A stretch of 35,596 bases of DNA from a virus. A program made the translations under genes and the position numbers. How positions within the stretch are numbered: position 1 is the first letter of the stretch; the number at the start of each line of letters is the position of its first letter. Shown here piece after piece: positions 1-35,596 of the stretch. The stretch is from positions 1 to 35,596 of IMG/VR virus record IMGVR_UViG_3300033508_000294; one strand, 5' to 3'. The notes under the pieces were generated by a model that ran no database searches, was not told the DNA's origin, and was given only the letters and a program-made list of their open reading frames with translations.

Positions 1-8600: not shown

Positions 8601-9131
8601 TGTAGATTTAGACATAAACACTGTAATCATCTTATCACCCATATTTGTTAAGTGTAATAAATTGTTTGGATTTAATCCAGTTTCATCAACTAAATATTGA
8701 AATGAATCTTCATCTCTAACCCAAAAATCTTGTCTATTAAAGAATTTTTCATAGTCAGATTGATTAACTAAACTACTATTTTCATAAAGTGCTGATGTTG
8801 AAATAGATACATAATTTAATACATCTCTATTAGGAACTGTTGCTAACATATTAAGTGCCCAAATTGGACCAGTAGCTAACATTTTTTCACATGTTCTATG
8901 AAAATAAGAATCTTTATTTTCCAATTGTTTATCAATTGTTCCATAAATTCTTTCAAAATCCACCGTATTATCAACATATACTGGTCTATTATAAGGACCT
9001 TTTTTAGAAAATCCTGGTATTAAATTAATTAATACATTTTGTGCTGGAAGTTCAATGATAGAATTATCTATTTCATTAATATAGATACCTGGTCTTTTGT
9101 ATTTTCCTAAATCTTTTTCTTGTATTGGCAT
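5700..9131 (-). CDS. contractile tail sheath protein (gp18 family), unusually large
   Basis: The N-terminal KRPGIYINEIDNS has the sheath PGVYxxE motif. The C-terminal core SAGVQPWTIVAGVNMGRIPD...MGANPITFIRNVGYIINDENS resembles the conserved sheath domain (VNPIRSFPGRGIVVWGARTL-like). It lies next to a gp19-like tube gene. The central region is Thr/Ser/Asn/Gly-rich and looks like inserted domains. Confidence 0.8.
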   Translation of the reverse strand: MPIQEKDLGKYKRPGIYINEIDNSIIELPAQNVLINLIPGFSKKGPYNRPVYVDNTVDFERIYGTIDKQLENKDSYFHRTCEKMLATGPIWALNMLATVPNRDVLNYVSISTSALYENSSLVNQSDYEKFFNRQDFWVRDEDSFQYLVDETGLNPNNLLHLTNMGDKMITVFMSKSTTTGFDVTASSWYGGDTLVPGYIDPKSFISDYLVSVLILAGDWTNYKSLSTDTTWSKYFTLNGLIIDNMQDFVNESGVVVVGSYDVSLIPNFKDLNNRDMYIESVLNNNTDKTSLFCTYNQDLLLDNDYLSDLIDLVGNTIVGLDINNINFLSYDQAIKETVDYPEVSLDSPNNVFGTANFSTPNGATKNWNNWTQTGITLSFVSGSTSSYTGGTITYQGGNYIINGVLTGITSGTTTVNTLANGYQRMDVIYLDKDGIHVMAGNTSLYPGTLSLKEITFTNTNTIILSTLELRNTAGIINGTLSDITAPSSTPDIFITSGVTGTDNYLKIEFLGTSGSTLLKNNEYPKLRSYKVWYEIVTNLEANKGVIINTLGDLKTEIKAITSLELGSTRNAQIFIYLDTPSDYFSSTTDVLLYYVDKQFKLVAGLIETTDTIITTSDLSQPNIVAKYSDFYIDFYNGIINTNDVISGTTTTMTMYIDTLGVLRVKLSNSYTVTNGLSILTDIGNWRQTVEIESYEGSDENNVVVIKVNKDRYSEIIRGSYLEAYVSADYLAPDGSEYIKGNTVARKLVRITNVKNDPADSTMKILYTDGPVKISYASGTTEMYTTSYPAVYSYATHLKGMGLKPFIIHQDSIPNGTESRLNTILNVIAKNTSMYKGLINKNKISWRYLVDSFGLGLTESSKQQYVDLCGDKLNCLGFINMPSAKSFKKSSNPSFLNTDGSLSIKYIKEGANQELNPDFLYSFGTGAGRSTTGYFFPYVKVTNNGVASFVPPAAYVASAYMRKFTTSSAGVQPWTIVAGVNMGRIPDISGTELDFSNDDLDNFSDMGANPITFIRNVGYIINDENSAQVFPVSSLSYLHSREVLIELENQLYDMLLRYQWKFNTPTIRSEIKYRADKICQNFVEQEGLYVYKNIIDSTNNTPYIIDLQGGVLDTYIEIVKGMGWIVNNITIEKTGAINSTGFQQ

Positions 9132-9241
9132 TTTATTAAGGTTATTTTTTATCTTAAATATTTTATATTATATATTAAATATTTTATTTCATTTTTTCAT
9201 TATTTCTATAAATAATATTATTCTATATATAGTTAAAAACT

Positions 9242-9273
9242 TTTGGATTTTTGTTATTTTTTAATTATCTTTG
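9242..9273 (+). promoter_or_regulatory. Bacteroidetes sigma-A-type promoter (TTTG-N20-TATCTTTG)
   Basis: TTTG at 9242-9245, a 20-nt gap, then TATCTTTG at 9266-9273. The ATG at 9292 lies 18 nt downstream. Confidence 0.55.
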
Positions 9274-9291
9274 TAAAAACAATATTATAAC

Positions 9292-9855
9292 ATGAAAGAA
9301 TCTACTTTAAAATTAGTTAATAAGACAATGTTTAATTATTTAAGTCTTATTGGAATATGGGATGAGAAAAATATGAATCAAGACAATCCTATTATACTAT
9401 ATTTTATGACTAATACAATGTTAAATCGACCTGATTTATTGAATCCTTCTGAACAAGGATTATCAGTTATTAAATTAGAAGAAGAAGGTAATCAATTTAC
9501 AAATGTAAATATTACAAATCAGTTTTTTCATCAAATTGTTAGAGAATTTTATAATGTTTATGGGAAAATTGATGAAATTGTATCCCACCAAGATGAAAGA
9601 GTAAAAGAATCACTTATTCAGTTCATTGGAAGTGAACAAAAATTTAATGACTATATAACTGATATAAAAGAAGAATATAAAAATTCTTTCTATGAACTTC
9701 TAAGAAATTTTAATTCACCAAACCCAAATTATAATGAAATAAAAATAAAAGTCTTAAATGATAAGATGATGGAATGTGCTTATAAGGAAGATTATAAAGA
9801 AGCTGCAATATTAAGAGATAAAATTAATTTACTAAAAGAAAAAGGGAAGATTTAA
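9292..9855 (+). CDS. hypothetical protein with C-terminal UVR (UvrB/UvrC-type) domain
   Basis: The C-terminal MMECAYKEDYKEAAILRDKINLLKEK matches the UVR motif (..FE.AA.LRD.I..L). Confidence 0.5.
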   Translation: MKESTLKLVNKTMFNYLSLIGIWDEKNMNQDNPIILYFMTNTMLNRPDLLNPSEQGLSVIKLEEEGNQFTNVNITNQFFHQIVREFYNVYGKIDEIVSHQDERVKESLIQFIGSEQKFNDYITDIKEEYKNSFYELLRNFNSPNPNYNEIKIKVLNDKMMECAYKEDYKEAAILRDKINLLKEKGKI

Positions 9856-9871
9856 ATCTTCCCTTTTTTTT
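9841..9871. terminator. bidirectional rho-independent terminator
   Basis: The palindrome gggaagattt/aaatcttccc is followed by T8. It sits between convergent genes and overlaps both stop codons. Confidence 0.75.
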
Positions 9872-11303
9872 AATCTTCATCATCAATAATAAAATCACCT
9901 GTTGTATCATCATACATTAATCCATAAGTTTTATCTGGATTATGGTCTTTACTATCCATCCAATCTATTAAATCACCTGTATATAAATCTCTATTTTTAC
10001 AAATTGTTCTCATTTCACCCCAAGTAATACGAAGTTCTCCCCTATCATTTTCATATGCATAAGCTATTGTTAATACATCTGTTAAAAAACTTGCCATATA
10101 TTCACCATTATTAAAGGTATCACCATATTTTTCATCTTCAACTTCTTCATAATCTGCTTCTTCAACTTCTTCATTCCATTCTGGAAAATCTGCATCTGTA
10201 TATTTATTACCATTTTTATTTTTTGTGGTATAATTATAATATGTTTTTAATGTTTGTTCAATATCATATACTGAAGTATATATATCTTTACCTATTTTTA
10301 TTGTACCATCTGAATAAATAATAACTGTTGCTTTTTTATTATCATCAAAATAATCAACATATATCATAGGTTCATCAGGATAAAGATCAATATCATCACA
10401 ATACATATTCAATGCATCTTGCATTAAATAATTTACTTCTGAATATATTTCATATAATTCTTCATCAGTTAAATCATTTTTAGATTTATTTCTTGATTTC
10501 TTTTTTGATTTTTTATTTCTTCTACTTGATGGATAATTATATTCATAGGTTTCAACCTTTGTATGATCTCTTACTGTTGGTAATTCTTCCCATTTTACGT
10601 TTATAATTGTATCTGCTAATAATTCTAAATATGTTATATTTTGAACTTCTTCTGAACTATGTTCATGGAAATATCCAACTGATAAATTAGTACATTCCGG
10701 TATAAGTCTTACAAAATTAGCAGAATCAGTAAATATACCAAATGGATCTTGACTAAAACTTTTACGATGACCCCAATTAGTTAAATTGAGTTGAGCTGCT
10801 AAAGCATCTGCAAATTCACCTGAACAACAAGTACTACCTTTTTGTTTTGTAATAACTGAACCATAATCCCTTCTATCAAATGCAATACATCTTTTATATT
10901 TTGTAAATCTTTCTGGTTCTTTTTTAACTATACCACTTGAACCTACACTACCCCTTTCTTCACCAATGAAAAAATAATAAAGTCCCGGAACATTATTTTC
11001 AATTAAATTCATAAGTAATACTACACCTGCTTTATCATCTGCACCAAGTATTGTATTTCCACTTGAACCAACACCAGTATCACCACTTTTAGTTAGAAAA
11101 ATATCATGTACTACTTTTTCTTTTTTCATAGCAGCAGTATCTAAATGACAACAAAACATAGTTTCACTTTCACCTATTTCCATATACCAATTACCTATTG
11201 AATCTTTTATTAATTCTTTTGGTAATCTATCTAATAATTGATCTTCTTCACCTAATATATAAGTGTAATCAGTTAAATCTAAAAATTTTTGTTGTATGTT
11301 CAT
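9870..11303 (-). CDS. M20/M28-family zinc metallopeptidase-like protein with long acidic C-terminal extension
   Basis: CHLDTA (HxD), GADDKAG (DDK metal ligand), GEERGSVGS (EE catalytic/metal pair) and GYFHEHS follow the order of M20/M28/M42 peptidase motifs. The C-terminal ~200 aa is D/E/Y-rich. Confidence 0.55.
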   Translation of the reverse strand: MNIQQKFLDLTDYTYILGEEDQLLDRLPKELIKDSIGNWYMEIGESETMFCCHLDTAAMKKEKVVHDIFLTKSGDTGVGSSGNTILGADDKAGVVLLMNLIENNVPGLYYFFIGEERGSVGSSGIVKKEPERFTKYKRCIAFDRRDYGSVITKQKGSTCCSGEFADALAAQLNLTNWGHRKSFSQDPFGIFTDSANFVRLIPECTNLSVGYFHEHSSEEVQNITYLELLADTIINVKWEELPTVRDHTKVETYEYNYPSSRRNKKSKKKSRNKSKNDLTDEELYEIYSEVNYLMQDALNMYCDDIDLYPDEPMIYVDYFDDNKKATVIIYSDGTIKIGKDIYTSVYDIEQTLKTYYNYTTKNKNGNKYTDADFPEWNEEVEEADYEEVEDEKYGDTFNNGEYMASFLTDVLTIAYAYENDRGELRITWGEMRTICKNRDLYTGDLIDWMDSKDHNPDKTYGLMYDDTTGDFIIDDED

Positions 11304-11323
11304 TATTTGTATTTCTATTTATT

Positions 11324-11662
11324 TTATCCTTCAAATGGTGTAAAACCATCTACATCAAATAAATATCCACTATCAACCATTTCAATTCCATCATTAATTT
11401 CTTCAGTATAAACAACAGCAGTTGCAAAATTACCCAAATGTTCAACATAAGTACTAAAAGTTTGCCATACAAATTCATCATCAACACCATCAATCATACC
11501 TGATTCCATATCACCTAAATATTTTACTATTTCTTTTGCAGTTTCAAATTTCTTTTCAAGATTTTTTTCATCATTGAATTTTTTTATTAACTTTTTTAAT
11601 AAAAGATCAGAACCTTCTAAATCAAGTATTTCATTTGATTCATTAAATTTTTTAATTTTCAT
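11324..11662 (-). CDS. small acidic protein with CTS-like leader (MKIKKFNE|S), paralog of the next gene
   Basis: The N-terminus MKIKKFNESNE shares 44 nt of identical 5' end and upstream sequence with the gene at 11687-11938. Confidence 0.5.
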   Translation of the reverse strand: MKIKKFNESNEILDLEGSDLLLKKLIKKFNDEKNLEKKFETAKEIVKYLGDMESGMIDGVDDEFVWQTFSTYVEHLGNFATAVVYTEEINDGIEMVDSGYLFDVDGFTPFEG

Positions 11663-11686
11663 AATTTTATTTATTATTTTTATTTA

Positions 11687-11938
11687 TTATTCTACTCTTT
11701 TTATTGAAAATATATATTCATATTTACCAAATTCAGCATTTATATCACCACTAAGTTTTATTTCACCTTCTGCACCAGTTGTATATTCTTCCATAGAAGC
11801 AGACAATTCATATAAAGTATTTTCTAATACATCTTGTATTTCAACTTTTAATCCTTTGAAATAATTATTACTATCATCATCTAAATGTGACTTCATTAAT
11901 TCATTATCTAAATTTTCATTAAATTTTTTAATTTTCAT
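11687..11938 (-). CDS. small acidic protein with CTS-like leader (MKIKKFNE|N)
   Basis: The N-terminus is MKIKKFNENLD. It is a tandem paralog of the gene at 11324-11662. Confidence 0.5.
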   Translation of the reverse strand: MKIKKFNENLDNELMKSHLDDDSNNYFKGLKVEIQDVLENTLYELSASMEEYTTGAEGEIKLSGDINAEFGKYEYIFSIKRVE

Positions 11939-11987
11939 AATTTTATTTATTATTTTTATTAAATGTATATATTTAATTCTACAAATT

Positions 11988-12019
11988 AAAAAAGCTCAAA
12001 TGTTATTTTGAGCTTTTCT
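11988..12019. terminator. rho-independent terminator
   Basis: The hairpin aaaagctcaaa-tgttat-tttgagctttt overlaps the stop of the gene at 12003-12545, with an A/T run beyond it. Confidence 0.6.
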
Positions 12020-12545
12020 TATGGTAAGTTTCTTTTGTCTTAAAAGACCAATTTTTATCTGGTCTATACTTTGTCTTTTTTAAATAATTATAAATAGGTT
12101 TCCAATCATTTAATGGTGAAAATCCACATTTATCTTCAAAAAGAATGTTGTAGTATGGTTTCTTATAATAATACCCAAAACAACCTGTTTCTGTTGAAAT
12201 TTCGGGGTTTTCATTCACATACTTGATATGGATATTATCTTCTTTAAATGTTTCCATATATTTTTCAATTTCTTCCGGATAAGAAGATGTAAATAAAAAC
12301 ATAACAATATCATCCCTTTCACTTAATAGTTGTAAGGTTTCTTTTGCATATGGATAATAATCTATATTCTTTGTTACCTTTCTGTAATCAGGTCTTGATA
12401 TTACACCATGTACGTCGAAAGCCCAGTATGTAGCATACCACTGATTCTTTTCAGCATGTTTAAACATCTTCTTCATCCATTTAAGGATAGGTGGTTTATA
12501 GAAAAAATTTATCATATAATAATTGCAGCTAAGTTTAATAAACAA
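12003..12545 (-). CDS. hypothetical protein (weak HAD/5'-nucleotidase-like motif)
   Basis: YWAFDVHGVIS resembles HAD motif I (DxDGV) but has His in place of the second Asp, so the assignment is tentative. Confidence 0.35.
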   Translation of the reverse strand: MFIKLSCNYYMINFFYKPPILKWMKKMFKHAEKNQWYATYWAFDVHGVISRPDYRKVTKNIDYYPYAKETLQLLSERDDIVMFLFTSSYPEEIEKYMETFKEDNIHIKYVNENPEISTETGCFGYYYKKPYYNILFEDKCGFSPLNDWKPIYNYLKKTKYRPDKNWSFKTKETYHKKSSK

Positions 12546-12697
12546 ACAAATAGATTTATTGATAAATTATTTATATTAGTTGTCCTATCAAAACGTGGGT
12601 CTCTTAATTTCAAAAAAGATTGGTAACTTAACCAACCAAATACTATCACACAAATTATATTGGCAATAGTTAAAATTACTAAAAATGTACTCATATC

Positions 12698-12976
12698 TTA
12701 AAATTTTAATTTTCCTTGTACTCTTAAACCATGTTTATTCAATTCAGGAATATCTGGTCCAACATATCTGATTGAATCCACTTCATTTTCATCACCTTCA
12801 TTAATAAAAAGGTGTCCTGAATATTCATGCCAAATTCCATTTTCATCACATCCCCAACCTTCAAATTGTTCATCAATTTTTTCCCATTCTACTGAGATTT
12901 CATGCCCATTGGGTAATTTTTCTATTGTTATCATATTTTTATGTATTAAATTATTTTTTATTAGCTGGGTAAACAA
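12698..12976 (-). CDS. hypothetical protein
   Basis: A 92-aa ORF packed within a same-strand gene string. Confidence 0.4.
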   Translation of the reverse strand: MFTQLIKNNLIHKNMITIEKLPNGHEISVEWEKIDEQFEGWGCDENGIWHEYSGHLFINEGDENEVDSIRYVGPDIPELNKHGLRVQGKLKF

Positions 12977-13214
12977 ATCTCTTCTGTACTGTTGTTACAA
13001 TTACAATAGTATCTTTATCTACTTTAGTTATGATTCCCGGTTGTGTATTTCCAGTAATAACATGGAACTGTACTGAATCACCTATTTTCATAGTTTTATC
13101 AAATTCCTTTTTTATCTTTTCAGTTTTAATTGTTAAATAAACAACAACCACAATCATTAATATTGTTGCAATAAATAATACTATTATTCCTATTATAAAT
13201 CCTAATGTATTCAT
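12951..13214 (-). CDS. small membrane protein
   Basis: N-terminal TM segment (FIIGIIVLFIATILMIVVVVYL). Confidence 0.4.
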   Translation of the reverse strand: MNTLGFIIGIIVLFIATILMIVVVVYLTIKTEKIKKEFDKTMKIGDSVQFHVITGNTQPGIITKVDKDTIVIVTTVQKRFVYPANKK

Positions 13215-13391
13215 ATCTTTTTATTTTTTATGTTGTCCTTGATAATGTAATTCACCAAGAACTACTGTTATACTTGAAATTACTGCAAATTCAAAACTTA
13301 TTAATTTCCAAAATGTCAAATATGTTATTCCATATAACACATAATAGAACATTCTTGATGTCCAAAAACTTTCTTTTTCTTTCATATCTTT

Positions 13392-13688
13392 TTATTTATT
13401 AAATATTTGAGTAAGTTTAATATATCCTACTAATATTATGATACCTGATACTACATCACATATTATTTCTGGTGTACTTTTTGGAAGTGCATTCCATCCA
13501 AAATAAACAGATTCAGATAACCAAAGGATTATTCCAAACATTAATATTCCAAAAGGTACTAAATATTTTTTATTCTTTTTTACAAGTGGATGTACTTCTC
13601 CAAAATTTTTATCATTAGAATATTTTTCTCTCAATTTATTCCATTCTTCATCCATTTTTGGATAAATTCTTTTAGTACTTTCGTCCAT
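13392..13688 (-). CDS. small membrane protein
   Basis: Two predicted TM segments (LVPFGILMFGIILWL; VVSGIIILVGYI). Confidence 0.4.
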   Translation of the reverse strand: MDESTKRIYPKMDEEWNKLREKYSNDKNFGEVHPLVKKNKKYLVPFGILMFGIILWLSESVYFGWNALPKSTPEIICDVVSGIIILVGYIKLTQIFNK

Positions 13689-13693
13689 AATTT

Positions 13694-13894
13694 TTATTTA
13701 TTAGTTATTTCTTTTGTTCTCATATTTACTACATATTCACCTTCATCACAAATCATTCCAGCAAAAATCTTATCTTTCCAAATAACTTTAAAATTCATAG
13801 GTGAATGTCCTAATTCTTCTGTTATTACTTTTTCTAATTCATCAGAAGATAAACTAGTAGATTGTATTAATTGCCATCTCTTTGGGTTTTTCAT
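13694..13894 (-). CDS. hypothetical protein
   Basis: A 66-aa ORF separated from its neighbours by 5 nt. Confidence 0.35.
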   Translation of the reverse strand: MKNPKRWQLIQSTSLSSDELEKVITEELGHSPMNFKVIWKDKIFAGMICDEGEYVVNMRTKEITNK

Positions 13895-13899
13895 ATTTT

Positions 13900-14367
13900 T
13901 TATTTTACTTCTTTGGGTTTTAAATGTGGAAATAATTTATAAAACCTTTTCCACGCAGTCTTTCTTTTCTTACTTGGGTATCTTATTTTATTACGATTAG
14001 AATTTCTACTACCATAATTAATAAATGTCTTATTATCTTTTCGTTCTGGTTTTGTCATTCTTTTGGTTTCCATATGAAGTTCATATTGAAGTGATTTGTA
14101 ATATCTCCAATGTAATAACCATTCTTCTTCAACACAACCAGCTTTTTCATATAAATCAATAATTATTTTAGCAGCAGCAACTTGTTTAGCAAATGCTCCA
14201 CTAAGTTTAACAAACCCCAATGAACTTTTAAGATTTTCTTTGTGCATAATATGATGACTCCTGATAAGTGTCATTAACTTACGTTTATCATCTCTATTCA
14301 AAGATACAATAATACCATCAACCTTATTGATAGTTATTTTTTCTGATTCAAAAAAGAATTGTTTCAT
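13900..14367 (-). CDS. hypothetical basic protein
   Basis: A 155-aa ORF whose ATG overlaps the stop of the upstream small ORF (ATGA). Confidence 0.45.
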   Translation of the reverse strand: MKQFFFESEKITINKVDGIIVSLNRDDKRKLMTLIRSHHIMHKENLKSSLGFVKLSGAFAKQVAAAKIIIDLYEKAGCVEEEWLLHWRYYKSLQYELHMETKRMTKPERKDNKTFINYGSRNSNRNKIRYPSKKRKTAWKRFYKLFPHLKPKEVK

Positions 14368-14544
14368 TTTTTAAGTCTTTGATATAAATGTAATACTATT
14401 TGAAAAGGCCATACCCATGCACCTATCAATCCGCCTAATCCATCTGTTTTCTTAGGTGCTGTTCTACCTGATAAACGATACCACCATATAAAATATAATG
14501 ATACTAATATCCCTACTAAATAATAACCTATTAATATTTCCATA
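14364..14544 (-). CDS. small membrane protein (not in ORF track)
   Basis: My own translation gives MEILIGYYLVGILVSLYFIWWYRLSGRTAPKKTDGLGGLIGAWVWPFQIVLHLYQRLKK. Its stop overlaps the next ATG (ATGA). It fills an otherwise non-coding gap. Confidence 0.35.
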
Positions 14545-14555
14545 ATTTCTATTTT

Positions 14556-14765
14556 TTAAAATGATACGATACCTTTCTTTCTATTTGCTAATTCCCTATC
14601 ACGGTCTTTCTTCCAAACACCAGTTAGATATTTTTCCAAGATAACATGATTTCCAAGTATTCTTATATACCCTTCACCATTATTGGCTCTTTCAATTACA
14701 TTTTCTAAATATTCCTTTTCATTATGTTTTAGAATATGTTCTGTAAAACATGCCATTGTTCTCAT
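14556..14765 (-). CDS. hypothetical protein
   Basis: A 69-aa ORF overlapping its neighbour by 4 nt (operon-like). Confidence 0.35.
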   Translation of the reverse strand: MRTMACFTEHILKHNEKEYLENVIERANNGEGYIRILGNHVILEKYLTGVWKKDRDRELANRKKGIVSF

Positions 14766-14965
14766 ACTTTTTTATTTCTTAAATATTTATCATTAAAATC
14801 AGTCATACCTCTGAAGAAAAGACCAAGTACAACACCAGCAAATATTGCATAAAGATCAAAATTAAAATCTTTATTTCCTATTTTTAGGATAACATAATAA
14901 AGTATCCAACCAAGTGTCATAATACTTAATGATACTAACCAAAGTCCGATTTTTTCTATTTTCAT
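14762..14965 (-). CDS. small membrane protein
   Basis: Two TM segments (IGLWLVSLSIMTLGWILYYVIL; AIFAGVVLGLFF). Confidence 0.4.
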   Translation of the reverse strand: MKIEKIGLWLVSLSIMTLGWILYYVILKIGNKDFNFDLYAIFAGVVLGLFFRGMTDFNDKYLRNKKV

Positions 14966-14980
14966 AATTTTTATTTTTTA

Positions 14981-15145
14981 ATTACCAAAAATTGTTAAAG
15001 AACTAATTCCAAAAATAGCAAAAGCAAATCTCCAAAATCCATGCCATTCACCTGGATTAAAACTCCATCCTAAAAAGGATAGACACAAATAAACTATTAG
15101 CATTATACCAATGTAACTAATAAGATTTTTTAAAAAGTTTACCAT
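14981..15145 (-). CDS. small membrane protein (not in ORF track)
   Basis: My own translation gives MVNFLKNLISYIGIMLIVYLCLSFLGWSFNPGEWHGFWRFAFAIFGISSLTIFGN. It fills the gap between genes. Confidence 0.3.
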
Positions 15146-15150
15146 AATTT

Positions 15151-15957
15151 TTATTTTTTAAGTAAGTTAATTAATTCACCAAAAGTAACAATCTGTACAC
15201 CAAGTTTCTTAGCCTTTACCATCTTAGATGTTTCTGAACTCAAATCATCTGTTACCAAGAAACTACAATCCTTATTAAGAGTACCAGCAACAACACCATA
15301 AGGAGCAACTGCTTTCTCAAAATCACCTTTAGTAGCAAATCCAAATTCTTTAGGTGAACCCGTCATTTCCATAATTCTTGTTTTCATATTACTATCATTA
15401 TTTTTTGTATCTTCTTTAGGGAATATTATTTCAACATTAGGAAGTGTTGAAATCTTTTCAACTACTTCTTTAATTTTAACCATCATATCAGAATCTTTAT
15501 TCTCAATATTTTCTCTGATTGAATATTCAATCCCTGTGAAGTCATAGAGAAGTCCACAATAGAATTTCTCTACTTGTTTAGAAATAGTATTACCTACATT
15601 ATAAAATTGTAAGGATTCAACTATATCACATAATTTAAGGGTTTTAATAGAGGATATTGCTTCCATCAATTTATCAAGTGCTCTACCACCTTTAAATTCA
15701 CCACTATCCATAAGTTGTTGTGGGGTAACGGTAAGTAAATCAGTAATATCTCTAAGACCAGCATCATAAAATTTCTTGAAAATAGCAGGACCAATTCCAG
15801 CAATTTCAAATGCTAACATTCCTTTTTGGAACTTAATAACTGCAACACCACCACAATCAGGGTTGTCACAAACTAATTTATATTTACCATTTTTTCCAGT
15901 AGTTACTTTGAGTTTTGAACTACATTCAGGACAAGTTGTTGGAATAAATTCTATCAT
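15151..15957 (-). CDS. standalone NAD-ligase (LigA) C-terminal module: Zn-finger + HhH + BRCT, no adenylation/OB domain
   Basis: CPECSSKL...CDNPDCGG is a 4-Cys LigA-type zinc finger. LAFEIAGIGPAIFKKFYDAGLRDITDLL is a helix-hairpin-helix. The C-terminal GVVAGTLNKDCSFLVTDDLSSETSKMVKAKKLGVQIVTFGEL is BRCT-like. The protein starts directly at the Zn finger. Confidence 0.65.
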   Translation of the reverse strand: MIEFIPTTCPECSSKLKVTTGKNGKYKLVCDNPDCGGVAVIKFQKGMLAFEIAGIGPAIFKKFYDAGLRDITDLLTVTPQQLMDSGEFKGGRALDKLMEAISSIKTLKLCDIVESLQFYNVGNTISKQVEKFYCGLLYDFTGIEYSIRENIENKDSDMMVKIKEVVEKISTLPNVEIIFPKEDTKNNDSNMKTRIMEMTGSPKEFGFATKGDFEKAVAPYGVVAGTLNKDCSFLVTDDLSSETSKMVKAKKLGVQIVTFGELINLLKK

Positions 15958-15979
15958 GTTTTATAATTTTAATTAGATA

Positions 15980-16010
15980 CAAAGATAATACAAATAAATG
16001 AAATAACAAA
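15980..16010 (-). promoter_or_regulatory. Bacteroidetes sigma-A-type promoter (minus strand TTTG-N19-TATCTTTG)
   Basis: Read on the minus strand, caaa at 16007-16010, a 19-nt gap, then caaagata at 15980-15987 give TTTG-N19-TATCTTTG. It lies 22 nt upstream of the ATG at 15957. Confidence 0.55.
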
Positions 16011-16016
16011 ATTTAT

Positions 16017-16289
16017 TTAAATAATTGGGGATTCCACTATTGCAAAATGTGTTATTTGACACTGATCACCTTCTAAATCATAACCTATCCATTGTTTATC
16101 TTCCATAAATAATTGTCTGGCTGTTCTTGGAAGAATTTCAATAAATGAACATACTTTATCATTTCCTCTTAAGAAGGTTGCTCTTTGAAATCTTGAACAA
16201 TCCTTATCTGTCAAATTATTTTGCCAAATTAAAATATTTTCACCTACAATATTGTAATTGTTGATTTCATTGATGTTAATCCAGTTCAT
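16017..16289 (-). CDS. hypothetical protein
   Basis: A 90-aa ORF with its own copy of the promoter motif. Confidence 0.45.
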   Translation of the reverse strand: MNWININEINNYNIVGENILIWQNNLTDKDCSRFQRATFLRGNDKVCSFIEILPRTARQLFMEDKQWIGYDLEGDQCQITHFAIVESPII

Positions 16290-16315
16290 ATGTATAATTT
16301 TTAATTAATAATATA

Positions 16316-16346
16316 CAAAGATAAGATAAATAAATGTAATAACAAA
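16316..16346 (-). promoter_or_regulatory. Bacteroidetes sigma-A-type promoter, duplicate of the 15980-16010 element
   Basis: caaagata at 16316-16323 and caaa at 16343-16346 are spaced 19 nt apart. The surrounding ~55 nt resembles 15961-16016. Confidence 0.55.
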
Positions 16347-16355
16347 ATTTATAGG

Positions 16356-16667
16356 TTAAGAATTTTCTAACATTTTTTCAACAATATCATTTAATGTCTG
16401 TATATCAATTGTCTTCATATACCAAATGGCACTTTTTCCATTTTCATCTTTTAAAGAGAATGAAAAATCATCACCATAAATACCACCATCATATTTATAT
16501 AGTTCAGTAAAATATAGTTTTTGATAATTATGTGTTATTTCAAAATTTAACTTAACATAAGTATCATCTTGTTTATTGAAGTATTCCTCAACCTTATCAA
16601 ATAATTCATTTCTACTTAATCTACTTTCATTTAATATATGTTGTTTATATGTTTTAATATTTTTCAT
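16356..16667 (-). CDS. hypothetical protein with CTS-like leader (MKNIKTYKQHILNE|S)
   Basis: The N-terminus resembles the T4 IPIII capsid-targeting sequence (KTYQEFIAE). Confidence 0.45.
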   Translation of the reverse strand: MKNIKTYKQHILNESRLSRNELFDKVEEYFNKQDDTYVKLNFEITHNYQKLYFTELYKYDGGIYGDDFSFSLKDENGKSAIWYMKTIDIQTLNDIVEKMLENS

Positions 16668-16674
16668 TTTTAAA

Positions 16675-16899
16675 TTATTTTTTATATGATAATAATTTTC
16701 TTAACTTTTCAACCACTACATCAAAGTTATTTTCATCTTTGAAAAATCCTTTAGCCTGAAATGTGGATGGTGAAGAAGAATTTTTAACTGCATACATTGC
16801 TTCTCTTAAATTTGAAAATTCTTCTATTGTTAATGGTTCTAAATCAACATTATTGTTTGAATCTTCTAAAGATTCATTAAATTTTTTAATATGTGCCAT
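16675..16899 (-). CDS. small protein with CTS-like leader (MAHIKKFNE|S)
   Basis: The N-terminus is MAHIKKFNESLE, belonging to the same leader family as the genes at 11324 and 11687. Confidence 0.45.
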   Translation of the reverse strand: MAHIKKFNESLEDSNNNVDLEPLTIEEFSNLREAMYAVKNSSSPSTFQAKGFFKDENNFDVVVEKLRKLLSYKK

Positions 16900-17022
16900 T
16901 TTAAATATTATTTATTTTTATGTATATATAAAAAAATATTATGATATTTTCAGTTACAAATGTAATAAAAAATTTTTAATATATAACTAAAATGGTAATA
17001 AAAATTTTTAATATATAAAAAT

Positions 17023-18057
17023 ATGAAAAAATATCTTGATTTTATAAACGAAAGTAAATATGATAATACTTTAGAATTATATCCTGAAAAAGCAGACTTA
17101 ATAATAAAACTTAAAGAAGAAAATATTACACCAGCATGGTTGCCTTGGGTAGTAAAAAATTGTAATAATATGGAAGATATTGAAATAGTTATTGATTTTA
17201 ATATTGCAAAACAAAATAATTTAATTCAAAAAGCAGACATATTTAGTTATAACACCATCCAGAAGATAAAAGATGAAATAGAAAATGTAAAAGGAAGAAT
17301 TAAAAGAATAAAAGATAGAGAAGGAATTAAACCAATTTTTGAAAGTGGTCCATATGAAATTTATAAATTAAATAATTATAATGAATGTGCTAAATTATTG
17401 AATGGTACTGATTTTTGTATAAAAAAACCAGATAGATTTGATTTTTACACAATAGATAATACTGATCCAGAAAAAACATCTAAACTTGGTGCACATGAAT
17501 TATACATTGTAATAAATGAAGATGAAAAAGGACGTTTTAATAAAATAGTTATAGGTAAGACTAAATTTATAACAATAATATATGATGTGGAAGATGAATT
17601 TTTAAATAATGTAAATCAAATAATTACATTAGAATTACCGGAAAGTCGTGCTGTTTGGAAAAAGTGGACAATTAATAAATGTTTAAAACAAATTATTTAT
17701 TTTGATGATATAAAAAACTACTTTATGTCAATGCCAAATAATGTTGTTTCTTTCTTGAATAGAACAATATATAATCCTACTGATGAAAATCCTAATAAAA
17801 CCAGTTTTAAAGCAAGTTTTGATGGTATTATTAATGGACATCCTATTACATTTGATGATTATAAAGTAGTTAAAACTACTACATCTAATTCAGGTGGTGC
17901 AAAATTAATTATATCTAATGGTAAATTAATATTTTATGCGAATTATGATAATGAACATAATTTAGTTAAAATAAATAAAGATGCTAATCAAACTGAAAAA
18001 ATTATTGATATTAATAATCCAGAATTAATAGAATATTTTACAAATATATGTAAATGA
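17023..18057 (+). CDS. hypothetical protein with CTS-like leader (MKKYLDFINE|S)
   Basis: A 344-aa ORF whose N-terminus is MKKYLDFINESK. No recognisable catalytic motifs. Confidence 0.5.
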   Translation: MKKYLDFINESKYDNTLELYPEKADLIIKLKEENITPAWLPWVVKNCNNMEDIEIVIDFNIAKQNNLIQKADIFSYNTIQKIKDEIENVKGRIKRIKDREGIKPIFESGPYEIYKLNNYNECAKLLNGTDFCIKKPDRFDFYTIDNTDPEKTSKLGAHELYIVINEDEKGRFNKIVIGKTKFITIIYDVEDEFLNNVNQIITLELPESRAVWKKWTINKCLKQIIYFDDIKNYFMSMPNNVVSFLNRTIYNPTDENPNKTSFKASFDGIINGHPITFDDYKVVKTTTSNSGGAKLIISNGKLIFYANYDNEHNLVKINKDANQTEKIIDINNPELIEYFTNICK

Positions 18058-18058
18058 C

Positions 18059-18199
18059 CTATTTAACCCATAACTTATTATAATAATATATTTGAATATC
18101 TGTTAAGTTATTAATCCATTCCTTAAAATATTGTTGGTATTTAGGTGAATTGTTTTTTCTCCATTCTTCATCTAAATATCTGTATAGTATATCATTCAT
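18059..18199 (-). CDS. small hypothetical protein (not in ORF track)
   Basis: My own translation gives MNDILYRYLDEEWRKNNSPKYQQYFKEWINNLTDIQIYYYNKLWVK. It overlaps the stop of the upstream gene and fills a 134-nt gap. Confidence 0.3.
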   Translation of the reverse strand: MNDILYRYLDEEWRKNNSPKYQQYFKEWINNLTDIQIYYYNKLWVK

Positions 18200-18437
18200 T
18201 ATAAAGTATTGCTAATTTTTCTTCAAGTATTTTAATTTTTTCATTTGTTTCATTAAATTTTTGAGTTGCCAATTCATCTGACATAGGATATGTTTCTGAT
18301 CCACCATAAAAAGAAGTCATATCTTTATCAAGTTGATGATAATACCAAAAAGTTTTTACAAATGATTTAAGTCCAGAAAGTTCATGTTTTACTTTCCTTC
18401 TTTCTATTCCATGTATTTTGTAAGTTATTTCATTCAT
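18192..18437 (-). CDS. hypothetical protein
   Basis: An 81-aa ORF. Confidence 0.4.
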   Translation of the reverse strand: MNEITYKIHGIERRKVKHELSGLKSFVKTFWYYHQLDKDMTSFYGGSETYPMSDELATQKFNETNEKIKILEEKLAILYNE

Positions 18438-18447
18438 ATTTTTAAAT

Positions 18448-18735
18448 TTATGCTCGTGGTAATAACCAAGGATCAGGAAAATTAAATTCTACTGGATTAC
18501 CATTGTATTCAATATATTCATTCCCATCAAATATACAATCTAAACAACATTTAGTACTTAGATTAAAATTTTCTTTTAATTCATTATTTAAAACAGTATC
18601 CAATAAAATTTTTACATCATTCATTGAATCACAATATCCATGTGAATTAATTTCTTTTCTTAAAATACTCAAAGATTTAATCCTATCATATTTCAATTGT
18701 CCTACTTTTATTAATTTATATTCTAATTCTTCCAT
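18448..18735 (-). CDS. hypothetical Cys-rich protein
   Basis: A 95-aa ORF with several Cys residues (CDS...CCLDC). Confidence 0.4.
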   Translation of the reverse strand: MEELEYKLIKVGQLKYDRIKSLSILRKEINSHGYCDSMNDVKILLDTVLNNELKENFNLSTKCCLDCIFDGNEYIEYNGNPVEFNFPDPWLLPRA

Positions 18736-18994
18736 AGTTTATTAAAGCTAATTCTGTTAATTTATAAGTGTAAGCAATCCATTTTCCACCAATTCCAATA
18801 GGAATTGCACCTTCAGTTGAATACCACACAATTATTTCACTATTATTTGGTTCAATATACAACCCATTATATCTCATTTTAAGTTCTACTATAATACCAG
18901 TTCCATCTTTGGTATGTACTTCTTGACCTAAATAAAATTGTGGGATACCATCAACTGATTCCAAACCTTTTTGATAATCTGTAAGTTTTGTCAT
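18716..18994 (-). CDS. hypothetical protein
   Basis: A 92-aa ORF. Its N-terminus MTKLTDYQKGLE|S is weakly CTS-like. Confidence 0.4.
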   Translation of the reverse strand: MTKLTDYQKGLESVDGIPQFYLGQEVHTKDGTGIIVELKMRYNGLYIEPNNSEIIVWYSTEGAIPIGIGGKWIAYTYKLTELALINYGRIRI

Positions 18995-18995
18995 T

Positions 18996-19220
18996 TTAAT
19001 AATACCAATAATTTAATATATTTTCTATTGCATCATCAAATTCAATTAATACATCCACATCCAAATTAACATCTTCTGGAAATGGTTCTTCATTCTTAAT
19101 TTTATTTGTTAAATCTTCAAGATGTTTTAACAAATTTTCTTTAAGAGTTGGTATATAGTTTTGTCTATCTACCATCTCTTTTTCTGAATAGAAATTCCTT
19201 GGATTTGGATTGTCAATCAT
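18996..19220 (-). CDS. hypothetical acidic protein
   Basis: A 74-aa ORF lying 1 nt from its neighbour. Confidence 0.4.
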   Translation of the reverse strand: MIDNPNPRNFYSEKEMVDRQNYIPTLKENLLKHLEDLTNKIKNEEPFPEDVNLDVDVLIEFDDAIENILNYWYY

Positions 19221-19225
19221 CTTTA

Positions 19226-19372
19226 TTAGTATTTGGGTTTATCATCAAAACTTTTTCCAAATAGTCTTAATATGAATTCAAAAAATCCTAAACATAATAA
19301 AACTAACAAAGCTAATATTTCCGGAAATAATATTATCACTAATAATATTATAAATAATAAAAGTCCTACCAT
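19226..19372 (-). CDS. small hydrophobic membrane protein (not in ORF track)
   Basis: My own translation gives MVGLLLFIILLVIILFPEILALLVLLCLGFFEFILRLFGKSFDDKPKY. It starts 3 nt after the upstream gene's stop and fills the gap. It is preferred over the low-complexity plus-strand ORF 19233-19439. Confidence 0.4.
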   Translation of the reverse strand: MVGLLLFIILLVIILFPEILALLVLLCLGFFEFILRLFGKSFDDKPKY

Positions 19373-19375
19373 AAG

Positions 19376-20362
19376 TTATTTATTTTTAAAGGTTTTAAAA
19401 TCATTTAGAATTTCATCAGAAGAATGTTCAAGCGCATAGATTCTGAAATCATCAAAACTATCTCTGAATTTATTAAGCATATCTCCAAGTTCTTTATCCT
19501 TCAGTTCAGGATATAGTTCCATAATTAGTTTACCATTGAATTTATTATAGATAGATTCATTTTCATCATCAATTTTTTGAAGTTCTTGAATCTGTTCTTT
19601 CAGACGAGCTTCTGGAAAATACTTATCAATTTCATCAATGTAATCTACTTTTTCTTTAAATTCATAGGTCTTAGTGATATTATTATCAGTAAGATATTCA
19701 AGGAATTTTTGATAAGAAGTTCTCTTCCTATTTCTTTTCCTATCAATAGAATTCATATTATCCCATTGGAAAATATTATGGTCAAAATATTTTGAACCAA
19801 TAATAAAATTAAAAATTTGTTCCATTTCATCAAAACCTTTAAGATATTTATTATAATTAAATCCAAGAAATTCTACTGTTTTTTGATGATTTTTAGTTAC
19901 AACAATATCTTTAGTTTGTCTACCACTAAAACTTCTTACAGGAAAAATCAGACCATTCCATCCAAATTTTAGTCCAAACTTGTGATAAGTTTTTCCACAA
20001 ATATTAGAAAAAGGATCAAAGTCAAACCATTTGATTGCAAAATTCCAATCATCTTCCTTAATAGAAATGAAATCAATTTGGAAGTTATCATAGTCAAATG
20101 ATACAACTCCACCATTATTATAGATTTCAGTAGGATTAAAATGTTCCTTGATGAATTCAACCATATTGATGTTATTTAGATTTTCAGTTTTCCTAATAAG
20201 AACATCAAGGTCACCATGATCTTTTTTATTATAATAAGATTGTACACATTTAGTATCAATTCCTAATTTAAAAAGAACATCAGTAATTTCTTGTGAAATT
20301 CTATTGTAATCTTCAGTAGACTTTCTTACCGTTATTGCTACTTTAAGTGCTTTTCCGCCCAT
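19376..20362 (-). CDS. hypothetical protein (possible pol-beta-type nucleotidyltransferase fold)
   Basis: KKDHGDLDVLI resembles the hG[GS]...DxD motif of minimal nucleotidyltransferases, but the match is weak. A TATCTTTG -7 element lies 21 nt upstream. Confidence 0.35.
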   Translation of the reverse strand: MGGKALKVAITVRKSTEDYNRISQEITDVLFKLGIDTKCVQSYYNKKDHGDLDVLIRKTENLNNINMVEFIKEHFNPTEIYNNGGVVSFDYDNFQIDFISIKEDDWNFAIKWFDFDPFSNICGKTYHKFGLKFGWNGLIFPVRSFSGRQTKDIVVTKNHQKTVEFLGFNYNKYLKGFDEMEQIFNFIIGSKYFDHNIFQWDNMNSIDRKRNRKRTSYQKFLEYLTDNNITKTYEFKEKVDYIDEIDKYFPEARLKEQIQELQKIDDENESIYNKFNGKLIMELYPELKDKELGDMLNKFRDSFDDFRIYALEHSSDEILNDFKTFKNK

Positions 20363-20383
20363 TTTTTATAATTTAATTAGATA

Positions 20384-20391
20384 CAAAGATA
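20384..20391 (-). promoter_or_regulatory. Bacteroidetes-type -7 element TATCTTTG (minus strand)
   Basis: caaagata lies 21 nt upstream of the ATG at 20362. The flanking sequence matches the 15961-15990 promoter copy. Confidence 0.45.
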
Positions 20392-20394
20392 GTA

Positions 20395-20766
20395 TTATTT
20401 TTTTAATTTTCCTAATATTTTATCTAATTTTTGAGCTCTTTCTACTAATAACCTAGTTTCATTATATTCTGTTTCATTTTCATGATAAATTAAGTAATCA
20501 CCTATCACATTAAAATTATGAAAATAAAATTCTTCTATTTCTGTATCACCTCTTAAATAGATACAATCATATCCATTCATAGCAACATCAAAATCTTTCC
20601 CTTTAATGTTATCACTGAACCAATTACATATAGCAGATTTATATAATTTTTTTTCATCGCGTTTTAACATTTCTTCAAAACGATAAAATTCTGCATTAAC
20701 ACAGTTCTTTGGGATTTTCCAAAAACCATGTCTTGACTTCTTTGCTTTAATTTTATATATCCACAT
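20395..20766 (-). CDS. small protein, member of the K-L-K-K-I-K C-tail family
   Basis: The C-terminus is ...RAQKLDKILGKLKK. Its core FHNFNVIGDYLIYHENE is paralogous to the gene at 20942-21295. Confidence 0.45.
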   Translation of the reverse strand: MWIYKIKAKKSRHGFWKIPKNCVNAEFYRFEEMLKRDEKKLYKSAICNWFSDNIKGKDFDVAMNGYDCIYLRGDTEIEEFYFHNFNVIGDYLIYHENETEYNETRLLVERAQKLDKILGKLKK

Positions 20767-20775
20767 ATTTATAAT

Positions 20776-20937
20776 TTAGATGTTATCTTCTGTTAATTCC
20801 ATTATATACATTGCTAATGATTCTGCTGCAAGTAATGAGTACTTTTTTTCTACTCTCTGTTCTGGTGTAAGACCTTTCATACGTTGTAAAAAAACATATG
20901 CTTCAAGTCTAATCTGATTTCTTCTTTTTTCATCCAT
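20776..20937 (-). CDS. small hypothetical protein (not in ORF track)
   Basis: My own translation gives MDEKRRNQIRLEAYVFLQRMKGLTPEQRVEKKYSLLAAESLAMYIMELTEDNI. It fills a 175-nt gap. Confidence 0.3.
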   Translation of the reverse strand: MDEKRRNQIRLEAYVFLQRMKGLTPEQRVEKKYSLLAAESLAMYIMELTEDNI

Positions 20938-20941
20938 ATTA

Positions 20942-21295
20942 TTATAATTTAGATTTTATCTTTTTTAATTTCACCATTCTTTCAAATAATGTTCTATCTT
21001 CATGGTTTTGAAAAAAATATAATGTATTATCAAGTAATTCATAATTAGAATATTCATAAAATTTACCAATTACATGATCAGTAAATATTCTGAATTGACC
21101 TTTACCTACTTCTACTTTAAATTCATTATTATTATTTTCTGAATAAGCAGTTACAATTGCACTTAATAGTTCATGATTCATTGAACTAAGTTTAGCCTTT
21201 ATGTTATAATTAATTAGTGTTATAGGAGTTCCCCATAAACCATTAGGTTGTCTTTTTGTTTTTATAGTATAAGTTATCATTGTGCAAATGTACAA
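20942..21295 (-). CDS. small protein, member of the K-L-K-K-I-K C-tail family
   Basis: The C-terminus is ...RMVKLKKIKSKL. It is a paralog of the gene at 20395-20766. Confidence 0.45.
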   Translation of the reverse strand: MYICTMITYTIKTKRQPNGLWGTPITLINYNIKAKLSSMNHELLSAIVTAYSENNNNEFKVEVGKGQFRIFTDHVIGKFYEYSNYELLDNTLYFFQNHEDRTLFERMVKLKKIKSKL

Positions 21296-21312
21296 ATAAA
21301 AAAAATAAATTC

Positions 21313-21741
21313 CTAATTTTCTTTAAGATAAATACACCTAACAAATGTATTTGGTTTAAATCCAATTTTAGTTATACAATATTCAAATTCTAAATCTTTT
21401 ATATCTTTACCCATTTTTCTTAATATTTTAAGAAGTTTTGTATGTCTTGACCCATTTATATTTATTGATGTAAATAATGTTAATCCAGGTGAACTAGTAT
21501 CTGGATCAACTCTAATTACAAATATTTTATCCTTATGAACATTAGTTGGGTTTATAAATATTGTTTGATTTATACCCCATTTATTTAATTTCTTTTCAAA
21601 AACTTTTACTCCCATTTGTGGAAATTGTGATGTTGAATCAACAATATCTTCAAAATCTATAAACATAAATACTGAATTTTCTATTTTATCTTTAAGTACA
21701 GGTACATATTTTACAATTTTAGTTAAATCAAAATTATTCAT
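21313..21741 (-). CDS. hypothetical protein
   Basis: A 142-aa ORF. Confidence 0.4.
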   Translation of the reverse strand: MNNFDLTKIVKYVPVLKDKIENSVFMFIDFEDIVDSTSQFPQMGVKVFEKKLNKWGINQTIFINPTNVHKDKIFVIRVDPDTSSPGLTLFTSININGSRHTKLLKILRKMGKDIKDLEFEYCITKIGFKPNTFVRCIYLKEN

Positions 21742-21806
21742 ATTATAAAATTCTTTTTATAAACATATAGTATTAAATTGAATATAAGATTAAAAAAAGT
21801 TAATTT

Positions 21807-22769
21807 ATGAATGTATTAAGTCTTTTTGATGGAATTAGTTGTGGACAAATTGCTTTAAATAGAGCAGGAATAAAAATAGATAATTATTTTTCATCAGAAA
21901 TTGATAAACATTCAATAAATGTTACACAGAATAATTACCCTAATACAATTCAATTAGGTGATGTTACTTTATTAAAAGGAAATACATTACCTAAAATTGA
22001 TTTACTTATTGGTGGTTCACCATGTCAAGGGTTCAGTTTTGCTGGTAAACAACTTAACTTTGAAGATCCAAGAAGTAAATTATTCTTTGAATATGTAAGA
22101 TTAAAAAATGAAACAAATCCAACATATTTTTTACTTGAAAATGTTATAATGAAAAAAGAATATCAAGATGTAATATCTTCATATTTAGGTGTTCAACCAA
22201 TTGAGATAAATAGTGCATTAGTTTCAGCACAACATAGAAGAAGATTATACTGGACTAATATTCCAGATGTAAAACAACCAGAAGATAAGAAATTAACAGT
22301 TATGTCTATAATTGAAGATAATATAGGTGGAACTAAAGTTATCTTTGATGAAAATGGTATTTGTAGGTTAAAGGCAAAGAATAAGAAGAATATAATATTA
22401 GAATTTGAAGTACCACCACCTTATTCAATATATGAAGCAAGAACAGATATGGCAAAAATTGCAAGAAGGGAATCAAGAAAATTATATGGAATAGATACTA
22501 ATCCAAGGGGTGTTGATTACAAGGAATATAGGATAAATAAAAAAGATAAATGTAATTGTATTCTTACTTCAAGGACTGAATTAGATTGTATAATAGATAG
22601 TCAATATAATTATAGGCCACTTACTATAATTGAAGCAGAAAGACTACAAACAGTGCCCTATAATTATACAAACTATGCCAGTGATAATCAAAGATGGAAA
22701 ATGTTAGGAAATGGATGGACAGTTGATGTCATATCACATATTTTTTCACATATAAAAAATAATATATAA
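21807..22769 (+). CDS. DNA (cytosine-5)-methyltransferase
   Basis: Motif I LFDGISCG (FxGxG), motif IV GGSPCQGFS (PCQ), motif VI ENV, motif VIII QHRRR and motif X GNGWTV are all present in the canonical order. Confidence 0.85.
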   Translation: MNVLSLFDGISCGQIALNRAGIKIDNYFSSEIDKHSINVTQNNYPNTIQLGDVTLLKGNTLPKIDLLIGGSPCQGFSFAGKQLNFEDPRSKLFFEYVRLKNETNPTYFLLENVIMKKEYQDVISSYLGVQPIEINSALVSAQHRRRLYWTNIPDVKQPEDKKLTVMSIIEDNIGGTKVIFDENGICRLKAKNKKNIILEFEVPPPYSIYEARTDMAKIARRESRKLYGIDTNPRGVDYKEYRINKKDKCNCILTSRTELDCIIDSQYNYRPLTIIEAERLQTVPYNYTNYASDNQRWKMLGNGWTVDVISHIFSHIKNNI

Positions 22770-22773
22770 AATT

Positions 22774-23499
22774 ATGATAAATACTTATGAAGAATATGTT
22801 AATTTGATTAAAGAAGGATTAATAATAACACATCGAATATCAAAATATAAACATCTGATAGAAAATTATTTAGATAGAAATAATATTAAATTCGAAATTG
22901 ATGTTAATAGTACTAATGATACTTTTAAATTAACATTATATGAAAAAGAATTAAATTCATATGAATCAATACTATCTTTGATAAATAATATTGGGTATTT
23001 CCCTTCTTCGATAAAAGTTTTTAGAAATATTAAAGATAGTAACAATGAAAAATATCAAAATTTTAAATATAACTTTGATACAATTAAAGATGAAATAAAT
23101 AATGAAAAATTTATTAAATTAATTTTGTCTTGTGAAGCATTGTTTGATTATGAAGTTTTAAATTTACCATCTATTATTTACCATATATATCCATCAAATT
23201 ATATAAATAAAATTTTAAATCTTGGTCTTATTCCAAAATCAAGAATGAGAAAATCATATCATCCAGAAAGATGTTATTTTACTTATAGTATAATTGATGC
23301 AAATAATTTAATAAAAGAATTTCAACTTAATGATATTAAAGATAACATAGGTCCAATAAACTATTCAATTTTAAAAATTGATTCTTCTGATATGAAAAAT
23401 AAAACAAATGATAAAGATATTAAATTTTTTATTGATCCTAACTCTGTTGGATTTTATACTTACGATAATATCAATCCTTCTTTTATAATTTATCCTTAA
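22774..23499 (+). CDS. hypothetical protein immediately downstream of the MTase, with CTS-like leader (MINTYEEYVNLIKE|G)
   Basis: It starts 4 nt after the MTase stop. The N-terminus resembles the T4 IPIII CTS. There are no recognisable nuclease motifs. Confidence 0.45.
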   Translation: MINTYEEYVNLIKEGLIITHRISKYKHLIENYLDRNNIKFEIDVNSTNDTFKLTLYEKELNSYESILSLINNIGYFPSSIKVFRNIKDSNNEKYQNFKYNFDTIKDEINNEKFIKLILSCEALFDYEVLNLPSIIYHIYPSNYINKILNLGLIPKSRMRKSYHPERCYFTYSIIDANNLIKEFQLNDIKDNIGPINYSILKIDSSDMKNKTNDKDIKFFIDPNSVGFYTYDNINPSFIIYP

Positions 23500-23884
23500 T
23501 CTTCTTTAATTTTAAAGACCTTTGAATTTCTGTTCCTAACATACTTTTTAACATTTCAGATTTTCTTTGAAATGAATCAATTTCTTCTTTATTGTCAAAA
23601 TACTTTTTTAATATTATAATTTTACTAATTATCTTAAAATTCCACCATTTAAAATTTAAAGTATGGATATTCTTATAACCCGAATAAATATTCATTGATT
23701 CTGAAAATCCTTCCTTCATAGTAACAGAATTACTAACAAATCTAGTTTTAGTTTCTTTATTAATATATGGACTAGCATAATAGGAATTACCTTCAATAAA
23801 TTCCCAATTTTCAGGATGATTTAAAGCATTCTTTAACAAATCAATATAAACTTTTTCTATACTTCTGTCTACTTGTGTTTTCAT
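23483..23884 (-). CDS. small protein, K-L-K-K-I-K C-tail family (paralog A)
   Basis: It carries SPYINKETK and WWNFK motifs. The C-terminus is ...RSLKLKKIKDKL. Confidence 0.5.
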   Translation of the reverse strand: MKTQVDRSIEKVYIDLLKNALNHPENWEFIEGNSYYASPYINKETKTRFVSNSVTMKEGFSESMNIYSGYKNIHTLNFKWWNFKIISKIIILKKYFDNKEEIDSFQRKSEMLKSMLGTEIQRSLKLKKIKDKL

Positions 23885-24263
23885 AATTTTTTCCTTATTT
23901 TAGTTACTTTTAAAAATCTATCCATATTATAACCTAATGCATCTTTTAATTCATTGTTAAGTTTTTCATCTTCATTTTTTTTCTATCCATTATAGTATCT
24001 AAATACATTGAATGTATTAATATACTAGTTTTAAAATCCCACCAAGAAATTTTTAATTCATAAATTCGATAATCATTTTTATATATGAATACTTCAAAAT
24101 TATTCATATCGTGTTCTATTTTAAATTGGATTTTAGTTTCTTTATTAATATATGGACTAGTAAAAGTATAAACAACATCTGAAGATTTCCATTTTTCAGG
24201 TGTTAATAACATTTCTTTAAGTAATTCCAAATATACCTTTTTTAATTCCTTATCTACTTTCAT
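23885..24263 (-). pseudogene. frameshifted member of the same family (paralog B); conserved C-tail encoded in the -1 frame after an A8 run
   Basis: The ORF 23946-24263 carries SPYINKETK and WWDFK motifs but ends early (...KMKMKNLTMN). The sequence downstream, in another frame, encodes ...DALGYNMDRFLKVTKIRKKL*, matching the family C-tail. The frame switch coincides with the T8 (coding-strand A8) run at about 23979-23988. Confidence 0.5.
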
Positions 24264-24673
24264 ATTTTTTTCTTATTTAACTTTTTCATTATTCTAATTA
24301 ATTTTATTGACCTCATTATTAATTTTTCTTTAGTATTAAGGTCAATAAACATTTGTGTTAAATTACAATTTTTTGAATAATCTGTTAACCAACCATTAAT
24401 ACTAAATGGTACATGTCTTATTTGATTATCTTTTAATATTGCATTGATTAATTTCTTTTGTGGTTTAAAAAATGTACCAACATTATAACTTGGTAAATGT
24501 GTTTTAGTTAATGGTTCAGTATCACTAATATGTTGTTTTACAAAATTTAATCTCAATTCAAGATTACTGATATTAAGAATTAATTTAGCTTGTATTAATG
24601 TCTTATCATTCCCAAAGGAATAAAAACTTTCATTAGTACCAATAATATAATACTTATTATCAATATTTTTCAT
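24260..24673 (-). CDS. small protein with related basic C-tail (RSIKLIRIMKKLNKKKI)
   Basis: Overlapping start and stop codons place it in the same operon-like string. Confidence 0.45.
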   Translation of the reverse strand: MKNIDNKYYIIGTNESFYSFGNDKTLIQAKLILNISNLELRLNFVKQHISDTEPLTKTHLPSYNVGTFFKPQKKLINAILKDNQIRHVPFSINGWLTDYSKNCNLTQMFIDLNTKEKLIMRSIKLIRIMKKLNKKKI

Positions 24674-25083
24674 TCTAATTTCTTTTTAATTTTAGATAAT
24701 TTTAAAGATCTATCCAAATTTGCACCCAATGACTTTCTCAATATTTCATCAGTATCTCTTGCTTTTTTCCATTTATCTTTGACATCCATAAATCTCTTTA
24801 ATCTTTTTAATAATTTTCTTGTTTTAAAATCCCAAAAAGATAGTTCTAATGTATAAATAAGACTACTCTTGTTATAAATATCAATCTGTGAACTATCAAA
24901 ATCACCTAATGATGTACAGGTTTTAAAAAATATTTCACTATCATCACTAATACAAGGACTTTTATATTCCTTATATGAATATTGTAAATTAGTCCATTTT
25001 TCTTGGGTTTCTAATAAACCTCTTAAGATAGTTAAATAAATATCTTTAGTTTCTTTGTCAATATCTAATCTTACCTTATCCAT
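24670..25083 (-). CDS. small protein, K-L-K-K-I-K C-tail family (paralog C)
   Basis: It carries SFWDFK. The C-terminus is ...RSLKLSKIKKKLE. Confidence 0.5.
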   Translation of the reverse strand: MDKVRLDIDKETKDIYLTILRGLLETQEKWTNLQYSYKEYKSPCISDDSEIFFKTCTSLGDFDSSQIDIYNKSSLIYTLELSFWDFKTRKLLKRLKRFMDVKDKWKKARDTDEILRKSLGANLDRSLKLSKIKKKLE

Positions 25084-25084
25084 A

Positions 25085-25489
25085 TTATTTATCTTTATTA
25101 GGTGTTAATGTTCTTTTAATTCTACTCATTAATTTTTGTAATTTATTTCCTCTACCAGCACTTACTCTGAATGTAGTTGGGTCTTTAAAAAAATTTTCAG
25201 ATTCTTTAAGTGTATCACGCCAAAAATCAGTGTAACCTGAGAAGGAATCTATTAGTATAAGCATAAATATATTTTCCCTTAATGCAGTTCTACATAAGGT
25301 TTGTAATTTTTCCAATGTCCACCTAGTATCCTTATATAAATATATGTAAATACTCTGTTCTCTAATAAAAAAGAAAATCATTTCTTCTTCATTTTTTACT
25401 TCATACATATAGTATTCCAATTCATCAAGAATTCTGGTATTGGATAAATCATCTATATTTCCATATAGTTGTAAAAGGTAATGTGTCAT
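25085..25489 (-). CDS. hypothetical protein (first gene of the paralog string)
   Basis: A 134-aa ORF ending ...KLQKLMSRIKRTLTPNKDK. A Bacteroidetes-type promoter lies upstream. Confidence 0.45.
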   Translation of the reverse strand: MTHYLLQLYGNIDDLSNTRILDELEYYMYEVKNEEEMIFFFIREQSIYIYLYKDTRWTLEKLQTLCRTALRENIFMLILIDSFSGYTDFWRDTLKESENFFKDPTTFRVSAGRGNKLQKLMSRIKRTLTPNKDK

Positions 25490-25507
25490 AATTTTTATTT
25501 TAATTTA

Positions 25508-25539
25508 CAAATATACAAATAATTTTAAATAAATACAAA
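25508..25539 (-). promoter_or_regulatory. Bacteroidetes sigma-A-type promoter (minus strand TTTG-N20-TATATTTG)
   Basis: caaatata at 25508-25515 lies 18 nt upstream of the ATG at 25489, and caaa at 25536-25539 lies 20 nt further. Confidence 0.5.
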
Positions 25540-25586
25540 CTTTATCTGAAAAAATGTTTATATAATATTAAATCAATAAAAATAAA

Positions 25587-25823
25587 ATGACAGTAAGCAT
25601 TAGAAATACAAGAGAAGAAAATTTCAAGAAAGAAATTGTCAATTTTACAGATGAACATTATAAATTAGCAAATGATATATATAATCAATTTGGTAATTAT
25701 GGACCATTATTAGTTAGTCAAGAAGATGATACATTATGTTTTGTAGTGAATTTAGCAACCAATAGAGTAGATAAAGAAATAGGAACAAATTTATATAAAA
25801 TAAAAATAATTAAAATAAAATGA
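25587..25823 (+). CDS. hypothetical protein
   Basis: A 78-aa ORF whose stop overlaps the dUTPase ATG (ATGA). Confidence 0.4.
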
Positions 25824-26422
25824 AGAAACAAGTAGTAAAAGTATTTAATAAGGGTACAAATGATTTACCTAATTATTCAACAGAATTTGCAGCAGGATTT
25901 GATATCAGAGCTGATTTAAGTAGGATTAATCAATTCAGTGATTTAATGGGTAATGATTCATTATCACTTACAATACCAGAAGATGGTAGTCCTAAAGTAA
26001 TTACATTATTTCCTAAAGGTGGTAGAGTATTAATTCCAACTGGATTACACATATCTATACCAGATAATTATGAATTACAAATTAGACCAAGAAGCGGTCT
26101 TGCATTGAAAAATGGTATAACTATTATGAATAGTCCAGGTACAATTGATTGTTTTTCAGAAGATTCATCTATTAAATCAATTAATGGTGATATTAATATA
26201 AAAGACTTAAAAATTAATGATGTTGTTTTATCAGTAAATGAAAATTTAGAAATTGAAAAAGATATTATAACTGCTATTATTGATAAAGGTGTGTTAGAAA
26301 TTAATATTATTGAAACAGAAGATGGTATATTAGAAATTACTGATAATACTTTAGTTTACACTGATAGAGGATTAATAAAAGCAATTGAATTAAAAGAAAA
26401 TGATAATATTTTACATTTTTGA
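25820..26422 (+). CDS. dut: dUTPase N-terminal extein (motifs I-III) fused to N-terminal half of a split intein
   Basis: The dUTPase motifs are AAGFDI (I), [12 protein letters not shown] (II) and NSPGTID (start of III). Cys then begins an intein-like block, CFSEDSSI (block A-like), and the 90-aa segment ends at a stop codon. Confidence 0.8.
26150..26419 (+). other. N-intein half (about 90 aa) of a naturally split intein
   Basis: The half starts at Cys111 straight after the GTID of dUTPase motif III. Block A reads [10 protein letters not shown]. Confidence 0.7.
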
Positions 26423-26474
26423 TATTTTCCACCTCTATAATCTTTATATATAATAGAAAATAATTATAGGAGAA

Positions 26475-27362
26475 ATGATAGAATGTAAAATATGTGGACA
26501 TCAAGTAAAATATAGATTAATTGAACATATTCAAAAAACACATAAATTAGATATAGATTTTTATAAAGAAAATTTTGGTGATGTTATATCTAAAGAATAT
26601 AAAGAAAAAGTTAGTGAAAAATCTAAAGAAAAATGGCAAGAAGAAGAATATAGGGAAAAAACTAAAAAATCAAGAGAATGGATATATAATGATATAGAAC
26701 TTCAACAAAAAAGAACAAAATCTATTTTAAAATATTATTCTGATGGTGGGAAAGTTTGGAATGATGGATTAACAAAAAATGATGATGTAAGATTAAAATC
26801 AATAGGTGAAAAAAATAAAGAACATTTAACAGGAAGAACCAAAGAAAATTATGAATATCTTAAAATACATAGTGATTTAATGAAAGATAGGTGGGAAGAT
26901 AGTAATATATTAAAAGAATGGAAATCAATACAAAATAATGAATACAAAAAAGATATATGGAAAAGAAAAATATCAGAAACAATATCAACTAAAATATTAA
27001 ATGGTGAATTAAATACATTGAGTTCTTTTAAAAGTGGTTGGTATATAAATAGTAATAATAAGTATTGGTATTGTTCAAAATTAGAAGAAGAATCTATGAT
27101 ATTATTTGATAAATATAAATTAGATTGGACAAATAAACACGGTATTAGAATAGAATATTTTTTAAATGAAAAAAGACATTATTATATACCAGATTTTTTA
27201 ATAAAAATTAAAAATATTCATTATATTATTGAAATGAAAGGGTGTGATTGGGATGGTGATACTAAAATTAAAAAAGAATATGCAGAAAAAAAATTAAAAA
27301 ATTATAATATTTTTTATAATTTAAATGATTTAGAAAATTTTATAAACAAAATAATAAACTAA
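26475..27362 (+). CDS. free-standing endonuclease nested between intein halves: C2H2-like Zn finger + Vsr/PD-(D/E)xK-like nuclease domain
   Basis: The N-terminal CKICGHQVKYRLIEHIQKTH is a C-x2-C...H-x4-H finger. The C-terminal YYIPDFLIKIKNIHYIIEMKGCDWDGD resembles the Vsr core (PDIVF...IFVHGCFWHGH). It has its own AGGAGA Shine-Dalgarno sequence 6 nt upstream. Confidence 0.65.
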   Translation: MIECKICGHQVKYRLIEHIQKTHKLDIDFYKENFGDVISKEYKEKVSEKSKEKWQEEEYREKTKKSREWIYNDIELQQKRTKSILKYYSDGGKVWNDGLTKNDDVRLKSIGEKNKEHLTGRTKENYEYLKIHSDLMKDRWEDSNILKEWKSIQNNEYKKDIWKRKISETISTKILNGELNTLSSFKSGWYINSNNKYWYCSKLEEESMILFDKYKLDWTNKHGIRIEYFLNEKRHYYIPDFLIKIKNIHYIIEMKGCDWDGDTKIKKEYAEKKLKNYNIFYNLNDLENFINKIIN

Positions 27363-27367
27363 TAAAA

Positions 27368-27475
27368 ATGAAAAAGACAAAAATTTTATCAATAAAAAGA
27401 GAAAAGAAACAAACCTATGATATTACAGTTAATAATAATCATAATTTCTTTTGTAATAATCACTTAATACATAAC
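27368..27475 (+). other. C-intein half (36 aa)
   Basis: MKKTKILSIKREKKQTYDITVNNNHNFFCNNHLIHN resembles the DnaE C-intein (..VYDIGVERDHNFALKNGFIASN). Confidence 0.7.
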
Positions 27476-27676
27476 TGTGATTATAGGGGTGAAGTTGGAT
27501 TAATTATAGTTAATACAGACCCTAATAAATTATTTGAAATAAGACATGGTGATAGATTAGGACAAGGTGTTTTGAATCAAGTAGAACAAATAGAATGGGA
27601 AAAAGTTTATAGAGTAGAAGATTTAGGTGAAACAGTAAGAGGTGAAGGTGGTTTTGGTCATACAGGTAAAAACTAA
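27368..27676 (+). CDS. dut: C-terminal half of split intein (36 aa) fused to dUTPase C-terminal extein (motifs III-V)
   Basis: TYDITVNNNHNFFCNNHLIHN matches intein blocks F/G and ends in HN. The +1 Cys is followed by DYRGEVGL (rest of motif III), RLGQGV (IV) and RGEGGFGHTG (V). Splicing would give the contiguous motif GTID-CDYRGE. Confidence 0.8.
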   Translation: MKKTKILSIKREKKQTYDITVNNNHNFFCNNHLIHNCDYRGEVGLIIVNTDPNKLFEIRHGDRLGQGVLNQVEQIEWEKVYRVEDLGETVRGEGGFGHTGKN

Positions 27677-27688
27677 AAAATTAAAGAT

Positions 27689-27985
27689 ATGATAATATTT
27701 AGAAATAAATCAAAAAATACACCAGTAGTATTACATCATACAGTACCACAACATACAAGTAGTCCAATAATTACAAATACACCACATAGTGCAACAACAC
27801 TTAATATCAATGGACAACCTATGTATGCAAGTGCTGTTACATATAGTTGGTTTGATCCAGAAGAAGCATTATTAAAAAGGAAAAAAGAATTGATGGATGA
27901 ATTTGAACAGAATCCAGAATTATTCAGTGAAATAATGGTAGAATTAAGACAAAGGAAGATTAAAAAATTAAAAGAAAATATCTAA
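27689..27985 (+). CDS. hypothetical protein
   Basis: A 98-aa ORF with a basic C-tail (RQRKIKKLKENI). Confidence 0.4.
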   Translation: MIIFRNKSKNTPVVLHHTVPQHTSSPIITNTPHSATTLNINGQPMYASAVTYSWFDPEEALLKRKKELMDEFEQNPELFSEIMVELRQRKIKKLKENI

Positions 27986-28200
27986 TGGGATTATTTGTAT
28001 CATATTGTAAAAGATGTAATAGTGCACAAAATTGGTTTATTCATTTAAAAGATGGAATCAAAAAATGTCAAAATTGTGGACATATAAACACAGAAAAAGA
28101 TATGTATGATTCTTTGTGGAATGAACATTATTGGGATGATTATAGATTATTGGAAAGTAGAAAAGAAAAAATCTTAAAATTAAAAAAGTCAATTCATTAG
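27985..28200 (+). CDS. small zinc-ribbon protein
   Basis: CKRC...CQNCGH forms two CxxC pairs. The C-terminus is ...KILKLKKSIH. Confidence 0.45.
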   Translation: MGLFVSYCKRCNSAQNWFIHLKDGIKKCQNCGHINTEKDMYDSLWNEHYWDDYRLLESRKEKILKLKKSIH

Positions 28201-28213
28201 AATTGACTTTTTT
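28182..28213. terminator. bidirectional rho-independent terminator
   Basis: An A-run, the hairpin agtcaattc-atta-gaattgact, then T6. It overlaps the stop at 28200. Confidence 0.75.
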
Positions 28214-29144
28214 AATTTTCCCAATTTGGGTAATAATTTTGAGTAGAAGATAATTTTATTTTCTTTGCGTCTTCTAAATTCATTATATTTTTGAAATCAT
28301 TTCTTATTATATTAGTTTTAGCCAAATCTAATAATTTTATAAATTTTTCCATTTCATCATCATTAGTATTGTATTGATTATTTAATTTATCCATATAAAT
28401 AATACCTGATTTATTAAGTTTTTTATTAATATTTCTCATAAAATCTTGTATTTGTTGATCATTTAATTCTAAAGTATTATTATTAATTCTTCTTTGAATT
28501 GATCTTCTATTAAAAAATGATATAGGAGAATGTTGATATTGTTCCCAGATAGTAATAAATTGATATAATAAATTTTTATCAGTAATTAGATTCTCTACTT
28601 TAAAATGTTTTATTAAAAGTATATAAGATAATATTTCTACTCTTTTATTTTTATCATATTTTTTAAATGAATGAATAAATGCACCCATTTCTCTATCATC
28701 TGCAAAATATAACATAGTTTCTAATAATCCAATTTTATTAGAAATTTTTTGGAAGAAATTTTTAATTTGATTTAATACTGTATTATTTTCATAATCAATT
28801 AATAATATATTCCTATCTATTGTTGATTGTAATACATGTATTAATTCATGATTTAATGTTGCTTTACTTGGTGCCTTTAAATAAATTCCTACACTATTAG
28901 AGTATTTTAAATATGCTGTTTTATTAATAAATTTAGGACTAATACCAATTACTATGAAAACATATGGCCAATCTTTTAAAAAAGGAAACTCTAATGATAA
29001 CTCTTTAATGCTAAAATTATATCTTTTTAATTTATTATCATTCATATATTCTATAATATATGTTGATAATTTAATAATATCTTTATTTATTCCAGTATCA
29101 GTAGAAGATTTTTTTTCTAATAAAAATTCATTAAATGTTTTCAT
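28212..29144 (-). CDS. HExxH zinc metalloprotease-like protein with CTS-like leader (start revised to Met15 of the track ORF)
   Basis: It contains NHELIHVLQ (HExxH). The track ORF start at 29186 lies inside the terminator hairpin of the upstream gene. The internal Met at 29144 gives MKTFNEFLLE|KK, matching the leader family. Confidence 0.55.
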   Translation of the reverse strand: MKTFNEFLLEKKSSTDTGINKDIIKLSTYIIEYMNDNKLKRYNFSIKELSLEFPFLKDWPYVFIVIGISPKFINKTAYLKYSNSVGIYLKAPSKATLNHELIHVLQSTIDRNILLIDYENNTVLNQIKNFFQKISNKIGLLETMLYFADDREMGAFIHSFKKYDKNKRVEILSYILLIKHFKVENLITDKNLLYQFITIWEQYQHSPISFFNRRSIQRRINNNTLELNDQQIQDFMRNINKKLNKSGIIYMDKLNNQYNTNDDEMEKFIKLLDLAKTNIIRNDFKNIMNLEDAKKIKLSSTQNYYPNWEN

Positions 29145-29154
29145 AGTCTTATAT

Positions 29155-29196
29155 ATAAAAAAAATAAGATGATTATTTCTAATCATCTTATTTTTA
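29155..29196. terminator. rho-independent terminator
   Basis: An A-run, the hairpin aagatgatta-tttc-taatcatctt, then T5. It lies just downstream of the stop at 29213. Confidence 0.65.
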
Positions 29197-29212
29197 ATAA
29201 TTTTATTTTAAA

Positions 29213-30283
29213 TTATTTTCTTAATATAAAATTTTCATATGTCATAACATTTCTACGACTTTCTTTAGCCATTTCTGTATCATAACCTTTTCCAAATTCT
29301 GTGCCATCTACAACATCTTTTGCAGTTGCAACTACTTTATCCACAACACTATTTATTGTAGTAACAGCCTTTTCCCAATATTTAGCAATGATACCTTTTT
29401 TATCTTTTGTACCAAATAAATAAGTTATAACATCTTGTGCCATTTTAAATGCAGGTGGAACAATTGCATCCCAAACTGCTGAAATAATTTTCCAAATTAT
29501 AATCCCAATTACCAATACAACAACTACTGTACCTTTAAGTATTATACCAATTGCTGACGCAACATCACCCGGTAAGTTTGCAATAAATTTTAATGTTTTA
29601 TTTAATGGAGAATCATCTTCTTTTACTTGTCTTTTTGCCCAGTTTTGTAAATCTGACCAATTATCTTTCATATAACCTTCTAACATTTGTTTATTCCATT
29701 CCATATTTCCAATTAATCCTAAATCACCTGGTATTACATCTACTGGTGTTCCTATTATTGGATATACAAAATGTTTCATAATCCAAGGTTTAATAGTATC
29801 ATTCCATAATGGTTCTATTTTAGAAGACCAAGGTTTAATTAAATTATCATATAACCACTTTGCACCATCTTTTATTGCTTGTAATAAATCACCTGGTGCA
29901 GCTTTTACTGCTGTCCATTTTTTACTAAAAAAATCAGCAACATCTTTTGTTAACCAGTTAACAAATTTTTCACCTAATATTTTAATTTTATCATACATTT
30001 TTCCTGGTAATTTTTTTGCCCAATCAATACCATGTTCAACTGCAGATATACCACTATTTACAACATTTGTTGCAGTATTCCAAGCACTTGTTGCACCTTT
30101 AACAACTTTACCTGCCATAGATCCTACTGCATTTTTAGCCCTATCAAGCCAACCAATTTTTTCATTTACCACGTAATAAAAAGCTTCATATACTAAATCT
30201 GAACTAATAGTATTATTACTATTTTCATTAACCATATATGCTATGTGTCCTAATTCTTCAAAAATCATATTTACATTTCTCAT
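29213..30283 (-). CDS. hypothetical membrane-associated protein
   Basis: A 356-aa ORF that is Trp/Lys-rich, with one strong TM segment (TVVVVLVIGIIIWKIISAVW). Confidence 0.45.
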   Translation of the reverse strand: MRNVNMIFEELGHIAYMVNENSNNTISSDLVYEAFYYVVNEKIGWLDRAKNAVGSMAGKVVKGATSAWNTATNVVNSGISAVEHGIDWAKKLPGKMYDKIKILGEKFVNWLTKDVADFFSKKWTAVKAAPGDLLQAIKDGAKWLYDNLIKPWSSKIEPLWNDTIKPWIMKHFVYPIIGTPVDVIPGDLGLIGNMEWNKQMLEGYMKDNWSDLQNWAKRQVKEDDSPLNKTLKFIANLPGDVASAIGIILKGTVVVVLVIGIIIWKIISAVWDAIVPPAFKMAQDVITYLFGTKDKKGIIAKYWEKAVTTINSVVDKVVATAKDVVDGTEFGKGYDTEMAKESRRNVMTYENFILRK

Positions 30284-30371
30284 ATTATTTTAATTATTTT
30301 TTTTAAATTTTCTTTATTAAAAGTATATATTAAGAAATAAAACCCATTTTTTGAAAAATTAAAATAAAATA

Positions 30372-30644
30372 CTATTTTTCTTTATAAATAATACAGAAAT
30401 TTCTATTTTCAGTTGAATCAACTACTTCACGATACATATCTCTTACCTTATCTGGTTCAATTTTTTTAGTATAATCTTTCAATAAAACTTTTTTCATCAT
30501 TTTATAATTAATTTCAGTAGGATTTCCTTTGTAGATAATTTTATCTGTTTTAGAATCTAATATCATATCAAGAATCTTTTTAGTTAATTCTTTTTTTGAT
30601 TTAAATGATTCATAAACAACATTTTCTTTGAGCTCTATTTTCAT
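30372..30644 (-). CDS. hypothetical protein
   Basis: A 90-aa ORF. Confidence 0.4.
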   Translation of the reverse strand: MKIELKENVVYESFKSKKELTKKILDMILDSKTDKIIYKGNPTEINYKMMKKVLLKDYTKKIEPDKVRDMYREVVDSTENRNFCIIYKEK

Positions 30645-30748
30645 AAAAAATTGATTATTTTTTAATATATAGTTATATTAATTTGTAAAGTTGTTTTTAA
30701 TTAGGTAAGAAGATTTTTATATATAAAAAAAACCAATTAATTATTTTA

Positions 30749-33700
30749 ATGTCTATAACACCAAATTTAGTATTTTTCAATAAACAAGGATACCCTTATA
30801 ATTTTACAATGTCTGATGGTATTTGGAATGGAAAGATTTTCTTTGAACCAAATAGTACAGACATATTTAAATCATTAACACTATATACATTAGAAAGTGT
30901 ACAATCGATTCAATACACTGATACTTTTGATATTATAAATAAAGAAATTTACAATGATAATGGTATGACATTATCAAGTGGTTATTATACAAACCAACCA
31001 GTAACAAAAATATCAACAGTCAACCAAAGTCCACTATTTTATACAAAATGGATTTATGGAACTAATTTTAATAAATATTTTCCTAAAGGAACAGTAGTAT
31101 CTTTTTTAAGTGGTACTTCCGGATTAGAAGGTGAATCAGATTTTTTACCAAATAATTTCTTTACTGTATTACAAACAACTAAAAATGCATTTATGATTAG
31201 TACTACTACTTCTAATGATATTTTTACATTTATTTATAATAGTGGTAATACTTTTTATGTTAATGCACATGATTGTATATCTATACCTGATAGTGGTATG
31301 ACATATGGTACATTTATATTACCAGATGAAAAAGTATCTGTTGTAGGAAGTCATAATGGGGATAATGATGGTGTTTATGAAGTTAGTACTACTGGACATA
31401 CAACTTCAAGAATATTTGATTATAACCTATCTGGATTAACAAATTATAAAGATTTTATCTATGCTGACCTAACACTTTTAACAGAAAGACCAATATTATA
31501 TCAAGGTCAATTTATAATGGAATATACTGGTAATACTTTATATGCAACTTTTATAGCTGGTAGAAATTCAAATTTAACTGTTGGTTCTAAATTTATTTGT
31601 GAAGATGAAAATATGAATTACTTATTAAGTAGTAATGAATATACAATAACAGAAATTATAACAGAAAATTATATATGTACACCAACTAATATGACATTTA
31701 GTGGTTCAACAGAAGAAGAAGATGATGGTACATTAGTGAATGTTTATAAATTAAGAATGTCAGAAACATATAATATTCAAAAAGGTTGGAATATTAGATT
31801 TGATTCTGGTAATACTACAAGTTACTTTAATAATAATTTAGTTAAAAATGTTACTAATATTGTATCTGGTATTACCTATGTTGGTGAAAGTGGTATAACT
31901 TATTATGATATCTATCTTGATTCATTTATTACTACTGAAACAGGTGTAACTTATTCTATTACACATGTATTAAAACCAGAAGAACAAACTAAAGTTAAAG
32001 TTACAAGTAGTGTAAATGTTTCTACATACACAGGATATGCAATAGTCTTATCAACTACAAATAAAATAAGATATTCACAAGAAGTATTAGATACAAATAT
32101 AAATGATACAATTGACACATTTATAAATAAATATGGAAATATTTTTGAATCTAATGGAATTGATATTTATAGAAAAGAATCAACATTATTATTTGATGGA
32201 AGATATAGTGGTCAAAAACCATATTTTAATATGGAATTATTTATTAATACTAATCCAATTTTAATTAATAGTGGATATTCATATAATTTATCCGGTGATA
32301 CATATTTTTATAATATAATTTTAAAACCTTGTGATATTAGTTATGAAAGATTAAATATGTCTAATAACTTATCCCAATCTTATTATGCTGATATTACATT
32401 AGATTTATTTGATGATAGTCAAGACTTTGGATTTCAATTAATTATAAATGGTGTTCAATATTATACTTCATTTAATAATGATTCTGGTACTACATCATAT
32501 ACACTTGAAACAATTAAAGATTTTATAATAAAATATCATGATGTATTTTATTATAATGGTATTGATATTTATTCTGGTACTACTACATCAGGTAGTACAA
32601 CAATAAATCATTTATATATTAGTGGTGATGAACCAAATGTTGACATTTGGGAAATGAAAGTAAAAGTAAATAAAAATTCTTCTTATACAATTGATGAAGT
32701 TAAAAATAGTTTTATGATGGTTACTGCAAATCAAATTCAATCTTCTAATGTTGATTTTACAAATTTAGGGTTAGCAACTGGTATGATTTTATCTGTTAGT
32801 GGTTCATCTTATCCATTAAATAATAAAGAATTTAATATAATAGGATTAGATTCTAATACAATAGAATTATCTTATCAAGGTCCTATGTACACTGATAATG
32901 CAATATTATCATTAAGAACAAGGGAATATTTAAGAAGACCAAGAGAAACAAATGATAGTGATATTATATATCGTTACAGATGGGAAACTGATTCAAATAC
33001 TAATGTATTAATAGATTCTCAATATGAAACATATCCATCTATGTTTTTATATGATTTAAGTGGTGATAATTTAGTTCCTTATGGTAATAATCCATTATAT
33101 GCTTATACTGGTCCAAAACCATTAGTATCAAGTGGTGATATTGTGTTTCTTAATAAAGAACCAAATAAATCACAAACATATGTTAGTACACCTTATAAAC
33201 AACAAACTGTATTTGATCAATTAGATTTTACCTTACAGAGATTTGATGATGATAATGCAAGTATATTACCACATCCAATTCAAACATTTATTGGTTATAA
33301 TTCTAAAATAGAAGGTGTAGATCAAAGAAATTTAATAATTGAAAGAATAGATAATATTATTTATAGTGGTACTACTGAAAACCCAGGATTATATTTTAAT
33401 ATAAGTAATAATACAATTACTATGGTTAGTGGTTCTACAACTTTTCTTGATTTAGGATTTAAATCAAATAGATATCTAAGAATGAAATTTGATGATAATA
33501 AAGCATATACACAAACAGTATTTGAAGATTATCATGATTATTTAATTACAGATGTTACAAATACAAAAATAACAGTAGATGAAACATTAACAACATTCAC
33601 TACTATGAATGATACTTTTGATTTTGAATTTATATTATTACCTGAAAGAATTGCATACTTTAGTTTATATGGTGAAACAGAAGAAGAAGATGAAAGACTT

Positions 33701-35596: not shown

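What the first reader, a model, noticed from the sequence alone, without database searches (positions are those of the whole stretch)
11324..18057. Shared T4 capsid-targeting-sequence-like N-terminal leader on at least 8 unrelated proteins
Unrelated ORFs begin with near-identical leaders: MKIKKFNE|S (11324), MKIKKFNE|N (11687), MAHIKKFNE|S (16675), MKNIKTYKQHILNE|S (16356), MKKYLDFINE|S (17023), MKNFNQFVNE|G (397), MINTYEEYVNLIKE|G (22774), MKTFNEFLLE|K (29144) and, more weakly, MTKLTDYQKGLE|S (18716). This closely resembles the T4 internal-protein capsid targeting sequence (IPIII: MKTYQEFIAE), which directs proteins into the prohead and is removed by the prohead protease after (L/I)-x-E. The set includes an ankyrin-repeat protein and an HExxH metalloprotease. 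I therefore suspect this element packages a battery of proteins into the capsid for co-injection, as effectors or anti-defence proteins.
Basis: partly seen in the sequence, partly recalled or inferred. Interest (0 to 1): 0.85.

Follow-up and report, generated by a model that had tools for sequence, protein, structure and literature searches.

The report
T4-type capsid-targeting leaders in a megaphage
About eight unrelated genes on this fragment of a huge Bacteroidales-type phage begin with a ten-residue tag almost identical to the one phage T4 uses to load proteins into its head, and related phages carry the tag on about 8% of their genes, so the head-packaged proteins of uncultured giant phages may be predictable from sequence alone.

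Summary
The window is a whole 35.6-kb, 25% GC contig of a Mahaphage-type huge phage (sheath 49% identical to the 735-kb genome LR756501).

Eight of 52 ORFs start with a leader of the form M-(I/K)-K-x-[FY]-x-x-[FY]-[ILV]-[NKL]-E, or the short form M-x-IKKFNE. Shuffled N-termini give 0.4. A ninth candidate is weak, and one further copy lies inside the ankyrin gene.

T4 IPII and IPIII begin MKTYQEFIAE, so the comparison with T4 is correct.

In LR756501, 81 of 964 ORFs carry the leader (about 8-11 expected), on at least 43 unrelated families. Synonymous codons vary freely at the conserved positions.

About 60 relatives encode, between a T4-type portal and a gp23-type capsid gene, a gp21-like serine protease. 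It is fused to a scaffold with 9-16 tandem copies of [YF]xxY[ILV]AE, which is the same heptapeptide.

Leader genes share a promoter-like motif with the structural genes. Internal leader copies sit at domain junctions in disordered linkers.

Best reading: a T4-type capsid-targeting, protease-removable leader, greatly expanded. Packaging, cleavage and injection are inferred, not shown, and the contig itself holds no head genes. The "effector" role and the "HExxH metalloprotease" label remain untested.

The parts
397..1167 (+). Two-module cargo gene. Leader MKNFNQFVNE at 397-426 is followed by GIRDKMLPKSEDE. The N domain spans residues ~20-135 and the C-terminal ankyrin domain residues ~150-256.
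   Evidence: weight-matrix score 21.7; Pfam Ank. The C half is a stand-alone leader gene in L002 (58% identical). The N half is joined to other domains in P0027, P0028 and P0030.
784..810 (+). Internal leader copy FYKNDFVNE|S (E = residue 138) at the junction of the two modules. Predicted internal cleavage site.
   Evidence: score 13.5, the highest internal position in the window. In the AlphaFold model, residues 138-145 have pLDDT < 50 and lie between two confident domains. The same junction recurs in homologues.
11324..11662 (-). 112-aa acidic ORFan (mature pI 4.1). Short-class leader MKIKKFNE|S at 11639-11662.
   Evidence: No Pfam or PHROG family.
11687..11938 (-). 83-aa acidic ORFan. Short-class leader MKIKKFNE|N at 11915-11938. 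It shares 46 identical bases (22 upstream plus 24 coding) with the gene at 11662.
16356..16667 (-). 103-aa ORFan. Variant leader MKNIKTYKQHILNE|S at 16626-16667.
   Evidence: It differs by one inserted residue from the L003 leader MNKLKTYKDFVNE|S. Probable, but not scored by the weight matrix.
16675..16899 (-). 74-aa ORFan. Short-class leader MAHIKKFNE|S at 16873-16899. The motif TTTATATATAC, which contains the late-like consensus T[TA]ATATATA, lies about 30 bases upstream.
17023..18057 (+). 344-aa cargo gene. Canonical leader MKKYLDFINE|S at 17023-17052. TTAATATATA lies about 12 bases upstream.
   Evidence: Weight-matrix score 23.1. Only itself was found among 5.8 billion proteins by the word-indexed search. 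Remote homologues P0016 and P0017 (38-39% identical) also begin with leaders ending INE|GKFED and LNE|GKYED.
18716..18994 (-). 92-aa ORF with a weak candidate leader MTKLTDYQKGLE|S (18959-18994).
   Evidence: No support from the weight matrix or from orthologues. Treated as doubtful.
22774..23499 (+). 241-aa cargo gene. Variant leader MINTYEEYVNLIKE|GLI at 22774-22815. ATAATATATAA lies about 12 bases upstream.
   Evidence: Orthologues keep the leader: L095 (83% identical, MINTYEEYLNLIKE|GLI) and LR756501 566182 (MIYSFPKYLQHIKE|GLI).
28212..29144 (-). 310-aa basic cargo protein (pI 9.4) with an invariant HELxH motif. Canonical leader MKTFNEFLLE|K at 29115-29144. The true start is the internal ATG of ORF 28212-29186. 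TTTATATATAA lies about 12 bases upstream.
   Evidence: (score 12.5). In the AlphaFold model, residues 1-15 are unstructured and outside the fold.

Best explanation
The shared N-terminus is a capsid (prohead) targeting and processing leader of the phage T4 type, used on a much larger scale.

Proposed mechanism:
1. The leader-bearing proteins are made together with the virion proteins.
2. Their first 8-14 residues have the consensus M-[IV]-K-K-[FY]-x-x-[FY]-[ILV]-[NK]-E. This imitates one unit of the scaffold repeat ([YF]-x-x-Y-[ILV]-A-E, repeated every 14 residues), which in this clade is fused to a gp21-like serine protease.
3. The leader therefore co-assembles with the scaffold core on the portal, and the cargo is enclosed when the gp23-like shell forms.
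4. The protease then cuts after the Glu of each [ILV]-x-E site. This fragments the scaffold, removes the leader from each cargo protein, and cuts multi-module proteins at their internal leader copies.
5. The mature cargo stays in the head with the DNA and probably enters the cell with it.

Shown here: the leaders exist and are strongly enriched at N-termini. They are conserved at the protein level and match the T4 capsid targeting sequence. The scaffold repeat and the protease homology with catalytic residues are present in relatives. Leader genes are associated with a structural-gene promoter motif. The leaders and junctions lie in disordered regions.

Inferred: binding to the scaffold, cleavage, encapsidation and ejection.
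For: 1. Enrichment. 8 of 52 window ORFs carry a leader, against 0.4 in shuffles. In LR756501 it is 81 of 964, against 7.6 (shuffles) or 10.6 (internal-Met segments). The strict motif gives 43 against 0.6.
2. Match to T4. IPII and IPIII start MKTYQEFIAE|A and IPI starts MKTFKEF. The position matrix has E at residue 10-11, [YF] at -6, [FY] at -3, [ILV] at -2, and A/S/G/N after the E. T4 internal proteins are described as diverse proteins sharing only the targeting sequence (PMC3012670). Proteases of the gp21 type cut after Glu (PMC5694885).
3. Protein-level selection. GAA:GAG is 44:18 at the invariant E and TTT:TTC is 25:12, close to genome usage.
4. Unrelated cargo. 62 LR756501 leader proteins fall into 43 BLAST clusters, and the window cargo proteins are unrelated to each other.
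5. T4-type head module in relatives. Portal_T4 scores 1e-69 and Gp23 1.8e-25. The gene between them matches T4 gp21 by hhalign at 94% probability, E 1.3e-7. Its only PDB match is 5jbl, the T4 prohead protease. GEFDHP and VSSR are invariant. These are the two positions where the 5jbl chain differs from wild-type gp21 (GELNAP, GVASRG), which I take to be the mutated catalytic His and Ser.
6. Scaffold repeat. That protein carries 9-16 copies of [YF]xxY[ILV]AE in every one of about 60 related loci where it is complete.
7. Promoter association. The late-like motif [TA]ATATATA lies upstream of the portal, protease, sheath and tube genes, and of 47% of leader genes against 23% of others (p = 4.5e-4).
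8. Conservation in orthologues of cargo that is otherwise diverging.
9. Accessibility. Leader residues 1-15 and 1-18 and the internal junction 138-145 have pLDDT < 50 next to confident folds.
10. Domain boundaries. The same motif marks boundaries where domains are exchanged between homologues.
Against: - No head, scaffold or protease gene lies on this contig. The contig is the complete record, so the link to the protease rests on relatedness: sheath 49%, MVP-like protein 50%, and tube 66-81% to other fragments.
- The Pfam Peptidase_S77 score is below the curated cut-off (22.9 against 27 bits).
- There are no proteomic or experimental data for any member of the clade.
- The short class has Phe, not Ile/Leu/Val, two residues before the Glu.
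- About 8-11 of the pattern matches in LR756501 are expected by chance. Some matches with enzyme domains (TonB_C, DeoC, radical SAM) may be false.
- Most window cargo proteins are acidic, unlike the basic T4 internal proteins.
- The cultured relative PTm1, which has a fused protease-scaffold, has neither the leader nor the repeat, so the system is not general to Bacteroidota jumbo phages.
Confidence: 0.72

Rival explanations
1. The leader is a protein-level address or processing signal for a destination other than the capsid. Candidates are a phage-built compartment (the contig encodes a major-vault-protein-like shell protein), export, or regulated degradation or activation in the cytoplasm.
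For: There is no direct evidence of encapsidation. An 826-aa MVP-like protein (MVP_shoulder 1.6e-26) is conserved in the clade and lies on this contig. Cargo proteins are mostly acidic, unlike T4 internal proteins.
Against: The leader matches the T4 capsid targeting sequence residue by residue. The same heptapeptide is the repeat unit of the scaffold fused to the prohead protease. The leader is hydrophilic and has no signal-peptide character. The true lipoprotein signal at 1172-1522 looks quite different.
Confidence: 0.12
2. The motif is a module boundary or N-terminal cap that spreads by domain shuffling and gene duplication (a recombination joint or linker), with no targeting role. The resemblance to T4 is convergent.
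For: The motif, with the following [GS][IV]RDxMxPKSxEE segment, sits between exchangeable domains in many homologues. 11662 and 11938 share 46 identical bases including upstream DNA.
Against: The leader occurs without the following segment on at least 43 unrelated families. It keeps a fixed distance from the initiator Met, with E at residue 10-11. Synonymous codons vary. It is disordered and outside the folds. It ends in the cleavage motif of the clade's own protease family.
Confidence: 0.1
3. The conservation lies in the nucleic acid: a translation-initiation or promoter-proximal element in a genome without Shine-Dalgarno sites.
For: The leader codons are AT-rich, and no Shine-Dalgarno sequences are visible upstream.
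Against: Both synonymous codons are used at the conserved positions in genome-like proportions. F/Y and I/L/V alternate, as expected for selection on the peptide. The motif also occurs internally at domain junctions, and in genomes of 22-32% GC.
Confidence: 0.03
4. It is a chance product of a 25% GC genome rich in K, N, I, F, Y and E.
For: A loose pattern ([FYILV][ILVFN]xE) is not enriched in the window: 7 observed against 6 expected.
Against: Specific patterns are enriched 20- to 70-fold at N-termini over shuffles, over internal-Met segments and over the internal rate. A matrix trained on another genome picks out the window leaders. The control phage PTm1 gives 2 of 137.
Confidence: 0.01

Closest known systems
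Phage T4 capsid targeting sequence (CTS) of internal proteins IPI, IPII and IPIII (Mullaney and Black 1996; reviewed in PMC3012670 and PMC5694885)
   Same: A presequence of about 10 residues, MK(T)[YF]x(E)F[IL]xE, on otherwise unrelated small proteins. It ends in an aliphatic-x-Glu site of a gp21-type prohead protease. The phage has a T4-type portal-protease-capsid gene order. Cargo evolves fast while the leader is conserved.
   Different: - Scale: about 8% of ORFs in LR756501 and about 15% on this contig, against three internal proteins (IPI, IPII, IPIII) in T4.
- Three leader length classes.
- N or K rather than A before the Glu.
- Cargo up to about 540 aa and often acidic.
- Leader copies inside multi-module proteins.
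- The scaffold is fused to the protease and built of 9-16 leader-like repeats.
- Bacteroidales-type host.
- Function here is inferred only.
Propeptides of head and ejection proteins of phiKZ-like giant phages (phiKZ, 201phi2-1, SPN3US)
   Same: Many (tens of) proteins are loaded into a very large head and trimmed by a gp21-related protease after Glu. N-termini are conserved between diverged paralogues (PMC5694885).
   Different: Those propeptides are mostly 80-160 residues long, have an A/S/G-x-E motif, share no single short leader, and occur in an unrelated phage lineage.
Cargo-loading peptides of encapsulins, and scaffold-fusion packaging in P22 (from established knowledge)
   Same: A short peptide that binds the inside of an HK97-fold shell or its scaffold is enough to load unrelated cargo.
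   Different: Those peptides are C-terminal or scaffold-derived, are not removed by a maturation protease, and show no sequence similarity.
Tenacibaculum phage PTm1 protease-scaffold fusion
   Same: A cultured Bacteroidota jumbo phage with a gp21-like protease fused to a repeat-containing scaffold (27% identity over residues 6-362).
   Different: Its repeats are different (KELSEGIEKWI type). Leader-like N-termini are at chance level, 2 of 137. It cannot serve as an experimental stand-in.

Membership tests
T4-type capsid targeting sequence | N-terminal presequence of about 10-20 residues resembling MKTYQEFIAE / MKTFKEF | tested here: met
   Window leaders MKTFNEFLLE, MKKYLDFINE and MKNFNQFVNE against T4 IPII, IPIII and IPI read from AF158101. 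The consensus from 74 leaders has E at residue 10-11.
T4-type capsid targeting sequence | Ends in a prohead-protease site (aliphatic-x-Glu, cut after Glu) | tested here: met
   Position -2 is I, L or V in 72 of 74 leaders, and E is invariant by construction. The short class has F at -2. Only the sequence was tested, not cleavage.
T4-type capsid targeting sequence | Carried by otherwise unrelated proteins | tested here: met
   43 BLAST clusters among 62 LR756501 leader proteins. Window cargo proteins are mutually unrelated. Most have no Pfam or PHROG family.
T4-type capsid targeting sequence | The phage encodes a gp21-family protease and a T4-type head module | tested here: inconclusive
   Met in the relative LR756501 and about 60 related loci. 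Not testable for this phage itself, because the contig is the whole record and holds no head genes.
T4-type capsid targeting sequence | The leader is necessary and sufficient for encapsidation and is absent from the mature virion protein | not testable with these tools
   Needs virion proteomics or reporter packaging.
Peptidase S77 (T4 gp21 prohead protease), for the protease-scaffold gene of relatives | Sequence or profile similarity to gp21 with conserved catalytic His and Ser, and a position between the portal and major capsid genes | tested here: met
   hhalign 94% probability, E 1.3e-7. The only PDB match is 5jbl. H77 and S132/S133 are invariant in 37 sequences. Gene order is as in T4. 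Caveat: the Pfam score of 22.9 is below the cut-off of 27.
Ankyrin repeat protein (window 397-1167, C-terminal module) | Match to ankyrin repeat profiles above the curated threshold | tested here: met
   Ank 27.0 bits against a cut-off of 21.1, plus Ank_4 and Ank_3 above cut-off. Homologues are annotated as ankyrin proteins.
Zincin (HExxH) metalloprotease (window 28212-29144) | HExxH motif within a zincin fold | tested here: inconclusive

The most novel reading that the evidence does not exclude
In the Mahaphage-type huge phages the head scaffold is a polymer of capsid-targeting units fused to the maturation protease. Any protein, or any module of a polyprotein, that begins with one such unit is co-assembled, enclosed and then cut free. 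Roughly 8-15% of the gene set, more than 40 unrelated and fast-evolving families, would then be delivered into the host with the DNA as a pre-made starter kit. The packaged proteome of uncultured giant phages could be read directly from their genomes.
Probability: 0.45. Interest if true: 0.85.

Novelty: new variant of a known kind. Interest (0 to 1): 0.72.

Why it matters
If correct, a motif of about ten residues gives a sequence-only predictor of which proteins uncultured megaphages load into their heads. These are genomes of 600-735 kb made up mostly of unknown genes. The predictor points to dozens of candidate injected proteins, including ankyrin-repeat and HExxH proteins, for study as early-acting or counter-defence factors.

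It would also show that the T4 targeting sequence is ancient, since it is shared by coliphages and Bacteroidales megaphages. It suggests how the sequence works, namely by mimicking a scaffold repeat, which is not settled even for T4. Finally, it offers a set of natural leader variants for loading foreign proteins into phage capsids. I found no paper in the searchable library that links capsid targeting sequences to huge phages.

Tried and rejected
- Near-identical DNA in GenBank phages: none, apart from a 76-base methylase match.
- Exact look-up of the tube protein in the assembly index: not on record.
- Finding the rest of this phage's genome: not possible. The 35,596-base window is the longest contig carrying its proteins.
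- Pfam and PHROG searches on the nine cargo proteins: only ankyrin and weak tape-measure-like hits.
- Tenacibaculum phage PTm1 as a cultured model: it lacks both the leader and the repeat. I read 113 of its 225 kb.
- The 344-aa protein has no close homologue. Exhaustive HMMER found two at 38-39% identity and a few remote ones.
- The idea that the C-terminal ...MTYENFILRK of ORF 29213-30283 is the remnant of a lost leader gene: rejected, because the close relative L095 keeps ...LSFDDFLRRG at the same place.
- Chance and nucleotide-level explanations: rejected.
- I did not scan Lak phages or the other 630-640 kb genomes for the leader.

Full report
WHAT THE WINDOW IS

The 35,596 bases have 22-30% GC throughout. 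They carry a 1143-aa contractile-sheath gene (5700-9131, minus strand) and a tube gene (4974-5537, minus strand).

There is no near-identical DNA among GenBank phages. By protein, the sheath is 49% identical over 96% of its length to LR756501, the 735-kb "uncultured phage", and 45-47% identical to the 634-642 kb genomes. It is more distantly related to Lak megaphages and T4-like phages. Those genomes form the Mahaphage clade, which is predicted to infect Bacteroidetes (PMC7162821).

Six IMG/VR fragments have tube proteins 66-81% identical to the window's. A JGI contig, L095, is co-linear with the right half of the window, with gene products up to 98% identical. The window is itself a complete contig: it is the longest record carrying its proteins.

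THE OBSERVATION

I sort them into four groups.

- Three are canonical: MKNFNQFVNE (397), MKKYLDFINE (17023) and MKTFNEFLLE (29144).
- Three are a short class: MKIKKFNE (11662, 11938) and MAHIKKFNE (16899).
- Two are spacing variants: MKNIKTYKQHILNE (16667) and MINTYEEYVNLIKE (22774).
- One is weak: MTKLTDYQKGLE (18994).

Eight of 52 ORFs match one of three leader patterns. Shuffling residues 2-20 gives a mean of 0.4 and a maximum of 2. None of 168 segments starting at an internal Met matches.

A weight matrix trained only on LR756501 scores the three canonical window leaders at 23.1, 21.7 and 12.5. The highest internal position in the window (13.5) is a second copy of the leader inside the ankyrin gene.

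The mature parts of the nine proteins are not similar to each other. Except for the ankyrin repeats, they match no Pfam or PHROG family. The genes at 11662 and 11938 share 46 identical bases, including 22 upstream of the ATG, so that pair is a local duplication of a gene's 5' end.

IT IS A CLADE-WIDE FEATURE

I fetched LR756501 whole.

- The strict motif [FY]xx[FY][ILV][NK]E starts within the first 13 residues of 43 of 964 ORFs. The expectation is 0.6 from the internal rate or from shuffles.
- With all three classes, 81 ORFs (8.4%) match, against 7.6-10.6 expected.
- The Glu sits at residue 10 or 11 in most. The consensus is M-[IV]-K-K-[YF]-x-x-[FY]-[IL]-[NK]-E-[ASGN].
- Sixty-two such proteins fall into 43 BLAST clusters: two families of ten, one pair and 40 singletons. 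They range from 69 to 544 aa and are scattered round the genome.
- At the conserved positions both synonymous codons are used, roughly as elsewhere in the genome (GAA 44: GAG 18; TTT 25: TTC 12). The constraint is therefore on the peptide, not the nucleic acid.
- With the same patterns a 30% GC Bacteroidota jumbo phage, PTm1, gives 2 of 137 ORFs. Fifty kb of T4 gives 3 of 73, two of which are IPII and IPIII.

COMPARISON WITH T4, CHECKED ON SEQUENCE

From AF158101, IPII and IPIII begin MKTYQEFIAE followed by A, and IPI begins MKTFKEFTS.... This fits the megaphage consensus at every position except Ala in place of Asn/Lys before the Glu.

The T4 literature describes the internal proteins as a diverse set sharing only a capsid targeting sequence, which places them in the scaffolding core. 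It states that gp21-type proteases cut C-terminal to Glu and remove these 10-20-residue propeptides (PMC3012670; PMC5694885). That T4's motif is specifically Leu/Ile-x-Glu is from my own knowledge of Black et al. 1994.

HEAD MODULE OF THE CLADE

LR756501 has three genes in T4 order:
- a portal (Portal_T4, 1e-69);
- an 807-aa protein;
- a major capsid protein (Gp23, 1.8e-25).

The first ~180 residues of the 807-aa protein are a gp21 homologue.
- Pfam Peptidase_S77 gives E 6.7e-5, but 22.9 bits against a cut-off of 27.
- A profile of 37 clade members aligns to T4 gp21 with 94% probability, E 1.3e-7.
- Its only match among solved structures is 5jbl, the T4 prohead protease.
- The motifs GEFDHP and VSSR are invariant. 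They align with GELNHP and VSSRG of gp21. These are the two places where the crystallised chain differs from the wild type, which I take to be the mutated catalytic His and Ser.

The rest of the protein is a scaffold-like region. It contains about 12-14 repeats, spaced 14 residues apart, of the type I-x-Y-[ST]-E-Y-I-A-E-x-[LV]-D.

Sixty-eight related loci were found with the capsid protein. Wherever the upstream gene is complete (about 60 loci), it has 9-16 copies of [YF]xxY[ILV]AE.

The scaffold repeat, the leader and the T4 targeting sequence (YQEFIAE) are thus the same heptapeptide. The protease's own N-terminus carries GL[KR]K[IL]NE|[AS], which resembles the short leader class.

FURTHER SUPPORT

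(a) Orthologues keep the leader while the rest of the protein drifts.
- The eleven relatives of the HExxH protein that I read (43-58% identical) each carry MK[TSRN][FW]x[ED][FY][ILV]xE at or within three residues of the annotated start. This also fixes the true start at 29144.
- The gene at 22774 keeps ...IKE|GLI in L095 and in LR756501.
- The 344-aa protein has no close homologue. Its two relatives at 38-39% identity start MKYIKSFEPFKINE|GKFED and MIKKYNNFIKYLNE|GKYED.

(b) Structure models place the leader outside the fold. Residues 1-15 of the HExxH protein have pLDDT < 50 in a model with mean pLDDT 85. So do residues 1-18 of the ankyrin protein.

(c) The leader also occurs inside proteins, at domain boundaries.
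- In window gene 397-1167 the sequence FYKNDFVNE|SIRDKMSPKSEED (E = residue 138) repeats the N-terminal NQFVNE|GIRDKMLPKSEDE.
- The C-terminal ankyrin half is a separate 115-aa gene with its own N-terminal leader in the closest relative, L002 (58% identical).
- The N-terminal half is joined to a different C-terminal domain in P0027, and sits behind an HD-domain module in P0028 and P0030. Each time it is preceded by the motif.
- In the model, residues 138-145 are the only low-confidence stretch between two confident domains.
This is what one expects of a cleavable junction in a small polyprotein.

(d) Gene expression signals.
- A motif T[TA]ATATATA lies 10-45 bases upstream of the tube, sheath and 1347-aa structural genes of the window, and of the portal, protease, sheath and tube genes of LR756501.
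- It also lies upstream of window leader genes 17023, 22774, 29144, 16899 and 11938.
- In LR756501 it precedes 47% of leader genes against 23% of others (p = 4.5e-4).
- Several non-structural genes instead have TAnnTTTG, the Bacteroidetes -7 box (from my own knowledge).
That the first motif is a late promoter is an inference.

MECHANISM AND ITS STATUS

The best-supported explanation is a T4-type capsid-targeting leader. It would co-assemble with a scaffold made of the same unit and be removed by the fused protease after the Glu. Internal copies would be cut in the same way.

Shown: the motif, its enrichment and position, protein-level conservation, identity with the T4 sequence, the scaffold repeat, protease homology with catalytic residues (in relatives), the promoter association, and disorder of the leader and junction.

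Inferred: scaffold binding, cleavage, encapsidation, ejection, and any role of the cargo.

WEAK POINTS

- The contig has no head genes.
- The S77 assignment is below Pfam's cut-off.
- The short class has Phe two residues before the Glu.
- Most window cargo proteins are acidic (pI 4.1-5.7), unlike T4's basic internal proteins.
- Some pattern matches in LR756501 are expected by chance (about 8-11). Hits with TonB_C, DeoC or radical-SAM domains may be among them.

RIVALS

- Chance and a nucleic-acid element are excluded.
- A signal for another destination, for instance a compartment built by the conserved MVP-like protein at 1583-4063, cannot be excluded without experiments. It does not explain the identity with the scaffold repeat.
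- A pure "module joint" reading explains the internal copies, but not the fixed position after the initiator Met on more than 40 unrelated families.

CARGO

The ankyrin assignment is confirmed. The HELxH motif is invariant in 13 orthologues, but no metalloprotease fold could be recognised. The "metalloprotease" label is therefore unproven. Nothing tested here bears on an anti-defence role.

NOVELTY

The T4 targeting sequence and the diversity of T-even internal proteins are textbook knowledge. Long propeptides in phiKZ-like giant phages are also known (PMC5694885).

I found nothing in the searchable library that connects capsid targeting sequences with huge phages or Mahaphage genomes. The library omits many subscription papers, so this is not proof of absence.

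I rate it a new variant of a known kind: the same device, in a distant lineage, with three differences. It has expanded to about 8-15% of genes. It is used at internal junctions. It is paired with a protease-scaffold fusion built from the same unit.

Noticed in passing
window 2-400 (+): This is the 3' part of an etfB (electron transfer flavoprotein beta) gene, open at the contig's left end. It has about 40% GC against 25% elsewhere and is up to 77% identical in protein to Bacteroidales MAG genes. Its stop codon overlaps the ATG of leader gene 397. It is either a host-derived metabolic gene of the phage or an assembly join. It supports a Bacteroidales-type host.
   Followed up: partly
window 25820-27676 (+): The dUTPase is a 'fractured' gene.
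- 25820-26422 encodes the N part plus an intein N-half (starts CFSEDS).
- 26475-27362 is a free-standing endonuclease-like ORF (weak TnsA-like match).
- 27368-27676 encodes an intein C-half (...HLIHN|C) plus the dUTPase C part.
The close relative L095 has an intact 175-aa dUTPase. This is a candidate split intein with an intervening homing endonuclease.
   Followed up: partly
window 1583-4063 (-): An 826-aa protein has major-vault-protein shoulder and repeat domains and an SPFH-like region (MVP_shoulder 1.6e-26). It is conserved in L003 (74%) and LR756501 17179-19608 (50%). Its role in a phage is unknown.
   Followed up: no
window 29213-30283 (-), last 10 codons 29216-29245: This protein has a membrane-like segment and weak tape-measure hits. 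It ends in a leader-like ...NVMTYENFILRK. Its orthologue in L095 ends ...NVLSFDDFLRRG. A C-terminal [FY]xxF[IL]xR motif is therefore conserved, possibly an uncleaved scaffold-binding tail.
   Followed up: partly
LR756501 genome-wide (e.g. 552104-560463), and loci L024-L030 and L054; absent from the window: The motif DPYGEE[DEN]W occurs about 115 times in about 95 proteins. It is very often the last 8-10 residues (...R[VI]FS.LDPYGEENWxx), or it follows a leader or lies between domains. A related ...LNPYGNDLNE|G precedes junctions in homologues from the window's lineage. Unexplained.
   Followed up: partly
window 397-465 and 793-855; L002, L004, L005; proteins P0027-P0041: In the window's lineage the leader is often followed by [GS][IVL]R[DE]xMxPK[ST]xEE[IL]. 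The combined module marks both N-termini and internal domain boundaries, with up to three per protein. Domains (ankyrin, HD, ParB-like and others) are exchanged across these boundaries.
   Followed up: partly
window, upstream of 9292, 15957, 16289, 20362, 25489: A TATCTTTGTA / TAnnTTTG motif, resembling the Bacteroidetes -7 promoter box, precedes non-structural genes. T[TA]ATATATA precedes structural and leader genes. This suggests two promoter classes.
   Followed up: partly
window 23483-25083 (-): Three small paralogous genes at 23483-23884, 23946-24263 and 24670-25083 (a fourth small gene, 24260-24673, lies among them) share ...[KD][VI]Y[LI][ED]LL[KR]... near the N-terminus, and two of the three (23483-23884 and 24670-25083) share a ...SLKL[KS]KIK[DK]KL C-terminus. 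Function unknown.
   Followed up: no
LR756501 61904-66169, just upstream of the head module: There are four tandem paralogues of 332-361 aa. At least two begin with leaders (MSTLSHYKNFVNE|A, MALYNYNGFLFE|A). This is one of the two ten-member leader families.
   Followed up: no

Follow-up and report, generated by a model that had tools for sequence, protein, structure and literature searches.

NAD-dependent DNA ligases made of two separately encoded chains are already known from T5-like phages. Annotations of T5 and related phages include a subunit A and a subunit B of an NAD-dependent ligase (PMC3632103, PMC6813398), deposited for T5 as ligA AAU05253 and ligB AAU05254, and two PDB entries, 9hu3 and 9i5i, bear the title 'PR1 phage heterodimeric DNA ligase in complex with nicked DNA', with chains named 'DNA ligase (NAD(+))' and 'DNA ligase subunit B'. 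This structural precedent consists of the entry title and the chain names, and our literature search found no paper describing it. In single-chain LigA, the helix-hairpin-helix (HhH) domain grips the two DNA strands across the minor groove, the zinc finger connects the OB fold with the HhH domain, contacts between the NTase and HhH domains close the clamp, and the BRCT domain helps DNA binding (PMC10504179). An earlier note on the DNA described here, made from the sequence letters, missed the two-subunit precedent (PMC3632103; PDB 9hu3). Because the two-subunit principle is established for T5-like phages, no long-standing question is opened by the locus reported below.

The gene lies in a window of 35,596 nucleotides, by which we mean the whole stretch of viral DNA that was analysed; it extends about 15 kb from the gene in one direction and about 20 kb in the other. 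The complete genome probably measures several hundred kb. The window has about 25% GC. PHROGs matches identified a 1143-aa tail sheath, a prohead-peptidase-like protein, endonuclease VII and a DNA-polymerase-like protein, and the window further encodes a C5 methyltransferase, a dUTPase-like protein and a gamma-glutamyl cyclotransferase. From the tail sheath, the prohead peptidase, endonuclease VII and the other matches it follows that the window is part of a large tailed phage, and on its sequence features we assign it to an AT-rich huge tailed phage (myophage). An origin from a giant eukaryotic virus, which a major vault protein (MVP) match and ankyrin domains could suggest, was rejected on the matches to the tail sheath, the prohead peptidase and endonuclease VII.

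The gene, hereafter ligase B, occupies positions 15151..15957 on the minus strand and encodes 268 amino acids and a stop codon. Its protein begins MIEFIPTTCPEC and consists of the zinc finger, HhH and BRCT regions of NAD-dependent DNA ligase. The four-cysteine zinc ribbon (15850..15942, minus strand; residues 6-36) has its cysteines at C9, C12, C30 and C35, all of them invariant in an alignment of 19 family members, and it aligns with the region of E. coli LigA that starts at residue 404, as well as with the zinc finger of 1dgs. It is followed by the HhH domain (15442..15849, minus strand; residues 37-172) with four glycine-containing hairpins, whose glycines G54/G56, G91, G122 and G142 are invariant in the family alignment. 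The BRCT domain (15154..15381, minus strand; residues 193-268) carries the motif E-x-TGSPK (T199, G200, K203) and K245, which are likewise invariant in the family.

Profile, sequence and structure comparisons all assigned the protein to the C-terminal part of LigA. In PHROGs, phrog_3869 (full-length NAD-dependent ligase) was matched at profile positions 391-654 of 656 (E 3.8e-31), and phrog_3498 ('NAD-dependent DNA ligase', 256 positions) was matched end to end (E 1.9e-20). The LigA equivalogs of NCBIfam, TIGR00575 and NF005932, matched by their C-terminal third alone (model positions 391-651, E ~1e-17), with scores of about 61 bits against full-length cut-offs of 369-444 bits. PDB sequence matches covered residues 403-660 of T. 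filiformis LigA (1dgs) and residues 404-669 of E. coli LigA (2owo). Pfam matches were weak overall, with BRCT at 21.8 bits (cut-off 21.3) and the HhH (HhH_5), pol-lambda fingers and Zn-ribbon domains all below cut-off. An AlphaFold2 model built with 19 homologues (mean pLDDT 87.2, and above 90 for most of residues 37-170) contains a beta zinc ribbon, nine helices within residues 37-170, a disordered linker and a BRCT fold of four strands and three helices in the order beta-alpha-beta-beta-alpha-beta-alpha. Foldseek placed this model onto the LigA structures 2owo, 4glx and 1dgs and onto chain B of the phage heterodimeric ligase (E 4.3e-11), and the BRCT domain gave structural and sequence matches to the BRCT domains of LigA and RFC1 (Foldseek, PDB). 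These results demonstrate that ORF 15151..15957 is a complete Zn-finger/HhH/BRCT module of LigA, beginning at the four-cysteine zinc finger.

Canonical LigA (E. coli 2owo, T. filiformis 1dgs) has the same order of zinc finger, HhH and BRCT domains, with the same cysteines and hairpin glycines, but it carries domain Ia, the NTase domain and the OB fold in the same chain. Domain Ia, the KxDG NTase domain and the OB fold are absent from the B polypeptide, which is thus not a canonical single-chain LigA. An in-frame TAA is located at 15961-15963, two codons upstream of the B ATG, and therefore there is no hidden N-terminal extension of B. With four phage ligase N-termini as queries, tblastn found no NTase or OB domain in any frame of the 35.6-kb window, and an unfiltered search with a profile HMM built from 12 phage LigA N-termini found no Ia, NTase or OB domain there. 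The same two methods detected no NTase or OB coding potential in six related loci with close homologues. A Pfam scan of all 15 window ORFs of at least 200 aa gave no ligase or NTase match, and the PHROGs and NCBIfam scans of the large window ORFs gave no catalytic ligase or NTase gene. The earlier note had read the ORF as a LigA C-terminal module with no adenylation or OB domain encoded nearby, and both parts of that reading are borne out; an in-frame NTase extension upstream, which it had named as the finding that would overturn it, is excluded by the TAA.

B belongs to a well-defined family. Its homologue clusters number at least 47, at 50-98% identity, each 264-283 aa long and with an identical start residue. 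Judged from the alignments, the family is under evident constraint, as seen in its fixed length and its invariant cysteines, HhH glycines and TGSPK motif. In IMG/VR, relatives of B at 56-69% identity are stand-alone modules, and those at 31-37% identity are C-terminal parts of full-length LigA from other huge phages. A second clade of stand-alone B proteins was also observed (L024 1875..2648, L025 2158..2919; 254-258 aa), which keeps the zinc finger and HhH domains and has a divergent C-terminal domain without TGSPK.

A catalytic counterpart was found when a profile of two N-only ligase proteins was searched against 1.84 billion representatives. The best 150 matches included stand-alone proteins of 388-426 aa, hereafter A, which end shortly past the OB fold and have in common a family-specific tail of about 25 aa, roughly SPxxxxYxxYIxxFIKN. 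A search seeded with seven A proteins returned about 95 clusters of 400-430 aa with the Pfam domains DNA_ligase_aden and OB. The A proteins have an Ia-like N-terminus, align to residues 14-395 of E. coli LigA and retain KxDG, TRG, RGE, NPRN, LDGIV, AVKF, LHN and GEIIP. The loci that bear them have 22-26% GC, and the neighbourhood of the A gene is conserved, as judged from two more A clusters that were compared.

Co-occurrence of A and B on the same contig was observed on two contigs. On the JGI contig Ga0675942_0000067 (616,614 bp), P0389 (A, 405 aa) lies at 156,427-157,644 and P0033 (B, 60% identical to the window protein) at 255,637-256,461; the two genes share a strand and are separated by about 98 kb. 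This contig is syntenic with the window, with B, a 180-aa protein (o180), the peptidase, the UVR-motif protein, the tail sheath and endonuclease VII at 38-65% identity. The second pair is more distant and lies on IMG/VR 3300037067_004189 (61,215 bp), where a B-like gene of clade I at about 1.9-2.65 kb and an A gene at about 57.5-58.8 kb are separated by about 55 kb. The separate adenylation-domain gene that the earlier note had proposed to look for is thus not within the 35.6 kb of the window, but an Ia-NTase-OB gene is present on the same contig as B in these two relatives.

Elsewhere the two genes were not found together. The 10-20 kb around B are free of A genes in the window, L001, L010-L012, L107 and L109, as are the 10 kb around the B homologues P0026 and P0046; conversely, B is missing from the 10 kb around A in L111-L116. 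A was not detected on several contigs of 21-94 kb that bear B; a 344,634-bp IMG/VR contig with A gave no B with either a clade-specific profile or a degenerate DNA pattern; and a scan of JGI metagenomes with the B profile returned short contigs alone, with no further A-B pairs. Such missing partners on partial contigs are expected if A and B lie 55-98 kb apart, but they do not speak in favour of the pairing either. An IMG/VR scan with a 12-sequence N-terminal profile yielded 80 loci, all 80 of them full-length LigA and none on B-bearing contigs, and its automatic pattern NPRN[FL]... shuts out the A family, which has NPRNW/Y. A first protein search with the 12-sequence profile returned almost exclusively full-length proteins among its best 120 matches, together with two short ones. 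Of these, P0060 was rejected as a subunit A, as it is broken by a 28-nt duplication, and P0118 is an N-only ORF of a different lineage and possibly chimeric. The 28-nt direct duplication, GGTGATATTATTCCTATTGTTCAAAAGG (L110, 1200..1260), cuts off behind the OB fold a huge-phage LigA that is otherwise full length. Either the assembly is at fault or a frameshift happened recently, and the case warns against calling every short ligase ORF a subunit.

Compared with the T5-type enzyme, the ligase of this lineage is divided at the same point, between the OB fold and the zinc finger, and in both cases the NTase and OB domains form a separate subunit A. The T5-type B subunit, of about 250 aa with zinc finger, HhH and BRCT domains, aligns end to end with the window B. 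Likewise, residues 2-246 of 9hu3_B (248 aa) align end to end with positions 2-266 of the B profile, and subunit A of 9hu3 matches P0389. The T5-like B of Vibrio phage D51, which starts FIPTNCPTC, has 24% identity to the window B (BLASTP E 3e-13), and the A and B genes of this phage, divided at the same boundary, are about 0.8 kb apart. In contrast to T5-like genes, which are adjacent or within about 0.8 kb of each other (L005, L120), the genes here lie 55-98 kb apart. Subunit A is also longer in this lineage (about 405 aa, versus 319-339 aa in T5-like phages), and its conserved C-terminal tail is absent from the T5-like A of Vibrio phage D51.

The nearest relatives of both halves are the full-length LigA proteins of huge phages (IMG/VR L013-L022, Lak phages and Tenacibaculum phage pT24), single chains of 610-700 aa with 33-38% identity to B and about 37-44% to A. 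These proteins and B have in common the unusual BRCT motif E-x-TGSPK-x-FG. In neighbour-joining trees, calculated without bootstrap, the stand-alone A clade was nested inside full-length huge-phage LigA and the window B clade grouped with the C-termini of full-length huge-phage LigA, whereas the T5-like subunits grouped with the bacterial-like ligase of phage c-st. This grouping in distance trees suggests that the split in this lineage arose independently of the T5-type split. Another phage LigA encoded in pieces was seen in the 462-kb huge phage LR756500.1 (L008, 1788..4900), where a 282-aa N-piece and a 396-aa C-piece flank a 337-aa homing-endonuclease-like ORF, possibly part of a mobile intron or an endonuclease gene standing on its own. 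There the cut falls inside the NTase domain, just before WAIAIKF. This case differs from the window B lineage in both cut boundary and genetics.

Directly upstream of B, a bipartite promoter-like motif, AAATTTTGTTATT-N13-TTATCTTTGTAT, is followed by the leader CTAATTAAAATTATAAAAC and the B ATG (15958..16014, minus strand; the region includes the in-frame TAA). A second copy of the bipartite motif is located at 16313..16350 (minus strand), ahead of an unannotated 90-aa ORF at 16017..16289, and the downstream half-motif with the leader CTATCTTTGTATCTAATTAAATTATAAAAA is found at 20363..20392 (minus strand), ahead of the DNA-polymerase-like gene at 19376..20362. Two copies of AAATTTTGTTATTnCATTTATTT, the 23-nt upstream portion of the motif, are present in the window, where 0.07 would be expected. 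Among related loci, ATTTTGTTATT-N13-TATCTTTGTA was found 20-24 nt upstream of B genes in the window, L010 and L122, and at the same distance upstream of A genes in L111 (the 616-kb contig), L116, L159 and L160. Some of the A and B genes with the bipartite motif also carry the leader CTAATTAA, and the motif is otherwise rare among the related loci scanned.

Two classes of upstream element can be told apart in the window. The TATCTTTGTA class lies upstream of 9292(+), 15957(-), 16289(-) and 20362(-), and its genes encode ligase B, the DNA-polymerase-like protein, the UVR-motif protein and the 90-aa ORF product. A TAATATATAA-like element lies upstream of 9131(-), 5537(-), 17023(+), 16899(-) and 30283(-), ahead of the sheath gene and others; structural genes carry this element, which differs from TATCTTTGTA. 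The TATCTTTGTA and TAATATATAA-like motifs are probably temporal promoter classes. The half-motif in front of the DNA-polymerase-like gene would tie the B gene to the promoter class of a replication gene, and we infer that A, B and the polymerase-like gene belong to a common candidate promoter class for replication genes.

Taken together, these findings make it likely that B is the non-catalytic subunit of a two-gene NAD-dependent ligase, whose subunit A is encoded tens of kb away, outside the window. By analogy with the relatives, A would be present in the window's own genome, and the two subunits would associate and seal nicks in this lineage. In the proposed mechanism, B would contribute the zinc finger, four HhH motifs and the BRCT domain, and A (about 405 aa) domain Ia, the KxDG NTase domain, the OB fold and the lineage-specific tail of about 25 aa. 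Following the single-chain LigA and the T5-type heterodimer, A would self-adenylylate with NAD+; the HhH motifs of B would then bind the minor groove on both sides of the nick, and the B BRCT domain may hold the 5'-phosphate end; finally, A and B would clamp the nicked duplex for AMP transfer and sealing. The tail of A may serve as a docking element for B. The promoter class of A and B, apparently that of a replication gene, would fit a role in Okazaki-fragment joining and nick repair during phage DNA replication.

A more far-reaching version of this history is conceivable, and we offer it as a tentative proposal. According to it, an independent split within the huge-phage LigA clade was accompanied by a new docking tail of about 25 aa, the genes drifted 55-98 kb apart yet stayed co-regulated by a dedicated promoter, and B may have acquired a further function that does not depend on A, the sensing of nicks or 5'-phosphates, for example in competition with host LigA or in recruitment of replication factors via its TGSPK-type BRCT domain.

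We consider it improbable that B works without any phage catalytic partner, either as a nick or end binder that competes with host LigA or as a protein whose BRCT domain recruits host or phage factors. In favour of this view, B itself lacks catalytic residues, the A and B genes are unlinked, so that separate use of B is possible in principle, and the BRCT domains of LigA and RFC1, whose structures the B model matches in the case of RFC1, bind DNA ends. However, the lineage also has a stand-alone A family that matches B, occurs on the same contigs and is co-diversifying with B, and the upstream motif is common to A and B genes. The family-specific tail of A, moreover, sits exactly at the chain cut, which suggests co-adaptation of both halves. 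Defence-system models gave a weak BRCT-only match to B and no other defence or anti-defence family. Of the three functions that the earlier note had considered for the module, namely competition with host LigA at nicks, recruitment of host factors and partnering with a separately encoded catalytic domain, the last is therefore favoured by the A genes on relatives' contigs and by the common motif, and the competitor framing found no support.

Split inteins join protein halves by trans-splicing, as in cyanobacterial DnaE, and are known where the genes are far apart. A split intein that joins A and B post-translationally into a single-chain LigA would agree with two distant genes on the same strand, but we regard it as highly implausible. 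Only 5 residues of B precede the first zinc-finger cysteine, and the part that aligns to LigA begins at residue 5-6; a C-intein of about 35 aa would not fit in front of it. The tail of A, at about 25 aa, has neither the length nor the motifs of an intein (an N-intein has about 100 aa), and no intein domain appeared in the precomputed Pfam matches of A and B proteins. Finally, the ORF could be what is left of a full-length ligase in decay, or an artefact of assembly or a frameshift could conceal its N-terminal domain. Artefacts of this kind do occur, as in the broken LigA of L110, but here no frame of the window or of six related loci encodes NTase or OB domains, start position and length are kept in 47 clusters from independent assemblies, and B has its own promoter-like motif with an in-frame stop immediately upstream, so that the conserved stand-alone architecture and the invariant functional residues exclude this explanation for practical purposes.

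With the two-subunit ligase as the preferred reading, the labels 'dead' or 'truncated' ligase are inappropriate for huge-phage ORFs that encode an orphan 'LigA C-terminal' part, and stand-alone N-terminal ORFs of 400-430 aa are better read as subunit A. In phages, an essential replication enzyme has apparently been divided on two or more occasions at one and the same domain boundary, and it appears that two ligase genes can become unlinked yet stay co-regulated. The lineage would also be a source of a naturally two-piece ligase whose A tail is a candidate docking element, of possible interest for split-ligase tools and for the study of modular nucleotidyltransferase assembly.

Several further observations were made on the surroundings of the two ligase genes. 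In a relative whose B is 68% identical, a gene for a glutamine-dependent NAD synthase (574 aa; CN_hydrolase and NAD_synthase domains) lies two genes downstream of ligase B (L107 11735..13459, L108 2882..4606), and possibly supplies the ligase cofactor. A 180-aa protein encoded at 12003..12545 (minus strand) adjoins ligase B in all relatives at 47-73% identity, with a weak match to phrog_1238 ('phosphoheptose isomerase') as its sole annotation. The peptidase-like gene at 9870..11303 of the window has two or three paralogues within 20 kb in relatives (L107 2169..2984, 6663..7631 and 14467..15855; L012 6552..7511 and 12199..13629). The 328-aa product of the DNA-polymerase-like gene (19376..20362, minus strand) matches positions 1-269 of 350 in a 'DNA polymerase' PHROG, was without a match in Pfam and NCBIfam, and is conserved in relatives over its last ~70 residues alone; it may be another fragmentary or split replication protein.

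Ribosomal protein S21 is encoded upstream of the ligase A gene, a position conserved in other relatives, and a 489-aa ankyrin protein lies near the ligase A gene of the 616-kb relative. This contig, Ga0675942_0000067 (L111, L001), also encodes SmpB, S21, peptide deformylase and a NUDIX hydrolase, as well as a hybrid histidine kinase/response regulator, DnaJ and HD-domain proteins. In the window itself, a 256-aa protein with ankyrin repeats is encoded at 397..1167 (plus strand), and an 826-aa protein at 1583..4063 (minus strand) contains the Shoulder domain of major vault protein (E 1.6e-26) and Vault_3 repeats; it has no PHROG match, and a vault domain is unusual for a phage.

Follow-up and report, generated by a model that had tools for sequence, protein, structure and literature searches.

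A shared C-terminal tail on small proteins of the window

The viral DNA that we analysed (the window, 35,596 nt) encodes nine proteins, about one in six, that end in the pattern R-x-x-K-[LIV]-x-[KR]-[IL]-x-x-x-[LI], and a tenth, the product of gene J, in which the motif is internal. An earlier note on this DNA had claimed such tails at eight genes, here called A to H, and all eight carry one; gene I, absent from its list, adds the ninth. Gene A (20395..20766, (-) strand, 123 aa) has the tail RAQKLDKILGKL at 20404-20439, two residues before the stop, and its orthologues in loci L001, L030, L003 and L040 keep the tail. Gene B (20942..21295, (-), 112-117 aa), with the tail RMVKLKKIKSKL (20945-20980) at the stop, is a weak paralogue of A (hhalign A-B probability 73%). 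In gene J (21313..21741, (-), 142 aa) the motif RHTKLLKILRKM (21412-21447) is followed by a 32-aa extension, and it is likewise internal in the J orthologues of L001 and L003.

A Bacteroidetes-type promoter-like site (25508..25539, (-); TTTG-N20-TATATTTG) lies just upstream of the G-F-E-D-C operon. This pattern has seven matches in the window compared to 3.2 expected, four of them directly upstream of genes and in the correct orientation. The operon comprises gene G (25085..25489, (-), 134 aa; tail RGNKLQKLMSRI at 25118-25153, 10 residues before the stop), gene F (24670..25083, (-), 137 aa; tail RSLKLSKIKKKL at 24676-24711), gene E (24260..24673, (-), 137 aa; tail RSIKLIRIMKKL at 24278-24313, five residues before the stop), the frameshifted gene D (23881..24263, (-); tail RFLKVTKIRKKL at 23884-23919 in the -1 frame) and gene C (23483..23884, (-), 133 aa; tail RSLKLKKIKDKL at 23486-23521), which closes the operon and is convergent with the gene at 22774-23499(+). 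Genes I (27689..27985, (+), 98 aa; tail RQRKIKKLKENI at 27947-27982) and H (27985..28200, (+), 71 aa; tail RKEKILKLKKSI at 28159-28194) lie on the other strand. The product of gene H combines the tail with weak zinc-ribbon-type matches that fall below the Pfam cut-offs, and the gene closes its operon and is convergent with 28212-29186(-). Seven of the nine C-terminal tails are encoded directly upstream of the next start codon or overlap it (ATGA-type overlaps). The tailed genes lie in operons that also encode dUTPase and Dcm and that follow a host-type promoter-like site; no annotated enzyme is tailed.

The 0-frame ORF of gene D (23946-24263) meets a premature stop and encodes 105 aa without the tail. 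An extra A in its A8 run (23975-23982), or a -1 slip on A_AAA_AAA, yields a tailed product of 127 aa that is a paralogue of C and F. This agrees with the frameshift that had been proposed for the gene at 23885, since the tail is reached in the -1 frame past the A8 run. We considered a local assembly error in the run and rejected it, because the A8 is identical in six other assemblies, which come from different samples.

The core of the tail is R1-x-x-K4-[LIV]5-x-[KRQ]7-[ILF]8-[KR]9-x-K11-[LIM]12. Arg1 and Lys4 never vary, in any of the 24 tails or of the 68 sequences of the gene I family (92/92 in all); in these proteomes Lys outnumbers Arg about threefold, yet position 1 is always Arg. At positions 5 and 8 only aliphatic residues or Phe occur, Lys predominates at position 11, and positions 2, 3, 6 and 10 are free to vary. 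Past the motif, the C-terminal tails run on for 0 to 12 variable residues.

The tail is not a product of AT-rich composition

The earlier note had named Lys/Leu bias, with the motif equally frequent at other positions of the proteome, as the outcome that would overturn its claim. The regular expression [RK]..[KR][LIVM].[KR][IL]...[LI] was run over the 58 called proteins of the window (11,222 aa), where it matched within the last 25 residues of eight proteins and nowhere internally. In the eight intact genes the motif lies at most 10 residues from the stop, and it occurs elsewhere in none of the 58. Shuffling whole proteins gave an expectation of 0.02 C-terminal matches, and shuffling only the tails gave 0.085, with a maximum of two; as the expression was taken from the same data that it scores, the positional bias and the outside controls weigh more than these shuffles. 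A profile HMM of the tail, as the earlier note had suggested building, found 36 C-terminal matches and one internal match among 219 proteins of related phage loci, compared to one among 515 proteins of unrelated loci below 30% GC and none among 651 proteins of loci with 30-40% GC. This is an enrichment of about 85-fold over other AT-rich loci. Apart from the J family and a single second copy, all matches of at least 7 bits lay within 12 residues of the C-terminus. Searched as degenerate DNA, the motif occurred three times in the window, where none was expected, and only 34 times across 2.9 million IMG/VR contigs. With no internal and eight to nine C-terminal occurrences, the low-complexity explanation failed: AT-rich composition does not explain the tail.

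Conservation of the tail as protein

Among orthologues, 18 of 47 invariant amino-acid columns are encoded by more than one codon, and L/I/M exchanges occur at tail positions 5, 8 and 12. Conservation is codon-periodic, the codons of the x positions varying fully, and every intact orthologue seen retains the tail. The pattern of substitutions indicates that the tail is selected at the protein level.

A largely refuted reading, which we regard as barely credible, is that the tail is a by-product of an A/U-rich initiation or coupling region for the downstream gene, of a DNA recombination linker or of AT-bias low complexity. It would account for the position of seven of the nine tails next to or across a start codon and for L001 and L030, which keep just the tail-coding remnant of a deleted F/D gene before gene E; moreover, the K, I and L codons of this genome are A/U-only. 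Yet C and H, the final genes of convergent operons, are still tailed, and because no gene lies downstream of them the tail is not a translational-coupling element. Synonymous and L/I/M changes at the conserved positions, C-containing Leu codons included, and the full variability of the x codons also speak against a nucleic-acid element, as does the absence of the motif from other AT-rich loci. The codon of the invariant Arg1 is 33 nt or more ahead of the stop, a distance too great for a ribosome-binding site.

Predicted structure of the tail and of the gene I module

AlphaFold2 (AF2) models the tail of gene C as a helix (residues 118-132) after an alpha/beta core, for which no PDB match was found. 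The gene I protein is disordered in its N-terminal half and continues into a helix-break-helix module (PEEALLKRKKELMDEFEQNPELFSEIMVELRQRKIKKLKENI, 27857-27982), with predicted helices at residues 57-74 and 76-97 (pLDDT 91-96), so that its tail forms the end of a confidently predicted domain (NPELFSEIIVELRKRKIKKLK). In the fullest form the tail is the second helix of a helix-break-helix domain of about 40 aa (..ELMDEFEQ-NP-ELFSEIIVELRKRKIKKLK). Of 78 small-protein clusters worldwide that match this domain, 77 have it at the C-terminus; in some cases the domain is the entire protein, a free-standing unit of 39-48 aa. Hydrophobic moments of the tails range from 0.15 to 0.56 (mean roughly 0.36) compared to 0.30 +/- 0.15 for shuffled sequences; the tails average about 0.1 in hydrophobicity and contain only three aliphatic residues and no aromatics. 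The amphipathic helix that had been proposed is therefore supported as a helix, in the models of C and I, and only weakly as amphipathic. The tail is a portable C-terminal module, predicted to be alpha-helical.

Domains and lineage that carry the tail

By BLAST, the tail is carried by at least about 19 sequence-unrelated small-protein families of 41-183 aa, and hhalign on the tail-less domains related only A to B, in agreement with the earlier claim of a conserved C-terminal module on diversified N-domains. The N-terminal parts include weak zinc-ribbon-type sequences (below Pfam cut-offs), alpha/beta domains, multi-spanning membrane proteins and Gly-X-Y repeats. The division of the window N-domains into two subfamilies did not hold up: C, D and F form one clear family and A and B a weak pair, while no relative of E, G, H or I was detected among the other tailed proteins. 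The lineage that carries the tail is a clade of AT-rich huge phages related to 'Mahaphage' genomes. Searches of Pfam-A, PHROGs v4 and solved structures (PDB) gave no significant match for the tail, the gene I module or the tailed proteins.

A candidate docking helix and its alternatives

Since the conserved tail positions (1, 4, 5, 7, 8, 11 and 12) all fall on one helix face, spanning about 160 degrees of the helical wheel, this face may be a docking face. We tentatively prefer, with confidence somewhat short of even, the explanation that the tail docks by one face of its helix and so gathers many small effectors on a single acidic partner. A narrow aliphatic stripe (positions 5, 8 and 12) beside the invariant Arg1 and Lys4 and beside Lys7 and Lys11 would make the contact, in the manner of a K-coil or of a helix in a groove. 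The strict retention of Arg1 and Lys4 points to specific recognition. The common, negatively charged partner would most likely be an acidic helical surface on a phage or host protein or a nucleoprotein complex, and docking would gather fast-evolving, probably early-expressed small effector domains at one place. The net charge of the last 14 residues (+2 to +7) disfavours self-pairing of the tail and so is consistent with docking, whereas the conserved stripe covers at most two heptads, which is short for a stable coiled coil. No mirror-image acidic motif was found in the window proteome (35.6 kb). The free-standing proteins that consist of the module only also speak against docking, as they suggest that the module may be the active part and not an address tag.

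The same charge would suit a nucleic-acid or polyanion tether, in which the face of R1, K4, K7, K9 and K11 binds the DNA or RNA backbone while the aliphatic stripe packs on the preceding helix or on a second copy, and the proteins are concentrated on the nucleoid, phage DNA or RNA. We consider this possible but doubtful. In gene H and in L104 and L028 the sequence before the tail is zinc-ribbon-like (weak Pfam matches) or a C2H2-like knuckle. TubY has a Lys-rich C-terminal tail that binds DNA non-specifically and membranes as well (PMC7762940). In the I family, the confidently predicted helix-break-helix could bury its own hydrophobic stripe against the first helix and leave the basic face alone exposed, an arrangement that favours polyanion binding. 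However, backbone binding requires neither an Arg that is never replaced by Lys nor strictly aliphatic positions 5 and 8 across unrelated N-domains, and neither Pfam nor the PDB gave a match to a DNA- or RNA-binding family. Without the tail, all N-domains but that of E are about neutral or acidic, so that the affinity of a tether would rest on some 12 residues.

Another basic C-terminal helix is the membrane-targeting one, as in MinD, FtsA and TubY; placed on the cytoplasmic face of the inner membrane, the tail would recruit soluble small proteins. Like these tails, that of the phage is short, basic, at the extreme C-terminus and independent of the remaining protein, from whose folded domain it is separable. 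In L063, three consecutive multi-spanning membrane proteins are tailed where the tail would meet the membrane surface, and membrane-anchored members of the I family likewise end in it; the L063 tails fit a membrane-surface helix as well as they fit docking. The Heliquest-type discriminant exceeds 1.34 for nearly all tails, a result driven by charge. Against this stand the near-shuffled hydrophobic moment, the low hydrophobicity and the lack of aromatics: the tail has a narrow aliphatic stripe and not the pronounced amphipathicity and broad hydrophobic face of such helices, in which aromatic or bulky residues are usual. Lipid binding tolerates K/R exchange, but Arg1 and Lys4 never vary, and the helix would be redundant in members that are already membrane-anchored. 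The phage tail further differs from the tails of MinD, FtsA and TubY in being common to about 19 unrelated proteins of one lineage instead of one family. Membrane targeting is, in our judgement, unlikely.

The a/d heptad spacing of the aliphatic positions 5, 8 and 12 raises the question of whether the tail is a short coiled coil that makes dimers, trimers or tetramers or co-assembles different tailed proteins. Some I-family members carry Gly-X-Y collagen-like repeats upstream, and such repeats usually require a C-terminal trimerisation element. We nevertheless hold oligomerisation to be very unlikely: with a net charge of +2 to +7 and flanking Lys, parallel homomers should repel each other, no more than two heptads are conserved, an Arg occupies a core position, and unrelated proteins have no reason to share exactly one oligomerisation helix. 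Less probable still is a C-terminal degron or timer that marks early proteins for ClpXP-, FtsH- or Lon-type degradation. The tail is C-terminal, passes from basic to hydrophobic and sits on probable early genes, and it can be likened to the basic ClpX C-motif 2 of MuA, RRKKAI. Yet in degrons of this type the recognised element is the extreme C-terminus and has a free carboxylate, whereas 0-12 variable residues trail the phage motif and in J it is internal, so recognition cannot need a free C-terminus. Nor do known short degrons resemble a 12-residue helical pattern whose invariant positions lie far from the end, and the module-only proteins would be nothing but degrons.

Comparison with known docking and cargo systems

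As in designed E-coil/K-coil heterodimers and in natural docking helices such as polyketide synthase docking domains, docking of the tail helix would be independent of the attached domain. The resemblance to a K-coil lies in the heptad a/d aliphatics flanked by Lys, which are expected to pair with an acidic helix; K-coils have at least three heptads and an oppositely charged partner helix, whereas the tail has about two conserved heptads and an Arg in a core position. A Pfam 'Docking' match in one of 21 members (E = 0.066) was rejected as noise. The gene I module resembles the helix-extended-helix DNA-binding motifs SAP, HeH and Rho_N as a small two-helix unit with an E-L-R triplet followed by basic residues. 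SAP motifs have Leu at +3 after the Arg and an R-G-L turn, whereas in the phage module Lys4 and then aliphatic position 5 follow the Arg. One of 21 members gave a weak Rho_N match (E = 0.01), and there was no consistent profile match and no structural match.

One short terminal peptide that sends several unrelated cargo proteins to a single shell or site is also the logic of microcompartment and encapsulin cargo peptides and of the capsid-targeting signal (CTS) of T4 internal proteins, although none of these cargo-loading peptides is similar in sequence to the tail. In T4 the signal is at the N-terminus and is removed by cleavage, and a prohead-protease site (L/I-x-E) comes about 10 residues in, whereas the phage tail is C-terminal and lacks such a site. 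Other proteins of this phage bear a separate T4-like N-terminal motif, MK(T/N)FN(E/Q)F. The neighbourhood of the tailed genes contains no microcompartment or encapsulin shell gene; the only shell-like gene on the contig encodes a major vault protein (MVP) homologue (Pfam MVP_shoulder, 1.6e-26), 16 kb from the tailed genes and linked to the tail by nothing beyond the shared contig. No shell gene was seen in the available DNA of L001, L003, L008, L033 and L040. A joint reading, which we offer as quite unlikely, is that the tail is a clade-wide address label that directs at least a sixth of the small proteins to one phage-built structure, for instance a replication factory, the inside of a vault-like MVP shell or a different compartment, independently of and complementary to the T4-like N-terminal signal; slippage on the A8 of gene D would then give labelled and unlabelled isoforms.

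Huge phages encode hundreds of small orphan proteins that offer no experimental handle, and a 12-residue module with two invariant residues supplies one. As about one-sixth of the proteins encoded in this region are tailed, as are dozens of unrelated families across the phage clade, work on this one module could reveal a shared destination or target for an entire class of orphan proteins in one step. A protein hub or compartment as target would make the tail a sorting signal new to bacterial viruses; DNA, RNA or membrane as target would make it a new minimal binding element. The motif is also a practical marker for annotating metagenomes, where current Pfam and PHROG models miss such proteins.

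Distribution of the basic tail in the window and in related loci

The earlier note had listed small genes whose products end in a common basic motif, given there as R-x-x-K-L-x-K-I-K-x-K-L and here widened to R-x-x-K-[LIV]-x-[KR]-[IL]-x-x-x-[LI] (the tail, numbered from Arg1; for example GTEIQRSLKLKKIKDKL). All of the listed tails were present, in genes A (20395-20766), B (20942-21295), C (23483-23884), D (23881-24263), E (24260-24673), F (24670-25083) and G (25085-25489), all on the minus strand, and in gene H (27985-28200, plus strand). When all six-frame ORFs no shorter than 40 aa were searched with [RK]..[KR][LIVM].[KR][IL]...[LI], nine sites emerged, eight of them no more than 10 residues from a stop codon. 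One of these eight, RQRKIKKLKENI in gene I (27689-27985, plus strand), was missing from that list. In gene J (21313-21741, minus strand) the motif is internal, 32 residues before the protein end. The frameshifted gene D adds one more tail to the regex sites, as had been proposed: once the frame is restored, the product has 127 aa, is paralogous to C and F and ends in RFLKVTKIRKKL. Restoration takes either a single A added to the A8 run (23975-23982, minus strand) or a -1 slip on A_AAA_AAA, a canonical slippery site from which the 0 frame gives 105 aa without the tail and the -1 frame 127 aa with it. The A8 run is unchanged in six other assemblies from different samples (seven including the window) and is therefore real; it could reflect a recent pseudogene or programmed slippage.

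Among the 58 called genes, the motif was found in the last 25 residues of eight and nowhere else in 11,222 aa. Shuffling whole proteins gave 0.02 C-terminal matches, and shuffling the tails alone gave 0.085, with a maximum of 2. Because the regex was derived from the same window data, more weight was given to independent controls. An HMM built from 24 tails, the kind of profile search suggested in the earlier note, gave 36 C-terminal matches and one internal match in 219 proteins of related loci, compared with 1/515 proteins when the loci were unrelated and below 30% GC, and 0/651 at 30-40% GC. Low-complexity Lys/Leu bias alone, the explanation against which the motif had been set, does not account for this difference between related and AT-rich unrelated loci. 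Chance look-alikes do occur in AT-rich cellular genes, such as the C-terminal helix of a tryptophanyl-tRNA synthetase, as isolated cases and not in clusters. At the DNA level, a degenerate form of the motif had three occurrences in the window, against an expectation of 0, and 34 across 2.9 million IMG/VR contigs; a strict DNA pattern had no matches in IMG/VR.

The tail is shared by diverse carrier proteins

The proposal of a conserved C-terminal module on diversified N-domains was borne out. In six related loci the tail is carried by about 19 BLAST-distinct families, and profile-profile comparison with hhalign related only A and B, with N-domain profiles shallow enough that very remote homology among carriers is possible. 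Without their tails, C, D and F were clear paralogues (E about 1e-10 to 1e-13) and A and B weak ones; for tail-less E, G, H and I no relatives were detected among the other tailed proteins. Predicted carrier architectures are zinc-ribbon-like, alpha/beta, membrane-spanning, or disordered plus hairpin. A single hyper-divergent paralogue family was set aside on account of these differing architectures, sizes ranging from 41 to 183 aa and the lone A-B link. Every intact orthologue in all families has kept the tail, and it is absent from the recognisable enzymes of these loci (Dcm, Dam, dUTPase and lysozyme).

Only seven relatives of C, D and F were found among 5.8 billion proteins. A protein-pattern search of IMG/VR with C retrieved no relatives, and tblastn of C and of the C-terminal module of gene I against 50,697 GenBank phage records gave no match. 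The C/D/F-type genes are lineage-restricted orphans in a region of fast gene gain and loss. In Pfam and PHROG scans, neither the tailed proteins of the window and of other loci nor the I module had a significant match, and no PDB entry matched the tail, the I module or the tailed proteins. A candidate assignment of G as a minimal CRISPR polymerase (mCpol, Pfam E = 0.04) was rejected, as the putative catalytic motif is not kept among orthologues.

Anatomy of the tail and of the I module

For gene I, 44 relatives were found. Its last 42 residues make up a predicted helix-break-helix domain whose second helix is the tail (the I module; consensus ..ELMDEFEQ-NP-ELFSEIIVELRKRKIxKLK). A profile of this module matched 78 clusters among 1.84 billion representatives, at the extreme C-terminus in 77 of them, in proteins of 39-148 aa. 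Their N-terminal parts are mutually unrelated; among them are Gly-X-Y repeats, a small domain of the W-D-G-x-x-W type and transmembrane helices. Module-only proteins also occur (P0110, of 39 aa, P0103 and P0104). AF2 predicted a disordered N-terminal half for I, followed by helices at residues 57-74 and 76-97 (pLDDT 91-96).

When 68 I-module sequences were combined with 24 other tails, Arg1 and Lys4 were invariant (92/92), position 5 was always I, L or V, position 8 always I, L or F, position 7 was K, R, Q or N, and position 9 was chiefly K or R. Because A, B, H and L001_15100 (a protein of the related locus L001) have tails that can also be aligned just upstream of the Arg, as hydrophobic-hydrophobic-x-E-x-R, all tails look like variants of a single ancestral helix. 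A single face of about 160 degrees holds the conserved positions 1, 4, 5, 7, 8, 11 and 12, with positions 2, 3, 6 and 10 free to vary, and the aliphatic stripe is narrow, with a/d heptad spacing. Of the amphipathic helix suggested earlier, the helix is predicted, whereas amphipathicity is only weak: hydrophobicity is low, and the hydrophobic moment barely exceeds that of shuffled sequence. Between 0 and 12 residues follow the motif.

The signal appears to act at the protein level

In an alignment of orthologues from the window, L001, L030 and L003, 47 amino-acid columns are invariant, and 18 of these are encoded by two or more codons, with swaps among TTA/CTA/CTT/TTG, AGA/AGG, AAA/AAG and ATA/ATT. 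L, I and M interchange at tail positions 5, 8 and 12, and variable residues show change at all three codon positions. This evidence points to a protein-level signal. Seven tails adjoin or overlap the next start codon; genes C and H, however, are terminal genes facing convergent genes, yet have kept the tail. A secondary role of the tail-coding DNA as translation-initiation region of the next gene fits one observation: all that is left of a deleted F/D-type gene in L001 (9541-9591) and L030 (8816-8898) is its last 15-28 codons, encoding the tail, immediately 5' of the orthologue of gene E. The stretch may serve E expression as well, or else deletions tend to stop at tail sequences.

Possible roles of the tail

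Our preferred reading, held tentatively, is that the tail is a docking helix for one acidic partner surface, which would gather many small effector domains at one site. The strict distinction between Arg and Lys, with Lys three times commoner in the proteome, points to recognition of particular side chains and away from generic electrostatics, and the strong positive charge speaks against self-association in parallel. No complementary acidic motif was found in the window proteome. Recognition of a free C-terminus, as by a degron or a termination-linked nascent-chain effect, seems disfavoured because of the 0-12 trailing residues and the internal motif in J. Nucleic-acid binding is a less likely alternative; the I module might bury its own aliphatic stripe and expose the basic face alone. 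Membrane association is less likely still; the tails of membrane proteins would be located at the membrane surface, and the tail lacks the amphipathicity of MinD/FtsA-type membrane-targeting helices. The Lys-rich C-terminal tail of TubY binds DNA and lipid alike (PMC7762940), so such tails can serve both.

In its logic the tail recalls cargo-loading and encapsulation peptides and the T4 capsid-targeting sequence, as one short terminal peptide on many cargos. It differs from them in sequence and position, and a shell partner is only hypothetical. It also departs from K-coil/E-coil pairs in length and partner. Since it matches no database entry and falls outside the compared systems, we file it as a new form of 'portable terminal interaction peptide', outside every named family. 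We found no description in the literature of a shared basic C-terminal helix motif on phage proteins.

Neighbouring genes and a shared N-terminal motif

A major vault protein (MVP) homologue of 826 aa (1583-4063, minus strand; Pfam MVP_shoulder 1.6e-26, Vault_3 2.9e-10) adjoins the genes for tail tube and sheath. A single report, a 2023 preprint, has described MVPs in phages (10.1101/2023.11.10.566534). The dUTPase gene is fractured (25820-27676, plus strand), and an uninterrupted 175-aa dUTPase is found in L001, L003, L030 and L040. Its first ORF (25820-26422) covers dUTPase profile positions 21-64 and continues into an N-intein-like stretch from CFSEDS; a free-standing ORF of 295 aa (26475-27362) has a weak TnsA-like endonuclease match; and the third (27368-27676) opens with 36 aa resembling a C-intein (..YDITVNNNHNFFCNNHLIHN|C), after which come dUTPase positions 67-129, all on the plus strand. 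The arrangement looks like that of a split intein accompanied by a free-standing homing endonuclease.

Several otherwise unrelated proteins share an N-terminal motif, MK(T/N/I)(F/K)(N/K)(E/Q/F)F.. (for example MKTFNEFLLEKK, MKNFNQFVNEG and MKIKKFNES). Its sequence was recognised at 397-1167 (plus strand), 11324-11662 and 11687-11938 (both minus strand), at 28212-29186 (minus strand) from an internal start at codon 15, and in two other loci at L001 6497-7408 and L008 3799-4212. The motif resembles the T4 capsid-targeting sequence, MKTYQEFIAE with an L/I-x-E protease site. It may be another signal shared among proteins of this phage, this time at the N-terminus. In the 256-aa product of 397-1167 it is duplicated internally (FVNEGIRDKMLPKSEDE / FVNESIRDKMSPKSEED), and ankyrin repeats follow at the C-terminus (Pfam Ank 4.9e-06). 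At the contig start, a 104-aa ORF (86-400, plus strand) matches Pfam ETF (3.8e-11) over profile positions 92-163 of 181 only, the mid-domain of electron-transfer-flavoprotein; it could be either a remnant or an auxiliary gene that has been truncated.

Source genome and probable host

The DNA covered is 35.6 kb of the window genome, a contig of 24% GC, and pieces of about 20 kb from its relatives. Its contractile-tail sheath shares 49% identity with the sheath of LR756501, an uncultured phage of 735 kb, and matches Lak megaphages and a Flavobacterium jumbo phage more weakly. Based on these sheath similarities, the window is a piece of a huge, AT-rich 'Mahaphage'-type phage. No tails were found in the structural region of LR756501. 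The host is probably a member of the Bacteroidota. Promoter-like sites of Bacteroidetes type (TTTG-N19-21-TAnnTTTG) number seven in the window against 3.2 expected, and four lie immediately 5' of genes or operons: at 9242-9273 (plus strand), 15980-16010 and 16316-16346 (both minus strand), and at 25508-25539 (minus strand), directly 5' of the G-F-E-D-C operon. These sites are consistent with a Bacteroidota host whose polymerase would transcribe these units. Two of the four are almost identical in sequence (TTTGTTATTnCATTTATTTnTnTTATCTTTG).

Follow-up and report, generated by a model that had tools for sequence, protein, structure and literature searches.

A putative mobile split-intein cassette with a free-standing nuclease gene in the dUTPase gene of a huge phage

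The dUTPase locus of a huge phage is what Dassa et al. 2009 call a fractured gene, a layout that has been known since that year. Three co-directional ORFs (ORF A, ORF B and ORF C) occupy nt 25820–27676 of the stretch of DNA analysed here (the window; 35,596 nt). At the level of sequence, the resemblance of these ORFs to dUTPase halves and intein halves is far beyond chance. The enzyme is broken at a single point, intein halves lie at the break, and a free-standing endonuclease ORF lies between them. The region 26150–27475 most likely represents a mobile split-intein/homing-nuclease cassette seated in the motif III codons of the trimeric dUTPase gene (a probability of roughly 0.8), the two enzyme halves being joined by trans-splicing and the cassette spread by homing. 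A preliminary description of this DNA had already read the locus as a fractured gene, and that reading is supported by the abutting exteins, an intein-less allele, the recurrence of the layout and the invariant junction residues.

The fractured-gene loci reported by Dassa et al. 2009 (gp41-1, NrdJ-1, IMPDH-1, NrdA, DnaE, ligase and terminase; PMC2677866) contain no mention of dUTPase as a host protein. No dUTPase intein was found in the literature searched or among GenBank phages (InBase lay outside this search), and no earlier description was found of dUTPase as the host gene, of this nuclease type or of the His-less intein.

Organisation of the interrupted dUTPase gene

The ORFs, coordinates and sequence strings given in the preliminary description are all found in the window (Table 1). 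ORF A, the start of which overlaps the stop of an upstream 78-aa ORF (ATGA), reads through ...NSPGTID into the 90-aa N-intein half and stop codon that had been proposed. The 36-aa C-intein half, followed by Cys and DYRGE with motifs IV and V, is equally borne out in ORF C, which matches the dUTPase model in this part. The AGGAGA Shine–Dalgarno sequence credited to the 295-aa ORF is present, but in the window it is only 2 nt from the ATG. ORF C begins 5 nt past the stop of the nuclease gene and has no obvious Shine–Dalgarno sequence. Because of this short spacing, and with none visible for the C-half, the expression levels of all three ORFs are uncertain.

Table 1. Features of the interrupted dUTPase locus (positions in the window).
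Feature	Position (nt)	Strand	Description
ORF A	25820–26422	+	200 aa; dUTPase to ...NSPGTID, then CFSEDSS...ILHF (90 aa), TGA at 26420
N-extein	25820–26149	+	dUTPase residues 1–110: motifs I, II and start of motif III to GTID
IntN	26150–26422	+	90 aa, CFSEDSS...ILHF, plus TGA; Hint match, phrog_16259, 7cfv match
Hairpin, 5′ UTR of nuclease gene	26430–26474	+	covariation across 8 loci
ORF B, nuclease	26475–27362	+	295 aa; AGGAGA ahead of start
C2H2 zinc finger of nuclease	26484–26543	+	C4, C7, H18, H23
PD-(D/E)xK domain	27027–27359 (~aa 185–295)	+	C-terminal
Catalytic candidates	27084–27086 (E204); 27192–27194 (D240); 27231–27233 (E253); 27237–27239 (K255)	+	conserved motif
ORF C	27368–27676	+	102 aa; MKKTKILS...NHLIHN (36 aa), then CDYRGE...
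IntC	27368–27475	+	36 aa, MKKTKILSIKREKKQTYDITVNNNHNFFCNNHLIHN; PF14890, E=1.7e-4
C-extein	27476–27676	+	+1 Cys, DYRGE, motifs IV–V; 66 aa plus stop

Against the NCBIfam dUTPase model (150 positions), ORF A covers positions 45–89 (E=3e-21) and ORF C positions 88–149 (E=5e-17), so that the two dUTPase halves abut. Together they carry the five motifs of trimeric dUTPases (PF00692) in order (AGFDIRA, RPRSGLA, GTID/CDYRGE, GDRLGQ and RGEGGFGHTG), and the intein is placed right after the catalytic Asp, ahead of the residue that follows it in motif III. The protein spliced in silico aligns to solved dUTPases with no gap across the junction (8y1q, E=1.4e-32). Its length is 176 aa (110 + 66), and not the ~146 aa predicted previously. 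In public metagenome annotations, the half-genes are either labelled 'dUTPase' or carry no label.

The limits of the insert are defined by an intein-less allele in a syntenic locus, L009. Window positions 25581–26125 and 27488–27986 align to contiguous nt 9762–10841 of L009 with a gap difference of exactly 1326 bp, and the insert corresponds exactly to nt 26150–27475 (1326 bp), from Cys1 to the terminal Asn. The intein-less site (L009, nt 10280–10370) reads ...CCCGGGACACTAGAT/TCTGACTACTATGGG..., and the N-extein protein is 92.7% identical to the uninterrupted L009 dUTPase (P0068). Mismatches between the window and L009 concentrate at the insertion site, where 10 of the 24 nt upstream differ (synonymous and non-synonymous changes not being separated). 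Intein-less dUTPase alleles have Ser where the window has the +1 Cys. The earlier statement that splicing rebuilds motif III as GTID-CDYRGE therefore holds, but not 'exactly', as Ser is replaced by Cys.

A sequencing error at nt 26420, raised in the preliminary description as a possible source of the stop, was checked and excluded, and the stop after the N-intein is real. The window IntN ends in TGA, and recoding of stop codons is known from certain large phages of the gut (Yutin et al. 2021, PMC7886860), so the split could in principle be an artefact in which an intein that is really contiguous, with its endonuclease domain inside it, is masked by a recoded TGA or by an error of sequencing or assembly. 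Reading through the TGA would, however, meet a TAA 6 codons later, and the nuclease ORF lies in a different frame from ORF A and has a start and a hairpin of its own. In most relatives the N-half ends in TAA, and the three-ORF layout recurs in ~20 independently assembled loci, in assemblies from many unrelated samples. The downstream TAA, the change of frame and the comparative loci rule out both sequencing error and recoding, and the comparative data already refute an artefact, leaving it virtually no chance of being correct.

Group I introns that contain homing endonuclease genes are frequent in the nucleotide-metabolism genes of phages, and the intervening sequence might likewise be such an intron, with the nuclease ORF inside it, that is removed from the RNA. 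A permissive Rfam scan of nt 25500–28000 was empty even at E<=1, which rejects this candidate. Recognisable intein halves, in frame with their exteins, are encoded on either side of the nuclease gene, and the boundaries of the insert are Cys1 and the terminal Asn, features that make an intron exceedingly improbable.

Intein halves and the splicing reaction

The preliminary description had proposed aligning the halves to other split inteins. When fused, the two halves match solved mini- and split inteins (Spl DnaX, 7cfv, E=2.5e-8; also gp41-1 and NrdJ-1). Similarity in blocks A, B, F and G had been expected, and is seen in A, F and G. The Cys1 of block A is present in all 27 non-redundant N-inteins. 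Blocks F and G of the window IntC (YDITVNNNHNFF...LIHN/C) retain the D and H of block F and the HN of block G, and the HN/C junction is kept in 110 of 110 clusters of short C-halves. Rare C-half variants are GN in L040 and a C-half without the block F His in L004. Block B is the exception, a point that had been overlooked: in the window IntN it reads T-D-N-T, with the Thr kept and the His missing. The His is absent from 27 of 27 non-redundant N-inteins, which have Thr, Ser or Lys instead, and no column of the IntN alignment (27 non-redundant sequences) holds a conserved His. The TxxH motif that marks block B of class 1 inteins is thus lacking.

The block B His is indispensable to many inteins, and a few natural inteins splice without it (PMC6333167). 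Since it is missing from all of the 27 N-inteins, the first splicing step must run unconventionally. Natural inteins without this residue include orthologues of the Tko CDC21-1 intein (cited in PMC6333167). They resemble the dUTPase inteins in being of class 1 type, with an N-terminal Cys and no His at block B position 10, and in that splicing is presumed to proceed via a compensatory residue. The Tko CDC21-1 orthologues are contiguous, archaeal, inserted in CDC21/MCM and preceded by Leu at −1, whereas the dUTPase inteins are naturally split, are carried by phages, and have Asp at −1 and Thr, Ser or Lys at the position of the His.

The net charges of the halves are −12 for IntN and +5 for IntC. 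The two dUTPase fragments would be translated separately, and the acidic IntN and basic IntC would associate and trans-splice, joining ...GTID to CDYRGE... to give the full-length dUTPase, in which Cys stands where Ser is usual. The N–S acyl shift would have to take place without the block B His, the position being occupied by Thr, Ser or Lys, through some compensatory route.

Alternatively, the halves may not splice at all, and may act merely as a high-affinity dimerisation module for non-covalent assembly of the dUTPase. The family-wide absence of a histidine that is essential in many inteins would fit such a role, and the complementary charges of the halves would serve plain association too. 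There is also a precedent, discussed by Dassa et al. 2009, in Aeromonas phage Aeh1, in which nrdA is reportedly split by the free-standing HNH gene mobE, with no intein, and the NrdA fragments are said to assemble non-covalently. As at the dUTPase locus, a free-standing homing endonuclease gene splits a gene of nucleotide metabolism. However, only the chemistry calls for Cys1, the terminal Asn and the +1 Cys, and yet they are invariant (27/27 N-halves, 110/110 C-halves). Because the intein lies between the catalytic Asp and the next motif III residue, an unexcised 126-aa Hint domain would be lodged within the active site. Splicing without the block B His does occur in a few natural inteins, and association without splicing is accordingly considered improbable.

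The nuclease gene and its hairpin

ORF B had been described as a C2H2-like zinc finger joined to a Vsr/PD-(D/E)xK-like nuclease. The zinc finger is confirmed (C4, C7, H18 and H23), as is the presence of a PD-(D/E)xK-like nuclease in the gap, and between these the protein is helical and NUMOD3-like. Invariant residues are C4, C7, H23, E204, P239-D240-F241, E253 and K255, and the nuclease shows the E...PD...(D/E)xK motif on an alpha-beta-beta-beta-alpha-beta core. The nearest folds are TnsA (closest), VRR-NUC, Bax1, Hjc and T7 endonuclease I. The term 'Vsr-like' is at most appropriate to the restriction-endonuclease fold in general. The EDxHD family uses catalytic E, D, H and D (E170, D196, H213 and D222 in I-Bth0305I, PDB 3R3P), with a His base and no Lys (PMC3239194), whereas ORF B has a canonical E..PD..ExK site without the EDxHD residues. 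There is no invariant His in the nuclease domain, and neither sequence nor profile searches matched it to Vsr or 3R3P. Membership of the Vsr/EDxHD group is ruled out by the catalytic residues together with these searches.

Pfam matches among homologues of the nuclease are TnsA-like_N, phage endonuclease I and Ros/MucR. On its own, the window nuclease reaches no Pfam gathering score; against PF08722/PF05367 it scores 18.1 bits, below the gathering cut-off of 26.5. Matches to these two families at E<=0.01 are found in 10 of 27 close homologues, and more distant relatives score above the cut-off, up to 55.6 bits (TnsA_N), with NUMOD3 present. The broader family comprises 919 cluster representatives (E<1e-10). 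Some of its more distant members (L042–L044) are found on short contigs or as free-standing genes, for example by IMPDH in L043.

A characterised PD-(D/E)xK homing endonuclease is I-Ssp6803I (PDB 2OST), a small, intron-encoded enzyme of a cyanobacterial tRNA gene that is not known to have separate DNA-binding modules. ORF B differs in being 295 aa long and free-standing and in having helical modules as well as a zinc finger; a similarity in sequence between the two was not detected.

In co-infection, the nuclease would cut intein-less dUTPase alleles at or near the motif III codons, and repair of the cut allele would copy in the whole cassette (homing). It is also conceivable, if unlikely, that ORF B does not serve, or has ceased to serve, as a homing endonuclease for the dUTPase site, and is instead a domesticated nuclease or DNA-binding regulator that is simply carried in the gap, or has some other target. 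Cleavage by ORF B is putative, its zinc finger is of the Ros/MucR type that is typical of regulators, and the broader family also occurs as free-standing genes near others, such as IMPDH. Set against this, all members of the tight subfamily with readable context lie between dUTPase halves, in different backbones and down to 33% identity, and the catalytic residues do not vary. Selfish homing genes are expected to decay and be lost once fixed, as the nuclease gene does, and the NUMOD3 found in relatives is typical of homing endonucleases.

The leader of the nuclease gene contains a hairpin (5′ arm, nt 26430–26441; AT-rich loop, nt 26442–26462; 3′ arm, nt 26463–26474), and the Shine–Dalgarno AGGAG (nt 26468–26472) is within the 3′ arm. 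Across 8 loci the stem has 12 pairs, compensatory changes are seen in 8 of these, and 89% of the alignment cells are paired compared with 39–55% when the partner is slid, a value reached by none of 500 shuffles. The window stem is weaker than those of its relatives (10 pairs, one mismatch; single-sequence z = −1.5). This covarying structure sequesters the Shine–Dalgarno sequence of the nuclease gene, and it would hold translation of the nuclease low on read-through transcripts. The mobE gene of Aeh1 has a hairpin that sequesters its ribosome-binding site in the same way (PMC2677866).

A phage promoter in the hairpin loop was considered and is no more than speculative, the degenerate loop motif not being enriched in the window (5 matches, 5.9 expected). 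A T4-type TATAAATA element was not established. The loop does include a sigma-70-like TTTCCA-17-TATAAT, and such matches are overall fewer than in shuffles.

Recurrence, evolutionary stages and significance

The cassette recurs in unrelated phage backbones. Homologues of the nuclease, down to 33% identity, lie in the same layout at 7 loci that represent 6 distinct contexts and have differing flanking genes (RNR/PolB, PRTase, glycosyltransferases), and the layout was also found at ~12 IMG/VR loci. Within the window itself, tblastn with the IntN, IntC, nuclease, a second nuclease type and gp41-1 detected no other inteins, nuclease copies or fractured genes.

Every stage in the history of such a cassette is represented in public data. 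The empty site is that of L009, with its uninterrupted dUTPase syntenic with the window. In P0092 (L010), an allele with a contiguous mini-intein, the sequence runs across the split point as ...IIHF-VKLTKIKSIKK.... The split intein with an intact nuclease gene is seen in the window, and with a frameshifted nuclease pseudogene in two independent samples (L013 and L014). Lastly, six samples (L017–L022) have lost that pseudogene through a clean deletion of 812 bp. After fixation the nuclease gene would decay and then be deleted, to leave a nuclease-less split intein, as in the life cycle of Dassa et al. 2009.

Both intein halves and the nuclease are under purifying selection, and the halves are strongly so after loss of the nuclease gene. 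The dN/dS values are 0.24–0.55 for IntN, 0.01–0.2 for IntC and 0.37–0.5 for the nuclease, and once the nuclease gene is lost they are 0.05–0.09 for IntN and 0–0.03 for IntC. These values bear on whether the dUTPase is simply dead, disrupted by a selfish nuclease gene, with the halves and exteins as decaying remnants. dUTPase is dispensable in some phages, and the nuclease gene itself decays in some lineages (L013 and L014). Nevertheless, dN/dS is well below 1 for the exteins as well as for both intein halves, and is lowest where the nuclease gene is gone; the five dUTPase motifs are intact, the split arrangement is kept over >100 protein clusters, and frameshifted halves in most relatives were not seen. 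A dead gene is thus very improbable.

The functional cassette favoured here is identical in architecture to the fractured genes of Dassa et al. 2009. In both, the N-part of an enzyme fused to IntN is followed by a free-standing endonuclease gene with an upstream hairpin, and then by IntC fused to the C-part; the split falls at the canonical endonuclease-insertion point, IntN is ~90 aa and IntC ~36 aa, and the source is phage or metagenomic with a host enzyme of nucleotide metabolism. An overlap between the 3′ end of the endonuclease gene and the IntC ORF is 6–69 bp in PMC2677866 and 14–44 nt in 8 of 10 loci related to the window, whereas the window has the 5-nt gap. The endonucleases differ, those of Dassa et al. 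being GIY-YIG or Vsr-like and that of the dUTPase locus a canonical PD-(D/E)xK enzyme that bears a zinc finger of the C2H2 type. The gp41-1 and NrdJ-1 inteins have the block B His that the dUTPase intein lacks.

The cyanobacterial DnaE split intein, the halves of which are encoded far apart in the genome, has the block B His. It shares with the dUTPase intein an acidic IntN, a basic 36-aa IntC, Cys1 and Cys+1, and its endonuclease-less split state is that of L017–L022. The halves of the dUTPase intein, in contrast, are still adjacent and lack the block B His.

Rather more speculatively, at a little under even odds, the dUTPase intein may trans-splice efficiently in nature without the block B His, by a mechanism undescribed for split inteins, and ORF B may be the founding member of an undescribed homing-endonuclease family. 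If so, the modules of this family would be a C2H2/zinc-ribbon, NUMOD3-like helices and a TnsA-like canonical PD-(D/E)xK domain (the 919 representatives noted above), and the candidate nuclease would extend, by the last of these, the short list of structural families known among homing endonucleases. The DNA-binding part of the nuclease, being modular (zinc finger and NUMOD3-like helices), could be of interest for genome engineering. Protein ligation makes wide use of split inteins, and the fastest of them (gp41-1, NrdJ-1 and IMPDH-1) come from fractured genes. An intein of 90 aa and 36 aa with Cys1 and Cys+1 but no block B His offers a ready test of first-step catalysis. The locus also carries a lesson for annotation, as split dUTPase half-genes are labelled 'dUTPase' or unlabelled in public metagenomes.

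If the more speculative reading is correct, the dUTPase gene would provide a natural time series of split-intein origin, since one host gene holds everything from the empty site through to the nuclease-less split intein. With all stages in one gene, the 2009 model of split-intein origin becomes testable by phylogenetics, and the stages show a split intein persisting under strong selection after the nuclease gene has been lost.

Organisation of the interrupted dUTPase gene

The dUTPase locus comprises three ORFs, placed exactly as in the preliminary description: ORF A encodes the N-terminal part of dUTPase and an N-intein half (IntN), ORF B a nuclease, and ORF C a C-intein half (IntC) followed by the remainder of dUTPase. 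Profile searches (also with Pfam and PHROGs) assign positions 45–89 of a dUTPase model of 150 positions to ORF A and positions 88–149 to ORF C, so that one half takes up where the other ends. Residues 1–110 of ORF A joined in silico to residues 37–102 of ORF C give a protein of 176 aa, rather than the ~146 aa estimated previously. It aligns to solved dUTPases (8y1q, E = 1.4e-32) with no gap across the junction, where the canonical sequence is PGTID-A/S-DYRGEV. The 126-aa fusion of IntN and IntC matches the Spl DnaX mini-intein (7cfv) over its whole length (E = 2.5e-8), and also gp41-1 (6qaz) and NrdJ-1 (8ubs), split inteins that likewise come from fractured genes.

Coordinates of features in the window and in related loci (L numbers)
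Source	Feature	Position (nt)	Strand	Description
Window	ORF A	25820–26422	+	200 aa; dUTPase N-part to ...NSPGTID, then CFSEDSS...ILHF (90 aa), TGA
Window	ORF B	26475–27362	+	295 aa; separated from ORF A by a 52-nt spacer
Window	ORF C	27368–27676	+	102 aa; MKKTKILSIKREKKQTYDITVNNNHNFFCNNHLIHN (36 aa), then CDYRGE...GFGHTGKN
Window	Insert	26150–27475		1326 bp; Cys1 codon to terminal Asn codon
Window	Hairpin arms	26430–26441, 26463–26474		AGGAG at 26468–26472
Window	Tail sheath	5700–9131	-	1143 aa
Window	DNA methyltransferase	21807–22769		
Window	ORF, no PHROG match	22774–23499	+	241 aa
Window	Small-ORF array	23483–25489	-	Tandem; 133, 105, 137, 137 and 134 aa
Window	Zinc-ribbon-like ORF	27985–28200	+	71 aa; two CxxC pairs
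Window	Terminator-like hairpin	28176–28219	-	20-bp perfect hairpin, then T-run
Window	Convergent gene	28212–29186		3′ end overlapped by the hairpin
L031	IMPDH/GuaB-like gene	3331–5493		720 aa; large contiguous intein (...GCFGVGSRVLMSNG...VHNSGCL...)
L029	Second free-standing gene	3554–4450		CxxC zinc-ribbon repeats and PD-(D/E)xK domain
L040	C-intein variant	3001–3108		Ends in GN in place of HN
L004	C-intein variant	3881–3988		Block-F His absent (NNNF)

The borders of the insertion were located by comparison with L009, a 53-kb contig syntenic with the window (same 78-aa upstream ORF, same downstream genes) in which dUTPase is a single 175-aa ORF (P0068), 92.7% identical to the N-extein of the window. 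By blastn, nt 25581–26125 and 27488–27986 align to nt 9762–10303 and 10340–10841 of L009, and the difference in gap length equals the insert. Intein-less alleles carry Ser at the position of the +1 Cys. Mismatches between the two sequences cluster near the insertion site (10/24 nt upstream, versus ~7% over the upstream 545 bp), which would fit co-conversion or target-site immunity.

A sequencing error creating the stop codon after IntN was considered and rejected. Reading ORF A past its TGA leads to a TAA six codons on, ORF B shares its frame with neither ORF A nor ORF C, and the layout is recurrent. ORF B homologues occur in 59 clusters, and at every locus looked up they are flanked by the N- and C-halves of dUTPase: in a second assembly of the window itself, and in L002 (75% identity), L003 (62%; 616-kb contig), L004/L005 (50%; 364-kb contig), L006 (43%) and L007/L008 (33%), with wholly different neighbouring genes. 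Scanning IMG/VR with ORF C gave 31 further loci, and a search with the same ORF returned C-halves ~100 aa long that form >100 clusters at 90% identity. The arrangement is that of the fractured genes of Dassa et al. 2009 (PMC2677866), as had been proposed.

The window (24.8% G+C) codes for a tail sheath, a peptidase and DNA methyltransferases. It derives from a huge phage: its tail sheath shares 49% identity with that of the 735-kb uncultured phage LR756501 and is related to those of 634–642-kb phages and Lak phages, and cassette relatives are carried by contigs of 213–616 kb. Several other differences from L009 were seen. The 241-aa ORF directly after a methyltransferase gene is missing there, its flanks being contiguous, and may be another mobile insertion. 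The segment 27987–28174, within the zinc-ribbon-like ORF, has no counterpart; the end of this ORF is overlapped by the terminator-like hairpin. Segments 23488–23900 and 24131–24722 of the small-ORF array align to overlapping parts of L009 (7885–8295 and 8142–8739), and a further ~730 bp (24723–25454) are unmatched; the two genomes therefore carry arrays of unequal size.

Conservation of the intein halves

Cys is the first residue in all 27 non-redundant N-inteins, and HN|C is found in 110/110 short C-halves. These residues serve splicing chemistry and not association of the halves, and from them we infer that the intein splices in trans. Selection was estimated as Nei–Gojobori dN/dS, which is rough in AT-rich DNA: between the window and its relatives, values were 0.24–0.55 for IntN, 0.01–0.2 for IntC, 0.37–0.5 for the nuclease and 0.2–0.3 for the C-extein. 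Where the nuclease gene has decayed or been lost, they were 0.05–0.09 for IntN, 0–0.03 for IntC and 0.10–0.23 for the C-extein, the latter exceeding both intein halves. IntN has a net charge of -12 (family mean -11) and IntC of +5, with +5.3 in its first 15 residues; acidic IntN and basic IntC are the electrostatic design of other natural split inteins (PMC2677866). Two natural C-intein variants, in L040 and L004, would be of use for structure-function work.

The main uncertainty on intein function is the missing block-B histidine. The TGNH of 7cfv aligns to TDNT in the window, and across the 27 N-inteins no column holds a conserved His; the block-B position is occupied by Thr or Ser in N-inteins of the main type and by Lys in those of the CVPKGT type. 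This His is essential in many inteins, and those without it are 'a very small subset', such as the Tko CDC21-1 orthologues (PMC6333167); splicing is therefore plausible, yet would be mechanistically unconventional. Membership of the class-3 inteins was rejected because Cys1 is present and position 4 of block F is Asp.

The nuclease and its predicted control

An alignment of 27 nuclease homologues showed a C2H2 finger (C4, C7 and H23 invariant, H18 nearly so) and invariant S201, E204, P239-D240-F241, E253 and K255, the canonical E..PD..ExK signature. Members of this alignment matched the Pfam families Ros/MucR (13/27), TnsA-like_N (10/27) and phage endonuclease I (7/27), and a profile search of PDB sequences gave weak matches to Bax1 and T7 endonuclease I. 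The earlier label 'Vsr-like' holds at the level of the restriction-endonuclease fold only: EDxHD enzymes use E, D, H and D with His as general base (PMC3239194), and these residues are absent from the alignment, so membership of the EDxHD/Vsr family was rejected.

Among 1.84 billion representatives, a profile search found 29 full-length relatives at E < 1e-30, forming a dUTPase-associated subfamily, then a sharp drop, with 919 at E < 1e-10 and 5403 at E < 1e-3. Sampled distant relatives score above the TnsA_N gathering score and carry NUMOD3, a module characteristic of homing endonucleases from phages, or else Ros/MucR or BED fingers. Where the context was readable, these relatives are free-standing, one adjoining an IMPDH gene. 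L029 carries, immediately after its fractured dUTPase, a second gene in which multiple zinc-ribbon repeats are joined to a nuclease domain 32% identical over 118 aa to the window nuclease, which shows domain shuffling within the family. The putative homing target is the empty motif-III site.

Ahead of the nuclease gene, the spacer of eight diverged loci folds into a hairpin with the Shine-Dalgarno sequence in its 3′ arm. Compensatory changes occur in 8 of the 12 pairs, and 89% of cells are paired, against 39–55% with the partner slid by 1–3 columns; 0/500 shuffles reached these values. The window's own stem is weaker, and a promoter in its loop could not be established. The hairpin would repress translation of the nuclease; such hairpins were present in 15 of 16 loci of Dassa et al. 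(PMC2677866). Shine-Dalgarno to ATG spacing is 2 nt in the window (26468–26477), 0–2 nt when L002 and L003 are included, and 7–9 nt in the other loci compared (L004, L006, L029, L030 and L040); the short spacing may tune translation down further. The nuclease gene overlaps the IntC ORF by 14–44 nt in 8/10 loci, with a 5-nt gap in the window and L002; the corresponding overlaps in Dassa et al. are 6–69 bp (PMC2677866).

Stages of the element and relation to known fractured genes

Every stage of the element is present in public data. Empty sites occur in L009, L011, L012 and L033–L039, and a contiguous 126-aa mini-intein without nuclease in P0092 (L010), continuous across the split point (...NIIHF-VKLTKIKSIKK...), and P0122. 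The split intein is accompanied by an intact nuclease gene in the window, L002–L008, L023–L030 and L040, and, in two independent samples (L013, L014), by a copy broken into three frames. The gene is gone in six (L017–L022), where a clean 812-bp deletion relative to L013 leaves a 107-nt spacer still encoding the final residues of the L013 nuclease. The order of these stages is inferred; the contiguous mini-intein may be the ancestral form or a product of re-fusion. A second intein allele (CVVKGT...) occupies the same site in L031, L032 and L041, where the gap holds another ORF, rich in Cys (201 aa in L031); the intein-bearing IMPDH/GuaB-like gene of L031 lies directly downstream.

The host proteins of Dassa et al. 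are gp41, IMPDH, DnaE, NrdA, NrdJ, ligase and terminase, dUTPase being unmentioned (PMC2677866), and no dUTPase intein was reported in the literature covered by full-text searches. Among 50,697 GenBank phage records, the nuclease had no tblastn match, all IntN matches were to inteins of helicase, RNR and terminase genes, and dUTPase matches to the C-half were limited to the extein. The nearest GenBank relatives of IntN are in two settings: in the Salmonella phage S16 group (e.g., NC_020416, 105310–105600), where they terminate ORFs annotated 'DNA helicase' with a 'hypothetical protein' next in line, and in Campylobacter phages CPt10 and CP20, within RNR alpha genes that are disrupted. Both probably represent additional cases, in cultured phages, of genes that are fractured or split by an intein.

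The mechanism class is already established; this case varies from the known fractured genes in having a new host protein, in its nuclease, which is of a third type, and in lacking the block-B His. For specialists, its use lies in the intein chemistry, the nuclease family and the complete evolutionary series, each of which can be tested directly.
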